A DNA stretch of 64,000 nucleotides, from NCBI GenBank assembly GCA_965205865.1, contig CBDBHR010000017.1, forward strand, positions 32,776 to 96,775, written 5' to 3'. The DNA comes from a bacterium (GTDB taxonomy: Bacteria > SAR324 > NAC60-12). This document shows, piece by piece, positions 1 to 64,000 of the stretch. Made by a program: the position numbers and the translations under genes. The notes beneath the pieces were generated by a model that saw nothing but the letters and a program-made list of their open reading frames with translations, was not told where the DNA came from and made no database searches. Position 1 is the first letter of the stretch. Each line of letters begins with the position of its first letter.

Positions 1-3000
1 AGATTTGATACTCCCCTTCGGCTTTCAGAAAAAGTGCTTGATGGCGTAAGGAAAACTGAGGAAATTGTTCCAATTCGTCAAAAAAGCTGATCGCCTCTTT
101 GTAGTTTTTCTTTTCCCATTCCTGCTGACCGATTTGGTAGTAAAGCGAAGCAATTCTTGCTTTCGCTTCTCCTTGATACTGGCTATCCTCCGTTTTAAGA
201 TAATTCTGATAAAGCAGCACGATGGTTTCCATTTGTACTCGATTATGCTGCGACTCGGGTTGACTCATTAAGATTTGATATTCCCCTTCGGCTTTGAGAA
301 AAAGGGCCGGATGGCGTAAGGGGAATTGAGGGAATTGCTCCAGTTCATCAAAAAATGCGATGGCCTCTTTGTAGTTTTGCTGTTCCCATTCATTCTGACC
401 GAGTTGATAATACAGGGAAGCAATCCTCGCTTTGGCATCATCTTGGAACTGGACATCCTCGGTTTTGAGATAATTCTGATAAAGCTGCGCAATGGCTTCC
501 AGGCGAGCTCGTTCGTGTTGTGATTCAGACTGACTGAGTAATATTTGATATTCCCCTTCGGCTTTGAGAAAGAGGGTGGGATGACGTAAGGGGAACTGAG
601 GAAATTGTTCCAGTTTGTCAAAATACGTGATGGCTTCTTTGTAGTTTTGTTTTTCCCATTCCTGCTGACCGAGTTGATAGTAAAGGGAAGCAATCCTCGC
701 TTTGGCATCGTCTTGATACTGACTGTCCTGGGTCTCCAAATAGTTTTGGTAGAGCTTTACAATGGCTTCCGGACGAACTCGTTTATACCGGGACTCAGGC
801 TGGCTCTGTAAGATTTGATACTCCCCTTCGGCTTTCAGAAAAAGTGTCTGATGGCGTAAGGGGAACTGAGGAAATTGTTCCAATTCGTCAAAAAATGCGA
901 TGGCCTCTTTGTAGTTTTGCTGTTCCCATTCATTCTGACCAAGTTGGTAGTAAAGGGAAGCGATTCTTGCTTTCGCTTCTCCTTGATACTGGCTATCTTC
1001 CGTTTTAAGATAATTCTGATAAAGCAGCACGATGGTTTCCATTTGTACTCGATTATGCTGTGACTCGGGTTGACTCAGTAAGATTTGATATTCCCCTTCG
1101 GCTTTCAGAAAAAGGGTCGGATGGCGTAAGGAGAATTGAGGGAATTGCTCCAGTTCATCAAAAAATGCGATGGCCTCTTTGTAGTTTTGCTGTTCCCATT
1201 CCTGCTGACCGAGTTGATAGTAAAGGGAAGCAATCCTCGCTTTGGCATCATCTTGGTACTGGATGTCCTCGGTTTCGAGATAATTCTGATAAAGCTGCGC
1301 AATGGCTTCCAGGCGAGTTCGTTCGTGCTGCGACTTTGGTAGGTTTCGCAGGATTTGATACTCCCCTTCGGCTTTGAGAAAGAGGGTGGGGTGACGTAAG
1401 GGGAACTGAGGGAATTGTTCCAGTTTGTCGAAAAACGCGATGGCTTCTTTATAGTTTTGTTTTTCCCATTCCTGCTGACCGATTTGATAGTAAAGCGAAG
1501 CAATCCTCGAATTGGCATCGTCTTGATACTGACCATCCTGGGTCTCCAAATAGTTTTGGTAGAGTTGTACAATGGCTTCCTGACGAGTTCGATTGCGCTG
1601 CGACTCAGGCTGACTGAGTAAGATTTGATATCCTCCTTCAGCTATGAGAAAGAGGGCGGAGTGGCGTAAAGGAAATAAAGGGAATTGCTTGAGTTCGTTA
1701 AAAAAAACGATCGCTTCCTTATAGTTTTGTTTTTCCCATTCACTTTGACCGAGCTGATAATACAGAGAAGCGATCCTTCCTCTGGCATCGCTTCGGAATT
1801 GGTTGTCCTCGGTTTTCAAATAGTTTTGATAGAGCTGAATGATGGCTTCCATGCGCACTCGATTATTCTGAAACTCAGGCTGGTTGAGCAAAATTTTATA
1901 CTCTCCTTCAGCTTTGAGAAAGAGGGTGGATTGGCGCAGAGGGAATTGAGGGAATTGCTCGAGTTCGTCAAAATAAGCAATCGCTTCTCTATAGTTTTGC
2001 TTTTCCCATTCATTCTGCCCGAGTTGGTAGTAAAGGGAAGCAATCCTCGCTCTGGCATCGTTTCGGTATTGGCTGTCCTGAGTTTCCAAATAGTTTTGGT
2101 AGATCTGCGCAAGGGCTTCCAAATGAGCTCGTTCGTGCTCTGATTTCGGTTGGCTGAGCATGATCTGATATTCCCCTTCGGCCTTGAGAAAGAGGGCAGG
2201 GTGGCGTAGCGGGAATTGAGGGAATTGTTCCAGTTTGTCAAAAAACGCGATGGCTTCTTTGTAGTTTTGTTTTTCCCATTCCTGCTGACCGATTTGGTAG
2301 TAAAGCGAAGCAATCCTCGAATTTGCATCGCCTTGATATTGACTGTCCTGGGTCTCCAAATAGTTTTGGTAGAGTTGTACAATGGTTTCCAGGTGAACTC
2401 GTTTTTGCTCGGATTCAGGTTGGCTGAGCAAGATTTGATACTCTCCTTCGGCTTTGAGAAAGAGAGTGGGGTGGCGCAGAGGGAATTGGGGAAACTGCTC
2501 GAGTTCGTCAAAATAAGCAATCGCTTCTTTGTAGTTTTGCTTTTCCCATTCATTCTGGCCGAGTTGATAGTAAAGGGAAGCAACCCTCGCTCCGGCATCG
2601 CTTTTGTATTGGTTGTCCCCGGTTTTGAGATAGTTCTGATAGAGTTGAATGATGCCTTCCAGGCGAACCCGATTGCGTTGAGGTTCAGGCTGGCTGAGCA
2701 AGATCTGATATTCCCCTTCGGCCTTGAGAAAAAGAGTGGTGTGGCGCAGAGGGAATTGGGGAAAATGCTCGAGTTCGTCAAAATAAGCAATCGCTTCTTT
2801 ATAGTTTTGCTTTTCCCATTCATTCTGGCCAATTTGATAGTAAAGGGAAGCAATCCTCGCTCTGGCATCGTTACGGTATTGGCTGTCCCGAGTCTCCAAA
2901 TAGTTTTGGTAGAGTCTCACGATGGCTTCCAGGCGAACCCGATTGTGTTGAGGCTCAGGCTGGCTGAGCAAGATTTGATACTCCCCTTCGGCTTTGAGGA

Positions 3001-6000
3001 AGAGGGTGGGATGACGTAAGGGGAATTGAGGGAATTGTTCCAATTCGTCAAAAAAGCTGATCGCCTCTTTGTAGTTTTTCTTTTCCCATTCCTGCTGACC
3101 GATTTGGTAGTAAAGCGAAGCAATTCTTGCTTTCGCTTCTCCTTGATACTGGCTATCCTCCGTTTTAAGATAATTCTGATAAAGCAGCACGATGGTTTCC
3201 ATTTGTACTCGATTATGCTGCGACTCGGGTTGACTCATTAAGATTTGATATTCCCCTTCGGCTTTGAGAAAAAGGGTCGGATGGCGTAAGGGGAATTGAG
3301 GGAATTGCTCCAGTTCATCAAAAAATGCGATGGCCTCTTTGTAATTTTGCTTTTTCCATTCTTGCTGACCGAGTTGATAATACAGGGAAGCAATCCTCGC
3401 TTTGGCATCATCTTGGAACTGGACATCCTCGGTTTTGAGATAATTCCGATAAAGCTGCGCAATGGCTTCCAGGCGAGCTCGTTCGTGTTGTGATTCAGGC
3501 TGACCGAGTAAAATTTGATATTCCCCTTCGGCTTTGAGAAAAAGGGTTGGGTGACGTAAGGGGAATTGAGGAAATTGTTCCAGTTTGTCAAAAAACGCGA
3601 CGGCTTCTTTGTAGTTTTGTTTTTCCCATTCCTGTTGACCGATTTGATAGTACAGCGAAGCAATCCTCGAATTGGCATCGTCTTGATACTGACTGTCCTG
3701 GGTCTCCAAATAGTTTTGGTAGAGCTGTACAATGGCTTCCGGACGAACTGGTTTATACCGGGACTCAGGCTGGCTCTGTAAGATTTGATACTCCCCTTCG
3801 GCTTTCAGAAAAAGTGCTTGATGGCGTAAGGAAAACTGAGGAAATTGTTCCAATTCGTCAAAAAAGCTGATCGCCTCTTTGTAGTTTTTCTTTTCCCATT
3901 CCTGCTGACCGATTTGGTAGTAAAGCGAAGCAATTCTTGCTTTCGCTTCTCCTTGATACTGGCTATCCTCCGTTTTAAGATAATTCTGATAAAGCAGCAC
4001 GATGGTTTCCATTTGTACTCGATTATGCTGCGACTCGGGTTGACTCATTAAGATTTGATATTCCCCTTCGGCTTTGAGAAAAAGGGCCGGATGGCGTAAG
4101 GGGAATTGAGGGAATTGCTCCAGTTCATCAAAAAATGCGATGGCCTCTTTGTAGTTTTGCTGTTCCCATTCATTCTGACCGAGTTGATAATACAGGGAAG
4201 CAATCCTCGCTTTGGCATCATCTTGGAACTGGACATCCTCGGTTTTGAGATAATTCTGATAAAGCTGCGCAATGGCTTCCAGGCGAGCTCGTTCGTGTTG
4301 TGATTCAGACTGACTGAGTAATATTTGATATTCCCCTTCGGCTTTGAGAAAGAGGGTGGGATGACGTAAGGGGAACTGAGGAAATTGTTCCAGTTTGTCA
4401 AAATACGTGATGGCTTCTTTGTAGTTTTGTTTTTCCCATTCCTGCTGACCGAGTTGATAGTAAAGGGAAGCAATCCTCGCTTTGGCATCGTCTTGATACT
4501 GACTGTCCTGGGTCTCCAAATAGTTTTGGTAGAGCTTTACAATGGCTTCCGGACGAACTCGTTTATACCGGGACTCAGGCTGGCTCTGTAAGATTTGATA
4601 CTCCCCTTCGGCTTTCAGAAAAAGTGTCTGATGGCGTAAGGGGAACTGAGGAAATTGTTCCAATTCGTCAAAAAATGCGATGGCCTCTTTGTAGTTTTGC
4701 TGTTCCCATTCATTCTGACCAAGTTGGTAGTAAAGGGAAGCGATTCTTGCTTTCGCTTCTCCTTGATACTGGCTATCTTCCGTTTTAAGATAATTCTGAT
4801 AAAGCAGCACGATGGTTTCCATTTGTACTCGATTATGCTGTGACTCGGGTTGACTCAGTAAGATTTGATATTCCCCTTCGGCTTTCAGAAAAAGGGTCGG
4901 ATGGCGTAAGGAGAATTGAGGGAATTGCTCCAGTTCATCAAAAAATGCGATGGCCTCTTTGTAGTTTTGCTGTTCCCATTCCTGCTGACCGAGTTGATAG
5001 TAAAGGGAAGCAATCCTCGCTTTGGCATCATCTTGGTACTGGATGTCCTCGGTTTCGAGATAATTCTGATAAAGCTGCGCAATGGCTTCCAGGCGAGTTC
5101 GTTCGTGCTGCGACTTTGGTAGGTTTCGCAGGATTTGATACTCCCCTTCGGCTTTGAGAAAGAGGGTGGGGTGACGTAAGGGGAACTGAGGGAATTGTTC
5201 CAGTTTGTCGAAAAACGCGATGGCTTCTTTATAGTTTTGTTTTTCCCATTCCTGCTGACCGATTTGATAGTAAAGCGAAGCAATCCTCGAATTGGCATCG
5301 TCTTGATACTGACCATCCTGGGTCTCCAAATAGTTTTGGTAGAGTTGTACAATGGCTTCCTGACGAGTTCGATTGCGCTGCGACTCAGGCTGACTGAGTA
5401 AGATTTGATATCCTCCTTCAGCTATGAGAAAGAGGGCGGAGTGGCGTAAAGGAAATAAAGGGAATTGCTTGAGTTCGTTAAAAAAAACGATCGCTTCCTT
5501 ATAGTTTTGTTTTTCCCATTCACTTTGACCGAGCTGATAATACAGAGAAGCGATCCTTCCTCTGGCATCGCTTCGGAATTGGTTGTCCTCGGTTTTCAAA
5601 TAGTTTTGATAGAGCTGAATGATGGCTTCCATGCGCACTCGATTATTCTGAAACTCAGGCTGGTTGAGCAAAATTTTATACTCTCCTTCAGCTTTGAGAA
5701 AGAGGGTGGATTGGCGCAGAGGGAATTGAGGGAATTGCTCGAGTTCGTCAAAATAAGCAATCGCTTCTCTATAGTTTTGCTTTTCCCATTCATTCTGCCC
5801 GAGTTGGTAGTAAAGGGAAGCAATCCTCGCTCTGGCATCGTTTCGGTATTGGCTGTCCTGAGTTTCCAAATAGTTTTGGTAGATCTGCGCAAGGGCTTCC
5901 AAATGAGCTCGTTCGTGCTCTGATTTCGGTTGGCTGAGCATGATCTGATATTCCCCTTCGGCCTTGAGAAAGAGGGCAGGGTGGCGTAGCGGGAATTGAG

Positions 6001-9000
6001 GGAATTGTTCCAGTTTGTCAAAAAACGCGATGGCTTCTTTGTAGTTTTGTTTTTCCCATTCCTGCTGACCGATTTGGTAGTAAAGCGAAGCAATCCTCGA
6101 ATTTGCATCGCCTTGATATTGACTGTCCTGGGTCTCCAAATAGTTTTGGTAGAGTTGTACAATGGTTTCCAGGTGAACTCGTTTTTGCTCGGATTCAGGT
6201 TGGCTGAGCAAGATTTGATACTCTCCTTCGGCTTTGAGAAAGAGAGTGGGGTGGCGCAGAGGGAATTGGGGAAACTGCTCGAGTTCGTCAAAATAAGCAA
6301 TCGCTTCTTTGTAGTTTTGCTTTTCCCATTCATTCTGGCCGAGTTGATAGTAAAGGGAAGCAACCCTCGCTCCGGCATCGCTTTTGTATTGGTTGTCCCC
6401 GGTTTTGAGATAGTTCTGATAGAGTTGAATGATGCCTTCCAGGCGAACCCGATTGCGTTGAGGTTCAGGCTGGCTGAGCAAGATCTGATATTCCCCTTCG
6501 GCCTTGAGAAAAAGAGTGGTGTGGCGCAGAGGGAATTGGGGAAAATGCTCGAGTTCGTCAAAATAAGCAATCGCTTCTTTATAGTTTTGCTTTTCCCATT
6601 CATTCTGGCCAATTTGATAGTAAAGGGAAGCAATCCTCGCTCTGGCATCGTTACGGTATTGGCTGTCCCGAGTCTCCAAATAGTTTTGGTAGAGTCTCAC
6701 GATGGCTTCCAGGCGAACCCGATTGTGTTGAGGCTCAGGCTGGCTGAGCAAGATTTGATACTCCCCTTCGGCTTTGAGGAAGAGGGTGGGATGACGTAAG
6801 GGGAATTGAGGGAATTGTTCCAGTTCATCAAAAAAAGCGATGGCCTCTTTGTAGTTTTGTTTTTCCCATTCCTGCTGACCGAGCTGATAGTAAAGCGAAG
6901 CAATCCTCGCTCTGGCATCGTTCCGGTACTGATGGTCCTGGGTCTCCAAATAGTTTTGGTAAAGCCTCACAATAGCTTCCAGGCGAGTTCGTTCGTGCTG
7001 CGACTCAGGCTGGTTGAGCAAGATTTGATACTCTCCTTCCGCTTTGAGAAAGAGAGCAGGGTGGCGCAGAGGGAATTGGGGAAATTGCTCGAGCTCGTCA
7101 AAAAAAGCAATGGCTTCCTTGTAATTTTCTTGTTCCCACTCATTCTGACCAAGTTGGTAGTAAAGAGACGCGATCCTTGCTCGGGAATCGTCTTGGTACC
7201 GATTGTCCTCGGTTTTGAGATAGTTCTGATAAAGATATATAACTTTTTCCATACCTGCCCGATCGTGCTGCGATTCAGGCTCGCTGAGCAGGATTTGATA
7301 CTCCCCTTCGGCTTTCAGAAAAAGGGTGGAATGGAGCAGGGGAAATTGGGGGAATTGCTCGAGTTCGTTAAAAAATGCGATGGCTTCTTTGTAGTTTTGC
7401 TTTTCCCACTCTTGTTGACCAAGTTGATAGTATAGCAACGCGACTCGAGATCTGGCATCATCTTGATACTGGTCGTCCTCGGTTTTGAGATAGTTCTGAT
7501 AGAGTTGAATAATGTCCTCTACGCGAACTCGTTTATTCCGGGACTCAGGTTGACTGAGCAGGATTTGATACTCCCCCTCGGCTTTCAGAAAAAGGATGGA
7601 GTGACGCAGAGGAAACTGAGGGAATTGCTCCAATTCGTCAAAAAAAGCGATGGCTTCTTCAAAGTTTTTCTCATGCCATTCATACTGCCCGAGTTGATAG
7701 TAAAGCGAAGCGACCCGGGCTTCAGCATCACTTCGGTATTGGCTACTTTCGGTTTGGAGATAGTTTAGATAGAGCTGTATGATGTTTTCTATGCGAGCTT
7801 TGTTGTGCGGGGAATCCGGCTCGCTGAGCAGGATTTGATACTCCCCTTCGGCTTTCAGAAAAAGGATGGAGATGCGTTGGGGGAACTGTGGGAATTGCTC
7901 GAGTTCGTCAAAAAAAGCAATCGCTTCTTTGTATTTTTGCTTATCCCACTCACTCAGCCCGAGCTGGTAGTAAAGCGAAGCGATCCTTGCGCTGGCATCG
8001 CTTTGATACTGGCTGTCCCCGGTTTTGAGATAGTTTTTATAAAGCTGCGCAATAGTTTCCAGGTGAGCTCGTTTTTGCTCGGATTCAGGCCGACCGAGTG
8101 AGATTTGATACTCCCCTTCGGCTTTCAGAAAAAGGGTGGGGTGGCGCAGTGGAAACTGAGGAAATTGCTCGAGTTCGTCAAAAAAAGCAATCGCTTCTTT
8201 GTAGTTTTTCTCTTCCCATTCATTCTGCCCGAGTTGGTAGAATAGTGAAGCGATCCTCGCTCTGGCATCGGTTTCGTACTTGCTGTCCTCGGTTCCCAGA
8301 TAATTTTTAAAGAGTTGTACAATGCCTTCCATGCGAACTCGATTGTGCTGCGATTTAGGCTGGTTCATCAAGATTTGGTATTCCCCTTCGGCTTTCAGAA
8401 AAAGGGCGGGGTGGCGCAGTGGAAACTGAGGAAATTGCTCGAGTTTATCAAAAAAAGTGATCGCTTCTTTGAAATTTTGCTTTTCCCATTCCTCCTGTCC
8501 GAGCTGGTAATAAAGCGAGGCGACCCTCGCCCTGGCATCGGCTTGGTACTGATCGTCCTCCGTTATGAGATAGTTCTGATAGAGCTGAATGATGGCTTCC
8601 AGGCGAACTCGTTTATGCTGCAACTCGGGCTGGGTCAGCAGGATTTGATATTCCCCTTCTGCCTTGAGAAAAAGGGTGGGGTGACGCAAGGGGAATTGAG
8701 GAAATTGTTCCAGTTCGTCAAAAAAAGCAATCGCCTCTTTGAAGTTTTGCCTTTTCCACTGCAGTTGAGCAAGTTGATAGTAAAGCAAAGCAATCCTCGC
8801 ATTGGCATCGTCCACGTACTGGCTGTCCTCGGTATTGAGATAGTTCTGATAGAGTATCACGATTGTTTCCATGCGAGCCCCTTTGTGCTGGGACTGAGGC
8901 TCGCTCAGCAGAATTTGATACTCCCCTTCGGCTTTCAGAAAAAGAGCCGGGTGGCGCAGGGGAAACTGAGGAAATTGCTCGAGTTCGTCAAAAAACGCGA

Positions 9001-12000
9001 TGGCCTCTTTGTAGTTTTGCTTGTCCCATTCAATTTGACCGAGTTGGTAGTAAAGCGAAGCGATCCTCCCTCTGGCGTCGTCTTGGTACTCGCTGTCCTC
9101 GGTATCGAGATAGTTCTGATAAAGTTGAATGATGCCTTCCAGGCGAGTTCGTTTGCGCTGGGACTCAGGCTGATTGAGCAGGATTTGATACTCCCCTTCG
9201 GCTTTCAGAAAAAGGGTGGGATGGCGCAAATGGAATTGAGGAAATTGTTCTAATTCATCAAAAAAGGCGATGGCCTCTTCGTAGTTTTGCTTGTCCCATT
9301 CAATTTGACCGAGCTGGTAGTATAGCGAAGCGATCCTCGCTCTGGCATCCCCTTCGTATCGGCTATCTCCGGTTTTGAGATAGTTCTGATAGAGCTGAAT
9401 GATGGCTTCCAGGCTAACTCGTTTGTGCTGGGTCTCGGGCTGACTCAGCAGGATTTGATATTCCCCTTCGGCTTTCAGAAAGAGTGCCGGGTGGCGTAGA
9501 TGAAAAAGAGGGAATTGCTCTAGTTCGTCAAAAAAAGCAATCGCTTCTTTGTAGTTTTGCTTTTTCCACTGCAGTTGACCAAGTTGATAGTAAAGCAAAG
9601 CAATCCTCGCATTAGCATCGTCTTCGTACTGGCTGTCCTTGGTATTGAGATAGTTCTGATAGAGTTTCACGATGGCTTCCAAATGAGCCACTTTGTGCTG
9701 GGACTGAGGCTCGCTCATCAGTATTTGATACTCCCCTTCGGCTTTCAGAAAGAGAGCCGGGTGGCGCAGGGGAAACTGAGGGAATTGCTCGAGTTCGTCA
9801 AAAAACGCGATGGCCTCTTGGTAGTTTTGCCTGTCCCATTCAATTTGACCGAGTTGGTAGTATAGCGAAGCGATCCTCGCTCTGGCGTCGTCTTGGTACT
9901 TGCTGTCCTCGGTTTTGAGATAGTTCTGATAGAGCTGAATAATGCCTTCCAGGCGAGTTCGTTTGTGCTGGGACTCAGGCTGATTGAGCAGGATTTGATA
10001 CTCCCCTTCGGCTTTCAGAAAAATGGTGGGATGGCGCAACGGGAATTGGGGAAATTGTTCCAATTCATCAAAAAACGCGATGGCCTCTTCGTAGTTTTGC
10101 TTGTCCCATTCAAATTGACCGAGTTGGTAGTAAAGCGAAGCGATCCTCGCTCTGGCATCGTTCCGGAACTGCTTGTCCTTTGTCTCCAAATAGTTTTGGT
10201 AGAGTCGCACGATGGTTTCCAAGCGCACTCGTGACTGCTGGGTCTGAGGCTGGCTGAGCAAGATCTGATACTCTCCTTCGGCTTTCAGAAAAAGGGTGGG
10301 GTGACGCAAAGGGAATTGTGGGAATTGCTCCAGCTTGTCGAAAAAAGCGATCGCATCTTTGTAGTTTTGCTTCTCCCATTCAATTTGACCGATCTGGTAG
10401 TAAAGCAATGCGATCCTCGCTCTGGCGTCGTCTTGGTATTGGTCGTCTTGAGTCTCTAAATAGTTTTGGTAGAGTAGCACGATGGCTTCCAAACGAGTCC
10501 GTTTCTGTTGGGATTCGGGCAGGCCGAACAAGATTTGATATTCTCCTTCTGCTTTGAGAAAGAGAGTGGGGTGACGCAGGGGGAATTGGGGGAATTGCTC
10601 CAATTTATCAAAAAAACCGATAGCTTCCTTGTAATTTTGCTTTTTCCATTCATTCTGACCAAGCCGATAATAAAGCACGGCAATCCTTGCATTGGCATCA
10701 CTTTGATACTGGATGTTCCCGGTTTTAAGATAATTCTGAAAGAGAAGTACGATGGCTTCCAGGCGAACTCGTTTGTGCTCAGATTCTGGCAGGCTGAGCA
10801 GGATCTGATACTCCCCTTCGGCTTTGAGAAAGAGAGCCGGGTGGCGTAAAGGGAATCCCGGAAATTGTTCCAACTCATCAAAAAAAGTGATGGCTTCCCT
10901 GTAATTATGCCGTTGCCACTCCTGCTGACCCAGTTGATAATAAAGCAAAGCAACCCTCGCCTTAGCATCGTCTTGGTACTGATTGTCCTTGGTTTTCAAA
11001 TAGTTCTGATAGAGTTGGACAATAGCTTCCAGGCGAGCTCGTTTGTGCTGTGATTTAGGCCGCTTGAGCAAGATTTGATACTCGCCTTCGGCTCTGAGAA
11101 AAAGAGTCGGGTGGCGGTGGGGAAATTGAGGAAATTGCTCGAGTTTCTCAAAAAATGCGATGGCCTCTTTGTAGTTTTGCTTTCCCCATTCATTCTGACC
11201 GAGTTGATAGTAAAGCAAAGCGATCCTCGCTCTGGCGTCGTCTTGGTACTCGCTGTCCTCGGTTTTGAGATAGTTCTGATAGAGCTGTACAATGGCTTCC
11301 AGGCGAGATCTTTTTTGCCGTAACTCAGCCAGACTGAGCATGATTTGATACTCTCCTTCGGCTTTGAGAAAGAGTGCCGGATAGCGTAATGGAAATTGAG
11401 GAAATTGCTCCAATTTCTCAAAAAAAGTAATGGCCTCTTTGTAATTTTGCTTTTTCCATTCAATTTGACCGAGTTGGTAGTAAAGCGATGCAATCCTCGC
11501 GTTTGCTTCTCTTTGGTACTGGTCGTCCTGGGTCTCCAAGTAGTTTTGATAGAGTTGCGCGATGGTTTCCATTTCAACTCGACTATGCCGGGACTCAGGC
11601 CGACTGAGAAAGATTTGATACTTCCCTTCGGCTTTGAGAAAAAGGGTGGGTTGACGCAGAGGGAAATGAGGGAATTGCTCGAGTTCGTCAAAAAAAACGA
11701 TGGCCTCTTTGTAGTTTTGCTTCTCCCATTCCATTTGACCGAGTTGGTAATAAAGCGAAGCAATCCTCGCTTTGGCATAGTCTTGGTACTGGCTGTCCTC
11801 GGTTTTGAGATAGTTCTGATAGAGCTGTACAATAGCTTCCATACGAGCTCCTTTTTGCTGCAATTCAAGCTGACTGAACAGGATTTGATACTCGCCTTCG
11901 GCTTTAAGAAAGAGGGTGGAGTGACGCAGGGGAAACTTTGGGAATTGCTCCAATTTTTCAAATAAAGCGATCGCTTCTTCGTAGTTTTGCTTTTCCCACT

Positions 12001-12840
12001 CCCTTTGACCAAGCTGGTAATAAAGCGAAGCAATTCTCGCTTTAGCCTCGTCTTGGTACTGACGGTCCTTGGTTTTGAGGTAATTTTGATAGAGCAGAAT
12101 GATGGTTTCCATGAGAGCCCCTTTGTGCTGGGACTCAGGTACGCGCAGCAAGATTAGATATTCCCCTTCGGCTTTGAGAAACAAAGCGGGATTCCTTAGA
12201 GGGAACCGCGGGAATTGCTCGAGTTCGTCAAAAAAAGCGATCGCTTCTTTATAGTTTTGCTGTTTCCACTCTTTCTGCCCGAGCTGATAGTAAAGCGTGG
12301 CAATCCTCGCTTTACTATCTTCCAGGTACTGGTTGTCCGTGGTTTTAAGATAATTCTGAAAGAGAAGTACGATGGCTTCCAGACGAGCCTTATTGTGCTG
12401 CGACTCAGGTTGGCTGAGCAATATTTGATACTCCCCTTCGGCTTTGAGAAAAAGAGTGGGATGGCGTAAGGGAAATTGAGGGAATTGCTCGAGTTCGTCA
12501 AAAAAAGCGATTGCTTTTTTGTAATTTTTTCGTTTCCACTCACTCTGGCCGAGTTGGTAGTAAAGCGTTGCGATCCTCTCATTAGCAATTTTTTGATATT
12601 GGTTGTCCCCGGTTTTGAGGTAGTTTTGATAGAGCCCTGCGATAGCTTCCATACGAGCCCCTTTTTTGCGGGTCTCAGACTCACCCAGCAATATTTGATA
12701 CTCCCCTTCAGCTTTGAGAAAGAGAGTGGAATCGCGCAGGGGGAACTGAGGGAATTGCTCCAATTTGTCAAAAAAAGCAATCGCTTCTTTGAAGTTTTTT
12801 TGCCCCCACTCATTTAAGGCGAGTTGGTAATAAATTTTGG
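1..12840. repeat. Coding tandem repeat, 270-bp unit, about 47.5 copies, with 810-bp and 3,780-bp higher-order periods
   Basis: A gatttgata-type anchor recurs every 270 bp from position 2 to 12692. 1-3042 matches 3781-6822 and gives identical shadow ORFs at offset 3780. Confidence 0.97.
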
Positions 12841-13540
12841 CCTGACGGTCTTCGTCTTGAATATGGTTTACATATTCCTGCAACCATTTTTTCGCTTTCT
12901 GAAATTCTTGTTGATGCTGATAGGCCAATCCCAACAGATGGAGCCACTCAATTTTCATCTCCTTGGTCAGGTGTTCTTTGGTTGTTATTTTGGAAAGTGT
13001 ATTACTGGCTTTCTGATAAAGAGGAATCGCTTCTGAAGATTGATTTTGACGGGATAATTCCGCTGCATAAAAAAAAGAGTTTCCTAACCAATAGAGGGCA
13101 ATTTCCCGATTACGACTTTCTGGAAATTTTTTTGTGAACTCCCCTAAAATTGAAATGCTTCGCTCGTATTGCAACAAGCTTGCTCTCAATAGACCTTCCC
13201 GAAACATCGCATCTTCAGTCCATTGACCCGTTGGATATTCTTGACGATAATTTTGGTATTCGTCCGCAACCCCTGACTTGTCTTCCGAACTCAATTCTCC
13301 GGACCGTATTTTCAAGAAAATAACTGCCTCTCGAAATTGACCCTCAGGAAATTTATTGAGGTATTCTTCTGCTTCCTCTTGAGCAAGTTCATGAAATCCG
13401 TCCTTGAAAAATCCCTGAATTATTTGAAACTGTTCTTCCTCAGTTAAAGAAGCCAATGTATTGATAGGAAAAAATAACCCCATGAGGAGTAGTAAGAAGA
13501 TTATGAAATCCACAAAATAATATTTATTTAAAGAGGCCAT
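1..13540 (-). CDS. Giant secreted TPR/alpha-solenoid repeat protein (partial, at least 4,513 aa, runs off the left end)
   Basis: Manual translation from ATG 13540 gives MASLNKYYFVDFIIFLLLLMGLFFPINTLA-SLTEEEQF (signal-peptide-like), then TPR-like segments (YLNKFPEGQFREAVIFL, YRQEYPTGQWTEDAMF), then 90-aa repeats. The same frame reads LFLKAEGEYQI at positions 34-2. The ORF track lists no terminated ORF in this frame, consistent with no internal stop. Confidence 0.93.
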   Translation of the reverse strand, partial: MASLNKYYFVDFIIFLLLLMGLFFPINTLASLTEEEQFQIIQGFFKDGFHELAQEEAEEYLNKFPEGQFREAVIFLKIRSGELSSEDKSGVADEYQNYRQEYPTGQWTEDAMFREGLLRASLLQYERSISILGEFTKKFPESRNREIALYWLGNSFFYAAELSRQNQSSEAIPLYQKASNTLSKITTKEHLTKEMKIEWLHLLGLAYQHQQEFQKAKKWLQEYVNHIQDEDRQAKIYYQLALNEWGQKNFKEAIAFFDKLEQFPQFPLRDSTLFLKAEGEYQILLGESETRKKGARMEAIAGLYQNYLKTGDNQYQKIANERIATLYYQLGQSEWKRKNYKKAIAFFDELEQFPQFPLRHPTLFLKAEGEYQILLSQPESQHNKARLEAIVLLFQNYLKTTDNQYLEDSKARIATLYYQLGQKEWKQQNYKEAIAFFDELEQFPRFPLRNPALFLKAEGEYLILLRVPESQHKGALMETIILLYQNYLKTKDRQYQDEAKARIASLYYQLGQREWEKQNYEEAIALFEKLEQFPKFPLRHSTLFLKAEGEYQILFSQLELQQKGARMEAIVQLYQNYLKTEDSQYQDYAKARIASLYYQLGQMEWEKQNYKEAIVFFDELEQFPHFPLRQPTLFLKAEGKYQIFLSRPESRHSRVEMETIAQLYQNYLETQDDQYQREANARIASLYYQLGQIEWKKQNYKEAITFFEKLEQFPQFPLRYPALFLKAEGEYQIMLSLAELRQKRSRLEAIVQLYQNYLKTEDSEYQDDARARIALLYYQLGQNEWGKQNYKEAIAFFEKLEQFPQFPHRHPTLFLRAEGEYQILLKRPKSQHKRARLEAIVQLYQNYLKTKDNQYQDDAKARVALLYYQLGQQEWQRHNYREAITFFDELEQFPGFPLRHPALFLKAEGEYQILLSLPESEHKRVRLEAIVLLFQNYLKTGNIQYQSDANARIAVLYYRLGQNEWKKQNYKEAIGFFDKLEQFPQFPLRHPTLFLKAEGEYQILFGLPESQQKRTRLEAIVLLYQNYLETQDDQYQDDARARIALLYYQIGQIEWEKQNYKDAIAFFDKLEQFPQFPLRHPTLFLKAEGEYQILLSQPQTQQSRVRLETIVRLYQNYLETKDKQFRNDARARIASLYYQLGQFEWDKQNYEEAIAFFDELEQFPQFPLRHPTIFLKAEGEYQILLNQPESQHKRTRLEGIIQLYQNYLKTEDSKYQDDARARIASLYYQLGQIEWDRQNYQEAIAFFDELEQFPQFPLRHPALFLKAEGEYQILMSEPQSQHKVAHLEAIVKLYQNYLNTKDSQYEDDANARIALLYYQLGQLQWKKQNYKEAIAFFDELEQFPLFHLRHPALFLKAEGEYQILLSQPETQHKRVSLEAIIQLYQNYLKTGDSRYEGDARARIASLYYQLGQIEWDKQNYEEAIAFFDELEQFPQFHLRHPTLFLKAEGEYQILLNQPESQRKRTRLEGIIQLYQNYLDTEDSEYQDDARGRIASLYYQLGQIEWDKQNYKEAIAFFDELEQFPQFPLRHPALFLKAEGEYQILLSEPQSQHKGARMETIVILYQNYLNTEDSQYVDDANARIALLYYQLAQLQWKRQNFKEAIAFFDELEQFPQFPLRHPTLFLKAEGEYQILLTQPELQHKRVRLEAIIQLYQNYLITEDDQYQADARARVASLYYQLGQEEWEKQNFKEAITFFDKLEQFPQFPLRHPALFLKAEGEYQILMNQPKSQHNRVRMEGIVQLFKNYLGTEDSKYETDARARIASLFYQLGQNEWEEKNYKEAIAFFDELEQFPQFPLRHPTLFLKAEGEYQISLGRPESEQKRAHLETIAQLYKNYLKTGDSQYQSDASARIASLYYQLGLSEWDKQKYKEAIAFFDELEQFPQFPQRISILFLKAEGEYQILLSEPDSPHNKARIENIIQLYLNYLQTESSQYRSDAEARVASLYYQLGQYEWHEKNFEEAIAFFDELEQFPQFPLRHSILFLKAEGEYQILLSQPESRNKRVRVEDIIQLYQNYLKTEDDQYQDDARSRVALLYYQLGQQEWEKQNYKEAIAFFNELEQFPQFPLLHSTLFLKAEGEYQILLSEPESQHDRAGMEKVIYLYQNYLKTEDNRYQDDSRARIASLYYQLGQNEWEQENYKEAIAFFDELEQFPQFPLRHPALFLKAEGEYQILLNQPESQHERTRLEAIVRLYQNYLETQDHQYRNDARARIASLYYQLGQQEWEKQNYKEAIAFFDELEQFPQFPLRHPTLFLKAEGEYQILLSQPEPQHNRVRLEAIVRLYQNYLETRDSQYRNDARARIASLYYQIGQNEWEKQNYKEAIAYFDELEHFPQFPLRHTTLFLKAEGEYQILLSQPEPQRNRVRLEGIIQLYQNYLKTGDNQYKSDAGARVASLYYQLGQNEWEKQNYKEAIAYFDELEQFPQFPLRHPTLFLKAEGEYQILLSQPESEQKRVHLETIVQLYQNYLETQDSQYQGDANSRIASLYYQIGQQEWEKQNYKEAIAFFDKLEQFPQFPLRHPALFLKAEGEYQIMLSQPKSEHERAHLEALAQIYQNYLETQDSQYRNDARARIASLYYQLGQNEWEKQNYREAIAYFDELEQFPQFPLRQSTLFLKAEGEYKILLNQPEFQNNRVRMEAIIQLYQNYLKTEDNQFRSDARGRIASLYYQLGQSEWEKQNYKEAIVFFNELKQFPLFPLRHSALFLIAEGGYQILLSQPESQRNRTRQEAIVQLYQNYLETQDGQYQDDANSRIASLYYQIGQQEWEKQNYKEAIAFFDKLEQFPQFPLRHPTLFLKAEGEYQILRNLPKSQHERTRLEAIAQLYQNYLETEDIQYQDDAKARIASLYYQLGQQEWEQQNYKEAIAFFDELEQFPQFSLRHPTLFLKAEGEYQILLSQPESQHNRVQMETIVLLYQNYLKTEDSQYQGEAKARIASLYYQLGQNEWEQQNYKEAIAFFDELEQFPQFPLRHQTLFLKAEGEYQILQSQPESRYKRVRPEAIVKLYQNYLETQDSQYQDDAKARIASLYYQLGQQEWEKQNYKEAITYFDKLEQFPQFPLRHPTLFLKAEGEYQILLSQSESQHERARLEAIAQLYQNYLKTEDVQFQDDAKARIASLYYQLGQNEWEQQNYKEAIAFFDELEQFPQFPLRHPALFLKAEGEYQILMSQPESQHNRVQMETIVLLYQNYLKTEDSQYQGEAKARIASLYYQIGQQEWEKKNYKEAISFFDELEQFPQFSLRHQALFLKAEGEYQILQSQPESRYKPVRPEAIVQLYQNYLETQDSQYQDDANSRIASLYYQIGQQEWEKQNYKEAVAFFDKLEQFPQFPLRHPTLFLKAEGEYQILLGQPESQHERARLEAIAQLYRNYLKTEDVQFQDDAKARIASLYYQLGQQEWKKQNYKEAIAFFDELEQFPQFPLRHPTLFLKAEGEYQILMSQPESQHNRVQMETIVLLYQNYLKTEDSQYQGEAKARIASLYYQIGQQEWEKKNYKEAISFFDELEQFPQFPLRHPTLFLKAEGEYQILLSQPEPQHNRVRLEAIVRLYQNYLETRDSQYRNDARARIASLYYQIGQNEWEKQNYKEAIAYFDELEHFPQFPLRHTTLFLKAEGEYQILLSQPEPQRNRVRLEGIIQLYQNYLKTGDNQYKSDAGARVASLYYQLGQNEWEKQNYKEAIAYFDELEQFPQFPLRHPTLFLKAEGEYQILLSQPESEQKRVHLETIVQLYQNYLETQDSQYQGDANSRIASLYYQIGQQEWEKQNYKEAIAFFDKLEQFPQFPLRHPALFLKAEGEYQIMLSQPKSEHERAHLEALAQIYQNYLETQDSQYRNDARARIASLYYQLGQNEWEKQNYREAIAYFDELEQFPQFPLRQSTLFLKAEGEYKILLNQPEFQNNRVRMEAIIQLYQNYLKTEDNQFRSDARGRIASLYYQLGQSEWEKQNYKEAIVFFNELKQFPLFPLRHSALFLIAEGGYQILLSQPESQRNRTRQEAIVQLYQNYLETQDGQYQDDANSRIASLYYQIGQQEWEKQNYKEAIAFFDKLEQFPQFPLRHPTLFLKAEGEYQILRNLPKSQHERTRLEAIAQLYQNYLETEDIQYQDDAKARIASLYYQLGQQEWEQQNYKEAIAFFDELEQFPQFSLRHPTLFLKAEGEYQILLSQPESQHNRVQMETIVLLYQNYLKTEDSQYQGEAKARIASLYYQLGQNEWEQQNYKEAIAFFDELEQFPQFPLRHQTLFLKAEGEYQILQSQPESRYKRVRPEAIVKLYQNYLETQDSQYQDDAKARIASLYYQLGQQEWEKQNYKEAITYFDKLEQFPQFPLRHPTLFLKAEGEYQILLSQSESQHERARLEAIAQLYQNYLKTEDVQFQDDAKARIASLYYQLGQNEWEQQNYKEAIAFFDELEQFPQFPLRHPALFLKAEGEYQILMSQPESQHNRVQMETIVLLYQNYLKTEDSQYQGEAKARIASLYYQIGQQEWEKKNYKEAISFFDELEQFPQFSLRHQALFLKAEGEYQI

Positions 13541-13566
13541 TTTTAATCTTTTCTGAGATAGTGGTT

Positions 13567-13881
13567 TCAGTGAAATATTTTGATTTGTTGAATTACATTT
13601 TCCCAGCAAGCGCTGTTGATGTTGTCAACACGAACGACCTTATTTCGGTTGTTTACGCCATGCTGGATGGAAATATTGGAATGGGGAACTTTTAGCGCTT
13701 TGGCGAGAAAAGAAATGCGCTGTTTGTTTGCCTGTCTTCCTTTGGGGGCGGCAGTAAGACTTAGTTTGATTTTATTGTCAAAGACACGTCCCCATGACAC
13801 TTTGGAAGCGCGTGGTTGGACATATAAGTAGAGAGTGAGTTGGTTCCCTTCTAATACAAAACCGTTTTCTGCAGACATCAT
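13567..13881 (-). CDS. yggU: YggU/DUF167 family protein
   Basis: LYVQPRASK...KIKLSLTAAP...ANKQ...LAKALKVPHSNISIQHG pattern; ATG at 13881. Confidence 0.8.
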   Translation of the reverse strand: MMSAENGFVLEGNQLTLYLYVQPRASKVSWGRVFDNKIKLSLTAAPKGRQANKQRISFLAKALKVPHSNISIQHGVNNRNKVVRVDNINSACWENVIQQIKIFH

Positions 13882-14371
13882 TGCACCTGAAATATGAACC
13901 AATCAATTATTCGGAATTTCCCCTTTGCAATATCTTTGCATGAACTTGACCACTTTGCTGCTTACAAAAAATTTTGTATTGAAAAGCGCTATGAATCAAG
14001 AATCTTCAAGTTTCAGCACTTCTTTCTGGCCGGAGATGTCATCAAGTCTCATTGGAAGGCGTGAATTTATAATTCGACGGATTTCATTCCTTTCTTCAAA
14101 ATATTCCTCGTTTTGTTCTGCGAATTAGGCTCCCTTTTTCAACTTCATAATTGTATGGCTTGATTGGCTGGTCAGGTTTTTTAAACAGTAGTCACTGATT
14201 TGCTGAAAAAGGTTCTCTACAGGTGAACTGGATGATCGTGAGTCAATTGTTGCAAAGGCTAAAAAAATAATGAATACGTTCTCTGTTGAACGATCATACA
14301 AACTTCTGTAGACTAATAAGATAATTTACAACAATTCAAAAAAATAGTCATCCGGAATTAGAGATAATTGT

Positions 14372-15007
14372 ATGATGGCACAAACGTGTATTAAGGTTTG
14401 TGGGCTGACTAACCGTGAGCAGGTCAAAGCCTGTGTCGTATCAGGTGCGCATTGGTTGGGATTCAATTGCTATCCTCAATCCAAAAGGTATGTTTTTCCT
14501 GAAAAAATACGTGAATTGTTGAATGTTGTACCCGACAATGTGAAAACGGTTGGTGTTTTTGTCAATGAATCTTTACAAAACGTAAATCAGATTATGGAAT
14601 ACACGGGCATGCAACTCGTCCAACTGCATGGCGACGAGTCTCCTGATTATGCCAAAGCCCTCAATCATCCGTACATCCGTGCTTTCCGTGTCTCTCCCAT
14701 TTTTCAACCGAATCAGATCAGTCACTATCACTTGACCCATTTTTTACTGGATTCTTACCATCCCAATCTTTACGGAGGAACAGGCGAATCTTTCAACTGG
14801 GAAATTGCAAAAGAAACAAAAAAGTTTGGAAGATTGATCTTGGCCGGCGGTTTGCGTTCCGAAAATGTTCAAAAAGCTGTTACCACTGTTCGTCCTTTTG
14901 GAGTCGATGTCTGTAGCGGAGTTGAATCTGCACCGGGAGTGAAAGATTTGAACCGGGTCGCTACTTTTATTTCGGCGGTAAAAAAAGCAGACTGTTCCTT
15001 AATGTAG
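14372..15007 (+). CDS. trpF: Phosphoribosylanthranilate isomerase
   Basis: IKVCGLT, VGVFVNE, VQLHGDE, YGGTGESFNW, LAGGL and GVDVCSGVE motifs. Confidence 0.95.
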   Translation: MMAQTCIKVCGLTNREQVKACVVSGAHWLGFNCYPQSKRYVFPEKIRELLNVVPDNVKTVGVFVNESLQNVNQIMEYTGMQLVQLHGDESPDYAKALNHPYIRAFRVSPIFQPNQISHYHLTHFLLDSYHPNLYGGTGESFNWEIAKETKKFGRLILAGGLRSENVQKAVTTVRPFGVDVCSGVESAPGVKDLNRVATFISAVKKADCSLM

Positions 15008-15287
15008 TGGAGTCATTAGTTAATGCTTGGACGAATATCGCTTATTCTCCCGTTTCATGAGGATTAGAGGTCAAAAATAATTTTGTAGATTTTTGAGCTA
15101 TCCTGAGATCTTTCAAAATTCTCTCAATGATATGGCCATTTTGATAATTAGGAAGAGAATACGTTTGATCCCACGTAGAGTGGTTCAGTACCTCCCAAAC
15201 CATGATTCTTGTAAAATTTCTCAAAGGCGTTATCATATCGTCTTTGATTGCGGATTCCATTATATCGTATCGTGAAACGAGGTTTTT

Positions 15288-16061
15288 ATGCGAGTCATTC
15301 CAATTCTATGTTTGCAAGACAATTATGCGTATTTGATCGTTTGTGAAACTACCAATCAGGCAGGAATTGTAGATCCTTCCGAATTCAGACCCGTGTGGCA
15401 GGAAATTGAGCGTCAAAAGGTACAATTGGTGGCTATTTTGAATACGCACCACCACTGGGATCATGTAGGAGGAAATAAGAAACTGCTGCGAAGAGTCCCC
15501 GAATTGAAAGTGTATGGGCATCATTCGGATCAAGGTCGCATTCCCGGGCAGAATGAGATGTTGGAAGAAACAGACAAATTACGAATCGGGAAACTGGAAG
15601 CACGCCTCACCCACAATCCAGGACACACCACTGGGGCGATTTCCTTTTATTTCGAGGACGCGGTATTCACTGGAGATACCCTATTTGCTGCAGGCTGTGG
15701 GCGGTTGTTTGAGGGAACCCCACAAGACATGTACTCCTCCCTCAATGAAAAAATTGGAGCCCATGCTCCTGTCACAAAAGTTTATTTCGGTCATGAATAC
15801 ACAGAAAACAATCTGAAATTTGCCCAATTTTTGGAACCCGACAACGCGTGGGTTCAAAAAAAATTGAAAGAGACCCGACGCTTACGGCAAGCAGGAAAAT
15901 TCACGACCCCTTCTACCTTGGAGTCAGAATGGCAGACCAATCCATTCATGCGATGTGACAGTCCTCAAATCCGGGCTGCCGTGAAACGGTACGATCCTCA
16001 GAACGACTTGACCCCCGTCTCGGTTTTACGGGTCGTTCGGCAGCTTAAAGATGATTTTTGA
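15288..16061 (+). CDS. gloB: Hydroxyacylglutathione hydrolase (glyoxalase II)
   Basis: THHHWDHVGG, PGHT, FTGDTLFAAGCGRLFEG, GHEYT and NPFMR motifs. Confidence 0.95.
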   Translation: MRVIPILCLQDNYAYLIVCETTNQAGIVDPSEFRPVWQEIERQKVQLVAILNTHHHWDHVGGNKKLLRRVPELKVYGHHSDQGRIPGQNEMLEETDKLRIGKLEARLTHNPGHTTGAISFYFEDAVFTGDTLFAAGCGRLFEGTPQDMYSSLNEKIGAHAPVTKVYFGHEYTENNLKFAQFLEPDNAWVQKKLKETRRLRQAGKFTTPSTLESEWQTNPFMRCDSPQIRAAVKRYDPQNDLTPVSVLRVVRQLKDDF

Positions 16062-16070
16062 GTAAGATAC

Positions 16071-17282
16071 ATGCTATCCCCCCTCAATAGCTTTGATCGG
16101 TTGACGCATATTTCACGTCAACCGCAACGGCGTATATTGGGGTTGATGTCAGGTACTTCTCTCGATGGAGTGGATCTCGCCCTCACTACGATTTCCACCG
16201 TGGATCAAAAACCCAGTCCTCAATTGGAGCGATTCCTCACCCTCCCTTATCCGGATGCATTAAAAGAGAGAATTCAGACGCAGATGCAGCCTTCTTTTTC
16301 CAGTGTTGATCAAATTTGCGCCCTTCATGTGGATTTGGGACAATTTTTGGCGGAGAGAGTGCTGGAAGCATTGAACCAATGGCGAGTGGAACCTTCTCAC
16401 ATCGATTGTATCGCCAGTCATGGACAAACGTTGTTTCACTTGCCGGAAGGCCGTAATTGGCAAGGCAAACCTTTGCATGCGACCCTGCAAATCGGTGATG
16501 CGGACCAAATTGCCGCGCAGACAGGAATTCTGACAATTTCCGATTTTCGTATGAAGGATTTAGCAGTGGGAGGCGCCGGCGCCCCCTTAATCCCTTATGT
16601 GGATTTCCTCTTGTTTTGTGAGTTAGGAAAACACCGGGTGCTGCACAATTTAGGCGGTATTAGCAATCTGACGTACCTGCCGGATACCGGTGATTCTCAA
16701 GACCTGATAGCATTCGACACAGGACCTGCGAATGTCTTGATCAATTTGGCAGTAGAATCCCTCATCGATCCACAGATGCATTATGACGCGCAGGGACAAA
16801 TTGCCGCAAAGGGAAAAATCGCAAAAAATTTGCTGGAGGAGTTGTTGAATCATCCTTATTTTGCGGCAGTTCCCCCCAAATCGACAGGGCTGGAACTCTT
16901 CGGGCCGATTTATTTGCAGGAAGTTTTGAGCAAAGCAGAGAGTTTGAATTTGCTGACTGAAGACCTGGTCGCCACTTTGACCGCACTAACGGCGTATTCT
17001 ATTCGGAATGCCTACCAGAATTTTCTGCCCCGCAATCAGCCAATCGAAGTATATTTCAGCGGAGGAGGGGTCCACAATCAGACCTTGATGCAACAAATAC
17101 AATCCCTCCTTCCCCACTTGAGCATCCATCCGTTTTCTGATTTAGGGATGAATGCGGATGCGCGGGAAGCAATCTGTTTTGCAGTGTTGGCGCACGAGTT
17201 ACTCTCCGGAAGACCAGTGACTCTTCCAGGAATCACGGGCAGTCGACACATCACGACATTGGGAAAAATTTCGCTACCTTGA
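16071..17282 (+). CDS. anmK: Anhydro-N-acetylmuramic acid kinase
   Basis: GLMSGTSLDGVD, SHGQT, DFR...GGAGAPL, NLGGISN, FDTGPAN and PPKSTG motifs. Confidence 0.95.
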   Translation: MLSPLNSFDRLTHISRQPQRRILGLMSGTSLDGVDLALTTISTVDQKPSPQLERFLTLPYPDALKERIQTQMQPSFSSVDQICALHVDLGQFLAERVLEALNQWRVEPSHIDCIASHGQTLFHLPEGRNWQGKPLHATLQIGDADQIAAQTGILTISDFRMKDLAVGGAGAPLIPYVDFLLFCELGKHRVLHNLGGISNLTYLPDTGDSQDLIAFDTGPANVLINLAVESLIDPQMHYDAQGQIAAKGKIAKNLLEELLNHPYFAAVPPKSTGLELFGPIYLQEVLSKAESLNLLTEDLVATLTALTAYSIRNAYQNFLPRNQPIEVYFSGGGVHNQTLMQQIQSLLPHLSIHPFSDLGMNADAREAICFAVLAHELLSGRPVTLPGITGSRHITTLGKISLP

Positions 17283-17349
17283 TGACTGTGGATTTCCGAT
17301 CGGAATTCGAATCGGAGATGTGTGAAGGAAAGAAAGAGAGCTCAAGACC

Positions 17350-18156
17350 ATGACTATTCCTTCGTGGGTGAAGAATTATTCTCAAAATGCGCTGGATTGC
17401 GTGTATGCGGGAATACCCCAGACTTTTCCTGGTGGAGAAATTTTAAAAAAATGCAAAATCGTTTCACATCGAGGAGAGCACGACAACCAGACTATTTTGG
17501 AAAACACATTCCCCGCTTTCGATGCCGTCTGTTCCAAGGGAGTATGGGGGCTCGAGTTGGACATCCGATGGACTAAAGATTTGCAACCAGTTGTGATTCA
17601 TGATCCTGATTGTCGCAGAATTTTCCATACTAACACTTTCATCAATCAAGTTTTATTGAATGCGCTGAAAACGCAGATTCCACTGATTCCCACTTTGGAA
17701 GAAACAATTGAAAAATATGGTCAAAAAATGCATTTGATGGTGGAATTGAAACAAGAACATTATCCGGATCCGCATTACCAAAGCCATCTCCTCAAAAATC
17801 TTTTCTCTTCATTGATCCCTACAAAGAATTTTCATTTCATTTCACTGACCCCTGCCATGTTTCAATTTGTGGAGTTTGTCCCTAAATCGGCGTTGCTGCC
17901 AGTTGCAGAATTGAATTTCCGAGAACTCAGTGAATTAGCTCTCCGGGAAAAATGGGGAGGACTGACGGGGCATTACTTTTTCATTTCCAAAGAGATGATT
18001 CAAAAACACAAGGCAGACCAACAAAAAATAGGGACCGGTTTTGTGGCCTCAAAACAGAATCTGTTCCGGGAGCTGAATCGAGGGGTGGAGTGGATTTTTT
18101 CAAATCATGCCATCAAAATCCAATCACTTCGGGAACAACTGCTGCAGAAATATTAA
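17350..18156 (+). CDS. Glycerophosphodiester phosphodiesterase family protein
   Basis: SHRG, ENT, ELDIRWTKD, VVIHD and IPTLEE motifs. Confidence 0.88.
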   Translation: MTIPSWVKNYSQNALDCVYAGIPQTFPGGEILKKCKIVSHRGEHDNQTILENTFPAFDAVCSKGVWGLELDIRWTKDLQPVVIHDPDCRRIFHTNTFINQVLLNALKTQIPLIPTLEETIEKYGQKMHLMVELKQEHYPDPHYQSHLLKNLFSSLIPTKNFHFISLTPAMFQFVEFVPKSALLPVAELNFRELSELALREKWGGLTGHYFFISKEMIQKHKADQQKIGTGFVASKQNLFRELNRGVEWIFSNHAIKIQSLREQLLQKY

Positions 18157-18714
18157 TCGTCGGTAACTATTCAGGTTTCTTAAGAACCCGTTTGGTTAAA
18201 TAACGTTGAAAAAAGATTCCCGGGGAGAATCCATCGTTTTCACGTCCTCCCACAGTATTGTTCAATCGATCGGGTGGGAACCCTCTCCTTCACAAAACAA
18301 CTTAATAAATGTATGAATTTAGCGCTATTATGCAGGGTCGAGCCCAAAATGAAAAAATGCAGGATTCGCAAAAAAATCAAAAAATCAGGGAGATTCGCTC
18401 CTTTATGATAGGGAAAAAGCAAAAGGAGTTATTGGGGAACAAATAGGGAAGATTAAAAAAAATCCTTTAGCAAGTCAGGATCAGCAGGATTGCGCAACAA
18501 TGGAGGTCAGCTATAAAAATTCTTTAGCGGTCCATCTTCGGCATGAGCTAAAAAATGATGAAATGGAATTAACATTTTTTTGAACTTTCGAGAGCATAAA
18601 ATCCTTTCTGGATTTCATGCTACGCAAAATCCGTGCTTAAATCGAAGATGTCTCTGAAGAAACCCGAATAGTTACAATCGTCGTTTAATTATTTGCTGAT
18701 TGCAGGAGCAAAAT

Positions 18715-19611
18715 ATGTCGGAAAAAAGATGTGGCCTGATTGGCTTGATTGGTCGTCCCAATGTAGGAAAATCGACGCTGTTCAACTTAATCATCGGACA
18801 AAAGATTTCAATAGCCACCCATCGTCCTCAAACCACCCGCAACCGGATATTGGGGATAAGAACCACTGTAGCTTGTCAAATGATTTTTATTGACACGCCT
18901 GGTATTCATCCATCAGAAAAATTGCTAAACCAAAGAATTGTAAAATATGCCGTGCGAACTTTACGGGAATCCGATCTAAATCTGCTACTGGTGGACCCCG
19001 TCCCTTTGGGAGTGAATGCCATTCACAAAGATGATGCCAGGATATTGCATTTGTTGGACAATCAATTGACTCGAACGATTTTGCTCATCAATAAAATAGA
19101 CACTGTCTCTCCTGAAGTGGTGCTCAGGACGATCTCAATATTTGATCGACAAGGGCCGTTTGCCGAGATTGTACCAATTTCTGCGTTGAAATCCATCAAT
19201 GTGGACCATCTGGTTGAGATGCTGCCCTCATATATTCCAGAAAATGCTTTTTATTTTGAAGCAAATCAGATCACAGATATTTCCGAGCGTTTCTTAATCG
19301 GAGAGTTGGTACGCGAAGCTGTATTTCGTGTTCTGCAGCAGGAGTTGCCTTATTCCGTTGCCGTGCAAGTCGATTCTTTTGAAGAGACTCCGGAACTGAT
19401 TCGCATTCACTGCATAATCTATGTGGAACGAGAATCTCAGAAAGGAATTGTCATTGGCAAGAAGGGAACTATGCTTAAACAGATTGGAAAAAGCGCCCGT
19501 CAGAACATGGAACATTTATTGGGAAATAAAGTCTATCTTTTCCTACGGGTCCGCGTATTGAAAAAATGGAGCACAATTCCTCAATACCTCGACCATCTCG
19601 GCTTGGAATAA
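18715..19611 (+). CDS. era: GTPase Era
   Basis: GRPNVGKST, PQTTR, DTPG, NKID and a KH domain (GIVIGKKG); RBS caggag precedes ATG 18715. Confidence 0.97.
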   Translation: MSEKRCGLIGLIGRPNVGKSTLFNLIIGQKISIATHRPQTTRNRILGIRTTVACQMIFIDTPGIHPSEKLLNQRIVKYAVRTLRESDLNLLLVDPVPLGVNAIHKDDARILHLLDNQLTRTILLINKIDTVSPEVVLRTISIFDRQGPFAEIVPISALKSINVDHLVEMLPSYIPENAFYFEANQITDISERFLIGELVREAVFRVLQQELPYSVAVQVDSFEETPELIRIHCIIYVERESQKGIVIGKKGTMLKQIGKSARQNMEHLLGNKVYLFLRVRVLKKWSTIPQYLDHLGLE

Positions 19612-20058
19612 ATAGAAATTCCAAATTAAACGCCTTAGTTCATACCAATGCCCTTATACTCGTCGGAGGAATGAAACACCGGAGAGGCATGAAAGTCATA
19701 GATGCCAACTTGATCTCGCGGATCCGCGCGCAAAAGCTCAATAATTCATCTGGACTTTGAAGATAATTGAACAATTCCTTGAATTCTGTTACTGTCACAT
19801 CCAATTTTATGGTGCTTTTTCCTGATAGTGGGTTCAATTTCCACAACATCAAACCAACTGGGAAAGTCCCATGGATTCATGTCCTTTTCAATTTCACACA
19901 ATTTAATTTGCACTATCCGGGAACTCACAATTTCTAACGCAACTTGGCAAAAGTCGGAAAGCAAAGGACATTTTTTTCAATGAAACCGGCAAAGGGACTA
20001 TCACGGAAAAAGTCTATGAAAAGACAATCAATAACGGTTCGTACCTCAGTGTATCACC

Positions 20059-22506
20059 ATGTCGGATAATGAAAAACTCATGGTAGAAAATTCTATTCCT
20101 CCTGACAATGAGGAAATGCAATCCAATGACAACAAATCCATTGTTCTGGCAACGGATGTCTTACCAGGCTACCTTCCCATCATTCCCATTCACGACCGGC
20201 CGATGTTCCCCAAGATGATGGTACCACTGATCATTGTTGATCCGATTGTGAAAAAGGAGATGCGCAAACTTCTAAAAGACTCCCAATCCGCTTCCATCTA
20301 TCTGGGGCTTGTCCTGGCAAGATATGTCCCGGAAGAACCCACACAGAAGCCCCAAACCGCCCGCGATCTCTATCGAGTTGGCAGTGTGGGTAGAGTCCTG
20401 GAAATGAACCAGTCCGAAAGAAATCAACCCCTTCATCTTGTCCTGCAAATCCTGGAACGCTTTGAAATCGAGGAAATTGTTCAGGAGAGCCCCATCTTTC
20501 AGGCAAAAGTTACATACTGGCCTGAGGTGCAAATGGAAATCAACGAAGAATTGAAGGCCTATTCAGTATCCCTCTTGGATGCCATGAAGGAGTTGATTCA
20601 GAAAAAACCGGCGTTTCGGGAAGAATTGAATTTGCTGTTGAACCGTCTCAACATCAATGAGCCCGGCACGCTGGCAGATTTTTCTGCGGCAATGACAACC
20701 TCCAGTGGGGAGGAGTTGCAAGAAATCCTGGAAACCCGCCAAATTCGACCTCGTATCGAAAAAGCGCTGATCTTGCTCAAAAAAGAACTGGAAATCTCCA
20801 AACTGCAGGGACAAATCAACAAGCGCATCGAAGAACGCCTGACCACGCAACAGCGTGAGTTTTTTCTCAAAGAGCAGCTCAAAGAAATTAAAAAAGAACT
20901 GGGTATCACCAAAGAAGATCAGGAAACGGAAGCAGACAAGTTTGAAAAGAGACTGAAAAATCTCCAGCTTAGTGAAGAAGCCCAAAATCGGATTGAGGAA
21001 GAATTGGAAAAGCTGCATCTGTTGGAGCCCTCTTCGGCGGAGTTCAATGTCACTCGCAATTACCTGGACTGGTTGACGATTCTCCCTTGGGGACGCCATA
21101 CCCGGGACAGATATGATTTGAAACGAGCAAAACGCATCCTGGAAAAAGACCACTTCGGATTGCAGGATGTCAAAGAGCGGATCCTGGAATTCATTTCCGT
21201 GGGAAAGCTGAAAGGCAGCCTTTCTGGTTCTATGATCCTGCTGGTCGGCCCTCCGGGTGTGGGGAAAACCTCCATCGGACAATCAGTGGCCAAAAGTGTG
21301 GGACGTAAATTCTACCGTTTTTCGGTGGGGGGGATACGGGACGAAGCGGAAATCAAAGGCCACCGCCGCACTTATGTCGGTGCCTTACCTGGAAAATTCA
21401 TCAATGCCATCAAAATTTGCAATACTGCCAATCCGGTGATCATGCTCGATGAAATCGATAAAATCGGAGCAAGCTTTCACGGAGATCCTGCGTCTGCGCT
21501 TTTAGAAGTGCTGGACCCGGAGCAGAATAAGGATTTTTTGGATCATTATCTCGATGTGCGATTTGATCTCTCCAAAATGCTCTTTATTTGCACCGCCAAT
21601 CAAGTGGAAACGATCCCGGCGCCTTTACTCGATCGTATGGAAGTGATTCGCCTCTCCGGCTACATCTTGGAAGATAAAATTCAGATTGCAAAACGGCATT
21701 TGATCCCCAAGCAATTGCAACTGCACGGCTTGCAGCGGCAACAGTTGAGCGTTTCGCAATCAGCGATTCGTCAGATCATTGACGGCTATGCCCGTGAAGC
21801 TGGCGTGCGGGGGTTGGAAAATCAAATCAAAAAAATCTTTCGTAAAGCCGCAAAAAAAATCGTTGAACAAGGCAGTGAAAAAGTCTCGATCCAAAGCGGA
21901 GATCTCCCCAAACTGCTGGGACGGAAAATCTTTCAAAAGGAATCCCTTTATAAAAAACCAAAGATCGGCGTGGTGATGGGTTTGGCCTACACCAGTATGG
22001 GAGGCACCACGCTTTATGTCGAGGCGGCCAAAATCCCTTCAAAAAATCCGGGACTGAAACAAACAGGACAGCTTGGGGAAGTGATGGTAGAGTCTTCCGA
22101 AATCGCTTACACCTACGTCCATTCGTTGCTCAGCGAACATGCCAAAATTCGGGATTTCTTCACAGAGAATTTTGTGCACCTCCATGTCCCGGCAGGGGCC
22201 ACTCCCAAAGACGGCCCGTCTGCCGGAATCACAATGGCCTGTGCCTTGTATTCCCTGGCCAGCGAACAGCCGATGAAAATCAATATGGCAATGACCGGCG
22301 AGCTCACGCTTACCGGCGCCGTTTTGCCGATTGGGGGATTGAAAGAAAAAATCATTGCGGCCAAAAGAGCCAATGTGGCTGAAGTCATTTTACCGCAGAA
22401 CAATCAGGAAGATTTTGAGGAATTGGAAGCCCACATCAAAGAAGGAATCACTGCCCATTTCGTAAATTCTTTTGAGCAAATACGTGATCTTTGTTTTTCT
22501 GTGTGA
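20059..22506 (+). CDS. lon: ATP-dependent Lon protease
   Basis: Walker A GPPGVGKT, DEAEIKGHRRTY, LDEIDK and catalytic PKDGPSAG. Confidence 0.97.
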   Translation: MSDNEKLMVENSIPPDNEEMQSNDNKSIVLATDVLPGYLPIIPIHDRPMFPKMMVPLIIVDPIVKKEMRKLLKDSQSASIYLGLVLARYVPEEPTQKPQTARDLYRVGSVGRVLEMNQSERNQPLHLVLQILERFEIEEIVQESPIFQAKVTYWPEVQMEINEELKAYSVSLLDAMKELIQKKPAFREELNLLLNRLNINEPGTLADFSAAMTTSSGEELQEILETRQIRPRIEKALILLKKELEISKLQGQINKRIEERLTTQQREFFLKEQLKEIKKELGITKEDQETEADKFEKRLKNLQLSEEAQNRIEEELEKLHLLEPSSAEFNVTRNYLDWLTILPWGRHTRDRYDLKRAKRILEKDHFGLQDVKERILEFISVGKLKGSLSGSMILLVGPPGVGKTSIGQSVAKSVGRKFYRFSVGGIRDEAEIKGHRRTYVGALPGKFINAIKICNTANPVIMLDEIDKIGASFHGDPASALLEVLDPEQNKDFLDHYLDVRFDLSKMLFICTANQVETIPAPLLDRMEVIRLSGYILEDKIQIAKRHLIPKQLQLHGLQRQQLSVSQSAIRQIIDGYAREAGVRGLENQIKKIFRKAAKKIVEQGSEKVSIQSGDLPKLLGRKIFQKESLYKKPKIGVVMGLAYTSMGGTTLYVEAAKIPSKNPGLKQTGQLGEVMVESSEIAYTYVHSLLSEHAKIRDFFTENFVHLHVPAGATPKDGPSAGITMACALYSLASEQPMKINMAMTGELTLTGAVLPIGGLKEKIIAAKRANVAEVILPQNNQEDFEELEAHIKEGITAHFVNSFEQIRDLCFSV

Positions 22507-22732
22507 TTGTCACTTGCAAACTTGGTAATCAATGGAAAGGGGGCAAGTCATCCAGGGTGAAACGTAAAGGAAAATGAAATTGAAAGAATAAGGGCTTTTC
22601 ATTCAGAATTTACAAAGAAAATGCGGCTTACCCCAAAAATATCATCGAGGATGGTGTCCAGATCTTTTTCCTCCTCTTGCCGAATAACCATATTTCCATG
22701 AGCCTGATGATTTTGAGAGAAACCAAAGATCC

Positions 22733-24191
22733 GTGACATTCGACTCCATTGACGGTGTGGAGCAAATCGTGAGCAATAAAATCAAACTGACGAAATACGA
22801 GTTGGAAATGTTGGCAGGGAAGCATGGCATTCCTCGCCGTTGGGCGATGGAACAGCAAATGCTCGTGGCCGGGTTTTTCGATGCGGAAGACTTTGTCGAA
22901 GTCTCGCGGGCGCACATCATGCGTGATACCGAATCTCTGGGAGAAGCAGGAATCGAGCAACTGGAGTACCTTGCCAATCAACCGGAAGGGGATAACAAAG
23001 TAGTAATTCCAACGGTTACCGACCCACGTGGGCTCGACATGAGTATCTATCAAAAACTCAATCAATCCGAAGAGTTTGCGAAACGCGAGCGACGCGCAGC
23101 CAAGGCCCTTTGCGCGATGGGCATCCTGATGACGGACACCTGTATTAATTATCAGACGATATCACCACCGGTTTTTGGGCAGCATCTGGCTTTTGGCGAT
23201 ACTGGCTCCGTCATTTATGCCAATAGCGTATTTGGAGCCCGCAGCAATTTCGAAGGGGGACCTGCGGCACTGGCTGCAGCTTTCACCGGTCGCGTGCCGA
23301 AATACGGACACCTGTATTAATTATCAGACGATATCACCACCGGTTTTTGGGCAGCATCTGGCTTTTGGCGATACTGGCTCCGTCATTTATGCCAATAGCG
23401 TATTTGGAGCCCGCAGCAATTTCGAAGGGGGACCTGCGGCACTGGCTGCAGCTTTCACCGGTCGCGTGCCGAAATATGGATGCCATCTCTCGAAAAATCG
23501 TAAAGCGACCCATCAGTTTCATGTTGATCATTGCCCAAGAACATTATCAGACTGGGGCGCTTTGGGTGCGGTAATTGGTAAAATGGCCGGATCCTACTGG
23601 TCGGTTCCCGCAATCACAGGAATTGAAAACTGCCCTACGTCGGATGAACTCAAGCACTTCGGGGCGGCTCTGGCGAGTTTCGGTTCCGTCCCCCTCTATC
23701 ATATGGAGGGCGTGACGCCGGAAGCCCTGGACATTCGAAACGTTTCGGATTCTGCCGATATTGATCATGCCACCATAAGGGATCGGGACATTCGGGGGTT
23801 TTACGCTTCATTTCAGCAATTCGAAAAGGTCGATGTAGTGGTCTTTGCGGCCCCGCAGTTGTCGCTATTCGAAATTCAACATATCGTCAGCATTATAAAC
23901 GGACGGCAAATCAGCAACTCGACCGCTCTTTTGATCGCAACTTCTCCGGAAATCAAGTCCGCGTGCGATAGATTCGGCATAACTGCCGAACTGGAAGATT
24001 GGGGAGCAATTGTTCTAACTGGCGTTTGCTTTTACCAGATGTACGCCCGCGAGCTTCGGGAAGCGAATGGTTGGGATCGTTTGGTGAGCAATTCCGCAAA
24101 ACTGGTCAACATCATCGCCGGATATGGATATGAACCGGTGCTTGCTACCACAGAGCAGTGTGTCGAAGCAGCGATAACAGGAAAGCTGTAA
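22733..24191 (+). pseudogene. Aconitase X catalytic subunit (DUF521), frameshifted by a 172-bp tandem duplication
   Basis: TCINY, YANSVFGARSNFEGGPAALAAA, LKHFGAALASFG and SNSAK motifs, split over ORFs 22733-23320 and 23175-24191. Confidence 0.85.
23132..23475. repeat. 172-bp perfect tandem duplication
   Basis: acggacacctgtattaattatcagacg... starts at both 23132 and 23304. Confidence 0.95.
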
Positions 24192-24631
24192 TGGAAACGC
24201 ATAATATTTACGAATGCCACTTGGGAATTGGGCGGAAGGTGAGCGGAATGGCAATTGCCGCGGGCGATGATTTCAGCGCGCGTTATGATCTGGACCGTAT
24301 TCGAGGCGTGTTTTCGCGACCGTCTCATGGGCTATATGGTAAAAGCTATGTAAACAAGATCCTCGTATTAAATACGGCGAAAGGCGGCGTAGCAACTGCA
24401 TGGATGCTGCTGGATATGGTATCCCGCAAAATAGCGCCGACCGCTCTTGTGCTGAATTCGGCGAATCCGATCATGGCGCAAGGCGCCGCTTTTTCGGGTT
24501 TGACGCTTGTAGACCGGTTCAATGTGGATATAACGAGCGAACTGTCTACAGGGGATTTTGTGACCGTCGACCCGCAAGCCGGCCTTGTCATCATAGAAAG
24601 GGCAGAGTCGCCTTTTGACCTTTCGACTTGA
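24191..24631 (+). CDS. Aconitase X swivel subunit (DUF126)
   Basis: Coupled to the upstream gene by a TAATG overlap; KILVLNTAKGG, APTALV and GDFVTVD motifs. Confidence 0.85.
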   Translation: METHNIYECHLGIGRKVSGMAIAAGDDFSARYDLDRIRGVFSRPSHGLYGKSYVNKILVLNTAKGGVATAWMLLDMVSRKIAPTALVLNSANPIMAQGAAFSGLTLVDRFNVDITSELSTGDFVTVDPQAGLVIIERAESPFDLST

Positions 24632-24689
24632 CTTCTTTCGAAAAAATAAAGTGTATTGCTCCGCTGGCTTTTAGCCCATTCAATGAGGT

Positions 24690-24746
24690 GGTATTCCGAA
24701 TGAATGTGAGGAATCTTGAAGATCCCTCCCTCCGGTCGAGATGACA
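24690..24746. repeat. REP-like palindromic element (GTCATTCCGAA...GAGGAATCT / AGAT...GATGAC type)
   Basis: Sequence ggtattccgaatgaatgtgaggaatcttgaagatccctccctccggtcgagatgaca. Confidence 0.55.
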
Positions 24747-24807
24747 CCTGGGGGTACAACCTGATGAACCATTACAATCAGCTTTACCGTTTCAGGATAA
24801 ATATTTA

Positions 24808-25910
24808 ATGCCTGCGCTCAATCTCAAACCGACCCACAAGGTCATCAAAGATTACTATCATTTCCTGCAACAATTTGACAAATTAAGTTTCACCCATGAA
24901 AGTTCTGTGCGACCGGCATTCCATTCCTTGCTCGAAGGGTGTGGAAAACAGTGCGGTTGGAAGCTGATTCCCGAATATTCCATCAACCTCGCTCTAAACA
25001 AACGGATTGTCGTCGATGGCGCATTGATCGACGATTTTAAATTGACGCACGGTTACTGGGAGGCTAAGGACATCCACGACGATTTGCCTGGAGAAGTGCT
25101 TCGCAAGTTCGAGGCGGGCTATCCGCAGACCAACATTCTCTTCCAAACCCCAAAACGAGCTATTATTTGGCAGAACGAACAGCGAGTGCTCGATAATGAC
25201 CTGAGCGATCCGGAACAATTAATCGAGACGCTGCAGACCTTTTTTTCATACCGTCCGCAACAATACGCCGAATGGCAGGAGGCAGTTGCGCAGTTCAAAG
25301 ACAAAGTTCCTGACATCGGAAGTGGAGTGGCGAAGCTGATTCAGGAGGAACGAAGGAGCAACAGAGTCTTTACCAACGCCTTTAAGGACTTTTTGGAGAA
25401 ATGTCGCGCCTCGATCAATCCCAACCTCTCTGAGGTTGCCGTCGAGGAGATGCTGGTGCAACATCTCCTGACAGAACGGATTTTCCGGAAGGTCTTTGAC
25501 AACCCCGACTTCACCGACCGTAATGTCATTGCCAGAGAAATCGAAACGGTGATCCGGGCCCTCACCTCACACGCGTTCAGTCGACGTGATTTCCTTAAAA
25601 GCCTGGACCACTTCTATGTCGCAATCGGGCGAACGGCGGCAACCATCAACAATTTTTCACAGAAACAGCACTTCCTCAACACGGTCTACGAACAGTTTTT
25701 CCAGGGCTTTTCGGTCGAGGTTGCCGATACGCATGGTATCGTCTACACGCCACAATCCATTGTAGAATTCATAGTGAAGAGCGTAGAGCAGATCCTACGA
25801 GAAGAATTTGATTGTTCTCTTTCAGACGAGGGAGTGCGCATCATCGACCCGTTCGTCGGCACCGGCAATTTCATCGTCTGCATCATGCAAGAAATCCGCA
25901 AAACCGCGCT
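24808..25910 (+). pseudogene. Truncated type IIG/ISP-like restriction-modification enzyme (nuclease plus N6-MTase N-terminal part)
   Basis: VDG...GYWEAKD nuclease motif, HGIVYTPQSIV, SAM motif I IIDPFVGTGNF; the sequence switches to IS1 DNA at about 25910. Confidence 0.85.
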
Positions 25911-26575
25911 GGGGGGCGGGGCTTGCGAATGCCCCCGGCGCCACAGACTCCCGAAGGCCTCAACGCTCGCCTTGGTCTCGTCTTTCCCGAGGCCCCTGGC
26001 GGCCCGCAGCCGGGTGTCGATGTCGGTCACGGTCGAGCGCCAGAAGGAGCCGCTTGTTTCGGTTTCTCGATAGTTTTTTTTGAACCCTTGTTCTGCACAT
26101 AAGCCCACAGGCCATCGATTTGAGCGCGCCGCACCTGGTGCTTGCCGAGCAGGAACTCCTCGACTTCTTCGGCGTGTTCCCCGGCTTCGCGGACCCAAGA
26201 GAGGATCGTGTCGGTCTTCACTCCCTTGGTCCGGGAGACACTGCTGATGCGCGATCCTTCCGCAATCTGCGACAGGGCATCGAGGATCGTCTCCTCGGGA
26301 CTGCGCTTCCGGTAGAACAGGGTGCCCTTGGTCTCCGTGAAGCTTGAGCCGCAGACCTTGCAGCGGAACCTTTGACGACCCGATCGGGTCTTGCCGTGCT
26401 TGATGATCATGCCAGGGGAGCCTTCCTCTTCGCATTGGTCGTGGTTGGAGCAAGATGAGTTGGGACAAAAGTCTCCCACTTGGGCCAGTCTTCGCATTGG
26501 ATACTTTCAGAAACAGGGTGAACACAACCCTTAAGAATAACCAAAACCGCAACAACACTCAACAGGGTGACTACC
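25911..26575 (-). mobile_element. Truncated IS1-family element with an A8C frameshift signal
   Basis: InsA-like Zn ribbon and HTH (CPNSSC...RQRFRCKVC, 26027-26497), slippery TCAAAAAAAAC at about 26073-26083, InsB-like continuation in another frame, and a GGTAGTCACCC-type end at 26575. Confidence 0.8.
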
Positions 26576-26912
26576 AACGGGCGATTTGCTGTTTTAATTC
26601 ACGGAGTTCTTCTTCTGTAAGATTCTGGACTTTGGACATTCGATTTATTCTTTTAATTTTCATTATTCAATAATATCAATTGGTTGAAATTCTGTAAAAA
26701 ATTAATACAGGTTACTGTTTTCCATTTTTGATGATACGACCTGTATTAATTCCAATACAGATTCGTAAGACATTGATTTTATTAAACTCAAAAGTTAGAT
26801 AAAATGTTCAAAGTCGAGTAAGATTGGTACTGTATAATTTTAATAGTTCCAGCTGCAAATCAGTCAACGGTGTTCGAAACCCTTCTTGAAATTTGGATTT
26901 GTTTGGTTGCAT
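26576..26912 (-). pseudogene. Small antitoxin-like gene interrupted by a MITE and cut by IS1
   Basis: GGAGG RBS and ATG 26912. Removing the MITE gives MQPNKSKFQEGFRTPLTDLQLELLKLYSTNLTEEELRELKQQIAR. The family assignment is from recall only. Confidence 0.65.
26625..26818. mobile_element. 194-bp MITE with a 7-bp target-site duplication TAAGATT
   Basis: Terminal inverted repeats CTGGACTTTGGACATT / AATGTTCAAAGTCGAG; TAAGATT at 26618-26624 and 26819-26825. Confidence 0.85.
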
Positions 26913-27007
26913 AAACCTCCTTCCGGAAAGTCGTCTCCATATCAGTCTTTCCTACGGATCTTAATTTATGACAAAATCATTGTAAATCTTGGCACCTTTC
27001 ATTTTCC

Positions 27008-27115
27008 AGTTGACAGTTCCTCTGTCATCCTCGCGAATGCGGGGATCCATCTTCGTGACTACCACTGGATTCCTGCCTGTACAGGAATGACGACAAAGGC
27101 GGCAAACTGTCAACT
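27008..27115. repeat. Palindromic repeat element (GTCATYCCCGCG..GCGGGAATCCA / TGGATTCC..GGAATGAC type) inside an outer 11-bp inverted repeat
   Basis: agttgacagtt ... gtcatcctcgcgaatgcggggatcca ... tggattcctgcctgtacaggaatgac ... aactgtcaact. Confidence 0.75.
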
Positions 27116-27275
27116 ATTTTTACTATTTTTGAAGGGTCCAGAAATCTTTATCAATTTGTTCGTAAACATTATATCAAAGCCCCTATGACAAGCAAGTTAT
27201 ACTACGTTGCGTTTAAAATATGACAATTGAGATAGGAGAAGTTGGTCATTTGCCGGAGAGCTTTGGAAACCTGAG

Positions 27276-27674
27276 TTAGAGGGCAAGGGGGCTCCCTCCA
27301 CCGGGGACACGACGCGCCACCCCTTTAAAGTTAATACGATTGCGAACCTTGTTGTTCCGCGCGGCAACAGCTTTATCCGCTTCCCTCATGACTCCCGAGG
27401 GAGGAGCCGCCCTTTCAAAATGATCAAAAGTGTCTTCACCAGCCAACAAATGCACCACCCGCTTTTCGCCTGAAACCAATTTCATCTCAGGGGAAATGTA
27501 GCGAATCGCCAAACCAATGCGTCGGTCTGCAGACCGGTTTGCCGGGGAGGCGTGGAACATTCTGCCATGGTGCAGGGACATTTCTCCCGGCTGCAAAACG
27601 ATGTCGACGGTCTCCCCCTCCCGGACCTCTTTGCTGAGCACCTGCCCCCGAGAAAGCATATTGATTTCCTCTAA
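27276..27674 (-). pseudogene. C-terminal fragment of a phytanoyl-CoA dioxygenase (PhyH) family protein
   Basis: NMLSRGQ...LQPGEMSLHHGRMFHASPANRSADRRIGLAIRY; the 5' part is replaced by IS5. Confidence 0.8.
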
Positions 27675-28562
27675 GAACCTGTTTGAAAGTCATTTAATTC
27701 TCTTTAACATCAAGCAAATCATAGCGACATAGATCATGTTTTCAGAGTTTTTTGTTTTTCTTTCATAATCGATGTTGAGTCTTCGATACCATCCAAACCA
27801 GGAAAAGGTTCTTTCGACGATCCACCTTTTCGGTAGGACCTGAAAGCCCGTTCCTTGGAGGTTTAGAGTGATCTCAAGTTCACATTGAAATCGATTCCAT
27901 AACCATTGGGCTAATTCCCCTCGATAACCTCCGTCGGCCCAAATCATCTGAATCGAAAAGAACCAGCTAAACATCGATTCCAAAAGATCGTAAGCACTTT
28001 TGGAATCGGAGGCATTGGCATCAGTGACTTTAACCATGAGAGGAATTCCCGAGATATCAACAGCTACATGCCTTTTATGCCCTTTGATTCGTTTATTTCC
28101 ATCAAAACCTCGACTATCAGCCAGTTCCGTGGTTTTGACGGATTGACTATCAATCATTGCAGCACTGGGTTCGGGAGCTCTGCCCATTTCTATTCGGGTT
28201 TGCCGATGGAGAAACTGGTGAATCAGGAACCAAGTGTCGTTCTTGCACCATTTATTGTAGTGGTAATAAACACTTTGCCAAGGAGGAAAATCTTTGGGAA
28301 GCATTCTCCATTGACAACCCGTGGTCACTACATACAAAATGGCGTTTATGATAACTCGTAGTTCCCATTTACGAAGGTGGGCTCCACGAGTTGAAAGTTC
28401 GGGAAGGTACTCTTGAAGTCTTTCCCATTGTTTATCACTGACATCACTGTTATAACCTGAACGTTCCATGTTCACTCCTTGTTATTAAGGCTTCATTTCT
28501 CTCAAAATGAATGTGACATGGAACACTTCCAATTGGAAGCTCAACTTATTTCAAACAGGTTC
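27675..28562 (-). mobile_element. IS5-family (IS1031-like) element, copy 1; transposase 27690-28475
   Basis: Inverted repeats GAACCTGTTTGAAA / TTTCAAACAGGTTC with TAA on both flanks; transposase motifs GCQWRMLP, IDSQSVK, WADGGY and RWIVERTFSW. Confidence 0.95.
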
Positions 28563-28591
28563 TAAGTTCCTGAGCTGGTTCGAATTCCGTA

Positions 28592-28855
28592 CTATTTGAT
28601 TTTGTTGAAGAGGGTGGCCCGGGAGATCCCCAGGGCGGAAGCAGTTTTTACCTTGTGTCCCCGGGAATTTTTCAGGGCGCTGAGAATCGTCGCTTTTTCA
28701 TAATCCGCGACGGCCTGATCCAGCGCAATTTTCCTGTGGTTGATGCTATCTCCGAAATTTGAAGTTTCGCTGATTTTAGATTTCATCTGTTCCCCCAGAA
28801 AATCAACCTCTCCCAGAGTGACATAGCGATTCAGGGTGTTTTGCAGCTCCCGTAG
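28592..28855 (-). pseudogene. C-terminal fragment of a sigma-54-dependent activator (Fis-type HTH)
   Basis: RELQNTLNRY...KTASALGISRATLFNKIK. Confidence 0.75.
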
Positions 28856-29015
28856 GAATGCCACTTTTTTAAACGCAACTCGGTATAAGGGGTCATAAAG
28901 TCAAAATGAGGTTTTAAGGGTCGCTTCAAATTCCTCAGAAAAAAATATAAGGTATTCTCAATACATTTGTGGTAATTTGTATACAATCGTATCACAATCA
29001 ATCCAAAGGAGGAAA

Positions 29016-29243
29016 ATGAGAGTTTCCATTCGTATCAACGATGAAATATATACAGCAGCAAAGATGACAGCCAAGGCCGAATGTAGAAGCATCGCCAATC
29101 AAATTGAATTTTGGGCTAAAGTGGGAAAAGCGGCACTAGAAAACCCCGATCTCCCCATTGATTTTGTTCGAGACATCCTGATTTCTAAAAATCAAGATCC
29201 GAGCCTTGCTGAACCTTTTGTTCCAGAAGGAGCTGATGAATAA
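29016..29243 (+). CDS. ParD-like antitoxin
   Basis: AAGGAGG RBS; MRVSIRINDEIY..AK..AKAECRSIANQIEFWAKVGKAALENPDLP. Confidence 0.88.
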   Translation: MRVSIRINDEIYTAAKMTAKAECRSIANQIEFWAKVGKAALENPDLPIDFVRDILISKNQDPSLAEPFVPEGADE

Positions 29244-29514
29244 GGCTCAAGTTTTTCAAAAACCTCTATTCAAGCGTGCCTATAAAAAACTGCATAAAAA
29301 TCAAAAAAAGGCGACCGATCAGGCCATTCATGAAATCGTTGAAAATCCAATGATAGGCGTCCAAAAGAAAGGGGATTTAGCAGGGGTTTTTGTGCATAAA
29401 TTTGATTGTGTGAATCAACAGTTCCTTTTTGCTTACCAGTGGAATCCTGAAAAACGGATTTTGCTCGCTCTTGGAGTTCACGAAAACTTTTACCGAGATT
29501 TAAAAAAGGAATAG
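29236..29514 (+). CDS. RelE/ParE-like toxin
   Basis: Overlaps the antitoxin stop; FKRAYKKLH...NPMIGVQKKGDL...LGVHENFYRDLK. Confidence 0.88.
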   Translation: MNKAQVFQKPLFKRAYKKLHKNQKKATDQAIHEIVENPMIGVQKKGDLAGVFVHKFDCVNQQFLFAYQWNPEKRILLALGVHENFYRDLKKE

Positions 29515-29702
29515 CCCAAATCAAATAGCCAACAAGCACTTGTCTATTTGTCTTTTATTAATTTATCTAAAATTACAGGTTTCCACTCTGAGTGCCTGAC
29601 CCAGGAGCCGCAGAGCCACCCCGTATCGCTAAGGGAAGCGAGTTGGTACGCAGCACCGATTCGGACCGCCTCGCGCACCCGATTATTTCCCTCGTTTGGG
29701 TT

Positions 29703-30630
29703 TTAATGGAGATGAGCAGATACGTCGCAGGATTCAACCACCATTTTCAGCCGTTCCATATGCTCGTCAGAGGGAGGCTCGAGATGAGATAGTTCATAAT
29801 GTCGGTCAAGTTTGCTAAATGTATGGGAACCTAACCGTTCATGAAATTTTTTTTTCACCCCCGATCATGAAAATACTGTATACTTCTATTGATCGGTGTT
29901 GAGGTCGTCGCAACTTTGGAGGCACATCATTGACCCCGTAACATAAGCTGACCCAAGCAGCTTCGTTTGAACCCCCGATTGCACATGCGTTTTTGAGCAT
30001 AGTGCACATAGTAAGATAACCAACTTTCATGAGGTTATCGAACTGCTGTACCGATCATTCTTGTCCCTTTTTGAAGAGGACGTTATCTTTGCGAATCGGG
30101 AACTCAAAGAATATTAGTGTCAAACGACACATTTAAATGTTTGAATGATCTTTAAATTGTTATCATTGTCCCGCTGACAATGCTGTTTATGTCATCACGG
30201 GTGAAGTGCGCTCTCAAACAAACATTATTTTCATAGTAAGTTGTGATAGGGCATCAGCTCAAGGTAGATAAAATCACCCCCTAATTCCGTAGCGAATCTT
30301 GCAGCGGCCGCTATGTTCTCCTCGGAATCATTACACCCTGGAATGACAGGAATGCGGATAATGATTGGACGCAAGGCGGCGGTTTTTCTGGCATTATCCA
30401 GGATCAGTTCATTGGGAACACCGGTGAGTGCTTTGTGGGTGACGGAATTCATGTGCTTTATGTCGAAATGGACGAGGTCGAGATGCTCAAGAATCATCTC
30501 TAGATTCTCCCACTTGACATACCCACATGTTTCTATCGCCGTGTGTATTTCATGCTCTTTGCACTTTTTGAAGAATGCGGTCAGGAATTCATGCTGCATG
30601 GTTGCTTCGCCGCCCCCCACCGTTACACCA
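29703..30630 (-). pseudogene. Glycyl-radical enzyme activating enzyme remnant (5'-deleted, interrupted by a 402-bp insertion)
   Basis: GVTVGGGEA, HTAIETCGY, FDIKHM, IRIPVIPG and LMPYHNL; the frame resumes after the insertion as GSHTFSKLDRHYELSHLEPPSDEHMERLK... Confidence 0.85.
29835..30236. mobile_element. 402-bp non-autonomous insertion with a 3-bp TAA duplication
   Basis: TAA at 29832-29834 and 30237-30239; removal restores YHNL-GSHTF. Terminal repeats are weak (ccgttcatgaaa / ttttcatag). Confidence 0.7.
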
Positions 30631-30821
30631 TGTTTGACCCGGGCATAGGCATCAGCCATATACGCCGCTCCTTTTTCACCACGGTTCTGAACACGCTTGA
30701 TTCCTAACTTTTCCATTTCCATCAAGGTTCTCGGGCCGATGTAAGGCATAAAAAAAGCATGGGTGATGCCGTACCCATGGACGGTTTCTGCTTAAAATTA
30801 AGCTCCGGTCATTTTTGGCAT
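30625..30821 (-). pseudogene. N-terminal remnant of a thiamine-diphosphate enzyme (acetolactate synthase-like)
   Basis: MPKMTGA*F*AETVHGYGITHAFFMPYIG...RGEKGAAYMADAYARV, with two nonsense codons. Confidence 0.75.
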
Positions 30822-30902
30822 TTTGGTTATCCTGTAAGCAAGGTGTTCTTGATCTCAAAAGAGGGAAACTCCCACCGTCTTGCTTTGAAAAAATGTCAAA
30901 AT

Positions 30903-31080
30903 TCAAGACCTGACCCCTTTTCCATAGCATGCATGCCTAATTGTCGCGCGCCTTCTTCGCTGCGGAAAGTACCTCTGGTAGACGCGTACCTTCATCATGA
31001 GTACGTAAAAAGAGAGGGTCTTGCCAAGACCGTCTAGATTCAAGCTGTGACAAGCGCCACCCTGTAGAACGTCATCGATA
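30903..31080 (-). pseudogene. C-terminal fragment of an AtuA-related protein
   Basis: IDDVLQGGACHSLNLDGLGKTLSFYVLMMKV resembles the AtuA C-terminal motif (from recall); cut at the IS630 end. Confidence 0.5.
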
Positions 31081-31661
31081 TAGTAAAAATCATTAAGTTC
31101 CGTACAGTCGAACAATGTCGTCGATAGGAGTTTCTGTCGGCTGATAAGTGCGAATTTTTTTGAGGTTTGCGAAGTGTTTTTCAATTGGGTTGAAATCGGG
31201 AGAAAAAAAGGAGGAAGAAAGAGTAGTTCGTGTCCGCTTTCCTCAATGAGTTCCCTGGTTTTCCGAGTTTTGTGAAAGGAGGCATTGTCCATGATGAGCA
31301 GGGAGCCAGGCTCAAGTTGCTTGAGCAGTTGTTCTTTGAGGTAGTGATTGAATATAAGGGCATTGAGCTTCCCCTCAAAAAGCAGTGGGGCGAAGAGTCT
31401 TTTTCCCTTGGCTGTGGCCGCGACGAGGTTGGTTTTCGGTCGGCTTCTTCCGTTACGCTCCCCAAAAACCTTGCGTCCCTTGAGGGCCCATGCCCAAGGA
31501 CGGTAGGCCGCACGCTCAAACCCGGTTTCATCAAGATAAACTCTGCGACCGAGGCCATGCCGCATCAAGCTTTGCCTCAGGTCTGCCAAGTATTTGATTC
31601 GGCTGGTGAAATCTCTTTCACGATAACGCGTTTGTTTTTTTTCGGGTCGCTCCCATCCGCT
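31081..31661 (-). mobile_element. IS630-family remnant, 5' end removed by IS5
   Basis: YLDETGF, MDNASFHK and LPP-[frameshift]-SPDFNPIE motifs; an A8C run near 31634-31642; TA at the terminus. Confidence 0.85.
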
Positions 31662-31664
31662 TAA

Positions 31665-32552
31665 GAACCTGTTTGAAAGTCATTTAATTCTCTTTAACAT
31701 CAAGCAAATCATAGCGACATAGATCATGTTTTCAGAGTTTTTTGTTTTTCTTTCATAATCGATGTTGAGTCTTCGATACCATCCAAACCAGGAAAAGGTT
31801 CTTTCGACGATCCACCTTTTCGGTAGGACCTGAAAGCCCGTTCCTTGGAGGTTTAGAGTGATCTCAAGTTCACATTGAAATCGATTCCATAACCATTGGG
31901 CTAATTCCCCTCGATAACCTCCGTCGGCCCAAATCATCTGAATCGAAAAGAACCAGCTAAACATCGATTCCAAAAGATCGTAAGCACTTTTGGAATCGGA
32001 GGCATTGGCATCAGTGACTTTAACCATGAGAAGAATTCCCGAGATATCGACAGCTACATGCCTTTTATGCCCTTTGATTCGTTTATTTCCATCAAAACCT
32101 CGACTATCAGCCAGTTCCGTGGTTTTGACGGATTGACTATCAATCATTGCAGCACTGGGTTCGGGAGCTCTGCCCATTTCTATTCGGGTTTGCCGATGGA
32201 GAAACTGGTGAATCAGGAACCAAGTGTAGTTCTTGCACCATTTATTGTAGTGGTAATAAACACTTTGCCAAGGAGGAAAATCTTTGGGAAGCATTCTCCA
32301 TTGACAACCCGTGGTCACTACATACAAAATGGCGTTTATGATAACTCGTGGTTCCCATTTACGAAGGTGGGCTCCACGAGTTGAAAGTTCGGGAAGGTAC
32401 TCTTGAAGTCTTTCCCATTGTTTATCACTGACATCACTGTTATAACCTGAACGTTCCATGTTCACTCCTTGTTATTAAGGTTTCATTTTTCTCAAAATGA
32501 ATGTGACATGGAACACTTCCAATAGGAAGCTCAACTTATTTCAAACAGGTTC
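31665..32552 (-). mobile_element. IS5-family element, copy 2; transposase 31680-32465
   Basis: Near-identical to copy 1 (three amino-acid differences seen); flanks TAA and TGA. Confidence 0.95.
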
Positions 32553-34668
32553 TGAATCTCTTCCTTAAAATTTACTCAAATGTCCATAGTCCAGATTAAA
32601 TATCATGTAAAGTCTTTCATTAATTATATCAAGATGATAAACTGATATTTGTGACGCGAAGATTTAAAAAAACCCGAGTGTGCACCACCTCGCATGAAGG
32701 GTCAATCGTTGCAGTTACAGTATCTTCGGACTGGTTTCTTTCGTTTTTCCGTAAATCTTCAAGATTTGAAATTTTATGCGCACCATACGTGACCCCCAGA
32801 TGCAGTTCGGCGAAGTCGACGTTGCCGCCATCGAGTTGGATCTAAAATCCCGTGATGACATCCCCCCTATCCTTAGTGGTTTGCAATACATATACGCCAC
32901 GCCAGCATTACGCGCATCGGTATTCAAGGTTCCGGAACGGGTCATCCCCTCGCGAAGCGGCCCGGGCCTGAGCAACGAAGACAGGCATCGCAAAGCGGAC
33001 CCCCGTCTTGGTCGTCCTGGGATGGAGCAGTGGAAGATTCTGGTGCTTGGCGTACTGCGCCTGGGTCTCAACAGCGATTACGACCGCATCCATGAGTTGG
33101 CTAACCATCACGACAGCATCCGGCAGATGCTCGGACATGGAGATCGGGAGGTTCTTTGGTGGGTGGGAGGACAAAACGACATACAACCGGCAGACGATCA
33201 AGGATAACCTGCGTCTTTTCACACCTGAGATTCTCGATGAGATCAATCAGTTGGTTGTCAAAGCCGGACATGGGCTGGTAAAAAAAAACGCCCCAAAAGA
33301 TGGGCCAACCCGAATTCGCACGGAGAAGAAGATTGAACTTCATGATTCAAGCAAGGCGCTACGTGCACGCTGCGACTCCTTTGTGGTTGAAACCAATGTA
33401 CATTATCCGACCGACGTCAACCTGCTCTTCGACGCGGTACGCAAGACGGTTGAAGAATGCGCCAGGCTTTCACGGAGTTGCCAGTTGGAGGGCTGGCGAC
33501 AATATCGGAACAACCTCAGGCAGTTCAAAAAGCAGTATCGTCTCATCCAAAAGCTCAGGCCCTCCACTTCGAAAGTTGAGCAAATAAAGCGTGCCCGTGA
33601 AGAAAAGAGGCGCAAGGAATATCTCAAATACGTCCTCATGGCCAATGGGTATCAACTGCGAGTCCGGACAAGCCTGGAACTTTTGAAAAACGGGTGCGCT
33701 CCTCCTTGAAACTGCTACGCTTACGGGAGTACATGGGCTCTGCAAAAAAACTCATGAGCCAAATCATCCGCAGGGTGCGCTTCAACGAAACCATCCCTCA
33801 TCATGAAAAAATCTTTTCCATCTTCGAGCCCCACACCGAGTGGATCAGCAAGGGCAAGGCGGGAGTGCCGGTGGAACTCGGACTCAGGGTCAACCTCATT
33901 GAGGACCAGCATCAATTCATCCTTCACCATCAGGTGATGCGCAGGCAGACCGATGAGAAGGTGGCCGTGGAAATCGTCGAAGAAACCAAAAAACGCTTCC
34001 CCGAGCTTGCGGTCGTGAGTTGGGACAAGGGCGCTCACAGCCCACAGAATCAGCGTGAACTCAAAGCACTGCTGGATCTTGTCGTGCTTCCCAAAAAAGG
34101 CAAGTTGAGCAAAGCAGACCGGCAGAGAGAAGATTCCCGGGAATTCAAACTCCTGCGCCGCCAACACTCTGCGGTCGAATCCGCCATCAACGCTCTGGAA
34201 GTGCACGGACTCGACCGATGTCCGGATCATGGAATCAAGGGGTTCGAACGCTATGTCGCTCTGGCTGTGCTTGCAAAAAACATCCACCGTCTCGGCACCG
34301 TCCTGCGTGAACAACAAAAAGAACGGCAGCGTCGTAAACGAGGACCCTACAAAAAAGCGGCCTGAACCCAAGAGTGACTCCCCATTCTAAAATAAGAGGG
34401 GAGGCCGGGAGGGGGGGGGCGAGTGTCCAAAAATAGAGGGGGTAACAAAAAATTAGGGATCCCAAAGAAAAATAGCTTCAATTCTCTAAAATATGGCTTG
34501 TTCAAAAACAGATGTTCTCGCGGGTTCTACACCTCCTATTAGTAAAATTGTATTTTTCTGTCAGGAAAAAATGGGATTTTTGATGAGTTTCCCCAAAATC
34601 TTCGTTTCTTGAAAATAGGTGAATACCATTAAATATCATGTAGTTATCTAATTTTCAGCCAAGCACTA
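32553..34668 (+). mobile_element. ISNCY-like element with a frameshifted transposase (32776-34365)
   Basis: Three overlapping ORFs: KSRDDIP...GRPGMEQWKIL, RCDSFVVETNVHYPTD and KIFSIFEPHTEWISKGKAG...HSAVESAINALE. Probable right end ttttcagccaagcacta. Confidence 0.8.
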
Positions 34669-34794
34669 ATTATCACAATGTCCTTCGTCGGACTCGTTGG
34701 TCCGGATTAGCCGTCGACAAAATTTTTTTAGGACTGCTCATTGTTTTGTTTGTGCCAGCTAATGCCGCCCTAGTGAAGCGTGGTGGAAAGATTG

Positions 34795-34936
34795 ATGTTT
34801 CTTGTCGATACCAATATTTGGACAGAGGTATTCTTAAAGCAAGAAAAAACTGAAGAATCTAGAAAGTTTTTAGAAACCCAAGGACTTTGACCGTACAGAT
34901 CGTGGGAAAAACCTTCCCAATCAAGCACTCGAGCAG
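34795..34936 (+). pseudogene. Internally deleted PIN/VapC toxin remnant
   Basis: MFLVDTNIWTEVFLKQEKTEESRKFLE joined out of frame to KDFDRTDRGK. Confidence 0.65.
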
Positions 34937-35141
34937 TTGCCGATCCTGGTCGGGGGCGCGGTGATCTTGGAGAACATCTTTAATCTGCCGGGGATCGGGC
35001 GTCTCTTGGTGAATGCTCTCAATGACCGGGACTACCCGATGGTCTCAGGAATCAACCTGTTTTTCGCAATTGGGGTGGTGCTGCTCAATCTCCTCATCGA
35101 CCTGATTTATCCCTATCCGGACCCGAGGATAAGGTATGAAT
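34937..35141 (+). pseudogene. C-terminal fragment of a DppB/OppB ABC permease
   Basis: GGAVILENIFNLPGIGRL...RDYPMV...DLIYPYPDPRIRY. Confidence 0.85.
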
Positions 35142-35159
35142 GGGGAGATTTCCGGACAA

Positions 35160-35433
35160 GAGATTCTCCTTTCGACGATCGGCCTCAGTTGAATACTTTG
35201 CAGATACTGGGCAAACAAAGCAAATCCGGCAGGACTTGTCAAGATTTCATCACTTGGCTGAATCGCATCAATTGTTTGTTTCTTTTTACCCTGAATTGTT
35301 GTATATTCTTCCATCATGCTCTCTACCTGTCGGGCTGTGTTGAATCCCGTGGTGGTTTTGGTTTTTTCTCACTGAAATATAACATTTATTCCCATGGTTG
35401 AGAGTTTATTTTATTTGAATCACTCAACTCAGG
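35160..35433 (-). mobile_element. IS1380-family 5' remnant
   Basis: End CCTGAGTTGAGTGATTC and an N-terminal peptide resembling the element at 44065. Confidence 0.8.
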
Positions 35434-35440
35434 TTTAACC

Positions 35441-36412
35441 ATGAACAACACCAAAGAGATAACATCCGCAATCAGCGAGCCCAAGAGACGCAGCGTACTG
35501 GCGGATTTCTTTATCAGGCTTCTCAAGGAAAAACCGCTGGGGACGTTTAGCGGGATTATCGTATTGATCTTTATTTTCGTGGCCATCTTTGCCGATCTGC
35601 TGGCACCTTTTCCCTTTGATGAAGTCAACATCCTTGACAGGATGCAGGCCCCCACCGAGCAGTACCTCCTGGGGACCGACCAGTTGGGGCGTGACTTGCT
35701 GAGCCGCCTGATCTACGGGGCTCAAATTTCCTTAACCGTCGGTCTGGCGGCGACCGCGCTCAATGTGCTCATCGCTGTGTTGATTGGCAGCCTTTCAGGA
35801 TTTCTTGGAGGGAAAGTGGACCTGACGGTGCAGCGCTTTGTCGATGCCTGGATGGCCTTCCCGGGACTGCTCTTGTTGTTGACGATCATGTCCCTCGTGG
35901 GGCGGGGCCTCCCCCAGATCATCGTGGTCCTGGGGGTCACAGGAGGCATCGGCAGTTCCAGAATCGTCCGCAGCGCCGTGATAGGGGTCAAAGAAAATGT
36001 CTATTTTCAGGCGGCAGTGGCGATTGGTTGCTCGAAAGGGAGAATCCTGATCCGCCATGTGTTGCCCAATATTGCCGCTCCCGTCATCATCATTTTCACC
36101 ATCAACATCGGGGCCGTGATTATTAGCGAGGCTGCGCTTAGTTTCCTGGGATTCGGTCTGCCCATCAGGGTGCCCAGCTGGGGAGGGATGCTCAGCCGTG
36201 AAGGGCGTGAGTTCATGGAGATGGCGCCACGGCTGGCGCTCTGGCCCGGTCTTTGCCTGACGATTGTCGTCTACAGTCTCAATATGTTCGGTGACGCACT
36301 CAGGGACCTGCTCGACCCCCGACTGCGGGGTAGTGAGGGAAGTTACGGCTCCGCAAAGAGGAAACGCAAACGTGGTCTCCTGGCCCGGGTGCTCTCCCCT
36401 TTCAACTGGTAA
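35441..36412 (+). CDS. Peptide/nickel ABC permease (DppC/OppC)
   Basis: LLGTDQLGRDLLSRLIYGA, RHVLPN, EAALSFLGFG and GDALRDLLDPR motifs. Confidence 0.92.
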   Translation: MNNTKEITSAISEPKRRSVLADFFIRLLKEKPLGTFSGIIVLIFIFVAIFADLLAPFPFDEVNILDRMQAPTEQYLLGTDQLGRDLLSRLIYGAQISLTVGLAATALNVLIAVLIGSLSGFLGGKVDLTVQRFVDAWMAFPGLLLLLTIMSLVGRGLPQIIVVLGVTGGIGSSRIVRSAVIGVKENVYFQAAVAIGCSKGRILIRHVLPNIAAPVIIIFTINIGAVIISEAALSFLGFGLPIRVPSWGGMLSREGREFMEMAPRLALWPGLCLTIVVYSLNMFGDALRDLLDPRLRGSEGSYGSAKRKRKRGLLARVLSPFNW

Positions 36413-36477
36413 GCGGATAAAAAAACGAATACTGCTCTTGTCCCTGATGCAATAGCACTTGAATTTTTATATCCGGC

Positions 36478-36507
36478 TTGACAAAACCATGGGATACCTT
36501 TTATATC
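36478..36507 (+). promoter_or_regulatory. Candidate sigma-70 promoter
   Basis: TTGACA at 36478, 17-18 bp spacer, TTATAT/TATATC, then GGAGG RBS and ATG 36546. Confidence 0.4.
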
Positions 36508-36545
36508 AATAAACCCTAAAACAATTTTGCTGGAGGATACAGACA

Positions 36546-37832
36546 ATGATTGGAGATCGCATCAAAACAAACATTTCAGGTGGGTTGAACTTCCCGTTGC
36601 CGAACATGGTACCTGTGAGAGTGCATTTCGATACGTCCCGTCTTGAGGATATTGAAGGAGCCATTCGGGCAGAATTTCTACGTGAAGAGATTGCGTCAAA
36701 GATCAAACCCGGCCAGAAGATTGCCGTGGGCTGTGGAAGCCGTGGCATCGCCAACATCGCGCTTGTGGCGAAAATGGCGGTTGCTGAAATCAAAAAACGA
36801 GGTGCCCATCCTTTTATCTTTCCTGCCATGGGAAGTCATGGTGGAGCTACGGCGGAAGGCCAGAGAGGGGTGTTGAAAGGATACGGGATAAGCGAAGACA
36901 CCATGGACTGTCCGATTCGGGCCACCATGGACACCGTTGAATTGTCCAGTCTGCCAGATAGCACTCCGGTTTTTATTGATCAATATGCGGCAGAGGCAGA
37001 TGGAATTGTATTGGTCAATCGTATCAAACCCCATACCTCCTTCCGGGGGCCGATCGAAAGTGGCATTGTAAAGATGATGTCCATCGGCATGGGCAAAATC
37101 AGAGCAGCCACCACTTACCATCATCATGGCATGAGCACTTTTCCTGAAGTGCTTCCTCGAGTGGCAGAAGTGATTATTAAGGAACGACCATTTCTTTTCG
37201 GCATTGGATTAGTGGAAAATGCTTTGGACGAAACTGCTATTGTCGAAGCTATTCCGGCGGAAACCCTGTTTCAGCGGGAAGTTGAACTGCAGGCAAAGTC
37301 CAAGCAGATGATGGGAAGGTTGTTATTCGATGAGATAGACGTGCTGGTCATCGATGAGATCGGTAAAAATATTAGCGGGAGCGGTTTTGACCCCAATATC
37401 ACCGGCAACAAGGGCGTCCCCGGATGGGGTGGACCCTCCATCCAAAAGATCGTAGTCCTGGACTTGACCAAGGAAACCAAAGGCAATGCTACCGGTCTGG
37501 GTGGAGCTGATGTGATCACGATGAAGTTGTACCGGCAGATCGACATTGATTCTACCTATGCCAATGTGATCACCTCGGCATCTCTGGGAGGAGGAGCCAT
37601 TCCGGTCATTATGAATACTTCAAAAGAAGCAATTCAACTCGCCGTCAAGACCTGTTTACGCGTGGAGCCTTCCGAATGCAAAATCGTGCGTATCAAAAAC
37701 ACCCTCGAGGTGGCGGAAATTATAGTTTCCGAACCCCTGCTAGAGCAAGTAAATACTCATGCCCAAATGAAAGCGGTTGGTACGCCTGCTCCTTTCCAAT
37801 TTAATGAGGACGAACAACTCGATGCAGCCTGA
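36546..37832 (+). CDS. LarA-like / DUF2088-domain protein
   Basis: GSRGIANI, PAMGSHGGATAEGQ, NRIKPHT and GKNISGSG motifs. Confidence 0.65.
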   Translation: MIGDRIKTNISGGLNFPLPNMVPVRVHFDTSRLEDIEGAIRAEFLREEIASKIKPGQKIAVGCGSRGIANIALVAKMAVAEIKKRGAHPFIFPAMGSHGGATAEGQRGVLKGYGISEDTMDCPIRATMDTVELSSLPDSTPVFIDQYAAEADGIVLVNRIKPHTSFRGPIESGIVKMMSIGMGKIRAATTYHHHGMSTFPEVLPRVAEVIIKERPFLFGIGLVENALDETAIVEAIPAETLFQREVELQAKSKQMMGRLLFDEIDVLVIDEIGKNISGSGFDPNITGNKGVPGWGGPSIQKIVVLDLTKETKGNATGLGGADVITMKLYRQIDIDSTYANVITSASLGGGAIPVIMNTSKEAIQLAVKTCLRVEPSECKIVRIKNTLEVAEIIVSEPLLEQVNTHAQMKAVGTPAPFQFNEDEQLDAA

Positions 37833-37840
37833 GCCGACAG

Positions 37841-38917
37841 ATGAAAGGGAATATGGAAAATTGGGCGGAACTTTCGATCAGCAATGATATCTTTCCTCGT
37901 GAAAATGCCCAATACATGTTGGAAGATGACAGTGTCGACATTTTACAGTTGGTGAATGTTGCCGGTCGGGTACGCATGAAATTTTTCGGTCGGCAAGTAA
38001 AGCTACATCAAATCAATAATATTCAAAATGGTCTATGCCCCGAGGATTGCGGATATTGCGGACAATCGAAGATCACCAAAGCACCCATTAAGAAATATCC
38101 TTTGAAGAAAGAAGATGAGATTGTCCGCGAGGCGCATGAAGCGAAAATACGAGGGGCGTACCGTTATTGTATGGTCGCGAGCGGGAGAGGACCCACCGAT
38201 CAAAGGGTGTATCGACTGGCCAAAGCAATCAAAAGAATAAACCAAGAAGTTGGAATTAAAACCTGCCTGTCTGTGGGAATTATCAATAGAGTCCAGGCAA
38301 AAATTTTAAAAGAAGCTGGTCTGGATCGTCTCAATCACAATCTGAACACGAGTGAAAGACATACTCCCAATATCGTCACCACTCATACCTTCGGAGATAG
38401 GATCGAAACCCTGAAATCAGCGCAGGAAGCTCACCTTGAGATGTGCAGTGGCATGATTGTCGGCATGGGAGAAACGAATCAAGATATATTAGAAGTCGCC
38501 TATGAGCTCAGAAAGATGAAAGTGCCCTCCATTCCGGTTAATTTTTTGGTTCCGGTCCCAGGGAATCCACTTTACGATTTCAATCAATTGACGCCCCTAC
38601 GTTGTTTAAAAGTCCTTTGCATGTTTCGATTTACAAATCCCGACGCCGAAATACGGATTGGAGGGGGTCGCGAAGGGCATTTGAGGGATCTGCAGGCATT
38701 GGCGCTTTATCCGGCAAATTCTTTGTTCATAGAAGGCTACTTGGTCACACGGGGGCACAAGGCCGACAAAACGATTCAAATGATTAGAGATGCCGGATTT
38801 GAAATCGAATCCCCAACAAACACCGAAGAGCAATGGAATGCTGCTCAAAAATATGTCTTGGACAGTAATCCAAATATCTTGAACCCCAAAACGGCATATA
38901 CCGATCAGCCCCATTAA
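37841..38917 (+). CDS. bioB: Biotin synthase
   Basis: CPEDCGYCGQS, NHNLNTS, CSGMIVGMGE, SIPVNFL and GGRE motifs. Confidence 0.95.
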   Translation: MKGNMENWAELSISNDIFPRENAQYMLEDDSVDILQLVNVAGRVRMKFFGRQVKLHQINNIQNGLCPEDCGYCGQSKITKAPIKKYPLKKEDEIVREAHEAKIRGAYRYCMVASGRGPTDQRVYRLAKAIKRINQEVGIKTCLSVGIINRVQAKILKEAGLDRLNHNLNTSERHTPNIVTTHTFGDRIETLKSAQEAHLEMCSGMIVGMGETNQDILEVAYELRKMKVPSIPVNFLVPVPGNPLYDFNQLTPLRCLKVLCMFRFTNPDAEIRIGGGREGHLRDLQALALYPANSLFIEGYLVTRGHKADKTIQMIRDAGFEIESPTNTEEQWNAAQKYVLDSNPNILNPKTAYTDQPH

Positions 38918-39014
38918 TACCCACCTTCGGCAAACTCTGAAAGTGTGCTCCTCAAAAAAAACCCGAAAGTCCATGCGTTTGCGTGAGATACGAGTGGCCA
39001 GTGGAGGATTAAGA

Positions 39015-39785
39015 TTACCCGAGTATTGTACATGCCATTGGCTGCGTGTTTGAAAGAGGAACAGTTTTTCGAATCAGCAGAGAATGCTTCACTTCCCTTT
39101 GGCAGCAAACTGCGACAGTCGCCTTGTGCTGGGGGGTCGGTTTCAGCAGCCAGAATTGCCAGTCCTGCGGATTGTCCCGGAGCCAGGGATCGAAGAAAAT
39201 GCTGAGGGGCTGGTTGGGCGATATATGAAAGGAAAATTGATCCAGAGGGAGGGACAATCCCATGCCTCGTGCCTTGATGTAGGATTCCTTGAGGGTCCAG
39301 TAATCGAAAAAGCGATCTTTTTGCTCCTTGGGCGGAAGCATATATAAATCATCCATCTCCTTTGGAGAAAAATGCTTCTCCGCAATTTTCAACGAAATTT
39401 TCCGTTGGGCTGTCTCCTCCACGTCCACCCCAATGTCCTCCCGTAACACCACCCCACAGCTGATCAAACCGTGAGTATGCGACAGATTGAAACGCAAGTC
39501 GGGCATTCCCATTTCCGGGGAGATTTCAGGCCGACCATGCTCATTTTTTAAAAAGCGCCACTTTTCGGGAGGGGGGGGGCAATAACGAGACAAGGTAGCA
39601 CGGAGCAAAGCACGGGTGATCAGGTATTGATGCCGCTGTCTCTCAAAACGAAGGCGCTGTTGCTGGGCTTTTTCTTCCTCATTCATCAACTGCCGATAAG
39701 CAGACAACAAATTGGGCGCCTGAATTTCTTCGGGAAATGTAAACCACAAATGGATTTGTCCTGGTTTCAGTGTTTCCGGATTCAT
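39015..39785 (-). CDS. Sfp/HetI-type 4'-phosphopantetheinyl transferase
   Basis: GRP, FNLSHT, IGVDVE and WTLKESYIKARGMGL motifs. ATG 39785 chosen because the longer ORF overlaps the tRNA. Confidence 0.92.
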   Translation of the reverse strand: MNPETLKPGQIHLWFTFPEEIQAPNLLSAYRQLMNEEEKAQQQRLRFERQRHQYLITRALLRATLSRYCPPPPEKWRFLKNEHGRPEISPEMGMPDLRFNLSHTHGLISCGVVLREDIGVDVEETAQRKISLKIAEKHFSPKEMDDLYMLPPKEQKDRFFDYWTLKESYIKARGMGLSLPLDQFSFHISPNQPLSIFFDPWLRDNPQDWQFWLLKPTPQHKATVAVCCQREVKHSLLIRKTVPLSNTQPMACTILG

Positions 39786-39817
39786 TAAATCTGCGGTTGG
39801 ACAATGACTGTTTTGAT

Positions 39818-39894
39818 TGGTCGGGGTGACTGGGCTCGAACCAGCGACCTCATCGTCCCGAACGATGCGCGCTACCAAACTGCGCCACACCCCG
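39818..39894 (-). tRNA. tRNA-Pro(CGG)
   Basis: cggggtgtggcgcagtttggtagcgcgcatcgttCGGgacgatgaggtcgctggttcgagcccagtcaccccgaCCA; cloverleaf with encoded CCA. Confidence 0.97.
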
Positions 39895-39967
39895 ACTGGA
39901 AGGTGGGTGGAAGGAAAATGTCAGACCTTATATATGTCGAATATCCGGAAAAAAAGCAATGCAAATC

Positions 39968-40402
39968 TCAGCACTCCTCTTCGCTGGTATCACACACTTG
40001 GAGTTGGAGGAACAAGACACCGTTTTTCAGTTGCGGAGGTCTGGGGGTCGTCATTTGCGGGGTTGGCAAATTAAACATGTATTCAACAGGTCCATGCTGC
40101 CGTTTGCAAATGAGAAAGTCTGCAGTCTCCTTTTTTTTAGATTCGGTAACTGTTCCAGTGATTTTCAAATAGCTGGGGGTGAGGTCCACAGAAATATCGT
40201 CCTCTGAAACACCCGGGAGTTCAAGCTCGAGATAAAGTGTCTTTTCCAGCCAATACAGGTCGTAAATCGGTTCATTGGCGGGGGATTGCTTCTCCATGGT
40301 GGATGTTATAACCGAGGAGGTGCGCTTTTGAATTTCCAATAACTTTTTGTTGACTTCATGCTGCTGTTGCAACAAAAGCTCCAATGAAAGCTCTTTTACC
40401 AT
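39968..40402 (-). CDS. Hsp20/alpha-crystallin family protein
   Basis: PIYDLY...LELELPGVSEDDISV...LKITG...LKNGVLFL. Confidence 0.8.
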   Translation of the reverse strand: MVKELSLELLLQQQHEVNKKLLEIQKRTSSVITSTMEKQSPANEPIYDLYWLEKTLYLELELPGVSEDDISVDLTPSYLKITGTVTESKKKETADFLICKRQHGPVEYMFNLPTPQMTTPRPPQLKNGVLFLQLQVCDTSEEEC

Positions 40403-40572
40403 CTCATACTCTTATGGGTTTCCGGATAATATGTTCGTCATTCGCGTAGGTGTCACCTCCATAGGCAATGGGCGGGACAGCAAATCCGGCAACCTGTGAT
40501 TTTCTATTTTTGTCATTCTTTGCCTGAACAGGAATACAGGGGCATGCCACGCTATTTCGTGATTCGAGTTTT

Positions 40573-43224
40573 TCAAGGCGCCAAGCTTTTTGAAACAATT
40601 TCATAAACATCCTTTGACAATCCCGGGGCACGCACAATGCGCTCCAATTGGTGTTTCATTTGTTCCTGCCGCTGCAAATCATATCGTTGCCAACGACTCA
40701 AACTGCTCGACAAACGTGCAGCAACTTGAGGGTTGAGTGCATCTAACCGTAAGATGCAATCTGTCAAAAATTGATAACCAGCGCCACTGACTTCGTGAAA
40801 ACAGAAAGGATTGCCGCTACTGAACATACCAATCAGAGCCCGCACTTTGTTGGGGTTTTTGATCTCGAATGCAGGATGATCCATTAATTTTTTGACTTCC
40901 TTCAAAGTCCCTGGAAGTGGAGCCATAGCCTGGATGGAAAACCATTTGTCCACCACTAAGGGATCTGCTTGCCACATTTCATAAAACTCAGACAAAACCT
41001 GGCTGCGATAGGGCGAGTTGTTGAGAACCAGGGCATTGAGCGCTCCCAGTACGTCAGTCATATTGCGTGCGGACCTGAACTGGTCAAGCGAGTGCTCGAA
41101 CACGAGCGGATCATTCAATTCCGCAAGATATGAAAGACTCATGTTTTTCAATCGACGTTTCGCCATTGAGTGAGTGTCAAGCCGGTAGGGACCGTCTTCC
41201 TGATATTGCTGGTATGTATCAAAAAAAGCGTCTTTCAACTCCCGAGCCAGACTTTCCCTGACGAAATCCCGCACATCATGGATGGCGGTCACGTCGATGA
41301 CCTCCATCATATCAGCCAGGTAGGATTCCGAAGGCAAACTGAGGATTTCTGCCAGCAACGACAAATCCAATGCCGCGTCCGTGAGAATCTCGTGGAATGC
41401 CGCAACAAAAGATTGATTGAGCAGTAATTTTTTATGCTGTTGATAATCGGCGACCAAATCCAGCATCGTTTTGATGGCAAGTCGTTGTCCGGCTTCCCAA
41501 CGATTGAAAAGATCACGGTCATTTGCCATTAAAAAAGCCAATTCTTCATCCGAATAATCAAAATGCAGTTTGACGGGGGAAGAAAAGCTTCGTAGCAATG
41601 ACGGCACGGGTTGTCGATCAATACCAACAAAGCGGAATGACTGTTGTTGTTGCCGAAGATGCAACACCCGGATGGAGGATGGCGAAGGGTGGTCCTCCCC
41701 TGACAGCTGAAGGGGGAGATCGCATCCCTCCGGATCGAGCAATCCCAAGGCAATGGGCAGGTGAAAAGGTCGTTTATGGGACTGATTCGGCGTGGGTTTG
41801 CAGGATTGTTGAAAAGTCAGACTATAGGTTTTCGCAGAGGCATCGAATTCGGTTTGCGCATCCACTTCAGGCGTCCCGGCCTGGCTGTACCAATTTCGAA
41901 ACAGGGCAAGATCGGTTCCGTTCGCATCTTCCATCGCCTTGACAAAATCATCAGTGGTCACAGCTTGTCCGTCATGACGCTCAAAATACAGATCCATACC
42001 AAGACGAAAGCCCTTGGCGCCCAAGATCTGGTGTATCATTCGCACCACCTCCGCGCCTTTATAGTAAACTGTACTAGTATAGAAATTGTTGATGGTCATA
42101 TAAGATTCCGGACGAACCGGATGCGACATGGGACCTGCATCTTCCGCGAACTGTGAAGCCCGCAGTCCTCTCACATCGTTGATCCTCTGCACCGTGGCAG
42201 ATCCCATATTTGCCGAAAAAGACTGTTCCCGAAATACGGTCAAGCCTTCTTTGAGACTCAGTTGAAACCAGTCCCGACAGGTGATCCGGTTTCCGGTCCA
42301 ATTGTGAAAATATTCATGCGCAATCACTCTCTCGATTGCGCTGTAATCCCAATCCGTTGCGGTTTCCGGTTTTGCAAGTACGTATTTAGAATTGAAAACG
42401 TTGAGTCCTTTGTTTTCCATGGCTCCCATGTTGAAATCATTGACAGCTACAATCATGTAGATATCCAAATCATACTCTCGCCCATAGACCTCTTCATCCC
42501 ACCGCATCGCTTTTTTGAGAGATCGCAGGGCATGCTCACATTTATCGGCATTCATTTTTTCAACGAATATCTGCAGGGTAACGGTTCGGCCCCCTCGAGT
42601 CACGAAGAAATCTTGCTGGCAGACCAAATTCCCGGCAACCAAGGCAAACAAGTAGCAAGGTTTTTTATGAGGATCTTCCCATTTGGCCCAATGACGTCCA
42701 TCCGATAGCTGACCCTTTGCGATCAAATTTCCGTTCGAGAGCAACACCGGGTACTTTTCCTGATTGGCAGTGATAGTGGTGGTGTAGCGAGCCATCACAT
42801 CCGGACGATCCGGAAAATAGGTAATACGGCGGAAGCCTTCGGCCTCACACTGAGTACAAAAATTATCGCTGGATTTGTACAATCCTTCCAACGCGGTGTT
42901 TTCCTGGGGTTTGATCTCGGTTTCGATTTCCAATACAAAGGAATCCGGAACTTCATCGATGCGTAGAGTTTTCTCCTCCAAGCAGTATTCGCTTGTTGAC
43001 AAAATACGGCCATTCAGGCGAAGACACTGCAAAACGAGTTCCTCACCATCGAGAACAAGCGGGACTGAATGAGATTGCGAGGCATCGCGCCGTATGGACA
43101 ATCGAGACAGTACCCGAACAGCTTCTTCGCCCAAGTCAAAATCCAAATCCACGCTATCAATCAGATAATCAGGTGATTTATAGTCTCTCAAAAAAATAGG
43201 TTGGGGGGATTCTCGTTGTATCAA
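40573..43224 (-). CDS. pepN: Aminopeptidase N
   Basis: GAMENKGLN, HEYFHNWTGNR..E and NPNKVRAL motifs. Confidence 0.97.
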   Translation of the reverse strand: MIQRESPQPIFLRDYKSPDYLIDSVDLDFDLGEEAVRVLSRLSIRRDASQSHSVPLVLDGEELVLQCLRLNGRILSTSEYCLEEKTLRIDEVPDSFVLEIETEIKPQENTALEGLYKSSDNFCTQCEAEGFRRITYFPDRPDVMARYTTTITANQEKYPVLLSNGNLIAKGQLSDGRHWAKWEDPHKKPCYLFALVAGNLVCQQDFFVTRGGRTVTLQIFVEKMNADKCEHALRSLKKAMRWDEEVYGREYDLDIYMIVAVNDFNMGAMENKGLNVFNSKYVLAKPETATDWDYSAIERVIAHEYFHNWTGNRITCRDWFQLSLKEGLTVFREQSFSANMGSATVQRINDVRGLRASQFAEDAGPMSHPVRPESYMTINNFYTSTVYYKGAEVVRMIHQILGAKGFRLGMDLYFERHDGQAVTTDDFVKAMEDANGTDLALFRNWYSQAGTPEVDAQTEFDASAKTYSLTFQQSCKPTPNQSHKRPFHLPIALGLLDPEGCDLPLQLSGEDHPSPSSIRVLHLRQQQQSFRFVGIDRQPVPSLLRSFSSPVKLHFDYSDEELAFLMANDRDLFNRWEAGQRLAIKTMLDLVADYQQHKKLLLNQSFVAAFHEILTDAALDLSLLAEILSLPSESYLADMMEVIDVTAIHDVRDFVRESLARELKDAFFDTYQQYQEDGPYRLDTHSMAKRRLKNMSLSYLAELNDPLVFEHSLDQFRSARNMTDVLGALNALVLNNSPYRSQVLSEFYEMWQADPLVVDKWFSIQAMAPLPGTLKEVKKLMDHPAFEIKNPNKVRALIGMFSSGNPFCFHEVSGAGYQFLTDCILRLDALNPQVAARLSSSLSRWQRYDLQRQEQMKHQLERIVRAPGLSKDVYEIVSKSLAP

Positions 43225-43324
43225 CTTTTTCCTCGAAATATGTTTGTCAACGGCAATTATTGGTAGTGACGTCCATGCCGGAAGTTCTCATTGCTGGTTC
43301 CGGAATTAGGGCAAGTCCCTTTTT

Positions 43325-44032
43325 TTACCTCCACAGCCATCCGGGATCCTCTATAATCGTCACCTCTTCCATTTCCTCTTGTGTCTGTCTTACTTCCCGT
43401 TCTTGTTGGGCTTTGAAGCGCTTTTTGCAAATTTGATCTCCTTGAAGAATGACATCTTGCAGGACGTCATGTCCGGAAATTAATCCTTCTTCATCTTCGT
43501 AAGCAAGATCGTCTTCGGAAATTTGATCTTGGACGATCTTTTCCATTTCTTCAAAAAGGTTTCCCATCCCCAAATCGAAACGCCAATCATGATTTTCAAA
43601 AAAGTGTTCATCGCTGAGCATGGCTAAAAAAACCATATGATAAGGATCCACTCCTTTGAATTCGGCAACTACGACCCGCAAATCCGCCCAACGTTCATCC
43701 TCCAGAAAATCGGATTGAGGGTCCGCAAAAATACCTGCTGCCAGATCCACTCTTTCATAAATTCCGAAATGCCGGGCATAAGCAAGTCGTTGATCGATCA
43801 GTTTTTGATAGAGTTGTTTTCCTTTTTCGGTAGCTTCGTAATAATACTCAGCGCCACGCCGCACCATTCCCTTGTCTTCCAATGCATCCAAGTAAGGCTC
43901 CACCAGTCTGTCATTGCTCTCCATGAACGACGAATGGATGCGCTCTCCTTCGGAAACAAGTCGGTGCATGATCAACAATCCGGCAAATTCCAGTTTGCTC
44001 TCCTCGGAAAGAAGAACTCTTGCGTGGGTCAT
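43325..44032 (-). CDS. Hypothetical acidic protein with a winged-helix-like segment
   Basis: Long protein-like ORF (LDALEDKGMVRR...YEATEKGKQLY); ATG 44032. Confidence 0.7.
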   Translation of the reverse strand: MTHARVLLSEESKLEFAGLLIMHRLVSEGERIHSSFMESNDRLVEPYLDALEDKGMVRRGAEYYYEATEKGKQLYQKLIDQRLAYARHFGIYERVDLAAGIFADPQSDFLEDERWADLRVVVAEFKGVDPYHMVFLAMLSDEHFFENHDWRFDLGMGNLFEEMEKIVQDQISEDDLAYEDEEGLISGHDVLQDVILQGDQICKKRFKAQQEREVRQTQEEMEEVTIIEDPGWLWR

Positions 44033-44064
44033 GACTTGATCCCTTACTTCAAATCTTATATACA

Positions 44065-45816
44065 CCTAAGTTGAGCGATTCGTAATAAAAAAAGCTCCCA
44101 ACCTTGGGAAAAATGTGTTATATTTCAGTGGTTAAAATAAAAAAATTCACAAAATCTAACACAACCCAACAGGTAGAGAGCTTTATGGAAAAAAATATAA
44201 CAGTTCAGGATAAAAAGAAACAGATAATTGATGCCATTCAGCCAACCGATGAACACTTGACAAGTCGTGCCGGATTGGCCTTGTTTGCCCAGTATCTGCA
44301 AAGCATTCGGCTGATGCCGATCATCGAAAGGTTGTTTGGTTCGATGCGTAAAAATAAAAAAGGAATTGCTGTCTCTGATTTTTTTGTGCAGATCCTCTGT
44401 TTTTTCATGGACGGTAGCAGCCGTCATCTCAGTTGGTTCGATCACCTCAAAAGGGGCGAGGGTTATGCCGCCTTGCTGTCATGCAGTGAGCAAGACCTTG
44501 CCTCCTCGCATGCCGTGAAAAGATTTTTTGGAAAGTTCTCTTTTGTACGAGTCTACCTGTTTCGTCATCTGCTGCAGATACTGTTTATCTGGAGACTGAA
44601 GAAGACTTGTCCAACGGTGATTGTGTTGGGTCTGGATTCGATGGTACTTGATAATGATGATGCCCTGAAACGCCATGGTGTCCAGCCGACTTACAAGATG
44701 GTCAAAGGATTTCATCCCCTGCAGATGAATTGGGGTCGTTATATGGTTGACGCAGTTTTTCGCGGAGGTAGCAAACATTCGAATCACGGGAAAACTGTTC
44801 AGAATATGCTGGTTCATATCGTGAAAAGGATTCGCCGCCAATACCGAGATGATGTACCAATCATGGTGCGCATGGACACCGGTTTTTTTGACGAAAAAAT
44901 CTTTGAAACCTGTGAACGACTGAACATCGGTTAGCTGAAGCGGAGGAAAGTCCTATGCCAATGTGAGGAATGCTGCGGAAGAAGCCACTGACTGGCAGAC
45001 CTTCACTTCATCGGGCAAGAAGGAGATCTGGCAGTACACCGAGTTTAAGAGCCAGCAGGGGACATGGAAGAAGGCTCGTCGCACGATCTACAGCCGCTTG
45101 ATTGAACACGATAGCCAACTCTCTTTGCCGGGTTTGGATCATGATGGCGTGATCATTACGAACCTTGGTATGGGAGAGGCCATTGATGGCCAACTCAGCC
45201 AAGCCGCTGAAGAAAAGCGCATCGATGCTCATAGCATCCTTGGCTCGTACCACGGACGGGGAAAGGATGAACTGGCCAACCGGGCGCTGAAAAACTTTGG
45301 TCATCAACAACTTCCCTTCAAGGACTTCATTTCCAATACCGCATGGTACTATCTGATGCTGCTTGGCAATAACCTCTTCGAATCCTTCAAAGAAGATGTC
45401 AGCAAGCCAGTGATTGCGGTAACGATGTATGCTGATACCTTCCGGCGCCAGTTTCTTGATACGGCAGGCAAACTGCTTCGTCATGCCGGAAAACTGATCT
45501 TGAAAATACCAAAAAAGACCTTTGAGCGCTTGCAATTGGACCAACTATTTGCCACCTGCCAGCACGCATTGGCGCCAATCTGATCAACGGGTTTCGCTTC
45601 AATTAAAAAACAAAAACATTAAAGTTTAAGGGGATAAGTGCGTCCAAAACATGAGAAATGAAGACCTTCCACATCTGAAAACAGCATTTTGATGCTCATT
45701 CTCACTCAAACATCCATGGATTTGATGATCAAAATCTGATTTCAGAATGATTGCCTTTCTCAGGCAAAAAAATCATCTTGAAAATCTGATCCTTTTTTAG
45801 AATCGCTCAATTTGGG
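44065..45816 (+). mobile_element. Full-length IS1380-family element with a disrupted transposase
   Basis: Inverted repeats CCTAAGTTGAGCGATTC / GAATCGCTCAATTTGGG and 5-bp duplication ATACA; the transposase is broken by TAG plus a frameshift at about 44932-44940. Confidence 0.92.
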
Positions 45817-45921
45817 ATACAATATATTCTATGAAAAGGACTTTGCTTTCCTCTCAAAAAACTGGTAGCTTTCTTTTCCTCAACCATATCATAATGAAGA
45901 TTAGTTAGAAGCTTTAAAAGC

Positions 45922-46227
45922 ATGGCAAATGATTCCCGGCATGAATTGAAACAATTCAAAATCAACATCAAAGGGCATCAATTTTCGGTTTCCAGCCAAT
46001 ATTCAGAAGACCGCATTCGTAGGGTTGAGACTTTTCTCAGCGAGAAAATTGATGAAGTTGCTTCCAATTCGGACACGTACAATCTGACGAGTTTGACTGT
46101 CTTGGCAGCTTTGAATTTAGCTGATGATCTATTGAACATCAAACGCAACAGAGAGTATATGTCCGAATCAGCCAAAGAAAGTCTGGTGGCTATTTGTCAG
46201 CAATTGGACAACATTGTTGAAAAATAA
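45922..46227 (+). CDS. zapA: Cell division protein ZapA
   Basis: INIKGHQFSV...VLAALNLADDLL. Confidence 0.85.
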   Translation: MANDSRHELKQFKINIKGHQFSVSSQYSEDRIRRVETFLSEKIDEVASNSDTYNLTSLTVLAALNLADDLLNIKRNREYMSESAKESLVAICQQLDNIVEK

Positions 46228-46333
46228 AAATTGACCAGGGAATCTCGAGGTCCATATTGGATACAGATACCTGGCACTGAGGGATTTTTGGGGGAGAGTT
46301 TATGAACCATATGTCGAGAACCCCCGATTTGGT

Positions 46334-46512
46334 GAAGATATTCCTGCGGTTCTCGTGATGAAATCTTTTGCTACCTTACTGCATTGTAACGGGATTTGTC
46401 CCTAAGAATGGTGCGCATGCCTTCAAAGAAGGAAGCCTGAAATTTTTATACGTTATCCCACCTGGAGCACCAGGTACAAAAGTATTTCACACGGTTTCGC
46501 GGCAATATCTTC
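46334..46512 (+). ncRNA. ssrS: 6S RNA
   Basis: Lies directly after zapA, a known synteny; about 180 nt; the ends pair (gaagatatt / aatatcttc); contains a cccacctgg...ccaggtacaa element. Confidence 0.8.
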
Positions 46513-46564
46513 CCCAACTTTTCCCTGCGCATCCATCTTCCACAACCGGAATCAGCAGTTGGAT

Positions 46565-47236
46565 TCATGACAATGGTCGAGTTCGTATTCTCTCCTTTTT
46601 CTTTTTTTGAATAGCCGTATTCGACGGCGCGTGCAAAATTTCTTCAAGCACTCCCGAATGCCGCAAATGCATATACATTTCCCGACAAATCCAGGCATCG
46701 GTTGCCGCGTATGTGATCTGAGCGGGTGTCAGCTCTTGGTTTTCCCAATTCGATAAACGGGTACGTTTGGAGATACGCACGCCTAAAAAAATTGCGGCTA
46801 AACTTCTCAATCCGAAATTTTTTAATCCCAGCTTTTTAGCAATTTGCGCAAAATCAAGAAACCCTTTCGGTTCAAAGGAGGCCAATTTTTGTAAGGCTTG
46901 GACGTCATCATACATGGCCACTCCCAATTTGAGGATCTTTTCATTTTCCAGAATCCTCTTTAAAGCAGCAGGTAGATGGACGTAATTCAGTCGAAAAAGA
47001 AAGACTTCATGCGAGGTCGACAATTGCAGCAATGAGACTGTGTTTCGTTTGCCTTTTTGAAAAGAAGGGCGGGTTTCCGTATCAAATCCGAGCCAGGATT
47101 CTTCATTCAAGCAAGCAAGCGCAGGTTTGATTTTTTCAGGCGTATCTACCAGATGGACGGGGCCCTCAAACTGAACCTGGTGAAAATCATTGATTTCCTT
47201 TTTGCTGATTTTCTCGGGAAATGGATGCTCTATCAT
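46565..47236 (-). CDS. 3'-5' exonuclease (RNase D/WRN-like)
   Basis: LGFDTETRP, LLQLS and LSNWENQELTPAQITYAATDAW motifs. Confidence 0.9.
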   Translation of the reverse strand: MIEHPFPEKISKKEINDFHQVQFEGPVHLVDTPEKIKPALACLNEESWLGFDTETRPSFQKGKRNTVSLLQLSTSHEVFLFRLNYVHLPAALKRILENEKILKLGVAMYDDVQALQKLASFEPKGFLDFAQIAKKLGLKNFGLRSLAAIFLGVRISKRTRLSNWENQELTPAQITYAATDAWICREMYMHLRHSGVLEEILHAPSNTAIQKKKKERIRTRPLS

Positions 47237-47346
47237 AAAATATAAGGCAACAAATTCAGCATTGCTCCACGCAGGGTTTCCCGTGTCCGTGGTTACTCGG
47301 ACAGTGCGAAATCGTTTGGTACGGGCATCCGCGTTTGTCCCTTCGA

Positions 47347-48744
47347 TCAGATAGTATTTGAAAAATGTGGAATCTGGGAGTTTTCTTCGAGATAGCGGTC
47401 AAAAAGCATGACGATATTACGCATGAAAAGGACACCAAGCTGGCTCAATTCAATCCCTTCCGGCTTCAATTCCAACAATCCTTCTGCTTCAAAAGTCTGT
47501 ATTGCCTGGCAGGCATTCTTGAAATATTCGGGAAAGACGATTTGGAATTTTTTTTCAATTTCGGGGACAGGAAGAAAGCAATGGCACATCATGGTTTCTA
47601 TCACTTCCCGTCGTAGCAAATCATCCGAATTCAAAATTCGTTTTCTGATGGTTGGAATCCCCCCTTGATCGACCCCTTGTATATAGGCTGTCAAATCTTT
47701 TTCCTTTTGGAAGTAGCCATTGCCAAAATCCGAAATGGCCGACACCCCCACTCCAATTTGCGACAATCCCCGCAAGGTGGTGTATCCCATGAAATTGCGG
47801 TGAAGGGTGTGGTTCTTTTGAGCAACTGCCAGTTCGTCGTCCACTTTGGCATAATGATCCATGCCAATCATCTGGTAACCTGCTTGGGTAAAAAACTGAA
47901 TGGAAGCCAAATAAATAGCAATTTTTTCTTCCGCAGTGGGTAAATCTTCTTCTTTGATCGCACGTTTGTGGCTGTGAAACATGCTGGGAATATATGCAAA
48001 ACTATAAATTGCCAACCGGTCCGGCTTCATGGCGTTGATGGTTTCCATGGTGGACTGGAAGGTCTCCATAGTTTGACACGGCAAACCATAGATCAGATCC
48101 ATATTGATGCTGGTATATCCCAGTTCCCGCGATTTATAAAACGCATGTCGTGTCTGCTCCGAGGTTTGCTCCCGATTGATCGCGTGTTGTACTCTGCGAT
48201 CCAAATCCTGGACGCCAAAGCTGATCCGTCGGAAGCCTAATGCATACAAAGCTTCCAGTTGCTCACTCCGCGTTACCCGTGGATGTGCTTCCAGAGCCAT
48301 TTCCCCGTCCGTTTCAAAGTCAAAATGCTCTGCAACCATCCCATGAAGCCGTTGCAGTTGATCGACATTGAGATGAGTGGGGGTACCCCCTCCCAGATGG
48401 AATTGTTTGACGCTTTTACGATTTCCTAAATGCCGAGCCGTTTGTCGCAATTCTTCTGCGAGGGCTTGCAAGTATTTTTCTACTAAATCCTGATCCCGGG
48501 TGATAAAACGATTGCAGCCACAAAAGGTGCAAAGACGGCTGCAAAAAGGGATATGGACATACAAGGAAAGCGGTGCCTCTTTTTTCCCCTCTTCACGCAG
48601 AAATTCACCATAATCCCCGGCAAACTCACCTCTTTCCCAAAGCGGCACCGTGGGGTAGCTGGTATAACGTGGGCCAGGCCGGTTGTAATGACCGACCATT
48701 TTTGCAGAGACTCGGGAATAATCATGCATGGTTGCTCTTGTCAA
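47347..48744 (-). CDS. hemN: Oxygen-independent coproporphyrinogen III oxidase
   Basis: GPRYTSYPT, YVHIPFCSRLCTFCGC, GGGTPT, IGMDHYA and LHRNFMGYT motifs. Confidence 0.95.
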   Translation of the reverse strand: MTRATMHDYSRVSAKMVGHYNRPGPRYTSYPTVPLWERGEFAGDYGEFLREEGKKEAPLSLYVHIPFCSRLCTFCGCNRFITRDQDLVEKYLQALAEELRQTARHLGNRKSVKQFHLGGGTPTHLNVDQLQRLHGMVAEHFDFETDGEMALEAHPRVTRSEQLEALYALGFRRISFGVQDLDRRVQHAINREQTSEQTRHAFYKSRELGYTSINMDLIYGLPCQTMETFQSTMETINAMKPDRLAIYSFAYIPSMFHSHKRAIKEEDLPTAEEKIAIYLASIQFFTQAGYQMIGMDHYAKVDDELAVAQKNHTLHRNFMGYTTLRGLSQIGVGVSAISDFGNGYFQKEKDLTAYIQGVDQGGIPTIRKRILNSDDLLRREVIETMMCHCFLPVPEIEKKFQIVFPEYFKNACQAIQTFEAEGLLELKPEGIELSQLGVLFMRNIVMLFDRYLEENSQIPHFSNTI

Positions 48745-48760
48745 ATGAATCTTTAAAACT

Positions 48761-50677
48761 TCAACGGATCAAGGTTCCTGGAGCAGCTTCTGCAGGAGGT
48801 TCCACCAGCATATAATGGCCATCGTTTTCGGTACAGAGGATCATCCCCTCAGAAATCACACCCCGCAGCTTCGCAGATTTAAGATTGCAGACCACCACCA
48901 CCTGTCGTCCCACCAAGCTCTCTGGCTTATAATTCTCGGCAATCCCTGAAACAATGGAGCGGAGTCTTCCTTCTCCTATGTCCACTTGAGAGTGCAAGAG
49001 CTTGTCTGATTCCTTCACGGACTGACATAAGACAATCCGACCAACCTTCAATTCAATTTTGGAAAACTCTTCAATCGTCACTTCATTGGTGGCTGCAACG
49101 GACTCTCCTGCATGCATTGGAACAGATGAAGTGTGAGGCGCATTTTCTGAGGAGACTTCCTTGATTTTTGGAAACAAGGGAGAGGGTTCTGGTAAAAGCA
49201 GTCCTTCTGGCAGTAGTCCAATTTCAAATTGAGCGTGGTCTAAGGTGTCTTCCGCAAGTCCAAGTGCTTGCCAGGCCGTTTTCATTTTTTCCGGCATCAC
49301 CGGAAACAGCAATTGCATGAGGATGCGGACAGCATCCAATGCCGTGTAGAGAACGGTCCCCAAACGCACATGGTTGCCTTCTTTAGCCAGTTTCCATGGG
49401 GTAGTCGAATCAATGTATTTGTTGACTTGGCTGCTCATCAAGGCAACCTGTTCCAAGGCTCGATGCAATTGAAACCCCAACACTAGTTGTTGCACCAGCG
49501 CCGTTCCTCGAGCAAAACGGCTGTGGAGTTCTTTTTCCAAATCCTCCAATTCGCCTTTTGGAGGAATGCGGTTGTCGAAATTTCTACGGCTCATGCTGAT
49601 ACTGCGATTGATCAGATTACCAATGTTGTTTGCCAAATCTCCGTTGTAGCGCACAAGCAGTAATTCTTCCGTGAAATTGGCGTCTTCACCATAAACCATG
49701 TCTCGTGCTAAAAAATAGCGCAAGGGATCGGTGCCAACACGATCTTTCATGGCAAGAGGATCCACAACGTTTCCTATGGATTTGCTCATTTTTGAACCAC
49801 TGCTGATCCAAAAACCGTTGACTACTAATTTTTTAAACATGGGAAGACCTCCTGCTTTGAGCATGCAGGGCCAATATACCGCGTGGGTCTTGAGGATGTC
49901 TTTACCAATCAAATGATGAACCTGAGGCCAATATTTGAGATATAATTCCTCATCCGGCCAACCTAAGGCATTTGAATAATTGAGCAGGGCATCGAACCAT
50001 ACATATGTGACAAAGTTCGCATCAAAGGGAAGCTCAATGCCCCAGGTGAGTCTGTCTTTTGGTCGTGAAATACACAAGTCTTGCAGGGGATTCTTTAAAA
50101 ACTTCAAAACTTCCGTCCGATATCGTTTGGGATAGATCCAATCTTCTTTGGTTTCAACCTCTCGAATCAACCAATCCTGGTAGGCACTCATTTTAAAAAA
50201 GTAGTTTCCTTCCTGATGTAACCGAGGTTCCACTTGATGATCGGGACATTTACCATCCGTCAATTCACTTTCATCCATGAAACGTTCGCATCCAACACAA
50301 TACAATCCTTCATATTGTTTGAAATAAATTTCTCCTTGATCATAAATTTTTTGCATCACTTGTTGTACACGCGTTTTATGATCAGGATTGGTTGTCCGAA
50401 TGAACTGGTCATATTGGATGTGGAGCTGAGGCCAAAGATCTTGAAATTCTTGTGAAATTCGATCCACAAAAATTTGAGGAGTGATGTTGGCTTTTTTTGC
50501 CGATTCGGCAATTTTCTGACCATGTTCGTCAGTTCCGGTTAAAAAATAAGTATCCTCGCCAAACAACCGGTGAAAACGGCGAAATATATCTCCTACGATA
50601 GTAGTGTAGGCATGCCCGATATGAGGATGGCTATTCACATAATAAATAGGGGTCGTAATATAGAAAATTCGGGACAT
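48761..50677 (-). CDS. metG: Methionine--tRNA ligase
   Basis: HIGH, KMSKS, YVWFDAL and a C-terminal tRNA-binding domain. Confidence 0.97.
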   Translation of the reverse strand: MSRIFYITTPIYYVNSHPHIGHAYTTIVGDIFRRFHRLFGEDTYFLTGTDEHGQKIAESAKKANITPQIFVDRISQEFQDLWPQLHIQYDQFIRTTNPDHKTRVQQVMQKIYDQGEIYFKQYEGLYCVGCERFMDESELTDGKCPDHQVEPRLHQEGNYFFKMSAYQDWLIREVETKEDWIYPKRYRTEVLKFLKNPLQDLCISRPKDRLTWGIELPFDANFVTYVWFDALLNYSNALGWPDEELYLKYWPQVHHLIGKDILKTHAVYWPCMLKAGGLPMFKKLVVNGFWISSGSKMSKSIGNVVDPLAMKDRVGTDPLRYFLARDMVYGEDANFTEELLLVRYNGDLANNIGNLINRSISMSRRNFDNRIPPKGELEDLEKELHSRFARGTALVQQLVLGFQLHRALEQVALMSSQVNKYIDSTTPWKLAKEGNHVRLGTVLYTALDAVRILMQLLFPVMPEKMKTAWQALGLAEDTLDHAQFEIGLLPEGLLLPEPSPLFPKIKEVSSENAPHTSSVPMHAGESVAATNEVTIEEFSKIELKVGRIVLCQSVKESDKLLHSQVDIGEGRLRSIVSGIAENYKPESLVGRQVVVVCNLKSAKLRGVISEGMILCTENDGHYMLVEPPAEAAPGTLIR

Positions 50678-50755
50678 GGGAGTTTTAAATATATTTTCTC
50701 GATACAGGGTAAAGAATGAAAATGTAGCGGATTTTTCAGCACTCCTTTTTTCAAA

Positions 50756-51079
50756 TCACTGGAGTAATTGAATGACAGGCTTTTCCGGATGAGAACGATA
50801 CAACAGCAAAGTTCGTCCAATGATCTGAGCAACATGAGAACGGGTAAGCATTGATATTTGTCGAGAACATTCTTTTTTATCTATTGGGCAAGAATTGAGA
50901 ATTTTGATTTTGATCAATTCATGCTCCAACAAACATTGGTCGATTTGCTCATACAATGTAGGCGACAACCCGTTTTTTCCCACACTGACCAAAGGATTCA
51001 TCAAGTGAGCCAATCCGCGCAGATAACGTTTTTGTTTTCCGGTCAAGGACTTTTGGATCAAGGGCGCAGAGGAAGGCAT
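50756..51079 (-). CDS. yhbY: YhbY/CRM RNA-binding protein
   Basis: LTGKQKRYLRGLAH, VGKNG, HELIKIK and QIIGRTLLLYR motifs. Confidence 0.93.
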   Translation of the reverse strand: MPSSAPLIQKSLTGKQKRYLRGLAHLMNPLVSVGKNGLSPTLYEQIDQCLLEHELIKIKILNSCPIDKKECSRQISMLTRSHVAQIIGRTLLLYRSHPEKPVIQLLQ

Positions 51080-51649
51080 TCAATTGAAATTTTGCACATT
51101 TTCATAAATTGCTGAAATCAGAATTTCAGCTTGTTTTTCATCCCATTGGCGGATCTGTTTCACTTTTTCAAGCGCTTCTGCTTTGCTTCCCGCGCGTATG
51201 TGACAGTGGGCCAAACCGATATGGGCTTGCAGGTGCTCAGGATCTTGTTCCAGAATGGCAGACAGTTGTTCTTCTGCTTCGCGGAGACGAGTCCTTTCGA
51301 AAAAATGCTGTGCCAGATAAAGGCGCAATTCTAACATATACGGTGCTTTTTGAATAGTCGCCAGGAGCATCTCCTCGATTTTATCGAACTTCCCCAAAGC
51401 TTCGTATGCTTGTACAAAAGCCAACACCTGCCGGCAGTGTTCTGTGTTCAAATCAATTGCCTGTTGCAATACTCTGTAGCCTTCTTCCAATTTTCTTTGC
51501 TGCCGCAATACTTTGCTCAAGGTAATCAAAGCATCTTCCTCGTGAGCATCCAGGGTGATGATACGCAGCAATGTTTCTTCTGCAGCACTAAAGTTCTTTT
51601 GGGCCAGCTCCACATTGACCTGCTGTTTGAGAAGTTGGATAGCTTCCAT
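51080..51649 (-). CDS. TPR protein (start uncertain)
   Basis: TPR-like helices such as EAEEQLSAILEQDPEHLQAHIGLAHCH. Confidence 0.8.
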   Translation of the reverse strand: MEAIQLLKQQVNVELAQKNFSAAEETLLRIITLDAHEEDALITLSKVLRQQRKLEEGYRVLQQAIDLNTEHCRQVLAFVQAYEALGKFDKIEEMLLATIQKAPYMLELRLYLAQHFFERTRLREAEEQLSAILEQDPEHLQAHIGLAHCHIRAGSKAEALEKVKQIRQWDEKQAEILISAIYENVQNFN

Positions 51650-51828
51650 GCTTACTTTTTTGCGCAACCATTGGTGAATGCGTTGTAACATGTCTAAGCC
51701 CGTAAAAAGAAAATTGAAGTGCAAATACTCAGCCTTACTATTTTTAAAGAGAGTTTCGTCCAAAGCTCGCTCCCATGAACTCCAGTGCAATGTCTGGTTA
51801 GCCCAAACTCGTTGAATCATTTTATCGA

Positions 51829-52120
51829 CCTTAGTTGAGCGATACATAAAAAAACTCTCAACCATAGAGATAATTTTTATATTTCAGTGTGTGACACTAA
51901 AATTATCACGAGATTTAACACAATCCGATAGGAAGAGAACTTTATTGGAAAAAGATACAACAATTCAGGATAAAAAAAAACAGATAATTGCTATTCAGCC
52001 ATGTGATGAACTCTTGACAGTCGTGCCGGTTCGGCTTGTTTACCCGTTATCTGCAAAGCATTCAACTGAAGCCGATCATCGAAAGGATGTTTGCTTGGAT
52101 GCGTAGCAACAAAAAAAGTA
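51829..52120 (+). mobile_element. Degenerate IS1380-family 5' remnant
   Basis: End CCTTAGTTGAGCGATAC; LEKDTTIQDKKKQII resembles the 44065 element. Confidence 0.8.
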
Positions 52121-52738
52121 TTAGGGGTTGGCACGCCTTTCGACGAGTGGCCTGAAGAGCTCAAGCAATACTTCAGTTATGACCCGGAAGGAGCGAAAAA
52201 GCTGCTGGCTGAGGCAGGATATCCCAATGGCTTTAAGACCCGTTTGGACTACGACGTGCGCGCCGATCAGAGCTACGCGGAACTCGCCGGCGCCTTATGG
52301 CGTGCGATTGGCGTGGAAGTCGAGATCCACACTTGCGACCGGACGCAATGCACTGTGCTATGGAAAGAGAATACTTCAGACGGAATGTTAGCCACTGCCA
52401 CGGCTATCACGTATTCGGCAATCAATACCATACAACGTTTCACAAGCGGGTTCATCTGGAACGGGGCCACAGTGAGCGACCCGGAATATGACGCGCTCTG
52501 GAAGGCCGCCAACACGGCTGCCAACGTCGAGGAACGAAATCGCTTGCTCAAAAAGGCGAATATGTACAACGTAGAACAGCACTGGAATATCATGGGTCCA
52601 GTGACCCCACGGTACAAACTCGCCCAGTCGTGGGTTATGGGTTTTAACAGCGAACTCAGATTAGGACTGGGCATTTACTCTACGGTCATGACCCGCGTCT
52701 GGATCGAACAGGTGCTGGAGAAAGAAATGGGTTTCTAA
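52121..52738 (+). pseudogene. C-terminal fragment of a family-5 ABC substrate-binding protein (DppA-like)
   Basis: YDPEGAKKLLAEAGYPNGF...DPEYDAL; no N-terminal part. Confidence 0.8.
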
Positions 52739-52853
52739 TACTGTCTCAATTATATTTTGTCGGGTGTGGTCTATCCCCGCGGATGCCTTGTTTCCTTTCT
52801 CTTGTTGCCAAGCTACTTTCAAGGTCTGCCTCTGGCAGATCTTATCTATCAGG

Positions 52854-54903
52854 CTACACCATGCTCAAAAGGTGAGTACCCGCTTCCACGAGTTGATCCT
52901 TCCGGACAAAGATTTGCTGAATGAACCCCGACTCTCTTGCAGAAATGCTGGTTTCCATTTTCATGGATTCCAGCATGATGAGTGGTTCTCCTGCCATCAC
53001 TTTTTGTCCGGGAGCAACAAGAATGGCAACAATCCGCGCCGGCAATTTTGTTTGGTATGGATTTATTTCCTGGAAAACTGGCCGGAGAAGAGATTCGGTC
53101 TGTCGGGTGATGCAATGACAACCGAGAGAGCCCGAATAAATATGCAGTTTTTCTTCCACCTCTGCCAAATGAAAGGTCTGCAAGACGTCTTCAATTCGGA
53201 TTTTAAGAGAACCCGTGGCGGTGTCTTTACTGGCATCCGGACAAGGTCTGACGGTCGCCTGGATGACTTGCCCTGCAATTTGCAACTCAAATTCCAGGTT
53301 TCCCCGCATATAGTAAGAAATTTCATACAATTGATTACATACCCTTAATTTTTCAGTATGAAGCACATGGAAGCCACCCTGCCAGTTTTTTATGGCCTCC
53401 GCTGGTCTACCGAAGTCCGATTTTTTTAAGTGAAACCAGATAACACTTGCCGTGAGAAGCGTTTGGATCAGCTTCTCTTCAGGCTCCGGTTTTACTTGAG
53501 CAATCGGTTCGGCAAAGCAATGCTGGAGCGATGAAAAATGTTGCTCTACAAAATTCGTATCAATGCGTCCCTCTACAAATGCAGGCAACTGCAAGACTTG
53601 CCGCAAAAATCCATGATTGGTGGTAATACCGAGGGCATAGGTCTCCCGCAAGGCATAATGCATGAGGCGTAAAGCTTCTCCACGGGACGCTCCCCAGGTC
53701 ATGATCTTGGCTAAGAGAGGATCATAAAAGATGGGGATCTTACTGTTGGTTTGGACACCTGAGTCAATGCGAATGTTGGGTCCCCGCGCCGCTTGCCATT
53801 GGAGGAGCTGACCGGTGATGGGGTGAAAATCACTTTGGGGATCTTCCGCATACAAGCGACATTCGATGGCATACCCTTGGGGTTTGATTTCATGCTGTTG
53901 TAGTGTTAGAGGTGCGCCTTCGGCAATTTGAATTTGCAAAGATACCAAGTCCAAGCCGGTCACCATTTCTGTGATGCCGTGCTCTACTTGCAGGCGTGTG
54001 TTCATTTCCAAGAAGTAAAAGGGCACCTCTTCTGGCTCTTGATTTGAGGAATGGTTCACGATGAATTCAACGGTACCGACTCCGCTGTAGTGGATGGCTT
54101 TGGCAATCGAAAGCGCAGCCTTGCCATCTTTTCCCGCAGCTCCAGTGTGAGGAAAGGAGATGGAGTTTCTTCGATTAATTTCTGACGACGGCGTTGAATC
54201 GAGCATTCTCGTTCTCCGCAATGAATCACGTGTCCGTGCAGGTCTCCCATCACCTGGAATTCAATGTGACTCACAGGGGTCATGTATTTTTCCAAATACA
54301 AACGATCGTCGCCAAATGCGTTGTGCGCTTCCTGTCTGGCACTGCTCACTGCTTTCCTCAATTGGTTCGGCTCTCTGACGACCCGCATGCCGATCCCCCC
54401 ACCCCCGGCAGAAGCTTTGAGTAGGATGGGGTACCCATTTGTCTGGCTGCCTGACTGAAAGCTGTTGTGGGATCCTCGGAATCCACATTCTCGTCATATC
54501 CGGGAACCACCGGGATGCGCAAAGAAGCCACCAATTGACGCGCTTCGATTTTCGAGGCCATCTGTGACATGCTTTGCGGAGAAGGACCTATAAATATCAG
54601 CCCTGCTTCCACACATCGGGATGCAAAATTCATGTTTTCTGAGAGAAATCCATAACCGGGATGGATGGCATCGGCACCAGTTTTCAAAGCTGCACCGATT
54701 TGTTTTTCCTGATTGAGATACGAGTCCCTGCTCAGTGAAGCCTCCAGAGCCACCGCTTCATCTGCTTGCCGGACAAAGAGGCCGTCCTGATCGGCATCTG
54801 AGAAAACTGCCACCGTTGCGATTCCCATCAGGTTGCAGGTTTTGATAATCCGCAAGGCAATCTCACCACGGTTGGCAATCAATATTTTCCGGATGGGGAC
54901 CAT
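52854..54903 (-). pseudogene. Acyl-CoA carboxylase alpha subunit (biotin carboxylase plus carrier domain) with two frameshifts
   Basis: [38 protein letters not shown] and ESMKME spread over three frames. Confidence 0.88.
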
Positions 54904-55034
54904 GACACCCGAACTCCTCACTCGACTCTTTACAAATTCACATCAAGTTCATATTTTCCAAACAACAGATGGATCTCGATTTACCGGAGTGGGCGCCGCG
55001 ATCTCATGTGGATCAGTCAAGTGTATTCTCTCAC

Positions 55035-55937
55035 TTATTCTTCCAATTCAATCCGTTCGGAATGGGAGTAGATGGTACAAGCTTTACCTCGCACAAAACC
55101 GATGATGGTCATTTGCATTTCTCTTGCCAGCAATACTGCCTGATGCGTTGCCGCTGCCCTCGAGACTACAATAGCGATCCCACATCGTCTGGCTTTGAGG
55201 AGGATTTCGGAAGAAATACGGCCTGAGCACACCAGAAGCATTTGAGAAAAATCCAAGTTTTCCATCAAGGCTTTACCAATGACTTTATCCACTGCATTGT
55301 GCCGGCCCACATCATCAATGACGATGCGGGGAAGGTTTCCTTTTTCGCTCAATGCAACCGTGTGGACGCAACCGGTTGCTTGGAATAACTCGGAGCTGCC
55401 TTGGAGCCACTTGACCAATTTGAAAATGTCCTCTTTTTTCACTTTGAAATCGTTACGCAAAGGCTGTCGCGACGCAAGAGCGACCGCATTGGAATACATC
55501 ACTCCTTTGCCGCAACCTGAAGTATAGACTCGCTTGCCCGCTATTTCCAGGTCCGGATCTTTATGTATAGTGAGACTGGCATTCCAACGGGTTTTGGAAC
55601 AGCTATATGCAAGGACGTGCCTGGCAGAATTGATGAATCCGGACGTAAAAAGAAATCCATAAGCATATTCCCGCAAATGAGACGGCATGCACATCATGGT
55701 AGCCACTTCAATATTGTTGGCCTCGATCGTCAAAGGGACTTCAGTGGCAACCGGATTGGGGCCTGTCCGGATTGCGCCATTTTTAATTTTCATGACTTCA
55801 ATTTCGACAAAGGGTCCCAATTCTTCCAAATCTTCTTCTTCTTGCCTGTCTGAACTCGCATTTAAAGCATCCGGATGAGCCTCCTCTTCTATGGCGCTTG
55901 CTTTTTCCACTTTCTCATCCATTATTCCTCTTGTCAT
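55035..55937 (-). CDS. fdhD: Formate dehydrogenase accessory sulfurtransferase
   Basis: TSGCG, TGCVH, DVGRHNAVDKVIG and SGRISSEI motifs. Confidence 0.93.
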   Translation of the reverse strand: MTRGIMDEKVEKASAIEEEAHPDALNASSDRQEEEDLEELGPFVEIEVMKIKNGAIRTGPNPVATEVPLTIEANNIEVATMMCMPSHLREYAYGFLFTSGFINSARHVLAYSCSKTRWNASLTIHKDPDLEIAGKRVYTSGCGKGVMYSNAVALASRQPLRNDFKVKKEDIFKLVKWLQGSSELFQATGCVHTVALSEKGNLPRIVIDDVGRHNAVDKVIGKALMENLDFSQMLLVCSGRISSEILLKARRCGIAIVVSRAAATHQAVLLAREMQMTIIGFVRGKACTIYSHSERIELEE

Positions 55938-56179
55938 TCAAAGCAGTCCAACATGCAACTGCGAATTTTTACGCCTTCCTCGCTGCAAATGCGACTGACC
56001 CTTTTCGGACTGACATGCATTTCGGCAGCAATCCTCAAGGCCACTGAACAGGCGATTCTTTTCTTTCCCCGGATCAGTTTGGCGTTGTCATGAATTAGCT
56101 GTTTCAGTTCTTCACCTGTTGCTTTTTTTTTCTGTTTTGCAGGCAGTTTCATCAACAAGGAAGTCAGCTGTTCGTTCAT
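55934..56179 (-). CDS. Small conserved Cys-containing hypothetical protein
   Basis: GGAGG RBS; IACSVALRIA...GVKIRSCMLDCFE; in the operon with fdhD. Confidence 0.7.
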   Translation of the reverse strand: MNEQLTSLLMKLPAKQKKKATGEELKQLIHDNAKLIRGKKRIACSVALRIAAEMHVSPKRVSRICSEEGVKIRSCMLDCFE

Positions 56180-56292
56180 CCTACCTCCAGAATCTATTGG
56201 GGCAACGCATCGTTTGAGAGATTCCCTGAAAAATCAGTTACATTGCTGTTATTATCAAAATTGATAGCAAAAAGCTACTGTGATTTCCATCG

Positions 56293-58203
56293 TTATCGGA
56301 TCAATCCCATTTTTGCCAGGGCCTCTTTTGTGGAAGGACGAGCGAGGATTTCCAGAAAGGATTGAACGGCAGATTTGCGCAGGTGGACTTTGGGAATGAT
56401 AAAATCGTATTCTTCATCCTGCATTGGAAAGAATCCCAAGCCGAGTTTTTGGGCCACTGTATGAATTGCCATACCCCAATCTGCCCGACCTTGGGCAATG
56501 GAGGCAGCGACAGCATTGTGTGATTTGGCTTCTGAGAAAAAACCGGCAGGACGGTGATTTTCCAAGAGCTGATCAATGAGGACGCGGGTTCCACTCCCGC
56601 GATTTCGGTTGATGAGGCGGATATCGGGGTGGTTCAAAATTTCTTTCAGGGTCCTCTCAAAAACCTCTCTCAAGCGGGAAAAACGACAATCATCCAGGCG
56701 ATATAAAATCCCTTGTTTGCGTTTGTATCCCTTGATCAATTGTTGGTTTTCATCCAACAGATGCTTATTGTAAAGTCCTGTATTTTCATCCATCAGATGG
56801 GAACCTGCAATGTCACATTCTCCTCGTCGGGCTGCCATGATGCCGCCTTGACTGCCCACGGATATAAATTTGCAGTGGATTTGTTGCTGCGTCAATACTC
56901 CCACCAGAAAATCCAGACCAATACAGTGACTGCCGATTATCATCAAATCTGCCGGCTTCACATGGGGCCCCAGTACCTGGATCTGCACTTGAGTTCCTGC
57001 ATCAAGTATCTCTGTTTCACGGGGTATTTCGATAAAGCCATCCGCTTTGGCAAACGCGGTCACCGAACCTGAGCCTTTACCTATCGAATAAGCGCTGTAC
57101 CCTTCGCGGGATTGGACCAGGTTGATCATATCGAATTCGGTTCTTCCTTTTTGCGAATTGAATTTCAATGGAATCGTAGCCTGCACACTTACTTTTTGGT
57201 TTTCCGCTTTTCCGGCCATCACTTGCAAAACAGGCGCAATGAATTTGGAAAAAGTAAAAATCGCAGACGTGGGAAATCCCGGCAATATCGCCAGTGGGGT
57301 TCCGTTGACAGAAGCCAGACACAAGGGTTTCCCAGGTTTCAGGGCTACTCCGTGAACGAGAATTCCGGGATTGCCGATCTGTTCAATCACGTCATAGTTG
57401 AGATCGCCCTCCCCTTTCGACGTGCCTCCGGACATTAAGATAAAATCCAATTCCAGGGCGTTGCGTAGCGTTTTTTCCAACTTTTTTTTGTCATCAGGAA
57501 CAATCCCGAAATGGACTGGCTGACAGCCTATTTCCCGGAGGGAATCCGCGAGCACCACCGCATTGGAGTCATAGACTTTTCCAACCTCCATGGGGGCACC
57601 GGGAGCAATGATTTCATCGCCTGTGGAAATAATGCCAACTTTCGGCTTTTTGCAAACCCAAACTTGGGATTCTCCAATTGCTGCCAAAACTCCGGTTTCG
57701 CGGGAAGTCAGTTTTTCTCCCTTACGTAAGACGGTTTCATCGGCACCGATATCTGAGCCTGTAAATAAAACTCCTTCTCCCGGAATAATGGGCTTGAGTA
57801 TGAGAATCGTGTTTTCTTCCGCCAGAGTTTTTTCAACCATAATCACTCCATTTGCGCCCCGAGGCAAGACTCCCCCCGTGGCGATTGCAGTGGCAGTTCC
57901 CGAGTGCACCTCTATTTGAGGACGGACTCCGCTGGCGAGGATTTCCGGATTGAGTTTCAATTGGAGGGGAGCGGTTTCTTCTGCGCCAAAAGTATCCTCC
58001 GCCTGCACGGCAAATCCATCGAAACTGCTGCGATCAAAAAATGGAATGTTCAAGGTGGAGACGACATCTCGGGAAAGAATGCGGCATAAGGCGTCTTGCG
58101 CAGCAATTTGTTCTTCTCCAATTGGTGCAGGTTGGATCGCTCGCCAAAATCGCGTCTCCGCCTCTTCCGCCGTGGCCAGTTTTAAAAATTGATATTGTTT
58201 CAT
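56293..58203 (-). CDS. MoeA fused to a PBP/LysR-type substrate-binding domain
   Basis: FDRSSFDGFAV, STGDE, SGGTSKG and KPGKP, followed by GSH, SVGSQGG, NRNRGSGTR and EEYDF. Confidence 0.92.
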   Translation of the reverse strand: MKQYQFLKLATAEEAETRFWRAIQPAPIGEEQIAAQDALCRILSRDVVSTLNIPFFDRSSFDGFAVQAEDTFGAEETAPLQLKLNPEILASGVRPQIEVHSGTATAIATGGVLPRGANGVIMVEKTLAEENTILILKPIIPGEGVLFTGSDIGADETVLRKGEKLTSRETGVLAAIGESQVWVCKKPKVGIISTGDEIIAPGAPMEVGKVYDSNAVVLADSLREIGCQPVHFGIVPDDKKKLEKTLRNALELDFILMSGGTSKGEGDLNYDVIEQIGNPGILVHGVALKPGKPLCLASVNGTPLAILPGFPTSAIFTFSKFIAPVLQVMAGKAENQKVSVQATIPLKFNSQKGRTEFDMINLVQSREGYSAYSIGKGSGSVTAFAKADGFIEIPRETEILDAGTQVQIQVLGPHVKPADLMIIGSHCIGLDFLVGVLTQQQIHCKFISVGSQGGIMAARRGECDIAGSHLMDENTGLYNKHLLDENQQLIKGYKRKQGILYRLDDCRFSRLREVFERTLKEILNHPDIRLINRNRGSGTRVLIDQLLENHRPAGFFSEAKSHNAVAASIAQGRADWGMAIHTVAQKLGLGFFPMQDEEYDFIIPKVHLRKSAVQSFLEILARPSTKEALAKMGLIR

Positions 58204-58282
58204 GGGGCTCCGTCTTCTATGCGCAATCGATCCTCAGTTCTTTTCCTTTCCGGTCCGGTGTGGAAGAGGAGTTTGAGACGTT

Positions 58283-59554
58283 TTAGGAATCATAGAGCCA
58301 TACTTCCACGAGTTCTCCCTCTGCATACCCTTCAGATGCTTCGGGAACCACCAGAAATCCATCGGCTTTTGTTGTGGAAGAGAGAATAGCAGCCCCACTG
58401 GTTGCAATCAAGGTGGCACGTTTTTCCCGGATCCGAATCCGCACATAGTCCACTCTTCCCGCTTGGGAAGCTACATTTGTTGCCAAGGGAAGCGTTGCTT
58501 TTCGATAGGGCCATTGGAGATGTCTTCCTGCCAGGATACGAATGGCCCGTGCAACAAAAAAATCATAGGCAGAGAGACAGGAAACCGGGTTCCCCGGTAA
58601 CAAAAAAACCAATTGTTCTGCAAGTTTCCCCAATCCCGTAGGGGAGGCCGGACGCATGGAAATACCATGTGCCAGCAATTCGCCCAACTCCTCGATGAGA
58701 GTTGGGGCAAGATCTTCAACACCGATTGCTGTGCCGCCAGACAAACAAATTATATCCGCCTGCGAACGGAGGAGTGCTTCTTGGATGGTGTCACGAATAT
58801 CCGGCAAATGCTCAATCGAGACCACCTTTCCTCCATCACGTTCTATGCAGTGCCGGAGCATGACCGAATTGGAATCGACAATTTGAACGCCTTCAGGCTT
58901 TTCTCCCGGTTTGAGGAGTTCATCTCCCGTAATCAATAACAGCAGCTTCGGTTTTTGAATGACAGGGATTTCATTCATTCCCACAGAAGCCAGCACAGCA
59001 GCATCTTGAGGTCGAATTTTTCTTCCCTTGCACAATAAGATTTCTCCTTGTTGAATGTCTTCTCCGACGAAACCGACATTTTTGCCAGGCGCAACGCCTT
59101 GCAAGGCCTGCATTTGCCCTTCATTTTGTTCTGTGTATTCTGCCATCAGAACGGCATCTGTGCCTGGAGGCAAAGGTGCTCCGGTCATGATTCGAAGGGC
59201 TTCTCCTTTGTGGATTTCTTTATCAAATGCGTGACCTGGGGTGACTTGTCCGACGACTTTGAATGGAATAGGATTGTAGCTTCCCGCTCCAAAGGTGTCT
59301 TCTCCTTTCACGGCATACCCGTCCATTGCGGAACGGTTGAAATCAGGAACATTGATTGGCGCATAAATCGTTTCTGCCAAAACCCTGTCATAACATTCGG
59401 CGAGGGGGATCTGTTCTGCAGGGTTGATGCAACTGTGCTGATCGATCAAAGCTGTCAGCGCTTCCACAGAAATTCTTTTTTGGAAGCCCTTCATACGTAT
59501 ATCTATCTTCTCAGACATTTTGGTTGACTCTGGAATGATCCTTTTTTCCCGCAT
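58283..59554 (-). CDS. moeA: Molybdopterin molybdotransferase
   Basis: RSAMDGYAV, IMTGAPLP, TGDEL and LPGNPVS motifs; the start may be 59518. Confidence 0.93.
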   Translation of the reverse strand: MREKRIIPESTKMSEKIDIRMKGFQKRISVEALTALIDQHSCINPAEQIPLAECYDRVLAETIYAPINVPDFNRSAMDGYAVKGEDTFGAGSYNPIPFKVVGQVTPGHAFDKEIHKGEALRIMTGAPLPPGTDAVLMAEYTEQNEGQMQALQGVAPGKNVGFVGEDIQQGEILLCKGRKIRPQDAAVLASVGMNEIPVIQKPKLLLLITGDELLKPGEKPEGVQIVDSNSVMLRHCIERDGGKVVSIEHLPDIRDTIQEALLRSQADIICLSGGTAIGVEDLAPTLIEELGELLAHGISMRPASPTGLGKLAEQLVFLLPGNPVSCLSAYDFFVARAIRILAGRHLQWPYRKATLPLATNVASQAGRVDYVRIRIREKRATLIATSGAAILSSTTKADGFLVVPEASEGYAEGELVEVWLYDS

Positions 59555-60680
59555 TGAGGAGCCGAAGGGTACATTGTCGTTCTGCCATGGAATTCACGTT
59601 GTGTAAATGGGCTTCCAAATTTGCGGGAATGCGCAACTGGTGGATAGACAATTGCTGAAATATTTGTTGGAAAGAGTACTTCCCATCAAGCAGGGAACGC
59701 TTCAATTGCAATCCCATGTGTGGTTCATAAATGGCCATTAAAGGTTCAAATCGTTTTTTTTTATTGAAAAAGACCGTTCCGACCTTCAAAGGATTTCGGT
59801 TTTGGATCAAATATGCGATCGTTTCGTTTTGCAAATCCACCAAATCACATGCAATGACAAGCCATGCGGCATTTGGATCGATTTCAAACAAAGTCAAGAT
59901 CCCTCCTAAGGGGCCAAAATTGAGAAAACGATCTCGGAGGATGGTCTCCGAGGCGATTGATTGGGGAGGAGCGCTCAGAGGCGTTCCTGAATAGAAGACT
60001 TTCTCGATTGTCGTAGTTTGTGTCAGCAAGTCAAATAGATGAACCGCATGGGGTCCCTTGCCATAATCCAACCAGGCTTTGTCCTCTCCCATGCGGGTGG
60101 ATTTGCCACCAATCATGACAGCACCATTGAGAGGAAAAAGCTGCTGATAATACTGCTTCATCTGCGTCAACAGATGCTCGCTGACGGACTCGACGTTGTC
60201 TCTTTGGAAGGCCAGGGGTTGCCTGAGATTCTGGTTGATTTCTGTTGCTTGAGATTGATCCGGTGTCAGATAGGCCCAAATGGGTGCCCGGTGTGGAGAA
60301 GGATTATTCCATCCCAACTCGTCCGGAACCTCTTTTTCCGGATGCACGCATATCACTTTTGGATGGTTACTTTTTTTGAAACCCTCTAAGAGGAGAACAT
60401 CTGTTTGAGCATGGCTGCACAGTGCCATCTCATCAAGCGGACCGTGTTGGTGCATGGCCCATTTTTCATCAGTGCATACTACAGAAAAAGAGGCGCCTGC
60501 AGCCAGTTGGCGCGTGCTGTCTTTTCCCGGCGTATCGAGCATATATTTTCCACCGGCATGCTTAATGTAGCCAGGACAGTAGCCGCTCCGTTTCAAAACA
60601 TGAATGAATTTTTCAATAAATGACGTCTTTCCGGAACCTGAAAACCCGGTCACGGCAAGCGTCGGAACAGGAGGAGACAT
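59511..60680 (-). CDS. MobB-MobA fusion protein
   Basis: N-terminal GFSGSGKT, DTPGKDS and LLEGFK; C-terminal GGKSTRMGEDKA, GPLGGI, ACDL and NVNS. Confidence 0.9.
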   Translation of the reverse strand: MSPPVPTLAVTGFSGSGKTSFIEKFIHVLKRSGYCPGYIKHAGGKYMLDTPGKDSTRQLAAGASFSVVCTDEKWAMHQHGPLDEMALCSHAQTDVLLLEGFKKSNHPKVICVHPEKEVPDELGWNNPSPHRAPIWAYLTPDQSQATEINQNLRQPLAFQRDNVESVSEHLLTQMKQYYQQLFPLNGAVMIGGKSTRMGEDKAWLDYGKGPHAVHLFDLLTQTTTIEKVFYSGTPLSAPPQSIASETILRDRFLNFGPLGGILTLFEIDPNAAWLVIACDLVDLQNETIAYLIQNRNPLKVGTVFFNKKKRFEPLMAIYEPHMGLQLKRSLLDGKYSFQQIFQQLSIHQLRIPANLEAHLHNVNSMAERQCTLRLLNAGKKDHSRVNQNV

Positions 60681-61000
60681 TGAAAATCACTTTGATTGCT
60701 TATGCCGTCATAAAGGACGCATTTCCGGAAAATCCTCTGCAGTATGAGATTGCGGAAGGAACGACAGCTGAACAACTCGTCTCATTACTAGCCATGGATT
60801 TTCCGGCAGTGGCGGACATACTTCCTTATACCCGAGTGGGGCATCAGGATGACTATGTCGATAAAAAGGCGAAATTGAAAGCCGATAGTGAATATTTTCT
60901 CATTCCTCCCGTCAGTGGAGGAGGATCGGATTTAAATTTCCAGGAGGCGTTATCGGAGTCTACCCGCCAATCGACGACATCATCAGAGAAGATCCGGTGA
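60680..61000 (+). CDS. moaD: MoaD/ThiS sulfur carrier with a C-terminal extension
   Basis: GAGGAG RBS and TTG 60680; KITLIAYAVIKD...EGTTAEQL...FLIPPVSGG followed by 25 extra residues. Confidence 0.8.
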   Translation: MKITLIAYAVIKDAFPENPLQYEIAEGTTAEQLVSLLAMDFPAVADILPYTRVGHQDDYVDKKAKLKADSEYFLIPPVSGGGSDLNFQEALSESTRQSTTSSEKIR

Positions 61001-61925
61001 AGGTGGACGCTCGTTTTTGCTCCATTGCCCGGGTGAAGATGGCTTTGAGCTTTTCTTCCACATTCTCCTCTTCCAACAAATACCGAATGGGGAATTCCTG
61101 AGGATTGCTCAAGCATCCCACTAAATTTCCGGTCGCCGTCAAGCGCATGCGGGAACAGGTTGCGCAAAAAGGAGCGCTTTCATTGGCAATGATCCCAAAT
61201 GCGCCTTCCGGTGTTTGAAAGCGCAGCGCCGTCGAATCCTTCTCGGCACCACATTGTTGAAAAGCAAATCGTTCTCCGATACGCTCGAGCATTTCTTGCA
61301 TTGAAACAAATTGGTCCGGTTTTTTCGGAGTCTTGTTTCCATTTTTGTAAAGCGGTCCCATTTTCATCAACTCGAGAAAACGGACCTCAATACCTCGGGG
61401 AAAGGCATAGGCCAAAATTTCATTGAGTTCATGGTCATTCTCTCCACCCATCACAACGGTGTTGATTTTTAATTTCAGACCAGCGTCCAGGGCGCTTTCA
61501 ATACCATCCAACACTTTCTGCAAGGTGCCGGCCCGGGCCAGTCGACGAAAATTTTCAGGGTCGACCGAATCCAGACTGATGTTGGCACTTTGCAGGCCTG
61601 CTTTCTTCAGTATAAGCGCTCGTTTCGGAAAAAAATGGCCATTGCTGGTGATACCGATGTTGGAAATCCCCAAGGCGACTATTCCTTGGATCAACTCCGG
61701 AAGTTTTCGATAGAGGAGTGGTTCACCTCCTGTAATGCGAATTTTCTCGATGCCTGCAACGGTTTTGAGAAATCCGATCAGGGTGAGCATTTCTGCAGTG
61801 GTTAACGGGCGTCGGGAGACCTGATGCCCTCCCACTTCTTCCACACAATAAATACAGGAAAAATTGCAGGCTTCGCCAACGGAAACACGTAATTTGTTGA
61901 TATTTCTACCGTAACGGTCAATCAT
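60960..61925 (-). CDS. moaA: GTP 3',8-cyclase
   Basis: MIDRYGR, CNFSCIYC, RITGGEP, FCATCSRMRL..CL and terminal MSSIGG. Confidence 0.95.
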   Translation of the reverse strand: MIDRYGRNINKLRVSVGEACNFSCIYCVEEVGGHQVSRRPLTTAEMLTLIGFLKTVAGIEKIRITGGEPLLYRKLPELIQGIVALGISNIGITSNGHFFPKRALILKKAGLQSANISLDSVDPENFRRLARAGTLQKVLDGIESALDAGLKLKINTVVMGGENDHELNEILAYAFPRGIEVRFLELMKMGPLYKNGNKTPKKPDQFVSMQEMLERIGERFAFQQCGAEKDSTALRFQTPEGAFGIIANESAPFCATCSRMRLTATGNLVGCLSNPQEFPIRYLLEEENVEEKLKAIFTRAMEQKRASTFTGSSLMMSSIGG

Positions 61926-61931
61926 GAGACG

Positions 61932-62026
61932 TCTCCTTTCCAAACACGGGAGGCCTGCAGGTTTTCCTCCAAACCCTATCGTTCATCCAACCCTGGCCTG
62001 TGCTGTAGGTTATGACGAATCGGAGA
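61932..62026 (-). promoter_or_regulatory. Moco-family riboswitch, apparently the P3-less (tungsten-cofactor-type) variant
   Basis: Minus strand TCTCCGA...ACCT...AGGG...TAGGG...GGAAAAC...GCCTCCCGTGTTTGGAAAGGAGA ends 7 nt before the moaA ATG; P1 TCTCC/GGAGA includes the RBS. Confidence 0.88.
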
Positions 62027-62476
62027 TCAGTTGAGGATAATAAAGGTGTTTTTTATGATGCCGTTATATTAGTACGATTCGGCAGGTAAAACAAGAAGAA
62101 AGCTCCCTTTGTTTCATCCGAAGAAGAATATGCTTTTCCGGTGCTCACTATTTTATTTGACTGTTTGATATAAAAATAATATAAATATAGCTTTATTTTC
62201 AAAATCATTATTTTACGAAGACCGTTCAGTAAGGTGCATTGATGCGATGACGTCCTGATGGTCTTCGTATATTTGATGGACACGGAGCAAGTTCAAGTCC
62301 ATTATTTTTTGATGCATATTTGATCTATAGACTTTCAGAAAAAATTGGTGTAGTGGTCGTCTCGGCGCCTACAATGGGTGGGACGCCCACGCTACTGCGC
62401 AAAATAAAATTCCGAAGTCCTGTGGATTAGCATTAATCCTATAACCTGACAGACGTCATCTGAAAGGGAATAAAAA

Positions 62477-63082
62477 ATGTCACGAAAATCAATTCCCCGC
62501 CACCGCGCATGTCGCCGTCTTGGAGTTTCCGTTTGCGGCGCGGTCAATTGCCCCTTGGGACGTCGTCCTTCTCCGCCAGGCCAACACGGGGCTACGAGGC
62601 GGCAAAAGGACTCTCAATTTGGTTTGCAGTTGAAAGAAACACAGAAGCTGAAAGCCTACTACGGAGTTTCTGCAAAGCAGTTGCGCCGCTATTTTAAAGA
62701 AGCCTCCTCGTCACAAGAGCAAACCAACATTGCGCTGGTTCAAAGTCTGGAAAGCCGTTTTGACAATATGACCTATCGCATGGGATTTGCCTGCAGTTTG
62801 CGGGCTGCTCGGCAAATCGTGGTACACCGTCATCTCCTTATCAATGGTAAGAATGTCAACAAACCAAGCTATCAACTCCGACCGGGAGACACCATTCGAT
62901 TGAGACCCAAAAGTCAAAAAATTGAAAGATATCTGGAATGGTTTAAATTTTATGATCACAAGCTCCCTTACATTGAAAAAGATGCCGAAACACTGACAGC
63001 CACTTTAGTACAGGTTCCGGAACGTACAGAAATTCCTATTCTTGTAGACGACCAGCTTATTGTTGAATTCATGGCCCGTTGA
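62477..63082 (+). CDS. rpsD: 30S ribosomal protein S4
   Basis: PPGQHG, QKLKAYYGV, LESRFDN and ARQIVVHRH..NGKNVNKPSY motifs. Confidence 0.97.
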   Translation: MSRKSIPRHRACRRLGVSVCGAVNCPLGRRPSPPGQHGATRRQKDSQFGLQLKETQKLKAYYGVSAKQLRRYFKEASSSQEQTNIALVQSLESRFDNMTYRMGFACSLRAARQIVVHRHLLINGKNVNKPSYQLRPGDTIRLRPKSQKIERYLEWFKFYDHKLPYIEKDAETLTATLVQVPERTEIPILVDDQLIVEFMAR

Positions 63083-63105
63083 GTGGATTTGCTATTGGGA
63101 AGGGG

Positions 63106-63834
63106 TCAGCCCAGAGGGTTTGATTTCTGCTTGTTGTCCAGGAGAGGATCAAGGTGTTTTTTTTCCGTTTGAACTACCCGAATATTTTGGGCAATATCGA
63201 AAGGGATGCTGGCGACGCTTTCTTTTGATTCGAGGATGAGGGTATGGGTCGCGTTCAGCCGTTCCGCAATTCGATGTTCGGTCCCGGGGATCACCGATTT
63301 CTCATGCAAATATTTAAGCAACTCTTCCGACTCTTCAAGCGATTCATGGATCATCAAAATTTTGACCCACGTTCCTGCTTCTCCTTGGTCCAAAGAAAAG
63401 CTATCCTTAAAAAAATTCTCATCGTAGCCACCCAGAGGAACTCCATGAGGGCAGAATTCCGGGTGTTTTAGAAAATCGGCCAATTTCTCCACCACCAGAG
63501 GAGTCATGGCATGTTCCAGTTTATGGGCGTGTTTGTGAACCTCATACCAGGGAATGCCGAGGGAATTGCAAAGAAAATTTTCTGCCAGATTGTGGCGGAT
63601 TACGAGATCTTTTGCCTGTTCTTCTCCTTCTTCGGTGAGGGAAATATTTTTCTTTTTATCCACCAGGATCAAATTGTCACGCCGCATACGGAACAAAGTC
63701 GCATGAACCGTAGAGGGAGTGGCCTGCATGCGGGCTGCAAGCATGACGGCTTTGACCGGAGTGTCTCCTGACTGCTGGAGGTAAATTTCCTGCAGATATT
63801 CTTCCACGACGATCGATTGCCTGTCTTCTGACAT
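63106..63834 (-). CDS. DtxR/MntR-family metal-dependent regulator with a FeoA-like tail
   Basis: EEYLQEIY, LTEEG, RHNLAENFL, HAHKLEH and CPHGVP motifs. Confidence 0.92.
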   Translation of the reverse strand: MSEDRQSIVVEEYLQEIYLQQSGDTPVKAVMLAARMQATPSTVHATLFRMRRDNLILVDKKKNISLTEEGEEQAKDLVIRHNLAENFLCNSLGIPWYEVHKHAHKLEHAMTPLVVEKLADFLKHPEFCPHGVPLGGYDENFFKDSFSLDQGEAGTWVKILMIHESLEESEELLKYLHEKSVIPGTEHRIAERLNATHTLILESKESVASIPFDIAQNIRVVQTEKKHLDPLLDNKQKSNPLG

Positions 63835-64000
63835 AGTCTTCCCGAGTTGATTTTAGGCAGAATGAGTCAATCTTGAATCTCACCATGAACGTATGGATCT
63901 GTTAAACGAGACCCTCATTCTTGCACGATAAGAAATTAGTGTAACAAATCACGCAAAAATATGCCATCATTAGATTTCTTGCCCGGTTTTTGATTTTTCG

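Follow-up and report, generated by a model that had tools for sequence, protein, structure and literature searches.

Most giant repeat proteins of bacteria are either surface adhesins with a high beta content or synthetases that combine several enzymes. Several TPR proteins have been described with which the giant protein analyzed here may be compared. BamD and CpoB, which are periplasmic and belong to the machinery for outer-membrane assembly and to the Tol-Pal system respectively, consist of ~240-260 aa and contain 3-5 TPRs; the former is a lipoprotein and the latter is encoded in the tol-pal operon. The LbcA/NlpI-type adaptors of S41 (CtpA/Prc) peptidases are periplasmic TPR lipoproteins of ~300-570 aa. 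The designed consensus TPR (CTPR) proteins and the TPR superhelix of O-GlcNAc transferase consist of 8-16 identical 34-aa repeats, the hairpins of which are stacked continuously in a superhelix. The gliding TPR proteins of Myxococcus xanthus include GltD/AgmU, which consists of 1,191 aa with a signal peptide, and GltI/AgmK, which consists of 4,132 aa without it, as listed in Table 1 of PMC3169522. Literature searches on giant TPR genes and repeat expansion yielded no description of the giant protein analyzed here, nor of any exported array of TPRs that resembles it.

The window (the whole stretch of 64,000 nucleotides that was analyzed) contains a minus-strand frame at 2..13609, which consists of 4,536 codons with zero stops and leaves the window when open-ended ORFs are listed. 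An earlier note on this DNA had claimed one open minus-strand frame that runs from ATG 13540 past position 1 and encodes a protein of more than 4,500 aa. This frame is confirmed, and the protein is larger still. When the contig is read leftwards, as the earlier note had proposed, the stop codon is located 6,094 bases beyond the window edge, and the full gene occupies C17:26681-46315 of genome G000. The protein consists of 6,544 aa when it is counted from ATG 13540, and of 6,567 aa when it is counted from the in-frame upstream TTG (13609); either of these codons, which are ~23 codons apart, may be the start codon. An in-frame stop would have spoken against the gene, but the full translation is free of stops over 6,544 codons. 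The absence of the frame from the ORF list, which the earlier note had stated, is probably due only to the fact that ORFs crossing the window end are unlisted by default. The features in and around the gene are as follows.

1..13540, minus strand: in-window portion of the giant TPR gene (codons 1-4513), from the stop-free frame and the whole-contig reading.
13448..13540, minus strand: predicted Sec signal peptide, aa 1-31, from the sequence read by eye.
12962..13447, minus strand: non-repeat N-terminal TPR module, aa 32-193, from Pfam TPR_6 and YfiO; 63% identical to that of the sister genus.
1..12961, minus strand: 90-aa (270-bp) double-TPR array, comprising the first 47 units and a portion of unit 48, from Tandem Repeats Finder and the 90-aa spacings.
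3475..6835, minus strand: near-exact duplicate, copy 1 (~units 24-36), from the comparison at a 3,780-bp offset.
1..3055 and 305 bases beyond the left edge, minus strand: near-exact duplicate, copy 2 (~units 38-50), from the same comparison.
13567..13902, minus strand: DUF167/YggU gene, directly upstream, ending 26 nt before the ATG of the giant gene (Pfam DUF167, 64.9 bits).

The protein consists, in this order, of a signal peptide, an N-terminal TPR module of ~160 aa, 62 units and a non-repeat C-terminal TPR module of 771 aa. The mature protein has a molecular mass of ~779 kDa and a pI of 5.2. It contains only two cysteines, both of which are located in the C-terminal module by reading, and none in the array. 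The earlier note had raised the question of a C-terminal anchor, but neither a beta-barrel nor any other sorting domain is found in the C-terminus. The giant gene is real and intact, as indicated by the open frame, the purifying selection and the intact form of the sister genus described below, and independent DNA cover: all 30 of the 30 bins of window positions 7000-16000 are covered by the DNA runs X2 and X3, which belong to two further studies.

Tandem Repeats Finder detects a single array at positions 1-12798 with a period of 270 bp, 47.4 copies, 78% matches and 0% indels. This result agrees with the earlier count of about 47 units of exactly 90 aa in the window. In the whole gene, 61 of the 61 spacings between the 62 units are exactly 90 aa. 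The unit quoted earlier as positions 271-541 is unit 47, but its true span is 272-541, so that the quoted start is one base off. The units are on average 74% identical to one another in amino acid sequence and 76% in nucleotide sequence. For 1,176 unit pairs, from which recent duplicates are excluded, the median pS is 0.62 and the median pN is 0.136, with a dN/dS ratio of ~0.12, and the synonymous sites are saturated in 135 of these pairs. An alignment of 49 units contains 15 invariant columns and 29 more that are conserved by at least 90% (~44 of the 90 positions), many of them polar, such as Q46, Q49, N56, R76 and E85 of the unit. The low dN/dS ratio, the near saturation of the synonymous sites, the fixed unit length and the conserved polar residues indicate that the units are old and have been kept under selection at the protein level. 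The array is probably a functional surface rather than filler. The search with a profile of the unit that the earlier note had proposed yields few matches among 1.84 billion representative proteins (78 at E ≤ 1e-3, 10 at E ≤ 1e-10 and 4 at E ≤ 1e-30), and the top matches are all relatives of the giant gene. The unit is not found in other frames of the G000 genome.

All three parts of the protein match TPR models of Pfam. Four units of the array give 45.9 bits for TPR_2 (cut-off 27), 44.6 for TPR_14 (23.5), 44.9 for TPR_12 (30.1) and 42.2 for TPR_8 (25.7); the N-terminal module gives 40.2 bits for TPR_6 (26.3) and 37.3 bits for YfiO, both above cut-off; and the C-terminal module gives 50.9 bits for TPR_12 and 46.9 bits for TPR_2. 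Structure prediction on 3-4 units had also been proposed. The AlphaFold2 model of a four-unit block, which is based on a 23-row alignment, has a pLDDT of 93.4 and a pTM of 0.82, and contains 16 helices, four per unit. The best structural matches of this model are TPR superhelices and BamD. The 34-aa motifs that score over the Pfam gathering thresholds and the antiparallel helix pairs that are stacked in the predicted solenoid place the protein in the TPR superfamily, and the all-helical model bears out the claim that it is an alpha-solenoid. According to this model, each unit consists of two TPR-like hairpins, one canonical 34-aa TPR and one longer hairpin. The unit had been considered unusual and of no recognized family. 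It is true that no named family spans the full 90 aa and that the Pfam TPR models cover only ~26-34 aa, but two TPR-like hairpins are not exotic. The ESM Atlas gives only generic TPR clusters. When two copies of the four-unit block are modelled for self-association, the score is 0.00 as compared with a mark of 0.42, a result that speaks neither for nor against self-association. Judged from the usual geometry of a TPR superhelix, the rod would be ~0.1 micrometre long, with ~1.8 nm for each unit.

The N-terminus of the protein is MASLNKYYFVDFIIFLLLLMGLFFPINTLA/SL. By eye, it consists of the n-region MASLNKYY, a hydrophobic core of 15 residues and PINTLA-S, so that the signal-peptide-like sequence ending with NTLA-S is read as it was before. 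Similar N-termini, which are followed by the motif E..QFQ.IQ, are present in eight of the eight orthologues read. A lipobox is not present, nor is there any Cys within the first 31 residues. The signal peptide is probably cleaved, in which case the mature protein would start with SLTEEEQ, and the protein is probably located in the periplasm. It would be demanding for the cell to export a protein of 779 kDa, the start codon is uncertain, and a giant cytoplasmic TPR protein exists, namely GltI/AgmK of Myxococcus with 4,132 aa (Table 1 of PMC3169522). The protein may therefore be cytoplasmic or anchored to the inner membrane, with the hydrophobic stretch either unused or retained as an uncleaved anchor. 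Such a location is very unlikely, however, because the positive n-region, the core of ~15 residues and the small residues at −3 and −1 are preserved in all eight orthologues despite sequence divergence, and because the nearest sub-threshold matches are the periplasmic proteins YbgF, BamD and PorW.

The C-terminal module is matched in 39 of 41 related genomes. G001, a single-contig chromosome of the sister or same genus, encodes an intact form, the length of which is 5,195 or 5,217 aa according to which start codon is used. This form contains 47 anchor motifs, 45 of the 46 spacings of which are 90. The 90% cluster of this protein has 14 members, including a second, non-identical protein of 5,217 aa. 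Some of the members in the sister species are split into pieces, which may represent sequencing frameshifts or, possibly, real pseudogenes. A word-based homologue search with the C-terminal module, the candidate list of which is filled by 7,999 TPR-rich proteins, gives at least 2 matches, a number that is no measure of breadth. When near-full units are counted with the profile, 61 are found in G000, 46 in G001, 6 in G004, 2 in P0002 and none in G007, G016, G009, G008 and G006, which contain only halves of the unit (profile positions 34-88, then 6-48). The short orthologues (G006-G009 and G016) consist of ~1,060 aa, and the P0002 and G004 forms consist of 1,274 and 1,590 aa respectively. In other genera of the family, different parts of the same protein are expanded, to ~2,130-2,280 aa. 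The end-to-end identity of the C-terminal 771 aa to those of G000 is 74% for G001, 50% for P0002, 42-45% for G016, G004, G007 and G009, and 29-32% for G006 and G008. The collinear N- and C-terminal modules and the signal peptide indicate that the giant protein is a form of a TPR protein of ~1,060 aa with a signal peptide, which is conserved in this bacterial family and in its sister family.

The graded series of 0, 2, 6, 46 and 61 near-full units represents a natural experiment on the lengthening of a solenoid by multi-unit duplication and on its benefit. Unit-by-unit orthology is not detected between G000 and G001. The best cross-species matches (74-82% in nucleotide sequence) are no better than the background within the array, so that independent expansion and concerted evolution are inseparable. 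The difference between 46 and 61 near-full units in related species, and the enlargement of other parts of the protein in other genera, which indicates that the family is prone to expansion, would be expected if the array had no function of its own and grew in a runaway, nearly neutral manner by replication slippage or unequal crossover in a tolerant protein. This explanation is improbable, because the dN/dS ratio is low with synonymous sites near saturation, and because the unit length is strict both in G000 and in G001 and many polar residues are conserved.

The number of units in G000 requires caution. A stretch of 3,361 bp is repeated 14 units (3,780 bp) away with 5 mismatches, and is identical without interruption over 3,225 bp. 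The repeat may reflect a real recent duplication or gene conversion, or it may be an error of assembly, which would affect up to 14 units. If ~14 of the 62 units were falsely duplicated in this way, the true protein would contain ~48 units and consist of ~5,300 aa. The offset of exactly 14 units with so few mismatches is consistent with this possibility, as are the 47 units of the sister species, which are close to 62 minus 14, and the absence of the exact G000 protein from a collection of 15 billion proteins. An artefact is nevertheless unlikely, because the duplicate is in frame with its mismatches at its edges, and because the two copies are nearly identical over only 3,361 bp although they lie 3,780 bp apart, which is better explained by gene conversion or older recombination than by a simple error of tandem collapse or expansion. 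Smaller multi-unit duplicates are also present, including those at a 3-unit offset with a nucleotide identity of up to 96.7% and units 12 and 15 with that of 94.8%. The presence of these duplicates suggests that block duplication is the normal mode of growth of the array. The absence of the exact protein from the collection and the split copies of its relatives also illustrate that genes of this kind can be overlooked or broken up by gene callers and by ORF lists made from windows.

The neighbours of the giant gene in G000 are housekeeping genes: DUF167/yggU and trpF precede it, and queG follows it. The DUF167/YggU gene, which is also located ahead of the orthologue in one sister-family genome (L021), is possibly co-transcribed with the giant gene. 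The orthologue is followed by a TPR-Amidase_3 gene in G004, G007 and G016, with an S41 peptidase gene next to it in G004 and G007, and by a small Peptidase_M50 gene in four sister-family loci. These neighbours hint at a role in the envelope. Amidase_3 is not found in G000, which is 92% complete, nor in the single-contig G001. This result weakens the link to peptidoglycan amidases for the giant form. A 580-aa protein encoded next to the short orthologues has no match in Pfam, NCBIfam or PDB, and is not found in G000 and G001. Across 20 loci, the neighbourhoods are conserved only partially and in a lineage-specific manner, with no conserved operon. None of the MotA/TolQ, ExbD and OmpA-like (glt/agl-type) domains is found among the scanned neighbours in G000.

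The housekeeping context also bears on the possibility that the bacterium is a symbiont of animals and releases the giant protein, as a 'eukaryote-like' TPR protein, to manipulate host cells. Eukaryotic-like proteins of the TPR class are discussed for sponge symbionts, for example in the available part of PMC13747020, and a 0.06 share of words is found in two runs that carry the label 'sponge metagenome'. However, the orthologues are distributed in 39 of the 41 relatives, including those with single-contig genomes of 1.6-1.7 Mb, and neither a secretion signal beyond Sec nor an effector-type domain is found in the giant protein by Pfam and NCBIfam scans. The housekeeping neighbours and the wide conservation of the orthologues argue against a dedicated host effector, and we regard host manipulation as highly doubtful. 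Contigs from RNA libraries (two runs of one study) are present in 13 and 15 of the 30 bins of window positions 7000-16000, including six places inside the array. These data are contig-level, low in depth and without strand. The parts of the array without contigs are not evidence of silence. The contigs provide a weak hint of expression of the giant gene and no proof of its transcription.

On balance it seems probable, if only just, that the intact giant gene is translated into a TPR superhelix, which is exported by Sec to the periplasm, and that its array is selectively maintained as an elongated multivalent scaffold of the envelope, the scaffold role being suggested by the architecture of the protein. 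According to this model, a stretch of ~90 aa, of which the short forms contain roughly one copy, would have been amplified by tandem and multi-unit duplication. The amplified array would push the conserved end modules apart as a scaffold or spacer, and would offer ~60 equivalent predicted binding sites to a repetitive partner in the envelope. Candidates for this partner include a polymer, for example peptidoglycan or a polysaccharide, and a single protein that is present in many copies. A more specific proposal is that the protein forms a periplasmic 'cable', in which a superhelix of ~0.1 micrometre, several times the width of the periplasm, follows the cell wall, peptidoglycan or another polymer is bound in its ~60 identical grooves, and the number of units sets one of the dimensions of the envelope, the genus apparently lacking Amidase_3-type cell-separation amidases. 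This proposal is speculative and very unlikely to be correct. An exported and almost TPR-only protein of 779 kDa under strong purifying selection would represent an unusual component of the envelope. Binding of a periodic envelope polymer by the array, if it occurs, would make the protein the first of a new class of structural elements in the periplasm.

The giant protein resembles BamD and CpoB in that it shares the TPR sequence flavour with them (Pfam TPR_6 and YfiO, and sub-threshold TIGR03302 and TIGR02795) and is predicted to be periplasmic. The earlier claim of BamD/CpoB-type TPRs holds to this extent, but the matches are below threshold, and the structural Z scores to BamD chains of 10-11 are tied with those to many TPR proteins. 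BamD chains nevertheless rank near the top of the structural matches (5efr with a Z of 11.0 and an rmsd of 4.3 over 219 residues; 3qky with a Z of 10.3 and an rmsd of 5.1 over 229), and a PDB sequence search with the N-terminal 380 aa gives one weak BamD match, 9n2d_F, with an E value of 2.4e-05. The giant protein is not BamD, because it scores below the TIGR03302 (BamD/YfiO) cut-off of 81.4 bits (40.5 bits for the N-terminus and 40.4 bits for the units), lacks a lipobox, and coexists with the true BamD of G000 (140.4 bits at C30:443304-443999). Nor is it CpoB, because it scores 50.3 bits for TIGR02795 (YbgF/CpoB) against a cut-off of 90.1 and is encoded outside the tol-pal cluster. Its score for PRK10803 is 17.2 against 383, and a better YbgF-like match (66.4 bits) is located elsewhere in G000, on contig C29. 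In addition, the giant protein is 25 times longer than BamD and CpoB, and its gene is located between yggU and queG.

Compared by description, GltD and GltI are also very large proteins with TPR-only annotation; GltD is an exported protein about as large as the short orthologues, and GltI is giant (PMC3169522). However, no glt/agl genes flank the giant gene, GltI has no signal peptide, and a regular tandem array is not described for GltI in the available part of PMC3169522. The continuous stacking of hairpins in a superhelix is common to the giant protein, the CTPR proteins and O-GlcNAc transferase, as reflected in the best Foldseek matches (9qhb, E value 3.2e-06, and 8chy) and in a wide structural search (9qhb, Z 10.2; 1w3b, Z 10.0), but the giant protein contains ~124 hairpins in a two-hairpin period of 90 aa instead of 8-16 identical 34-aa repeats. 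The LbcA/NlpI-type adaptors are likewise periplasmic TPR proteins, LbcA is matched weakly in fold, at rank 46 (7rqf), and S41 is located two genes after the orthologue in G004 and G007. However, these adaptors are much smaller lipoproteins, the fold match of LbcA is no better than that of generic TPR proteins, and no S41 gene adjoins the giant gene, because G000 has S41-like matches only on contigs other than that of the giant gene.

When the giant protein is compared with the family protein of ~1,060 aa, the neighbours differ, because the gene for the 580-aa protein, the TPR-amidase gene and the S41 peptidase gene that flank several of the short forms are not found in G000. The number of near-full units also differs (61 in G000 against 0-6 in the short forms). 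In contrast, the end modules are orthologous, the signal peptide is shared, and the unit sequence is present in the short forms as halves or few copies. Judged from this sequence comparison, the giant protein is no orphan, and is an extreme, lineage-specific expansion of a conserved, otherwise ordinary envelope TPR protein of ~1,060 aa.

The minus-strand frame that leaves the window at its left edge is obtained as a single frame at positions 2 to 13609 when open ends are allowed in the ORF listing. Translation of these 4,536 codons reveals no stop codon within the window, and the stop is reached 6,094 bases to the left of it when the contig of the source genome G000 (4.74 Mb in 30 contigs, 92% complete), in which the window occupies C17:32776-96775, is read on. 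The frame that the earlier note described as open from ATG 13540 past position 1 is thus observed, and none of its 6,544 codons is an in-frame stop. This gene was probably overlooked because ORFs that leave the end of the source are not listed by default. The giant gene and one upstream neighbour are as follows.

G000:C17:26681-46315, minus strand, giant TPR gene; 6,544 aa from ATG at window 13540, or 6,567 aa from TTG at 13609
26 nt upstream of the giant gene (end of the gene), same strand (minus), DUF167/yggU gene

The start of the giant gene is ambiguous within window 13538-13609, which contains ATG 13540 and the in-frame TTG 13609. In G001, the single-contig chromosome of a close relative, the counterpart of ATG 13540 is the second ATG of the orthologue (5,195-aa form), and an upstream ATG is used in the deposited protein (5,217 aa). 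A start at TTG 13609 would add 23 residues and would overlap the end of the DUF167 gene.

Window positions 1-12798 form one array with a period of 270 bp, 47.4 copies, 78% matches and 0% indels (Tandem Repeats Finder). The AEG.Y motif occurs 62 times in the giant protein, with a spacing of exactly 90 aa in all 61 cases, so that the exact 90-aa units claimed earlier, about 47 of which lie in the window, extend through the whole array; the unit quoted at the time is unit 47. The array is followed by a 771-aa non-repeat C-terminus. Pfam and NCBIfam models gave no match to a domain of the beta-barrel, RTX, sorting or enzymatic kind. The mature protein has a mass of about 779 kDa and a pI of 5.2, and its array contains no cysteine and carries a net charge of about -3.3 per unit. 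The number of units is subject to one caveat. A 3,361-bp tract is found again 3,780 bp (14 units) away with 5 mismatches, 3,225 bp being exact, such that units 24-36 and units 38-50 are near-exact copies. This repeat may result from a recent duplication or gene conversion. It may also be an assembly error, in which case the array would contain about 48 units, near the 47 of G001, but smaller multi-unit duplicates, at an offset of 3 units and with identities of up to 96.7%, also exist in the array.

The AlphaFold2 model of 4-unit blocks, built from a 23-row alignment of such blocks, has a pLDDT of 93.4 and a pTM of 0.82, and contains four helices per unit (residues 11-26, 33-53, 57-69 and 76-92). 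A single-sequence model of residues 1-470 concurs with four-helix units. This result indicates that each unit contains two TPR-like hairpins: helices 2 and 3 are predicted to form a canonical 34-aa TPR, and helix 4 is predicted to form a longer hairpin with helix 1 of the next unit. The structural matches are TPR superhelices (designed CTPR, OGT and SPY) and BamD, with Z scores of 10-13, a range common among helical repeats. The unit had been regarded as unusual and not recognised as a named family. Pfam TPR models cover only about 26-34 of its residues, and it folds in the model as a TPR-type solenoid.

The mean identity between units is 74% at the amino acid level and 76% at the nucleotide level. 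The median per-site differences, calculated from 1,176 unit pairs with recent duplicates excluded, are 0.62 for synonymous and 0.136 for non-synonymous sites (dN/dS of about 0.12), and synonymous sites are saturated in 135 of these pairs. Aligning 49 units gives 15 invariant columns and 29 others with a conservation of 90% or more, many being polar, and several different codons are used for the invariant residues. It follows that the units are old and that selection at the protein level maintains them.

The G001 orthologue is also intact, with 47 anchor motifs and 45 of 46 spacings equal to 90, and is 63% and 74% identical to the G000 protein at the N- and C-terminus respectively. Its 5,217-aa form is present without a name in the public collection of 15 billion proteins, in a cluster of 14 members. 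Among the others are a second protein of 5,217 aa, not identical to it, and several pieces, whose units, taken together on a single contig, reach similar numbers. This collection does not contain the exact G000 protein. In DNA runs from two other studies, contigs cover all 30 bins of window 7000-16000 at an identity of at least 95%, and one contig in each of the two runs spans 12482-16000. Contigs of RNA libraries (two runs, one study) fall on 13 and 15 of the 30 bins, some inside the array; these are a hint of transcription, of which the presence of a contig is no proof.

The C-terminal module is matched in 39 of 41 related genomes. Orthologues range from short forms of about 1,060 aa to the giant protein, as listed below.

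Full-length orthologues, their lengths and, where present, near-full units by the unit profile
G006, 1,043 aa
G007, 1,062 aa
G016, 1,064 aa
G009, 1,080 aa
G008, 1,081 aa
P0002 (an orthologous protein), 1,274 aa, 2 units
G004, 1,590 aa, 6 units
G001, 5,195 aa, 46 units
G000 (giant protein), 6,544 aa, 61 units

The five short forms contain no near-full unit by this profile; they match profile positions 34-88 and then 6-48, which corresponds to about one circularly permuted unit. Orthologues of 2,126-2,278 aa from other genera (L028 in G005, L031 in G012 and L032 in G014) have grown by repetition within the C-terminal module (of query residues ~482-595 or ~370-765) and not of the 90-aa unit. They are independent expansions within the same family. 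Proteins of this family thus tend to expand internally, and the genus of G000 and G001 is the extreme case. A search of 1.84 billion representative proteins with the unit profile gave only 78 proteins at E<=1e-3, with 10 at <=1e-10 and 4 at <=1e-30; the best-scoring ones are relatives of the giant gene, and the unit was not found in other frames of G000.

Beyond DUF167/yggU lies the divergent trpF, and queG lies downstream of the giant gene. Left of the window, tilS and a PNP_UDP_1 phosphorylase gene flank a gene for a DDE transposase (DDE_Tnp_1_4, 171.5 bits; L001:2857-4239, equivalent to G000:C17:22856-24238), which lies about 2.4 kb past the stop of the giant gene on its downstream side. 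In six genomes from other genera of the family (G004, G007, G008, G009, G010 and G016), the orthologue is preceded by a gene for a conserved, highly charged protein of about 580 aa (576-585 aa; L014:8083-9810 in G007), which has no Pfam, NCBIfam or PDB match and no homologue found in G000 or G001. Its C-terminal ~170 aa are also found as separate proteins of ~184-197 aa. The orthologue is followed by a TPR-Amidase_3 gene in G004, G007 and G016 (L013:8080-9777, L014:2776-4476 and L012:6833-8557 respectively), and this gene by an S41 peptidase gene in G004 and G007. The TPR-Amidase_3 proteins carry a YbgF/BamD-like TPR stretch (residues ~57-165) N-terminal to the Amidase_3 domain. At four loci of the sister family the next gene after the orthologue is a small Peptidase_M50 gene, and at one locus the orthologue has DUF167 in front of it. 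The amidase, S41 and M50 neighbours, none of which is conserved throughout, hint at the cell envelope. Amidase_3 (Pfam PF01520) was found neither in G000 (92% complete) nor in the single-contig G001, and is present in all four other genera tested (G002, G005, G011 and G007). Amidases of the AmiA/B/C type may thus be missing from the genus that has the giant array.

The signal-peptide-like N-terminus noticed earlier recurs in all eight orthologues read from DNA, including that of G000: positively charged residues come first, then a hydrophobic core, then small residues and a conserved E..QFQ.IQ motif. The giant protein would be exported by Sec, cleaved after NTLA and folded into a continuous TPR superhelix. 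Consensus TPRs form a superhelix with about 8 repeats per 7-nm turn. With this geometry, ~124 hairpins would give a rod of roughly 0.1 micrometre, and the width of the periplasm is several-fold less, so that the protein would have to run parallel to the envelope. Growth has affected the middle and left the ends conserved, and the middle retains a strongly conserved, largely polar surface. For this reason the array is read, with slight preference, as a multivalent binding platform or a spacer between two functional end modules. Candidate partners are an envelope polymer with a periodic structure and a single protein present in many copies. A link to peptidoglycan, suggested only by neighbours in other genera, is rather unlikely.

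The giant protein is neither YbgF/CpoB (NCBIfam, 50.3 bits versus a cut-off of 90.1) nor BamD (40.5 bits versus 81.4, and no lipobox), and other loci of G000 hold a true BamD (140 bits) and a CpoB-like gene that is the better match. The resemblance to BamD/CpoB-type TPRs proposed earlier therefore holds for the TPR flavour and the structural match to BamD, but not for family membership, these two being the closest named families. The protein is an exceptionally long and regular TPR solenoid whose history of expansion can be traced, and no account of it or of a comparable exported TPR array was found in the literature searched. The gliding machinery of Myxococcus includes the TPR proteins GltD (1,191 aa, with a signal peptide) and GltI (4,132 aa, without a signal peptide), as listed in Table 1 of PMC3169522. 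Judged from that table, GltD and GltI are the closest functional analogues in print.

Follow-up and report, generated by a model that had tools for sequence, protein, structure and literature searches.

We found that a nested repeat in a SAR324 genome probably records in-frame recombination of recent date within the central part of a 62-unit array, which encodes a likely exported, predicted all-helical TPR/BamD-like solenoid. The gene is likely still changing length, and the nested repeat is likely a real and very recent in-frame duplication, because close relatives carry 51 or 69 copies of the unit built of different multi-unit blocks. The window, which is the whole stretch of DNA analysed, covers 64,000 nucleotides; coordinates are window positions, and negative positions lie on the same contig before its first base.

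A giant gene containing a 62-unit array

1 to 13540, minus strand: giant open reading frame with its ATG at 13540, extending beyond the first base of the window as far as a stop at -6094 (contig position C17:26681)
13451 to 13540, minus strand: N-terminal hydrophobic stretch (hydropathy), likely a Sec signal peptide
12833 to 13450, minus strand: N-terminal TPR region with weak likeness to CpoB/YbgF and BamD, below curated cut-offs
1 to 12832 and on to -3907, minus strand: array of 62 units of 270 bp (90 aa), residues 237 to 5816, in a single open reading frame
13567 to 13902, minus strand: DUF167 (YggU) gene, immediately upstream of the giant open reading frame
13936 to 14124, minus strand: likely relic of a gene of about 576 aa (32% over 74 aa, E 0.003 against 1.1 kb)

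The gene is 19,635 bp long and encodes 6,544 aa (783 kDa, pI 5.2). Its N-terminal hydrophobic stretch is the sole one in the protein by hydropathy, and a by-eye estimate would place signal cleavage at about residue 30. The only cysteines are residues 5933 and 5962, so the N-terminal signal lacks a lipobox cysteine. Judged from these sequence features, the protein is likely exported.

Unit spacing is exactly 90 aa in 61 of 61 intervals, and the whole array is in frame. Median identity between units was 76.7% at the DNA level; for protein it was 74.4% between pairs, 75.6% between neighbours and 83.3% to the consensus. Across 300 random unit pairs dN/dS was 0.115, and residues 49-61, the most variable of the unit, still gave 0.34, with no sign of positive selection even there. 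In a unit tree the end units were orthologous across species (g1 with h1 and g62 with h47, starred support), and the inner units were mixed.

The DUF167 neighbour of the giant-gene orthologue is kept in nine genomes of two families, and the gene of about 576 aa sits upstream of DUF167 in relatives. No consistent pathway was found in the neighbourhoods of the orthologues. Both recA and mutS were found in this genome.

Two near-identical copies in the middle of the array

3480 to 6822, minus strand: 5' copy of the 3,343-bp repeat, from the C-terminal part of unit 23 to the N-terminal part of unit 35, with one mismatch to the 3' copy
1 to 3042 and on to -300, minus strand: 3' copy, from the C-terminal part of unit 37 to the N-terminal part of unit 49, with the mismatch at -183
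3043 to 3479, minus strand: 437-bp spacer, a remnant of the third ABC block
3033 to 3042, minus strand: 14-unit jump-back junction from a C-type unit to unit 23, with 10 bp of perfect in-register identity
4463 to 5272, minus strand: ABC block 1, units 29-31
3653 to 4462, minus strand: ABC block 2, units 32-34
3033 to 3652, minus strand: ABC block 3, incomplete, comprising units 35 and 36 and about 27 codons of unit 37
8783 to 10132, minus strand: older pair with a three-unit period (810 bp), units 11-12 against units 14-15, 94% identical

The original prediction held that 1-3042 is identical to 3781-6822, and this was correct to the letter, with an offset of 3,780 bp (14 x 270). On the full contig the near-identical stretches run from -300 to 3042 and from 3480 to 6822, or 3,343 bp (12.4 units) each. 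They lie 3,780 bp apart and are 99.97% alike; the single mismatch (-183/3597) exchanges Val and Ala. A latest event too recent for divergence, as had been proposed, agrees with this one difference in 3,343 bases. The proposed 14-unit period was right as to its offset, but only 3,343 bp are duplicated. The 437-bp spacer differs at 7 positions from the block 810 bp away and has only background identity, about 80%, to its partners 3,780 bp to either side. Because these 437 bp are unduplicated, the structure is a direct repeat with a spacer and not a complete tandem 14-mer. The repeat is smaller than had been described.

The three ABC blocks that had been noticed are real, although the third is incomplete; at the block boundaries of the original prediction their identities are 96.3%, 89.3% and 89.1%. 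The 3' copy of the repeat holds just two ABC blocks and a partial A unit, and the ABC block is older than the 3,343-bp duplication. The older 810-bp pair falls outside the region covered by the original prediction.

Copies this similar could come from a repeat-graph loop or from a chimera of co-occurring strains, the more so as the 62-unit allele occurs in this assembly alone, which has 30 contigs, overlapping contig ends and many repeats. In the depth comparison suggested with the original prediction, contig depth inside relative to outside the repeat was 2.13 in the public run X6, compared with 1.13, 1.24 and 0.92 in X1, X3 and X5; these are summed Logan contig depths and not copy numbers, the X6 ratio sets three pieces against five, with 32 of 497 pieces listed, and X6 is possibly the run of the source sample. 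None of the contigs listed bridged the novel junction, and there was no read spanning both copies. The single depth in three of four runs favours an artefact, but the doubled depth was seen in the run with contigs that agree with the repeat at every base. Contig depth in X1 was 7.96 (single) for the spacer and 16.7 (double) for the shared B/C piece, the pattern expected of a 51-unit allele. The junction fuses two units precisely and in frame into a hybrid absent from the 51-unit alleles, one base differs between the copies, and a two-strain chimera would hold strain differences, which amount to about 3% between the proteins of relatives. We consider an assembly artefact unlikely and give the loop or chimera only a slim chance.

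Length alleles in close relatives

Comparison across strains, also suggested originally, gave arrays of 51, 62 or 69 units. The 51-unit allele was present in five assemblies (5,553-5,554 aa) and the 69-unit allele in four, as two intact proteins of 7,174 aa and two split pairs in 69-unit order. All were read at the protein level and not in DNA, and several are so alike that they are not independent (P0198 and P0203 are 100% identical over units 5-28). Their end regions are 94-98% identical to those of the 6,544-aa protein. At the same site, the 69-unit allele carries a different six-unit block five times, the blocks being 95-99.6% alike in protein. The exact 62-unit protein was absent from the protein collection searched. 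In a sister species every readable assembly has 47 collinear units, and no allele under 47 units was seen in three species.

The 62-unit allele equals the 51-unit allele plus 14 units minus 3 units, which replaces the simple tandem 14-mer first proposed with a gain and a loss. The first 30 residues of unit 37 are 97% like allele-A unit 37 and the remainder is 98% like unit 23; for unit 48 the likeness is 98% to unit 34 and 93% to unit 37. Together with the depth ratios, the three alleles support the successive in-frame recombination events of the original prediction. Its accordion-like system stood as far as length does differ between strains; we see no dedicated system, since the sister species is collinear at 47 and nothing indicates selection on exact length.

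A 14-unit duplication of older date, homogenised recently by a long gene-conversion tract, would leave the same two copies with no recent change in length. The identity does end abruptly on both sides, short of the full 3,780-bp period, and 246 of 283 allelic amino acid differences recur at the same column in another unit, a weak figure that has no control. However, units 24-28 occur only once in all five 51-unit relatives, with neither an old nor a new duplicate, and each of these relatives is exactly 11 units shorter; a diverged remnant of an older duplicate was not seen either. The 51-unit alleles largely refute gene conversion, which we regard as very improbable.

Proposed history of the array

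We favour recent in-frame duplication and propose the following course. Comparison with other genomes shows a core protein of about 1,050-1,150 aa with one 90-aa module, which this genus amplified to 47-69 copies. In the close relatives' common 51-unit allele, a three-unit block is present in triplicate. Allele mapping suggests that in a 51-unit allele copying then jumped back by 14 units, where units about 80% alike share some 10 bp of perfect identity (with unit 34 standing in for the lost donor), and skipped three units via identical stretches of 55-117 bp. The net gain of 11 units may represent two events or one complex template switch. This change would have occurred within one clonal line, since the copies differ at 1 of 3,343 bases and strains differ at many more sites. 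Other strains have a different six-unit block five times at this site, and this too requires a gain and a loss. Each duplication may lengthen identity and so seed the next; exact in-register runs of at least 25 bp number 364 in this array, compared with 53 in the stable sister species. Selection would maintain unit folding and a long rod, the latter suggested by the absence of alleles under 47 units, with an exact count of roughly 47-69 tolerated. With each added unit, the conserved TPR regions at the N- and C-terminus would be spaced farther apart.

Length might instead be tuned adaptively, as in a periscope or ruler that extends to the cell surface or bridges a defined distance, with hosts or niches selecting 51, 62 or 69 units. 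The three alleles in close relatives fit this, as do frames kept throughout (dN/dS 0.12) and the floor of 47 units despite ample homology for collapse. Other SAR324 genera independently extended the protein with modules of 36, 118 and about 290-300 aa, and one assembly looks as if two alleles had crossed over at the same site. On the other hand, no surface anchor or export signature was found beyond the signal-like N-terminus, 47 units are fixed in the sister species, and even the most variable residues show no sign of positive selection. We therefore consider adaptive tuning doubtful, though worth entertaining.

Fold and putative role

A model of four units (pLDDT 94) has four helices per unit in a continuous helical stack, so that the predicted fold of a unit is a pair of TPR/BamD-like hairpins; a model of a one-unit orthologue was helical throughout (pLDDT 89.7). 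In a fold search with the four-unit model TPR proteins dominated, and BamD chains were among the top matches (TMt 0.45-0.50), compared with TM-scores of just 0.23-0.30 (rmsd 16-18 Å) to consensus TPR superhelices. The canonical 34-residue TPR period and superhelix were not found; the repeat here measures 90 aa and has four helices. Residues 1-1180 scored 103 bits with Pfam TPR_14 (cut-off 23.5), and by profile and fold the protein is a TPR-like alpha-solenoid. Scores fell below the whole-protein cut-off of TIGR03302 (BamD/YfiO; 38.7-41.7 bits against 81.4) and the curated cut-off for CpoB/YbgF (58.1 against 90.1). The NCBIfam matches of the N-terminus, four units and the C-terminus included no anchor or secretion-system domains. 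Among 88 genomes of the SAR324 phylum, 73 carry an orthologue, as a rule 1,000-2,300 aa long.

The most likely role is that of a periplasmic or envelope scaffold. More speculatively, and with low probability, a phylum-wide core envelope solenoid of SAR324 may have become a tunable molecular ruler or tether: a recombination hot spot in mid-array would keep producing higher-order blocks (3, 6 and 11-14 units long), strains would swap them, host or envelope geometry would select length, and unrelated genera would reach the same end with different modules. Judged by TPR geometry, such a structure would have a length of the order of 100 nm.

These alleles are of a kind rarely caught side by side: a three-unit triplication, a six-unit block present five times and a +14/-3 change, all at one site. 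The sister species is fixed and its units are more diverged, which makes it testable whether array instability depends on unit identity, and the alleles form a natural series for asking if selection acts on how long a giant TPR solenoid is. They also flag an uncharacterised, likely exported protein that is widespread in the phylum and was lengthened independently by several genera. For assembly, the lesson is a 99.97%-identical 3.3-kb repeat that appears real. If the ruler reading is true, the gene would be a bacterial protein-coding model for watching how higher-order repeats arise, turn over and are exchanged in wild populations.

Comparison with known systems

In alpha-satellite higher-order repeats, diverged monomers form multi-monomer blocks that are far more alike. 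The SAR324 array shares this pattern, with monomers about 76% alike and blocks 95-100% alike; here the values are 99.97% for the long repeat and 89-96% for the ABC blocks, against 76.7% between units. Satellite higher-order repeats have many complete head-to-tail block copies in non-coding DNA, whereas we found two copies covering 3,343 of 3,780 bp inside an open reading frame. Unlike alpha-satellite, the SAR324 array is coding, under purifying selection and without a chromatin role, and has two (incomplete), three or five blocks. The satellite likeness was thus overstated for this allele, with its two copies, one incomplete, but the relatives' 69-unit allele does resemble a small higher-order repeat.

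Among natural bacterial proteins, BamD/YfiO and CpoB/YbgF were the best sequence and fold matches, and they share with the SAR324 protein a stack of helical hairpins and likely export. BamD/YfiO has a lipoprotein signal with a lipidated cysteine, unlike the SAR324 protein, which has no lipobox. The SAR324 array alone comprises about 124 hairpins, compared with the 2-20 TPRs quoted for the TPR family in the available part of that source (PMC7279152).

Periscope proteins such as SasG, Rib, Esp, CdrA and Sgo_0707 (Whelan et al. 2021, PMC8201768) also have long tandem units in strain-variable number, for which the available part of that paper proposes intragenic recombination. Repeat number likewise varies among close SAR324 strains, although not in the sister species. 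The periscope screen, as that part describes it, took tandem repeats of >50 aa with at least 80% identity; SAR324 units are 90 aa and 74% identical between pairs or 83% to the consensus. The SAR324 unit is a module of a continuous alpha-solenoid, whereas the periscope unit is described there as a globular domain, and 'TPR' has 0 occurrences in the main text. In periscope proteins the repeats form an extended rod, anchored at the surface, that holds a functional domain out from the cell; for the SAR324 protein we have a confidently predicted helical stack of four units and a signal-like N-terminus. The SAR324 gene is near-universal in its phylum and, unlike periscopes, yielded neither a distal ligand domain nor a surface anchor.

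Bjorklund, Ekman and Elofsson (2006, PMC1553488) described how repeat proteins duplicate several domains at once internally. The systems in the available part of that paper and the SAR324 array both expand by several units at a time, in mid-array, with end units preserved. Those events were inferred, as far as that part reports, from single proteomes, mostly eukaryotic; SAR324 differs in offering three alleles of one bacterial lineage, with blocks of 3, 6 and 14 minus 3 units at one site and both gain and loss. Mid-array duplication of several units is therefore already known, and what is new is a population-level snapshot of it in a core TPR solenoid.

Anatomy of the repeat array

The window is contig C17:32776-96775, and the entire repeat feature falls within one gene:

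window 13540 (ATG) to -6094 (stop; negative positions lie before the window start), minus strand: giant ORF of 6,544 aa

Residues 237-5816 of its product consist of 62 units, each exactly 90 aa long (61/61 spacings) and numbered from the N-terminus, with a median nucleotide identity of 76.7%. The original prediction described a repeat with a 3,780-bp period and a three-unit block, ABC, present three times. Window 1-3042 and 3781-6822 were letter for letter the same, and including the contig beyond the window extended the match to -300..3042 versus 3480..6822 (3,343 bp), with a sole mismatch at -183/3597 (Val/Ala); however, the remaining 437 bp (the spacer, 3043-3479) has no duplicate at the 3,780 offset and nearly copies a block 810 bp away (7 mismatches). 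The three predicted ABC blocks had identities of 96.3%, 89.3% and 89.1%, but the third is only AB plus the C-type start of a hybrid unit. Unit order is 1-28, ABC (29-31), ABC (32-34), AB (35, 36), a hybrid unit 37 that starts as a C-type unit and ends as unit 23, units 24-34 again (as 38-48), then 49-62. An older three-unit pair lies farther upstream (units 11-12 versus 14-15, 94%). The nested repeat is real, with its bounds corrected.

Length alleles in close relatives

The homologue search recovered three clusters of long proteins (two at 97% identity, the third at 74%), and their 14 members were mapped unit by unit. Five proteins (5,553-5,554 aa) carry a 51-unit allele (allele A) ordered 1-28, three complete ABC blocks, 49-62. 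Two proteins (7,174 aa) carry 69 units: 1-29, five six-unit blocks (B, C, 49, 50, 51, 52; 94.6-99.6% identical), then 53-62. This order recurred in two split-ORF pairs, the members of each sharing one listed contig size. Two further members are fragments, not diagnostic of length, and a 55-unit protein (5,914 aa) lacking a high-identity block represents a third species. Length variation between strains was thus borne out, with 51 versus 62 versus 69 units in close relatives: terminal identity to the source protein is 94-98% for the seven proteins that are full-length with 51 or 69 units, and the neighbouring trpF gene's cluster is at 97-99%. Because several relatives' proteins are near-copies (P0198/P0203, 100% over units 5-28; P0204/P0205, 99.7%), there are fewer than nine independent strains.

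The source allele fits, from sequence comparison, a 51-unit allele with 14 units gained and 3 lost. The first 30 residues of its unit 37 are 97% identical to allele-A unit 37, and those past residue 30 are 98% identical to unit 23 (versus 77%); unit 48 is 98% identical to unit 34 and only 93% to unit 37. Since the 69-unit allele contains both early-type and late-type C units, it would have required loss besides gains. In the split pair P0207+P0210, units 1-31 are ~99% like a 51-unit allele and later units resemble 69-unit alleles; this switch at unit 32, in the same hot spot, may be a crossover between strains or a chimeric assembly.

Sequencing depth across the repeat

The source assembly (4.74 Mb, 30 contigs, 92% complete) contains many repeats and transposases; it is taken to be SAR324 because sources label relatives of the giant protein SAR324 cluster bacterium. 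Part of the region is present in 20 public runs, every one as Logan contigs. Four runs were aligned to window 2900-8900, which holds one repeat copy plus unique units (32 of the 497 pieces are listed). Within each run, the depth of single contigs inside the repeat was set against that of contigs in unique units. In X6, repeat depths of 11, 12 and 9.3 against unique depths of 5.9, 5.6, 4.5, 4.8 and 4.5 gave a ratio of 2.13, although summed contig depth is no copy number by the tool's own warning. The roughly twofold depth expected of two copies was confined to this run; ratios were 1.13 in X1 (one listed piece and three variant-table values versus six pieces), 1.24 in X3 (2 versus 5) and 0.92 in X5 (3 versus 4). 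One B/C-unit piece each of X1 (16.7), X3 (52.4) and X5 (18) was omitted because B/C units of ABC blocks are multi-copy in any allele.

The X6 run may be the source sample. Its three listed repeat pieces match the assembly with zero differences, and it departs from the assembly at three listed places outside the repeat. X1 is under the same sample code, but its point differences identify it as a different strain. In X1 the spacer has a depth of 7.96 (single), and the depth of the shared B/C piece is doubled (16.7), as expected of one copy with three ABC blocks. None of the 32 listed run pieces (of 497) bridges the new junction at unit 37. We consider an assembly artefact improbable. At window 8243 and 8769 the base differs from the assembly in all four runs, reflecting a private change or consensus error.

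Fixed length in a sister species

On a single contig, the same-genus sister species G001 encodes a 47-unit protein (5,217 aa) that lacks any block repeat. All members with units in its 14-member cluster keep one common order, including a second intact 47-unit protein (98.4%), two split sets, a more distant collinear set (~90%) and fragments. Length is therefore stable in this species, which speaks against a general accordion.

Between species, stability versus change of length tracks unit identity. Median unit identity is 76% in the source genome versus 69% in G001, and exact in-register runs of at least 25 bp number 364 among 1,225 unit pairs (excluding the second repeat copy) versus 53 among 1,081. 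The terminal units of the two species are orthologous (starred support); the interior units are mixed, and their collinearity exceeds chance only weakly (p 0.013).

Probable mechanism of the latest event

The latest event was most likely a +14/-3-unit rearrangement, of very recent date, in an array that is polymorphic in length. The two copies differ at a single base in 3,343 bp, versus ~3% difference among relatives' proteins, which points to an event inside one clonal line. Judged with unit 34 standing in for the lost donor, the jump back would have occurred within 10 bp of perfect identity between units ~80% alike. Efficient RecA recombination has a usually quoted minimum of roughly 25 bp, so slippage or homeologous crossover would be likely. 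For the forward skip, identical stretches of 55 and 117 bp would have been available between units 35 and 49. Both recA and mutS were found in the genome. The present 3.3-kb identity should make this allele unstable.

Other recent tandem-like duplications (1.4-4.3 kb, 98.6-99.8% identity) occur elsewhere in the source genome, at C28:92255-101278, C28:336911-340599 and C27:19001-21730. The aconitase X and biotin carboxylase genes each appear split in two ORFs (window 22733-24191, 52854-54921), and a 172-bp tandem duplication (99%) in the aconitase X region (window 23132-23480) would shift the frame. Also present are:

window 27690-28475, 30903-32465, 33694-34365 and 44104-44934: transposases
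window 24808-26073: truncated type ISP restriction-modification ORF

The split and truncated ORFs and transposases suggest gene decay or sequencing errors.

Predicted protein and phylum-wide distribution

The sole hydrophobic stretch of the giant protein is N-terminal, and export to the periplasm is likely. Its only two Cys correspond to a pair of almost invariant Cys in the family alignment. AlphaFold2 modelled four units with four helices each (pLDDT 94); the best Foldseek matches were TPR proteins with low TM-scores (BamD chains reached TMt 0.45-0.50), and CpoB, BamD and LapB profile models scored under their cut-offs on the protein. The predicted model of a one-unit orthologue (G007, 1,062 aa) is helical throughout (pLDDT 89.7, pTM 0.48), with no strand-containing domain. 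Among units, dN/dS is 0.115, rising to 0.34 within the residue 49-61 loop. By TPR geometry, a ~124-hairpin array would measure in the region of 100 nm if stretched out. This would far exceed the periplasm's width, so the array would have to follow the envelope, be coiled or be exposed.

A profile built from 13 orthologues (E 1e-30) found the orthologue in 73 of 88 phylum genomes (41/44 in the family), with listed open frames of ~700 to 2,300 aa outside the genus. Other SAR324 genera lengthened it independently with different modules: 36 aa (G011, G017, G022), 118 aa (G005, G011) and ~290-300 aa (G012, G018, P0013, P0014). The 90-aa module is present 7 times in G004 and 3-4 times in P0004 and P0010.

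L031, L032, L033, L034, L035, L036 and L049, in G005, G017, G011, G022, G012, G018 and G020: internally expanded orthologues

Open frames of ~2,000-2,100 aa also occur in the source genome (C3:90418-96804, C24:161085-167429, C23:17585-23578) and G001 (L022:1268-7609). A DUF167 gene lies directly upstream of the orthologue in nine genomes; downstream genes differ. Upstream of DUF167, an unannotated ~576-aa gene is 55-69% conserved in G004, G007, G009 and G010; no intact copy was found in the source genome or G001, and window 13936-14124 is likely its eroded relic. Amidase_3 (PF01520), a cell-separation-type amidase family, directly follows the TPR gene in G004 and G007 (compare L024:8080-9777, L026:4776-6476). 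It was matched in 3/3 other family genomes searched, and whole-genome searches gave no match in the source genome (92% complete) or G001 (93%), a lead towards a possible chain-forming or filamentous habit in their genus.

Comparison with known repeat systems

In the accessible parts of the sources cited here, mid-array duplication of several units at once is the documented rule (PMC1553488), paralogous repeats diverge faster (PMC5120217) and TPR number is usually 2-20 (PMC7279152). The SAR324 protein is TPR-like, yet neither a canonical 34-residue TPR nor BamD (model score below cut-off). The literature searched held no description of this protein, and the available text of a preprint on giant bacterial genes does not mention SAR324 (10.1101/2023.11.21.568195). 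Periscope proteins are defined, in the portion available, by strain-level change of repeat number via intragenic recombination (PMC8201768). The giant protein resembles them genetically but is at most a candidate member: its unit identity falls at the edge of the screen used for them, and display at the cell surface is putative. The interest of the case lies in the allele series, the contrast with a fixed sister species and an uncharacterised phylum-wide solenoid.
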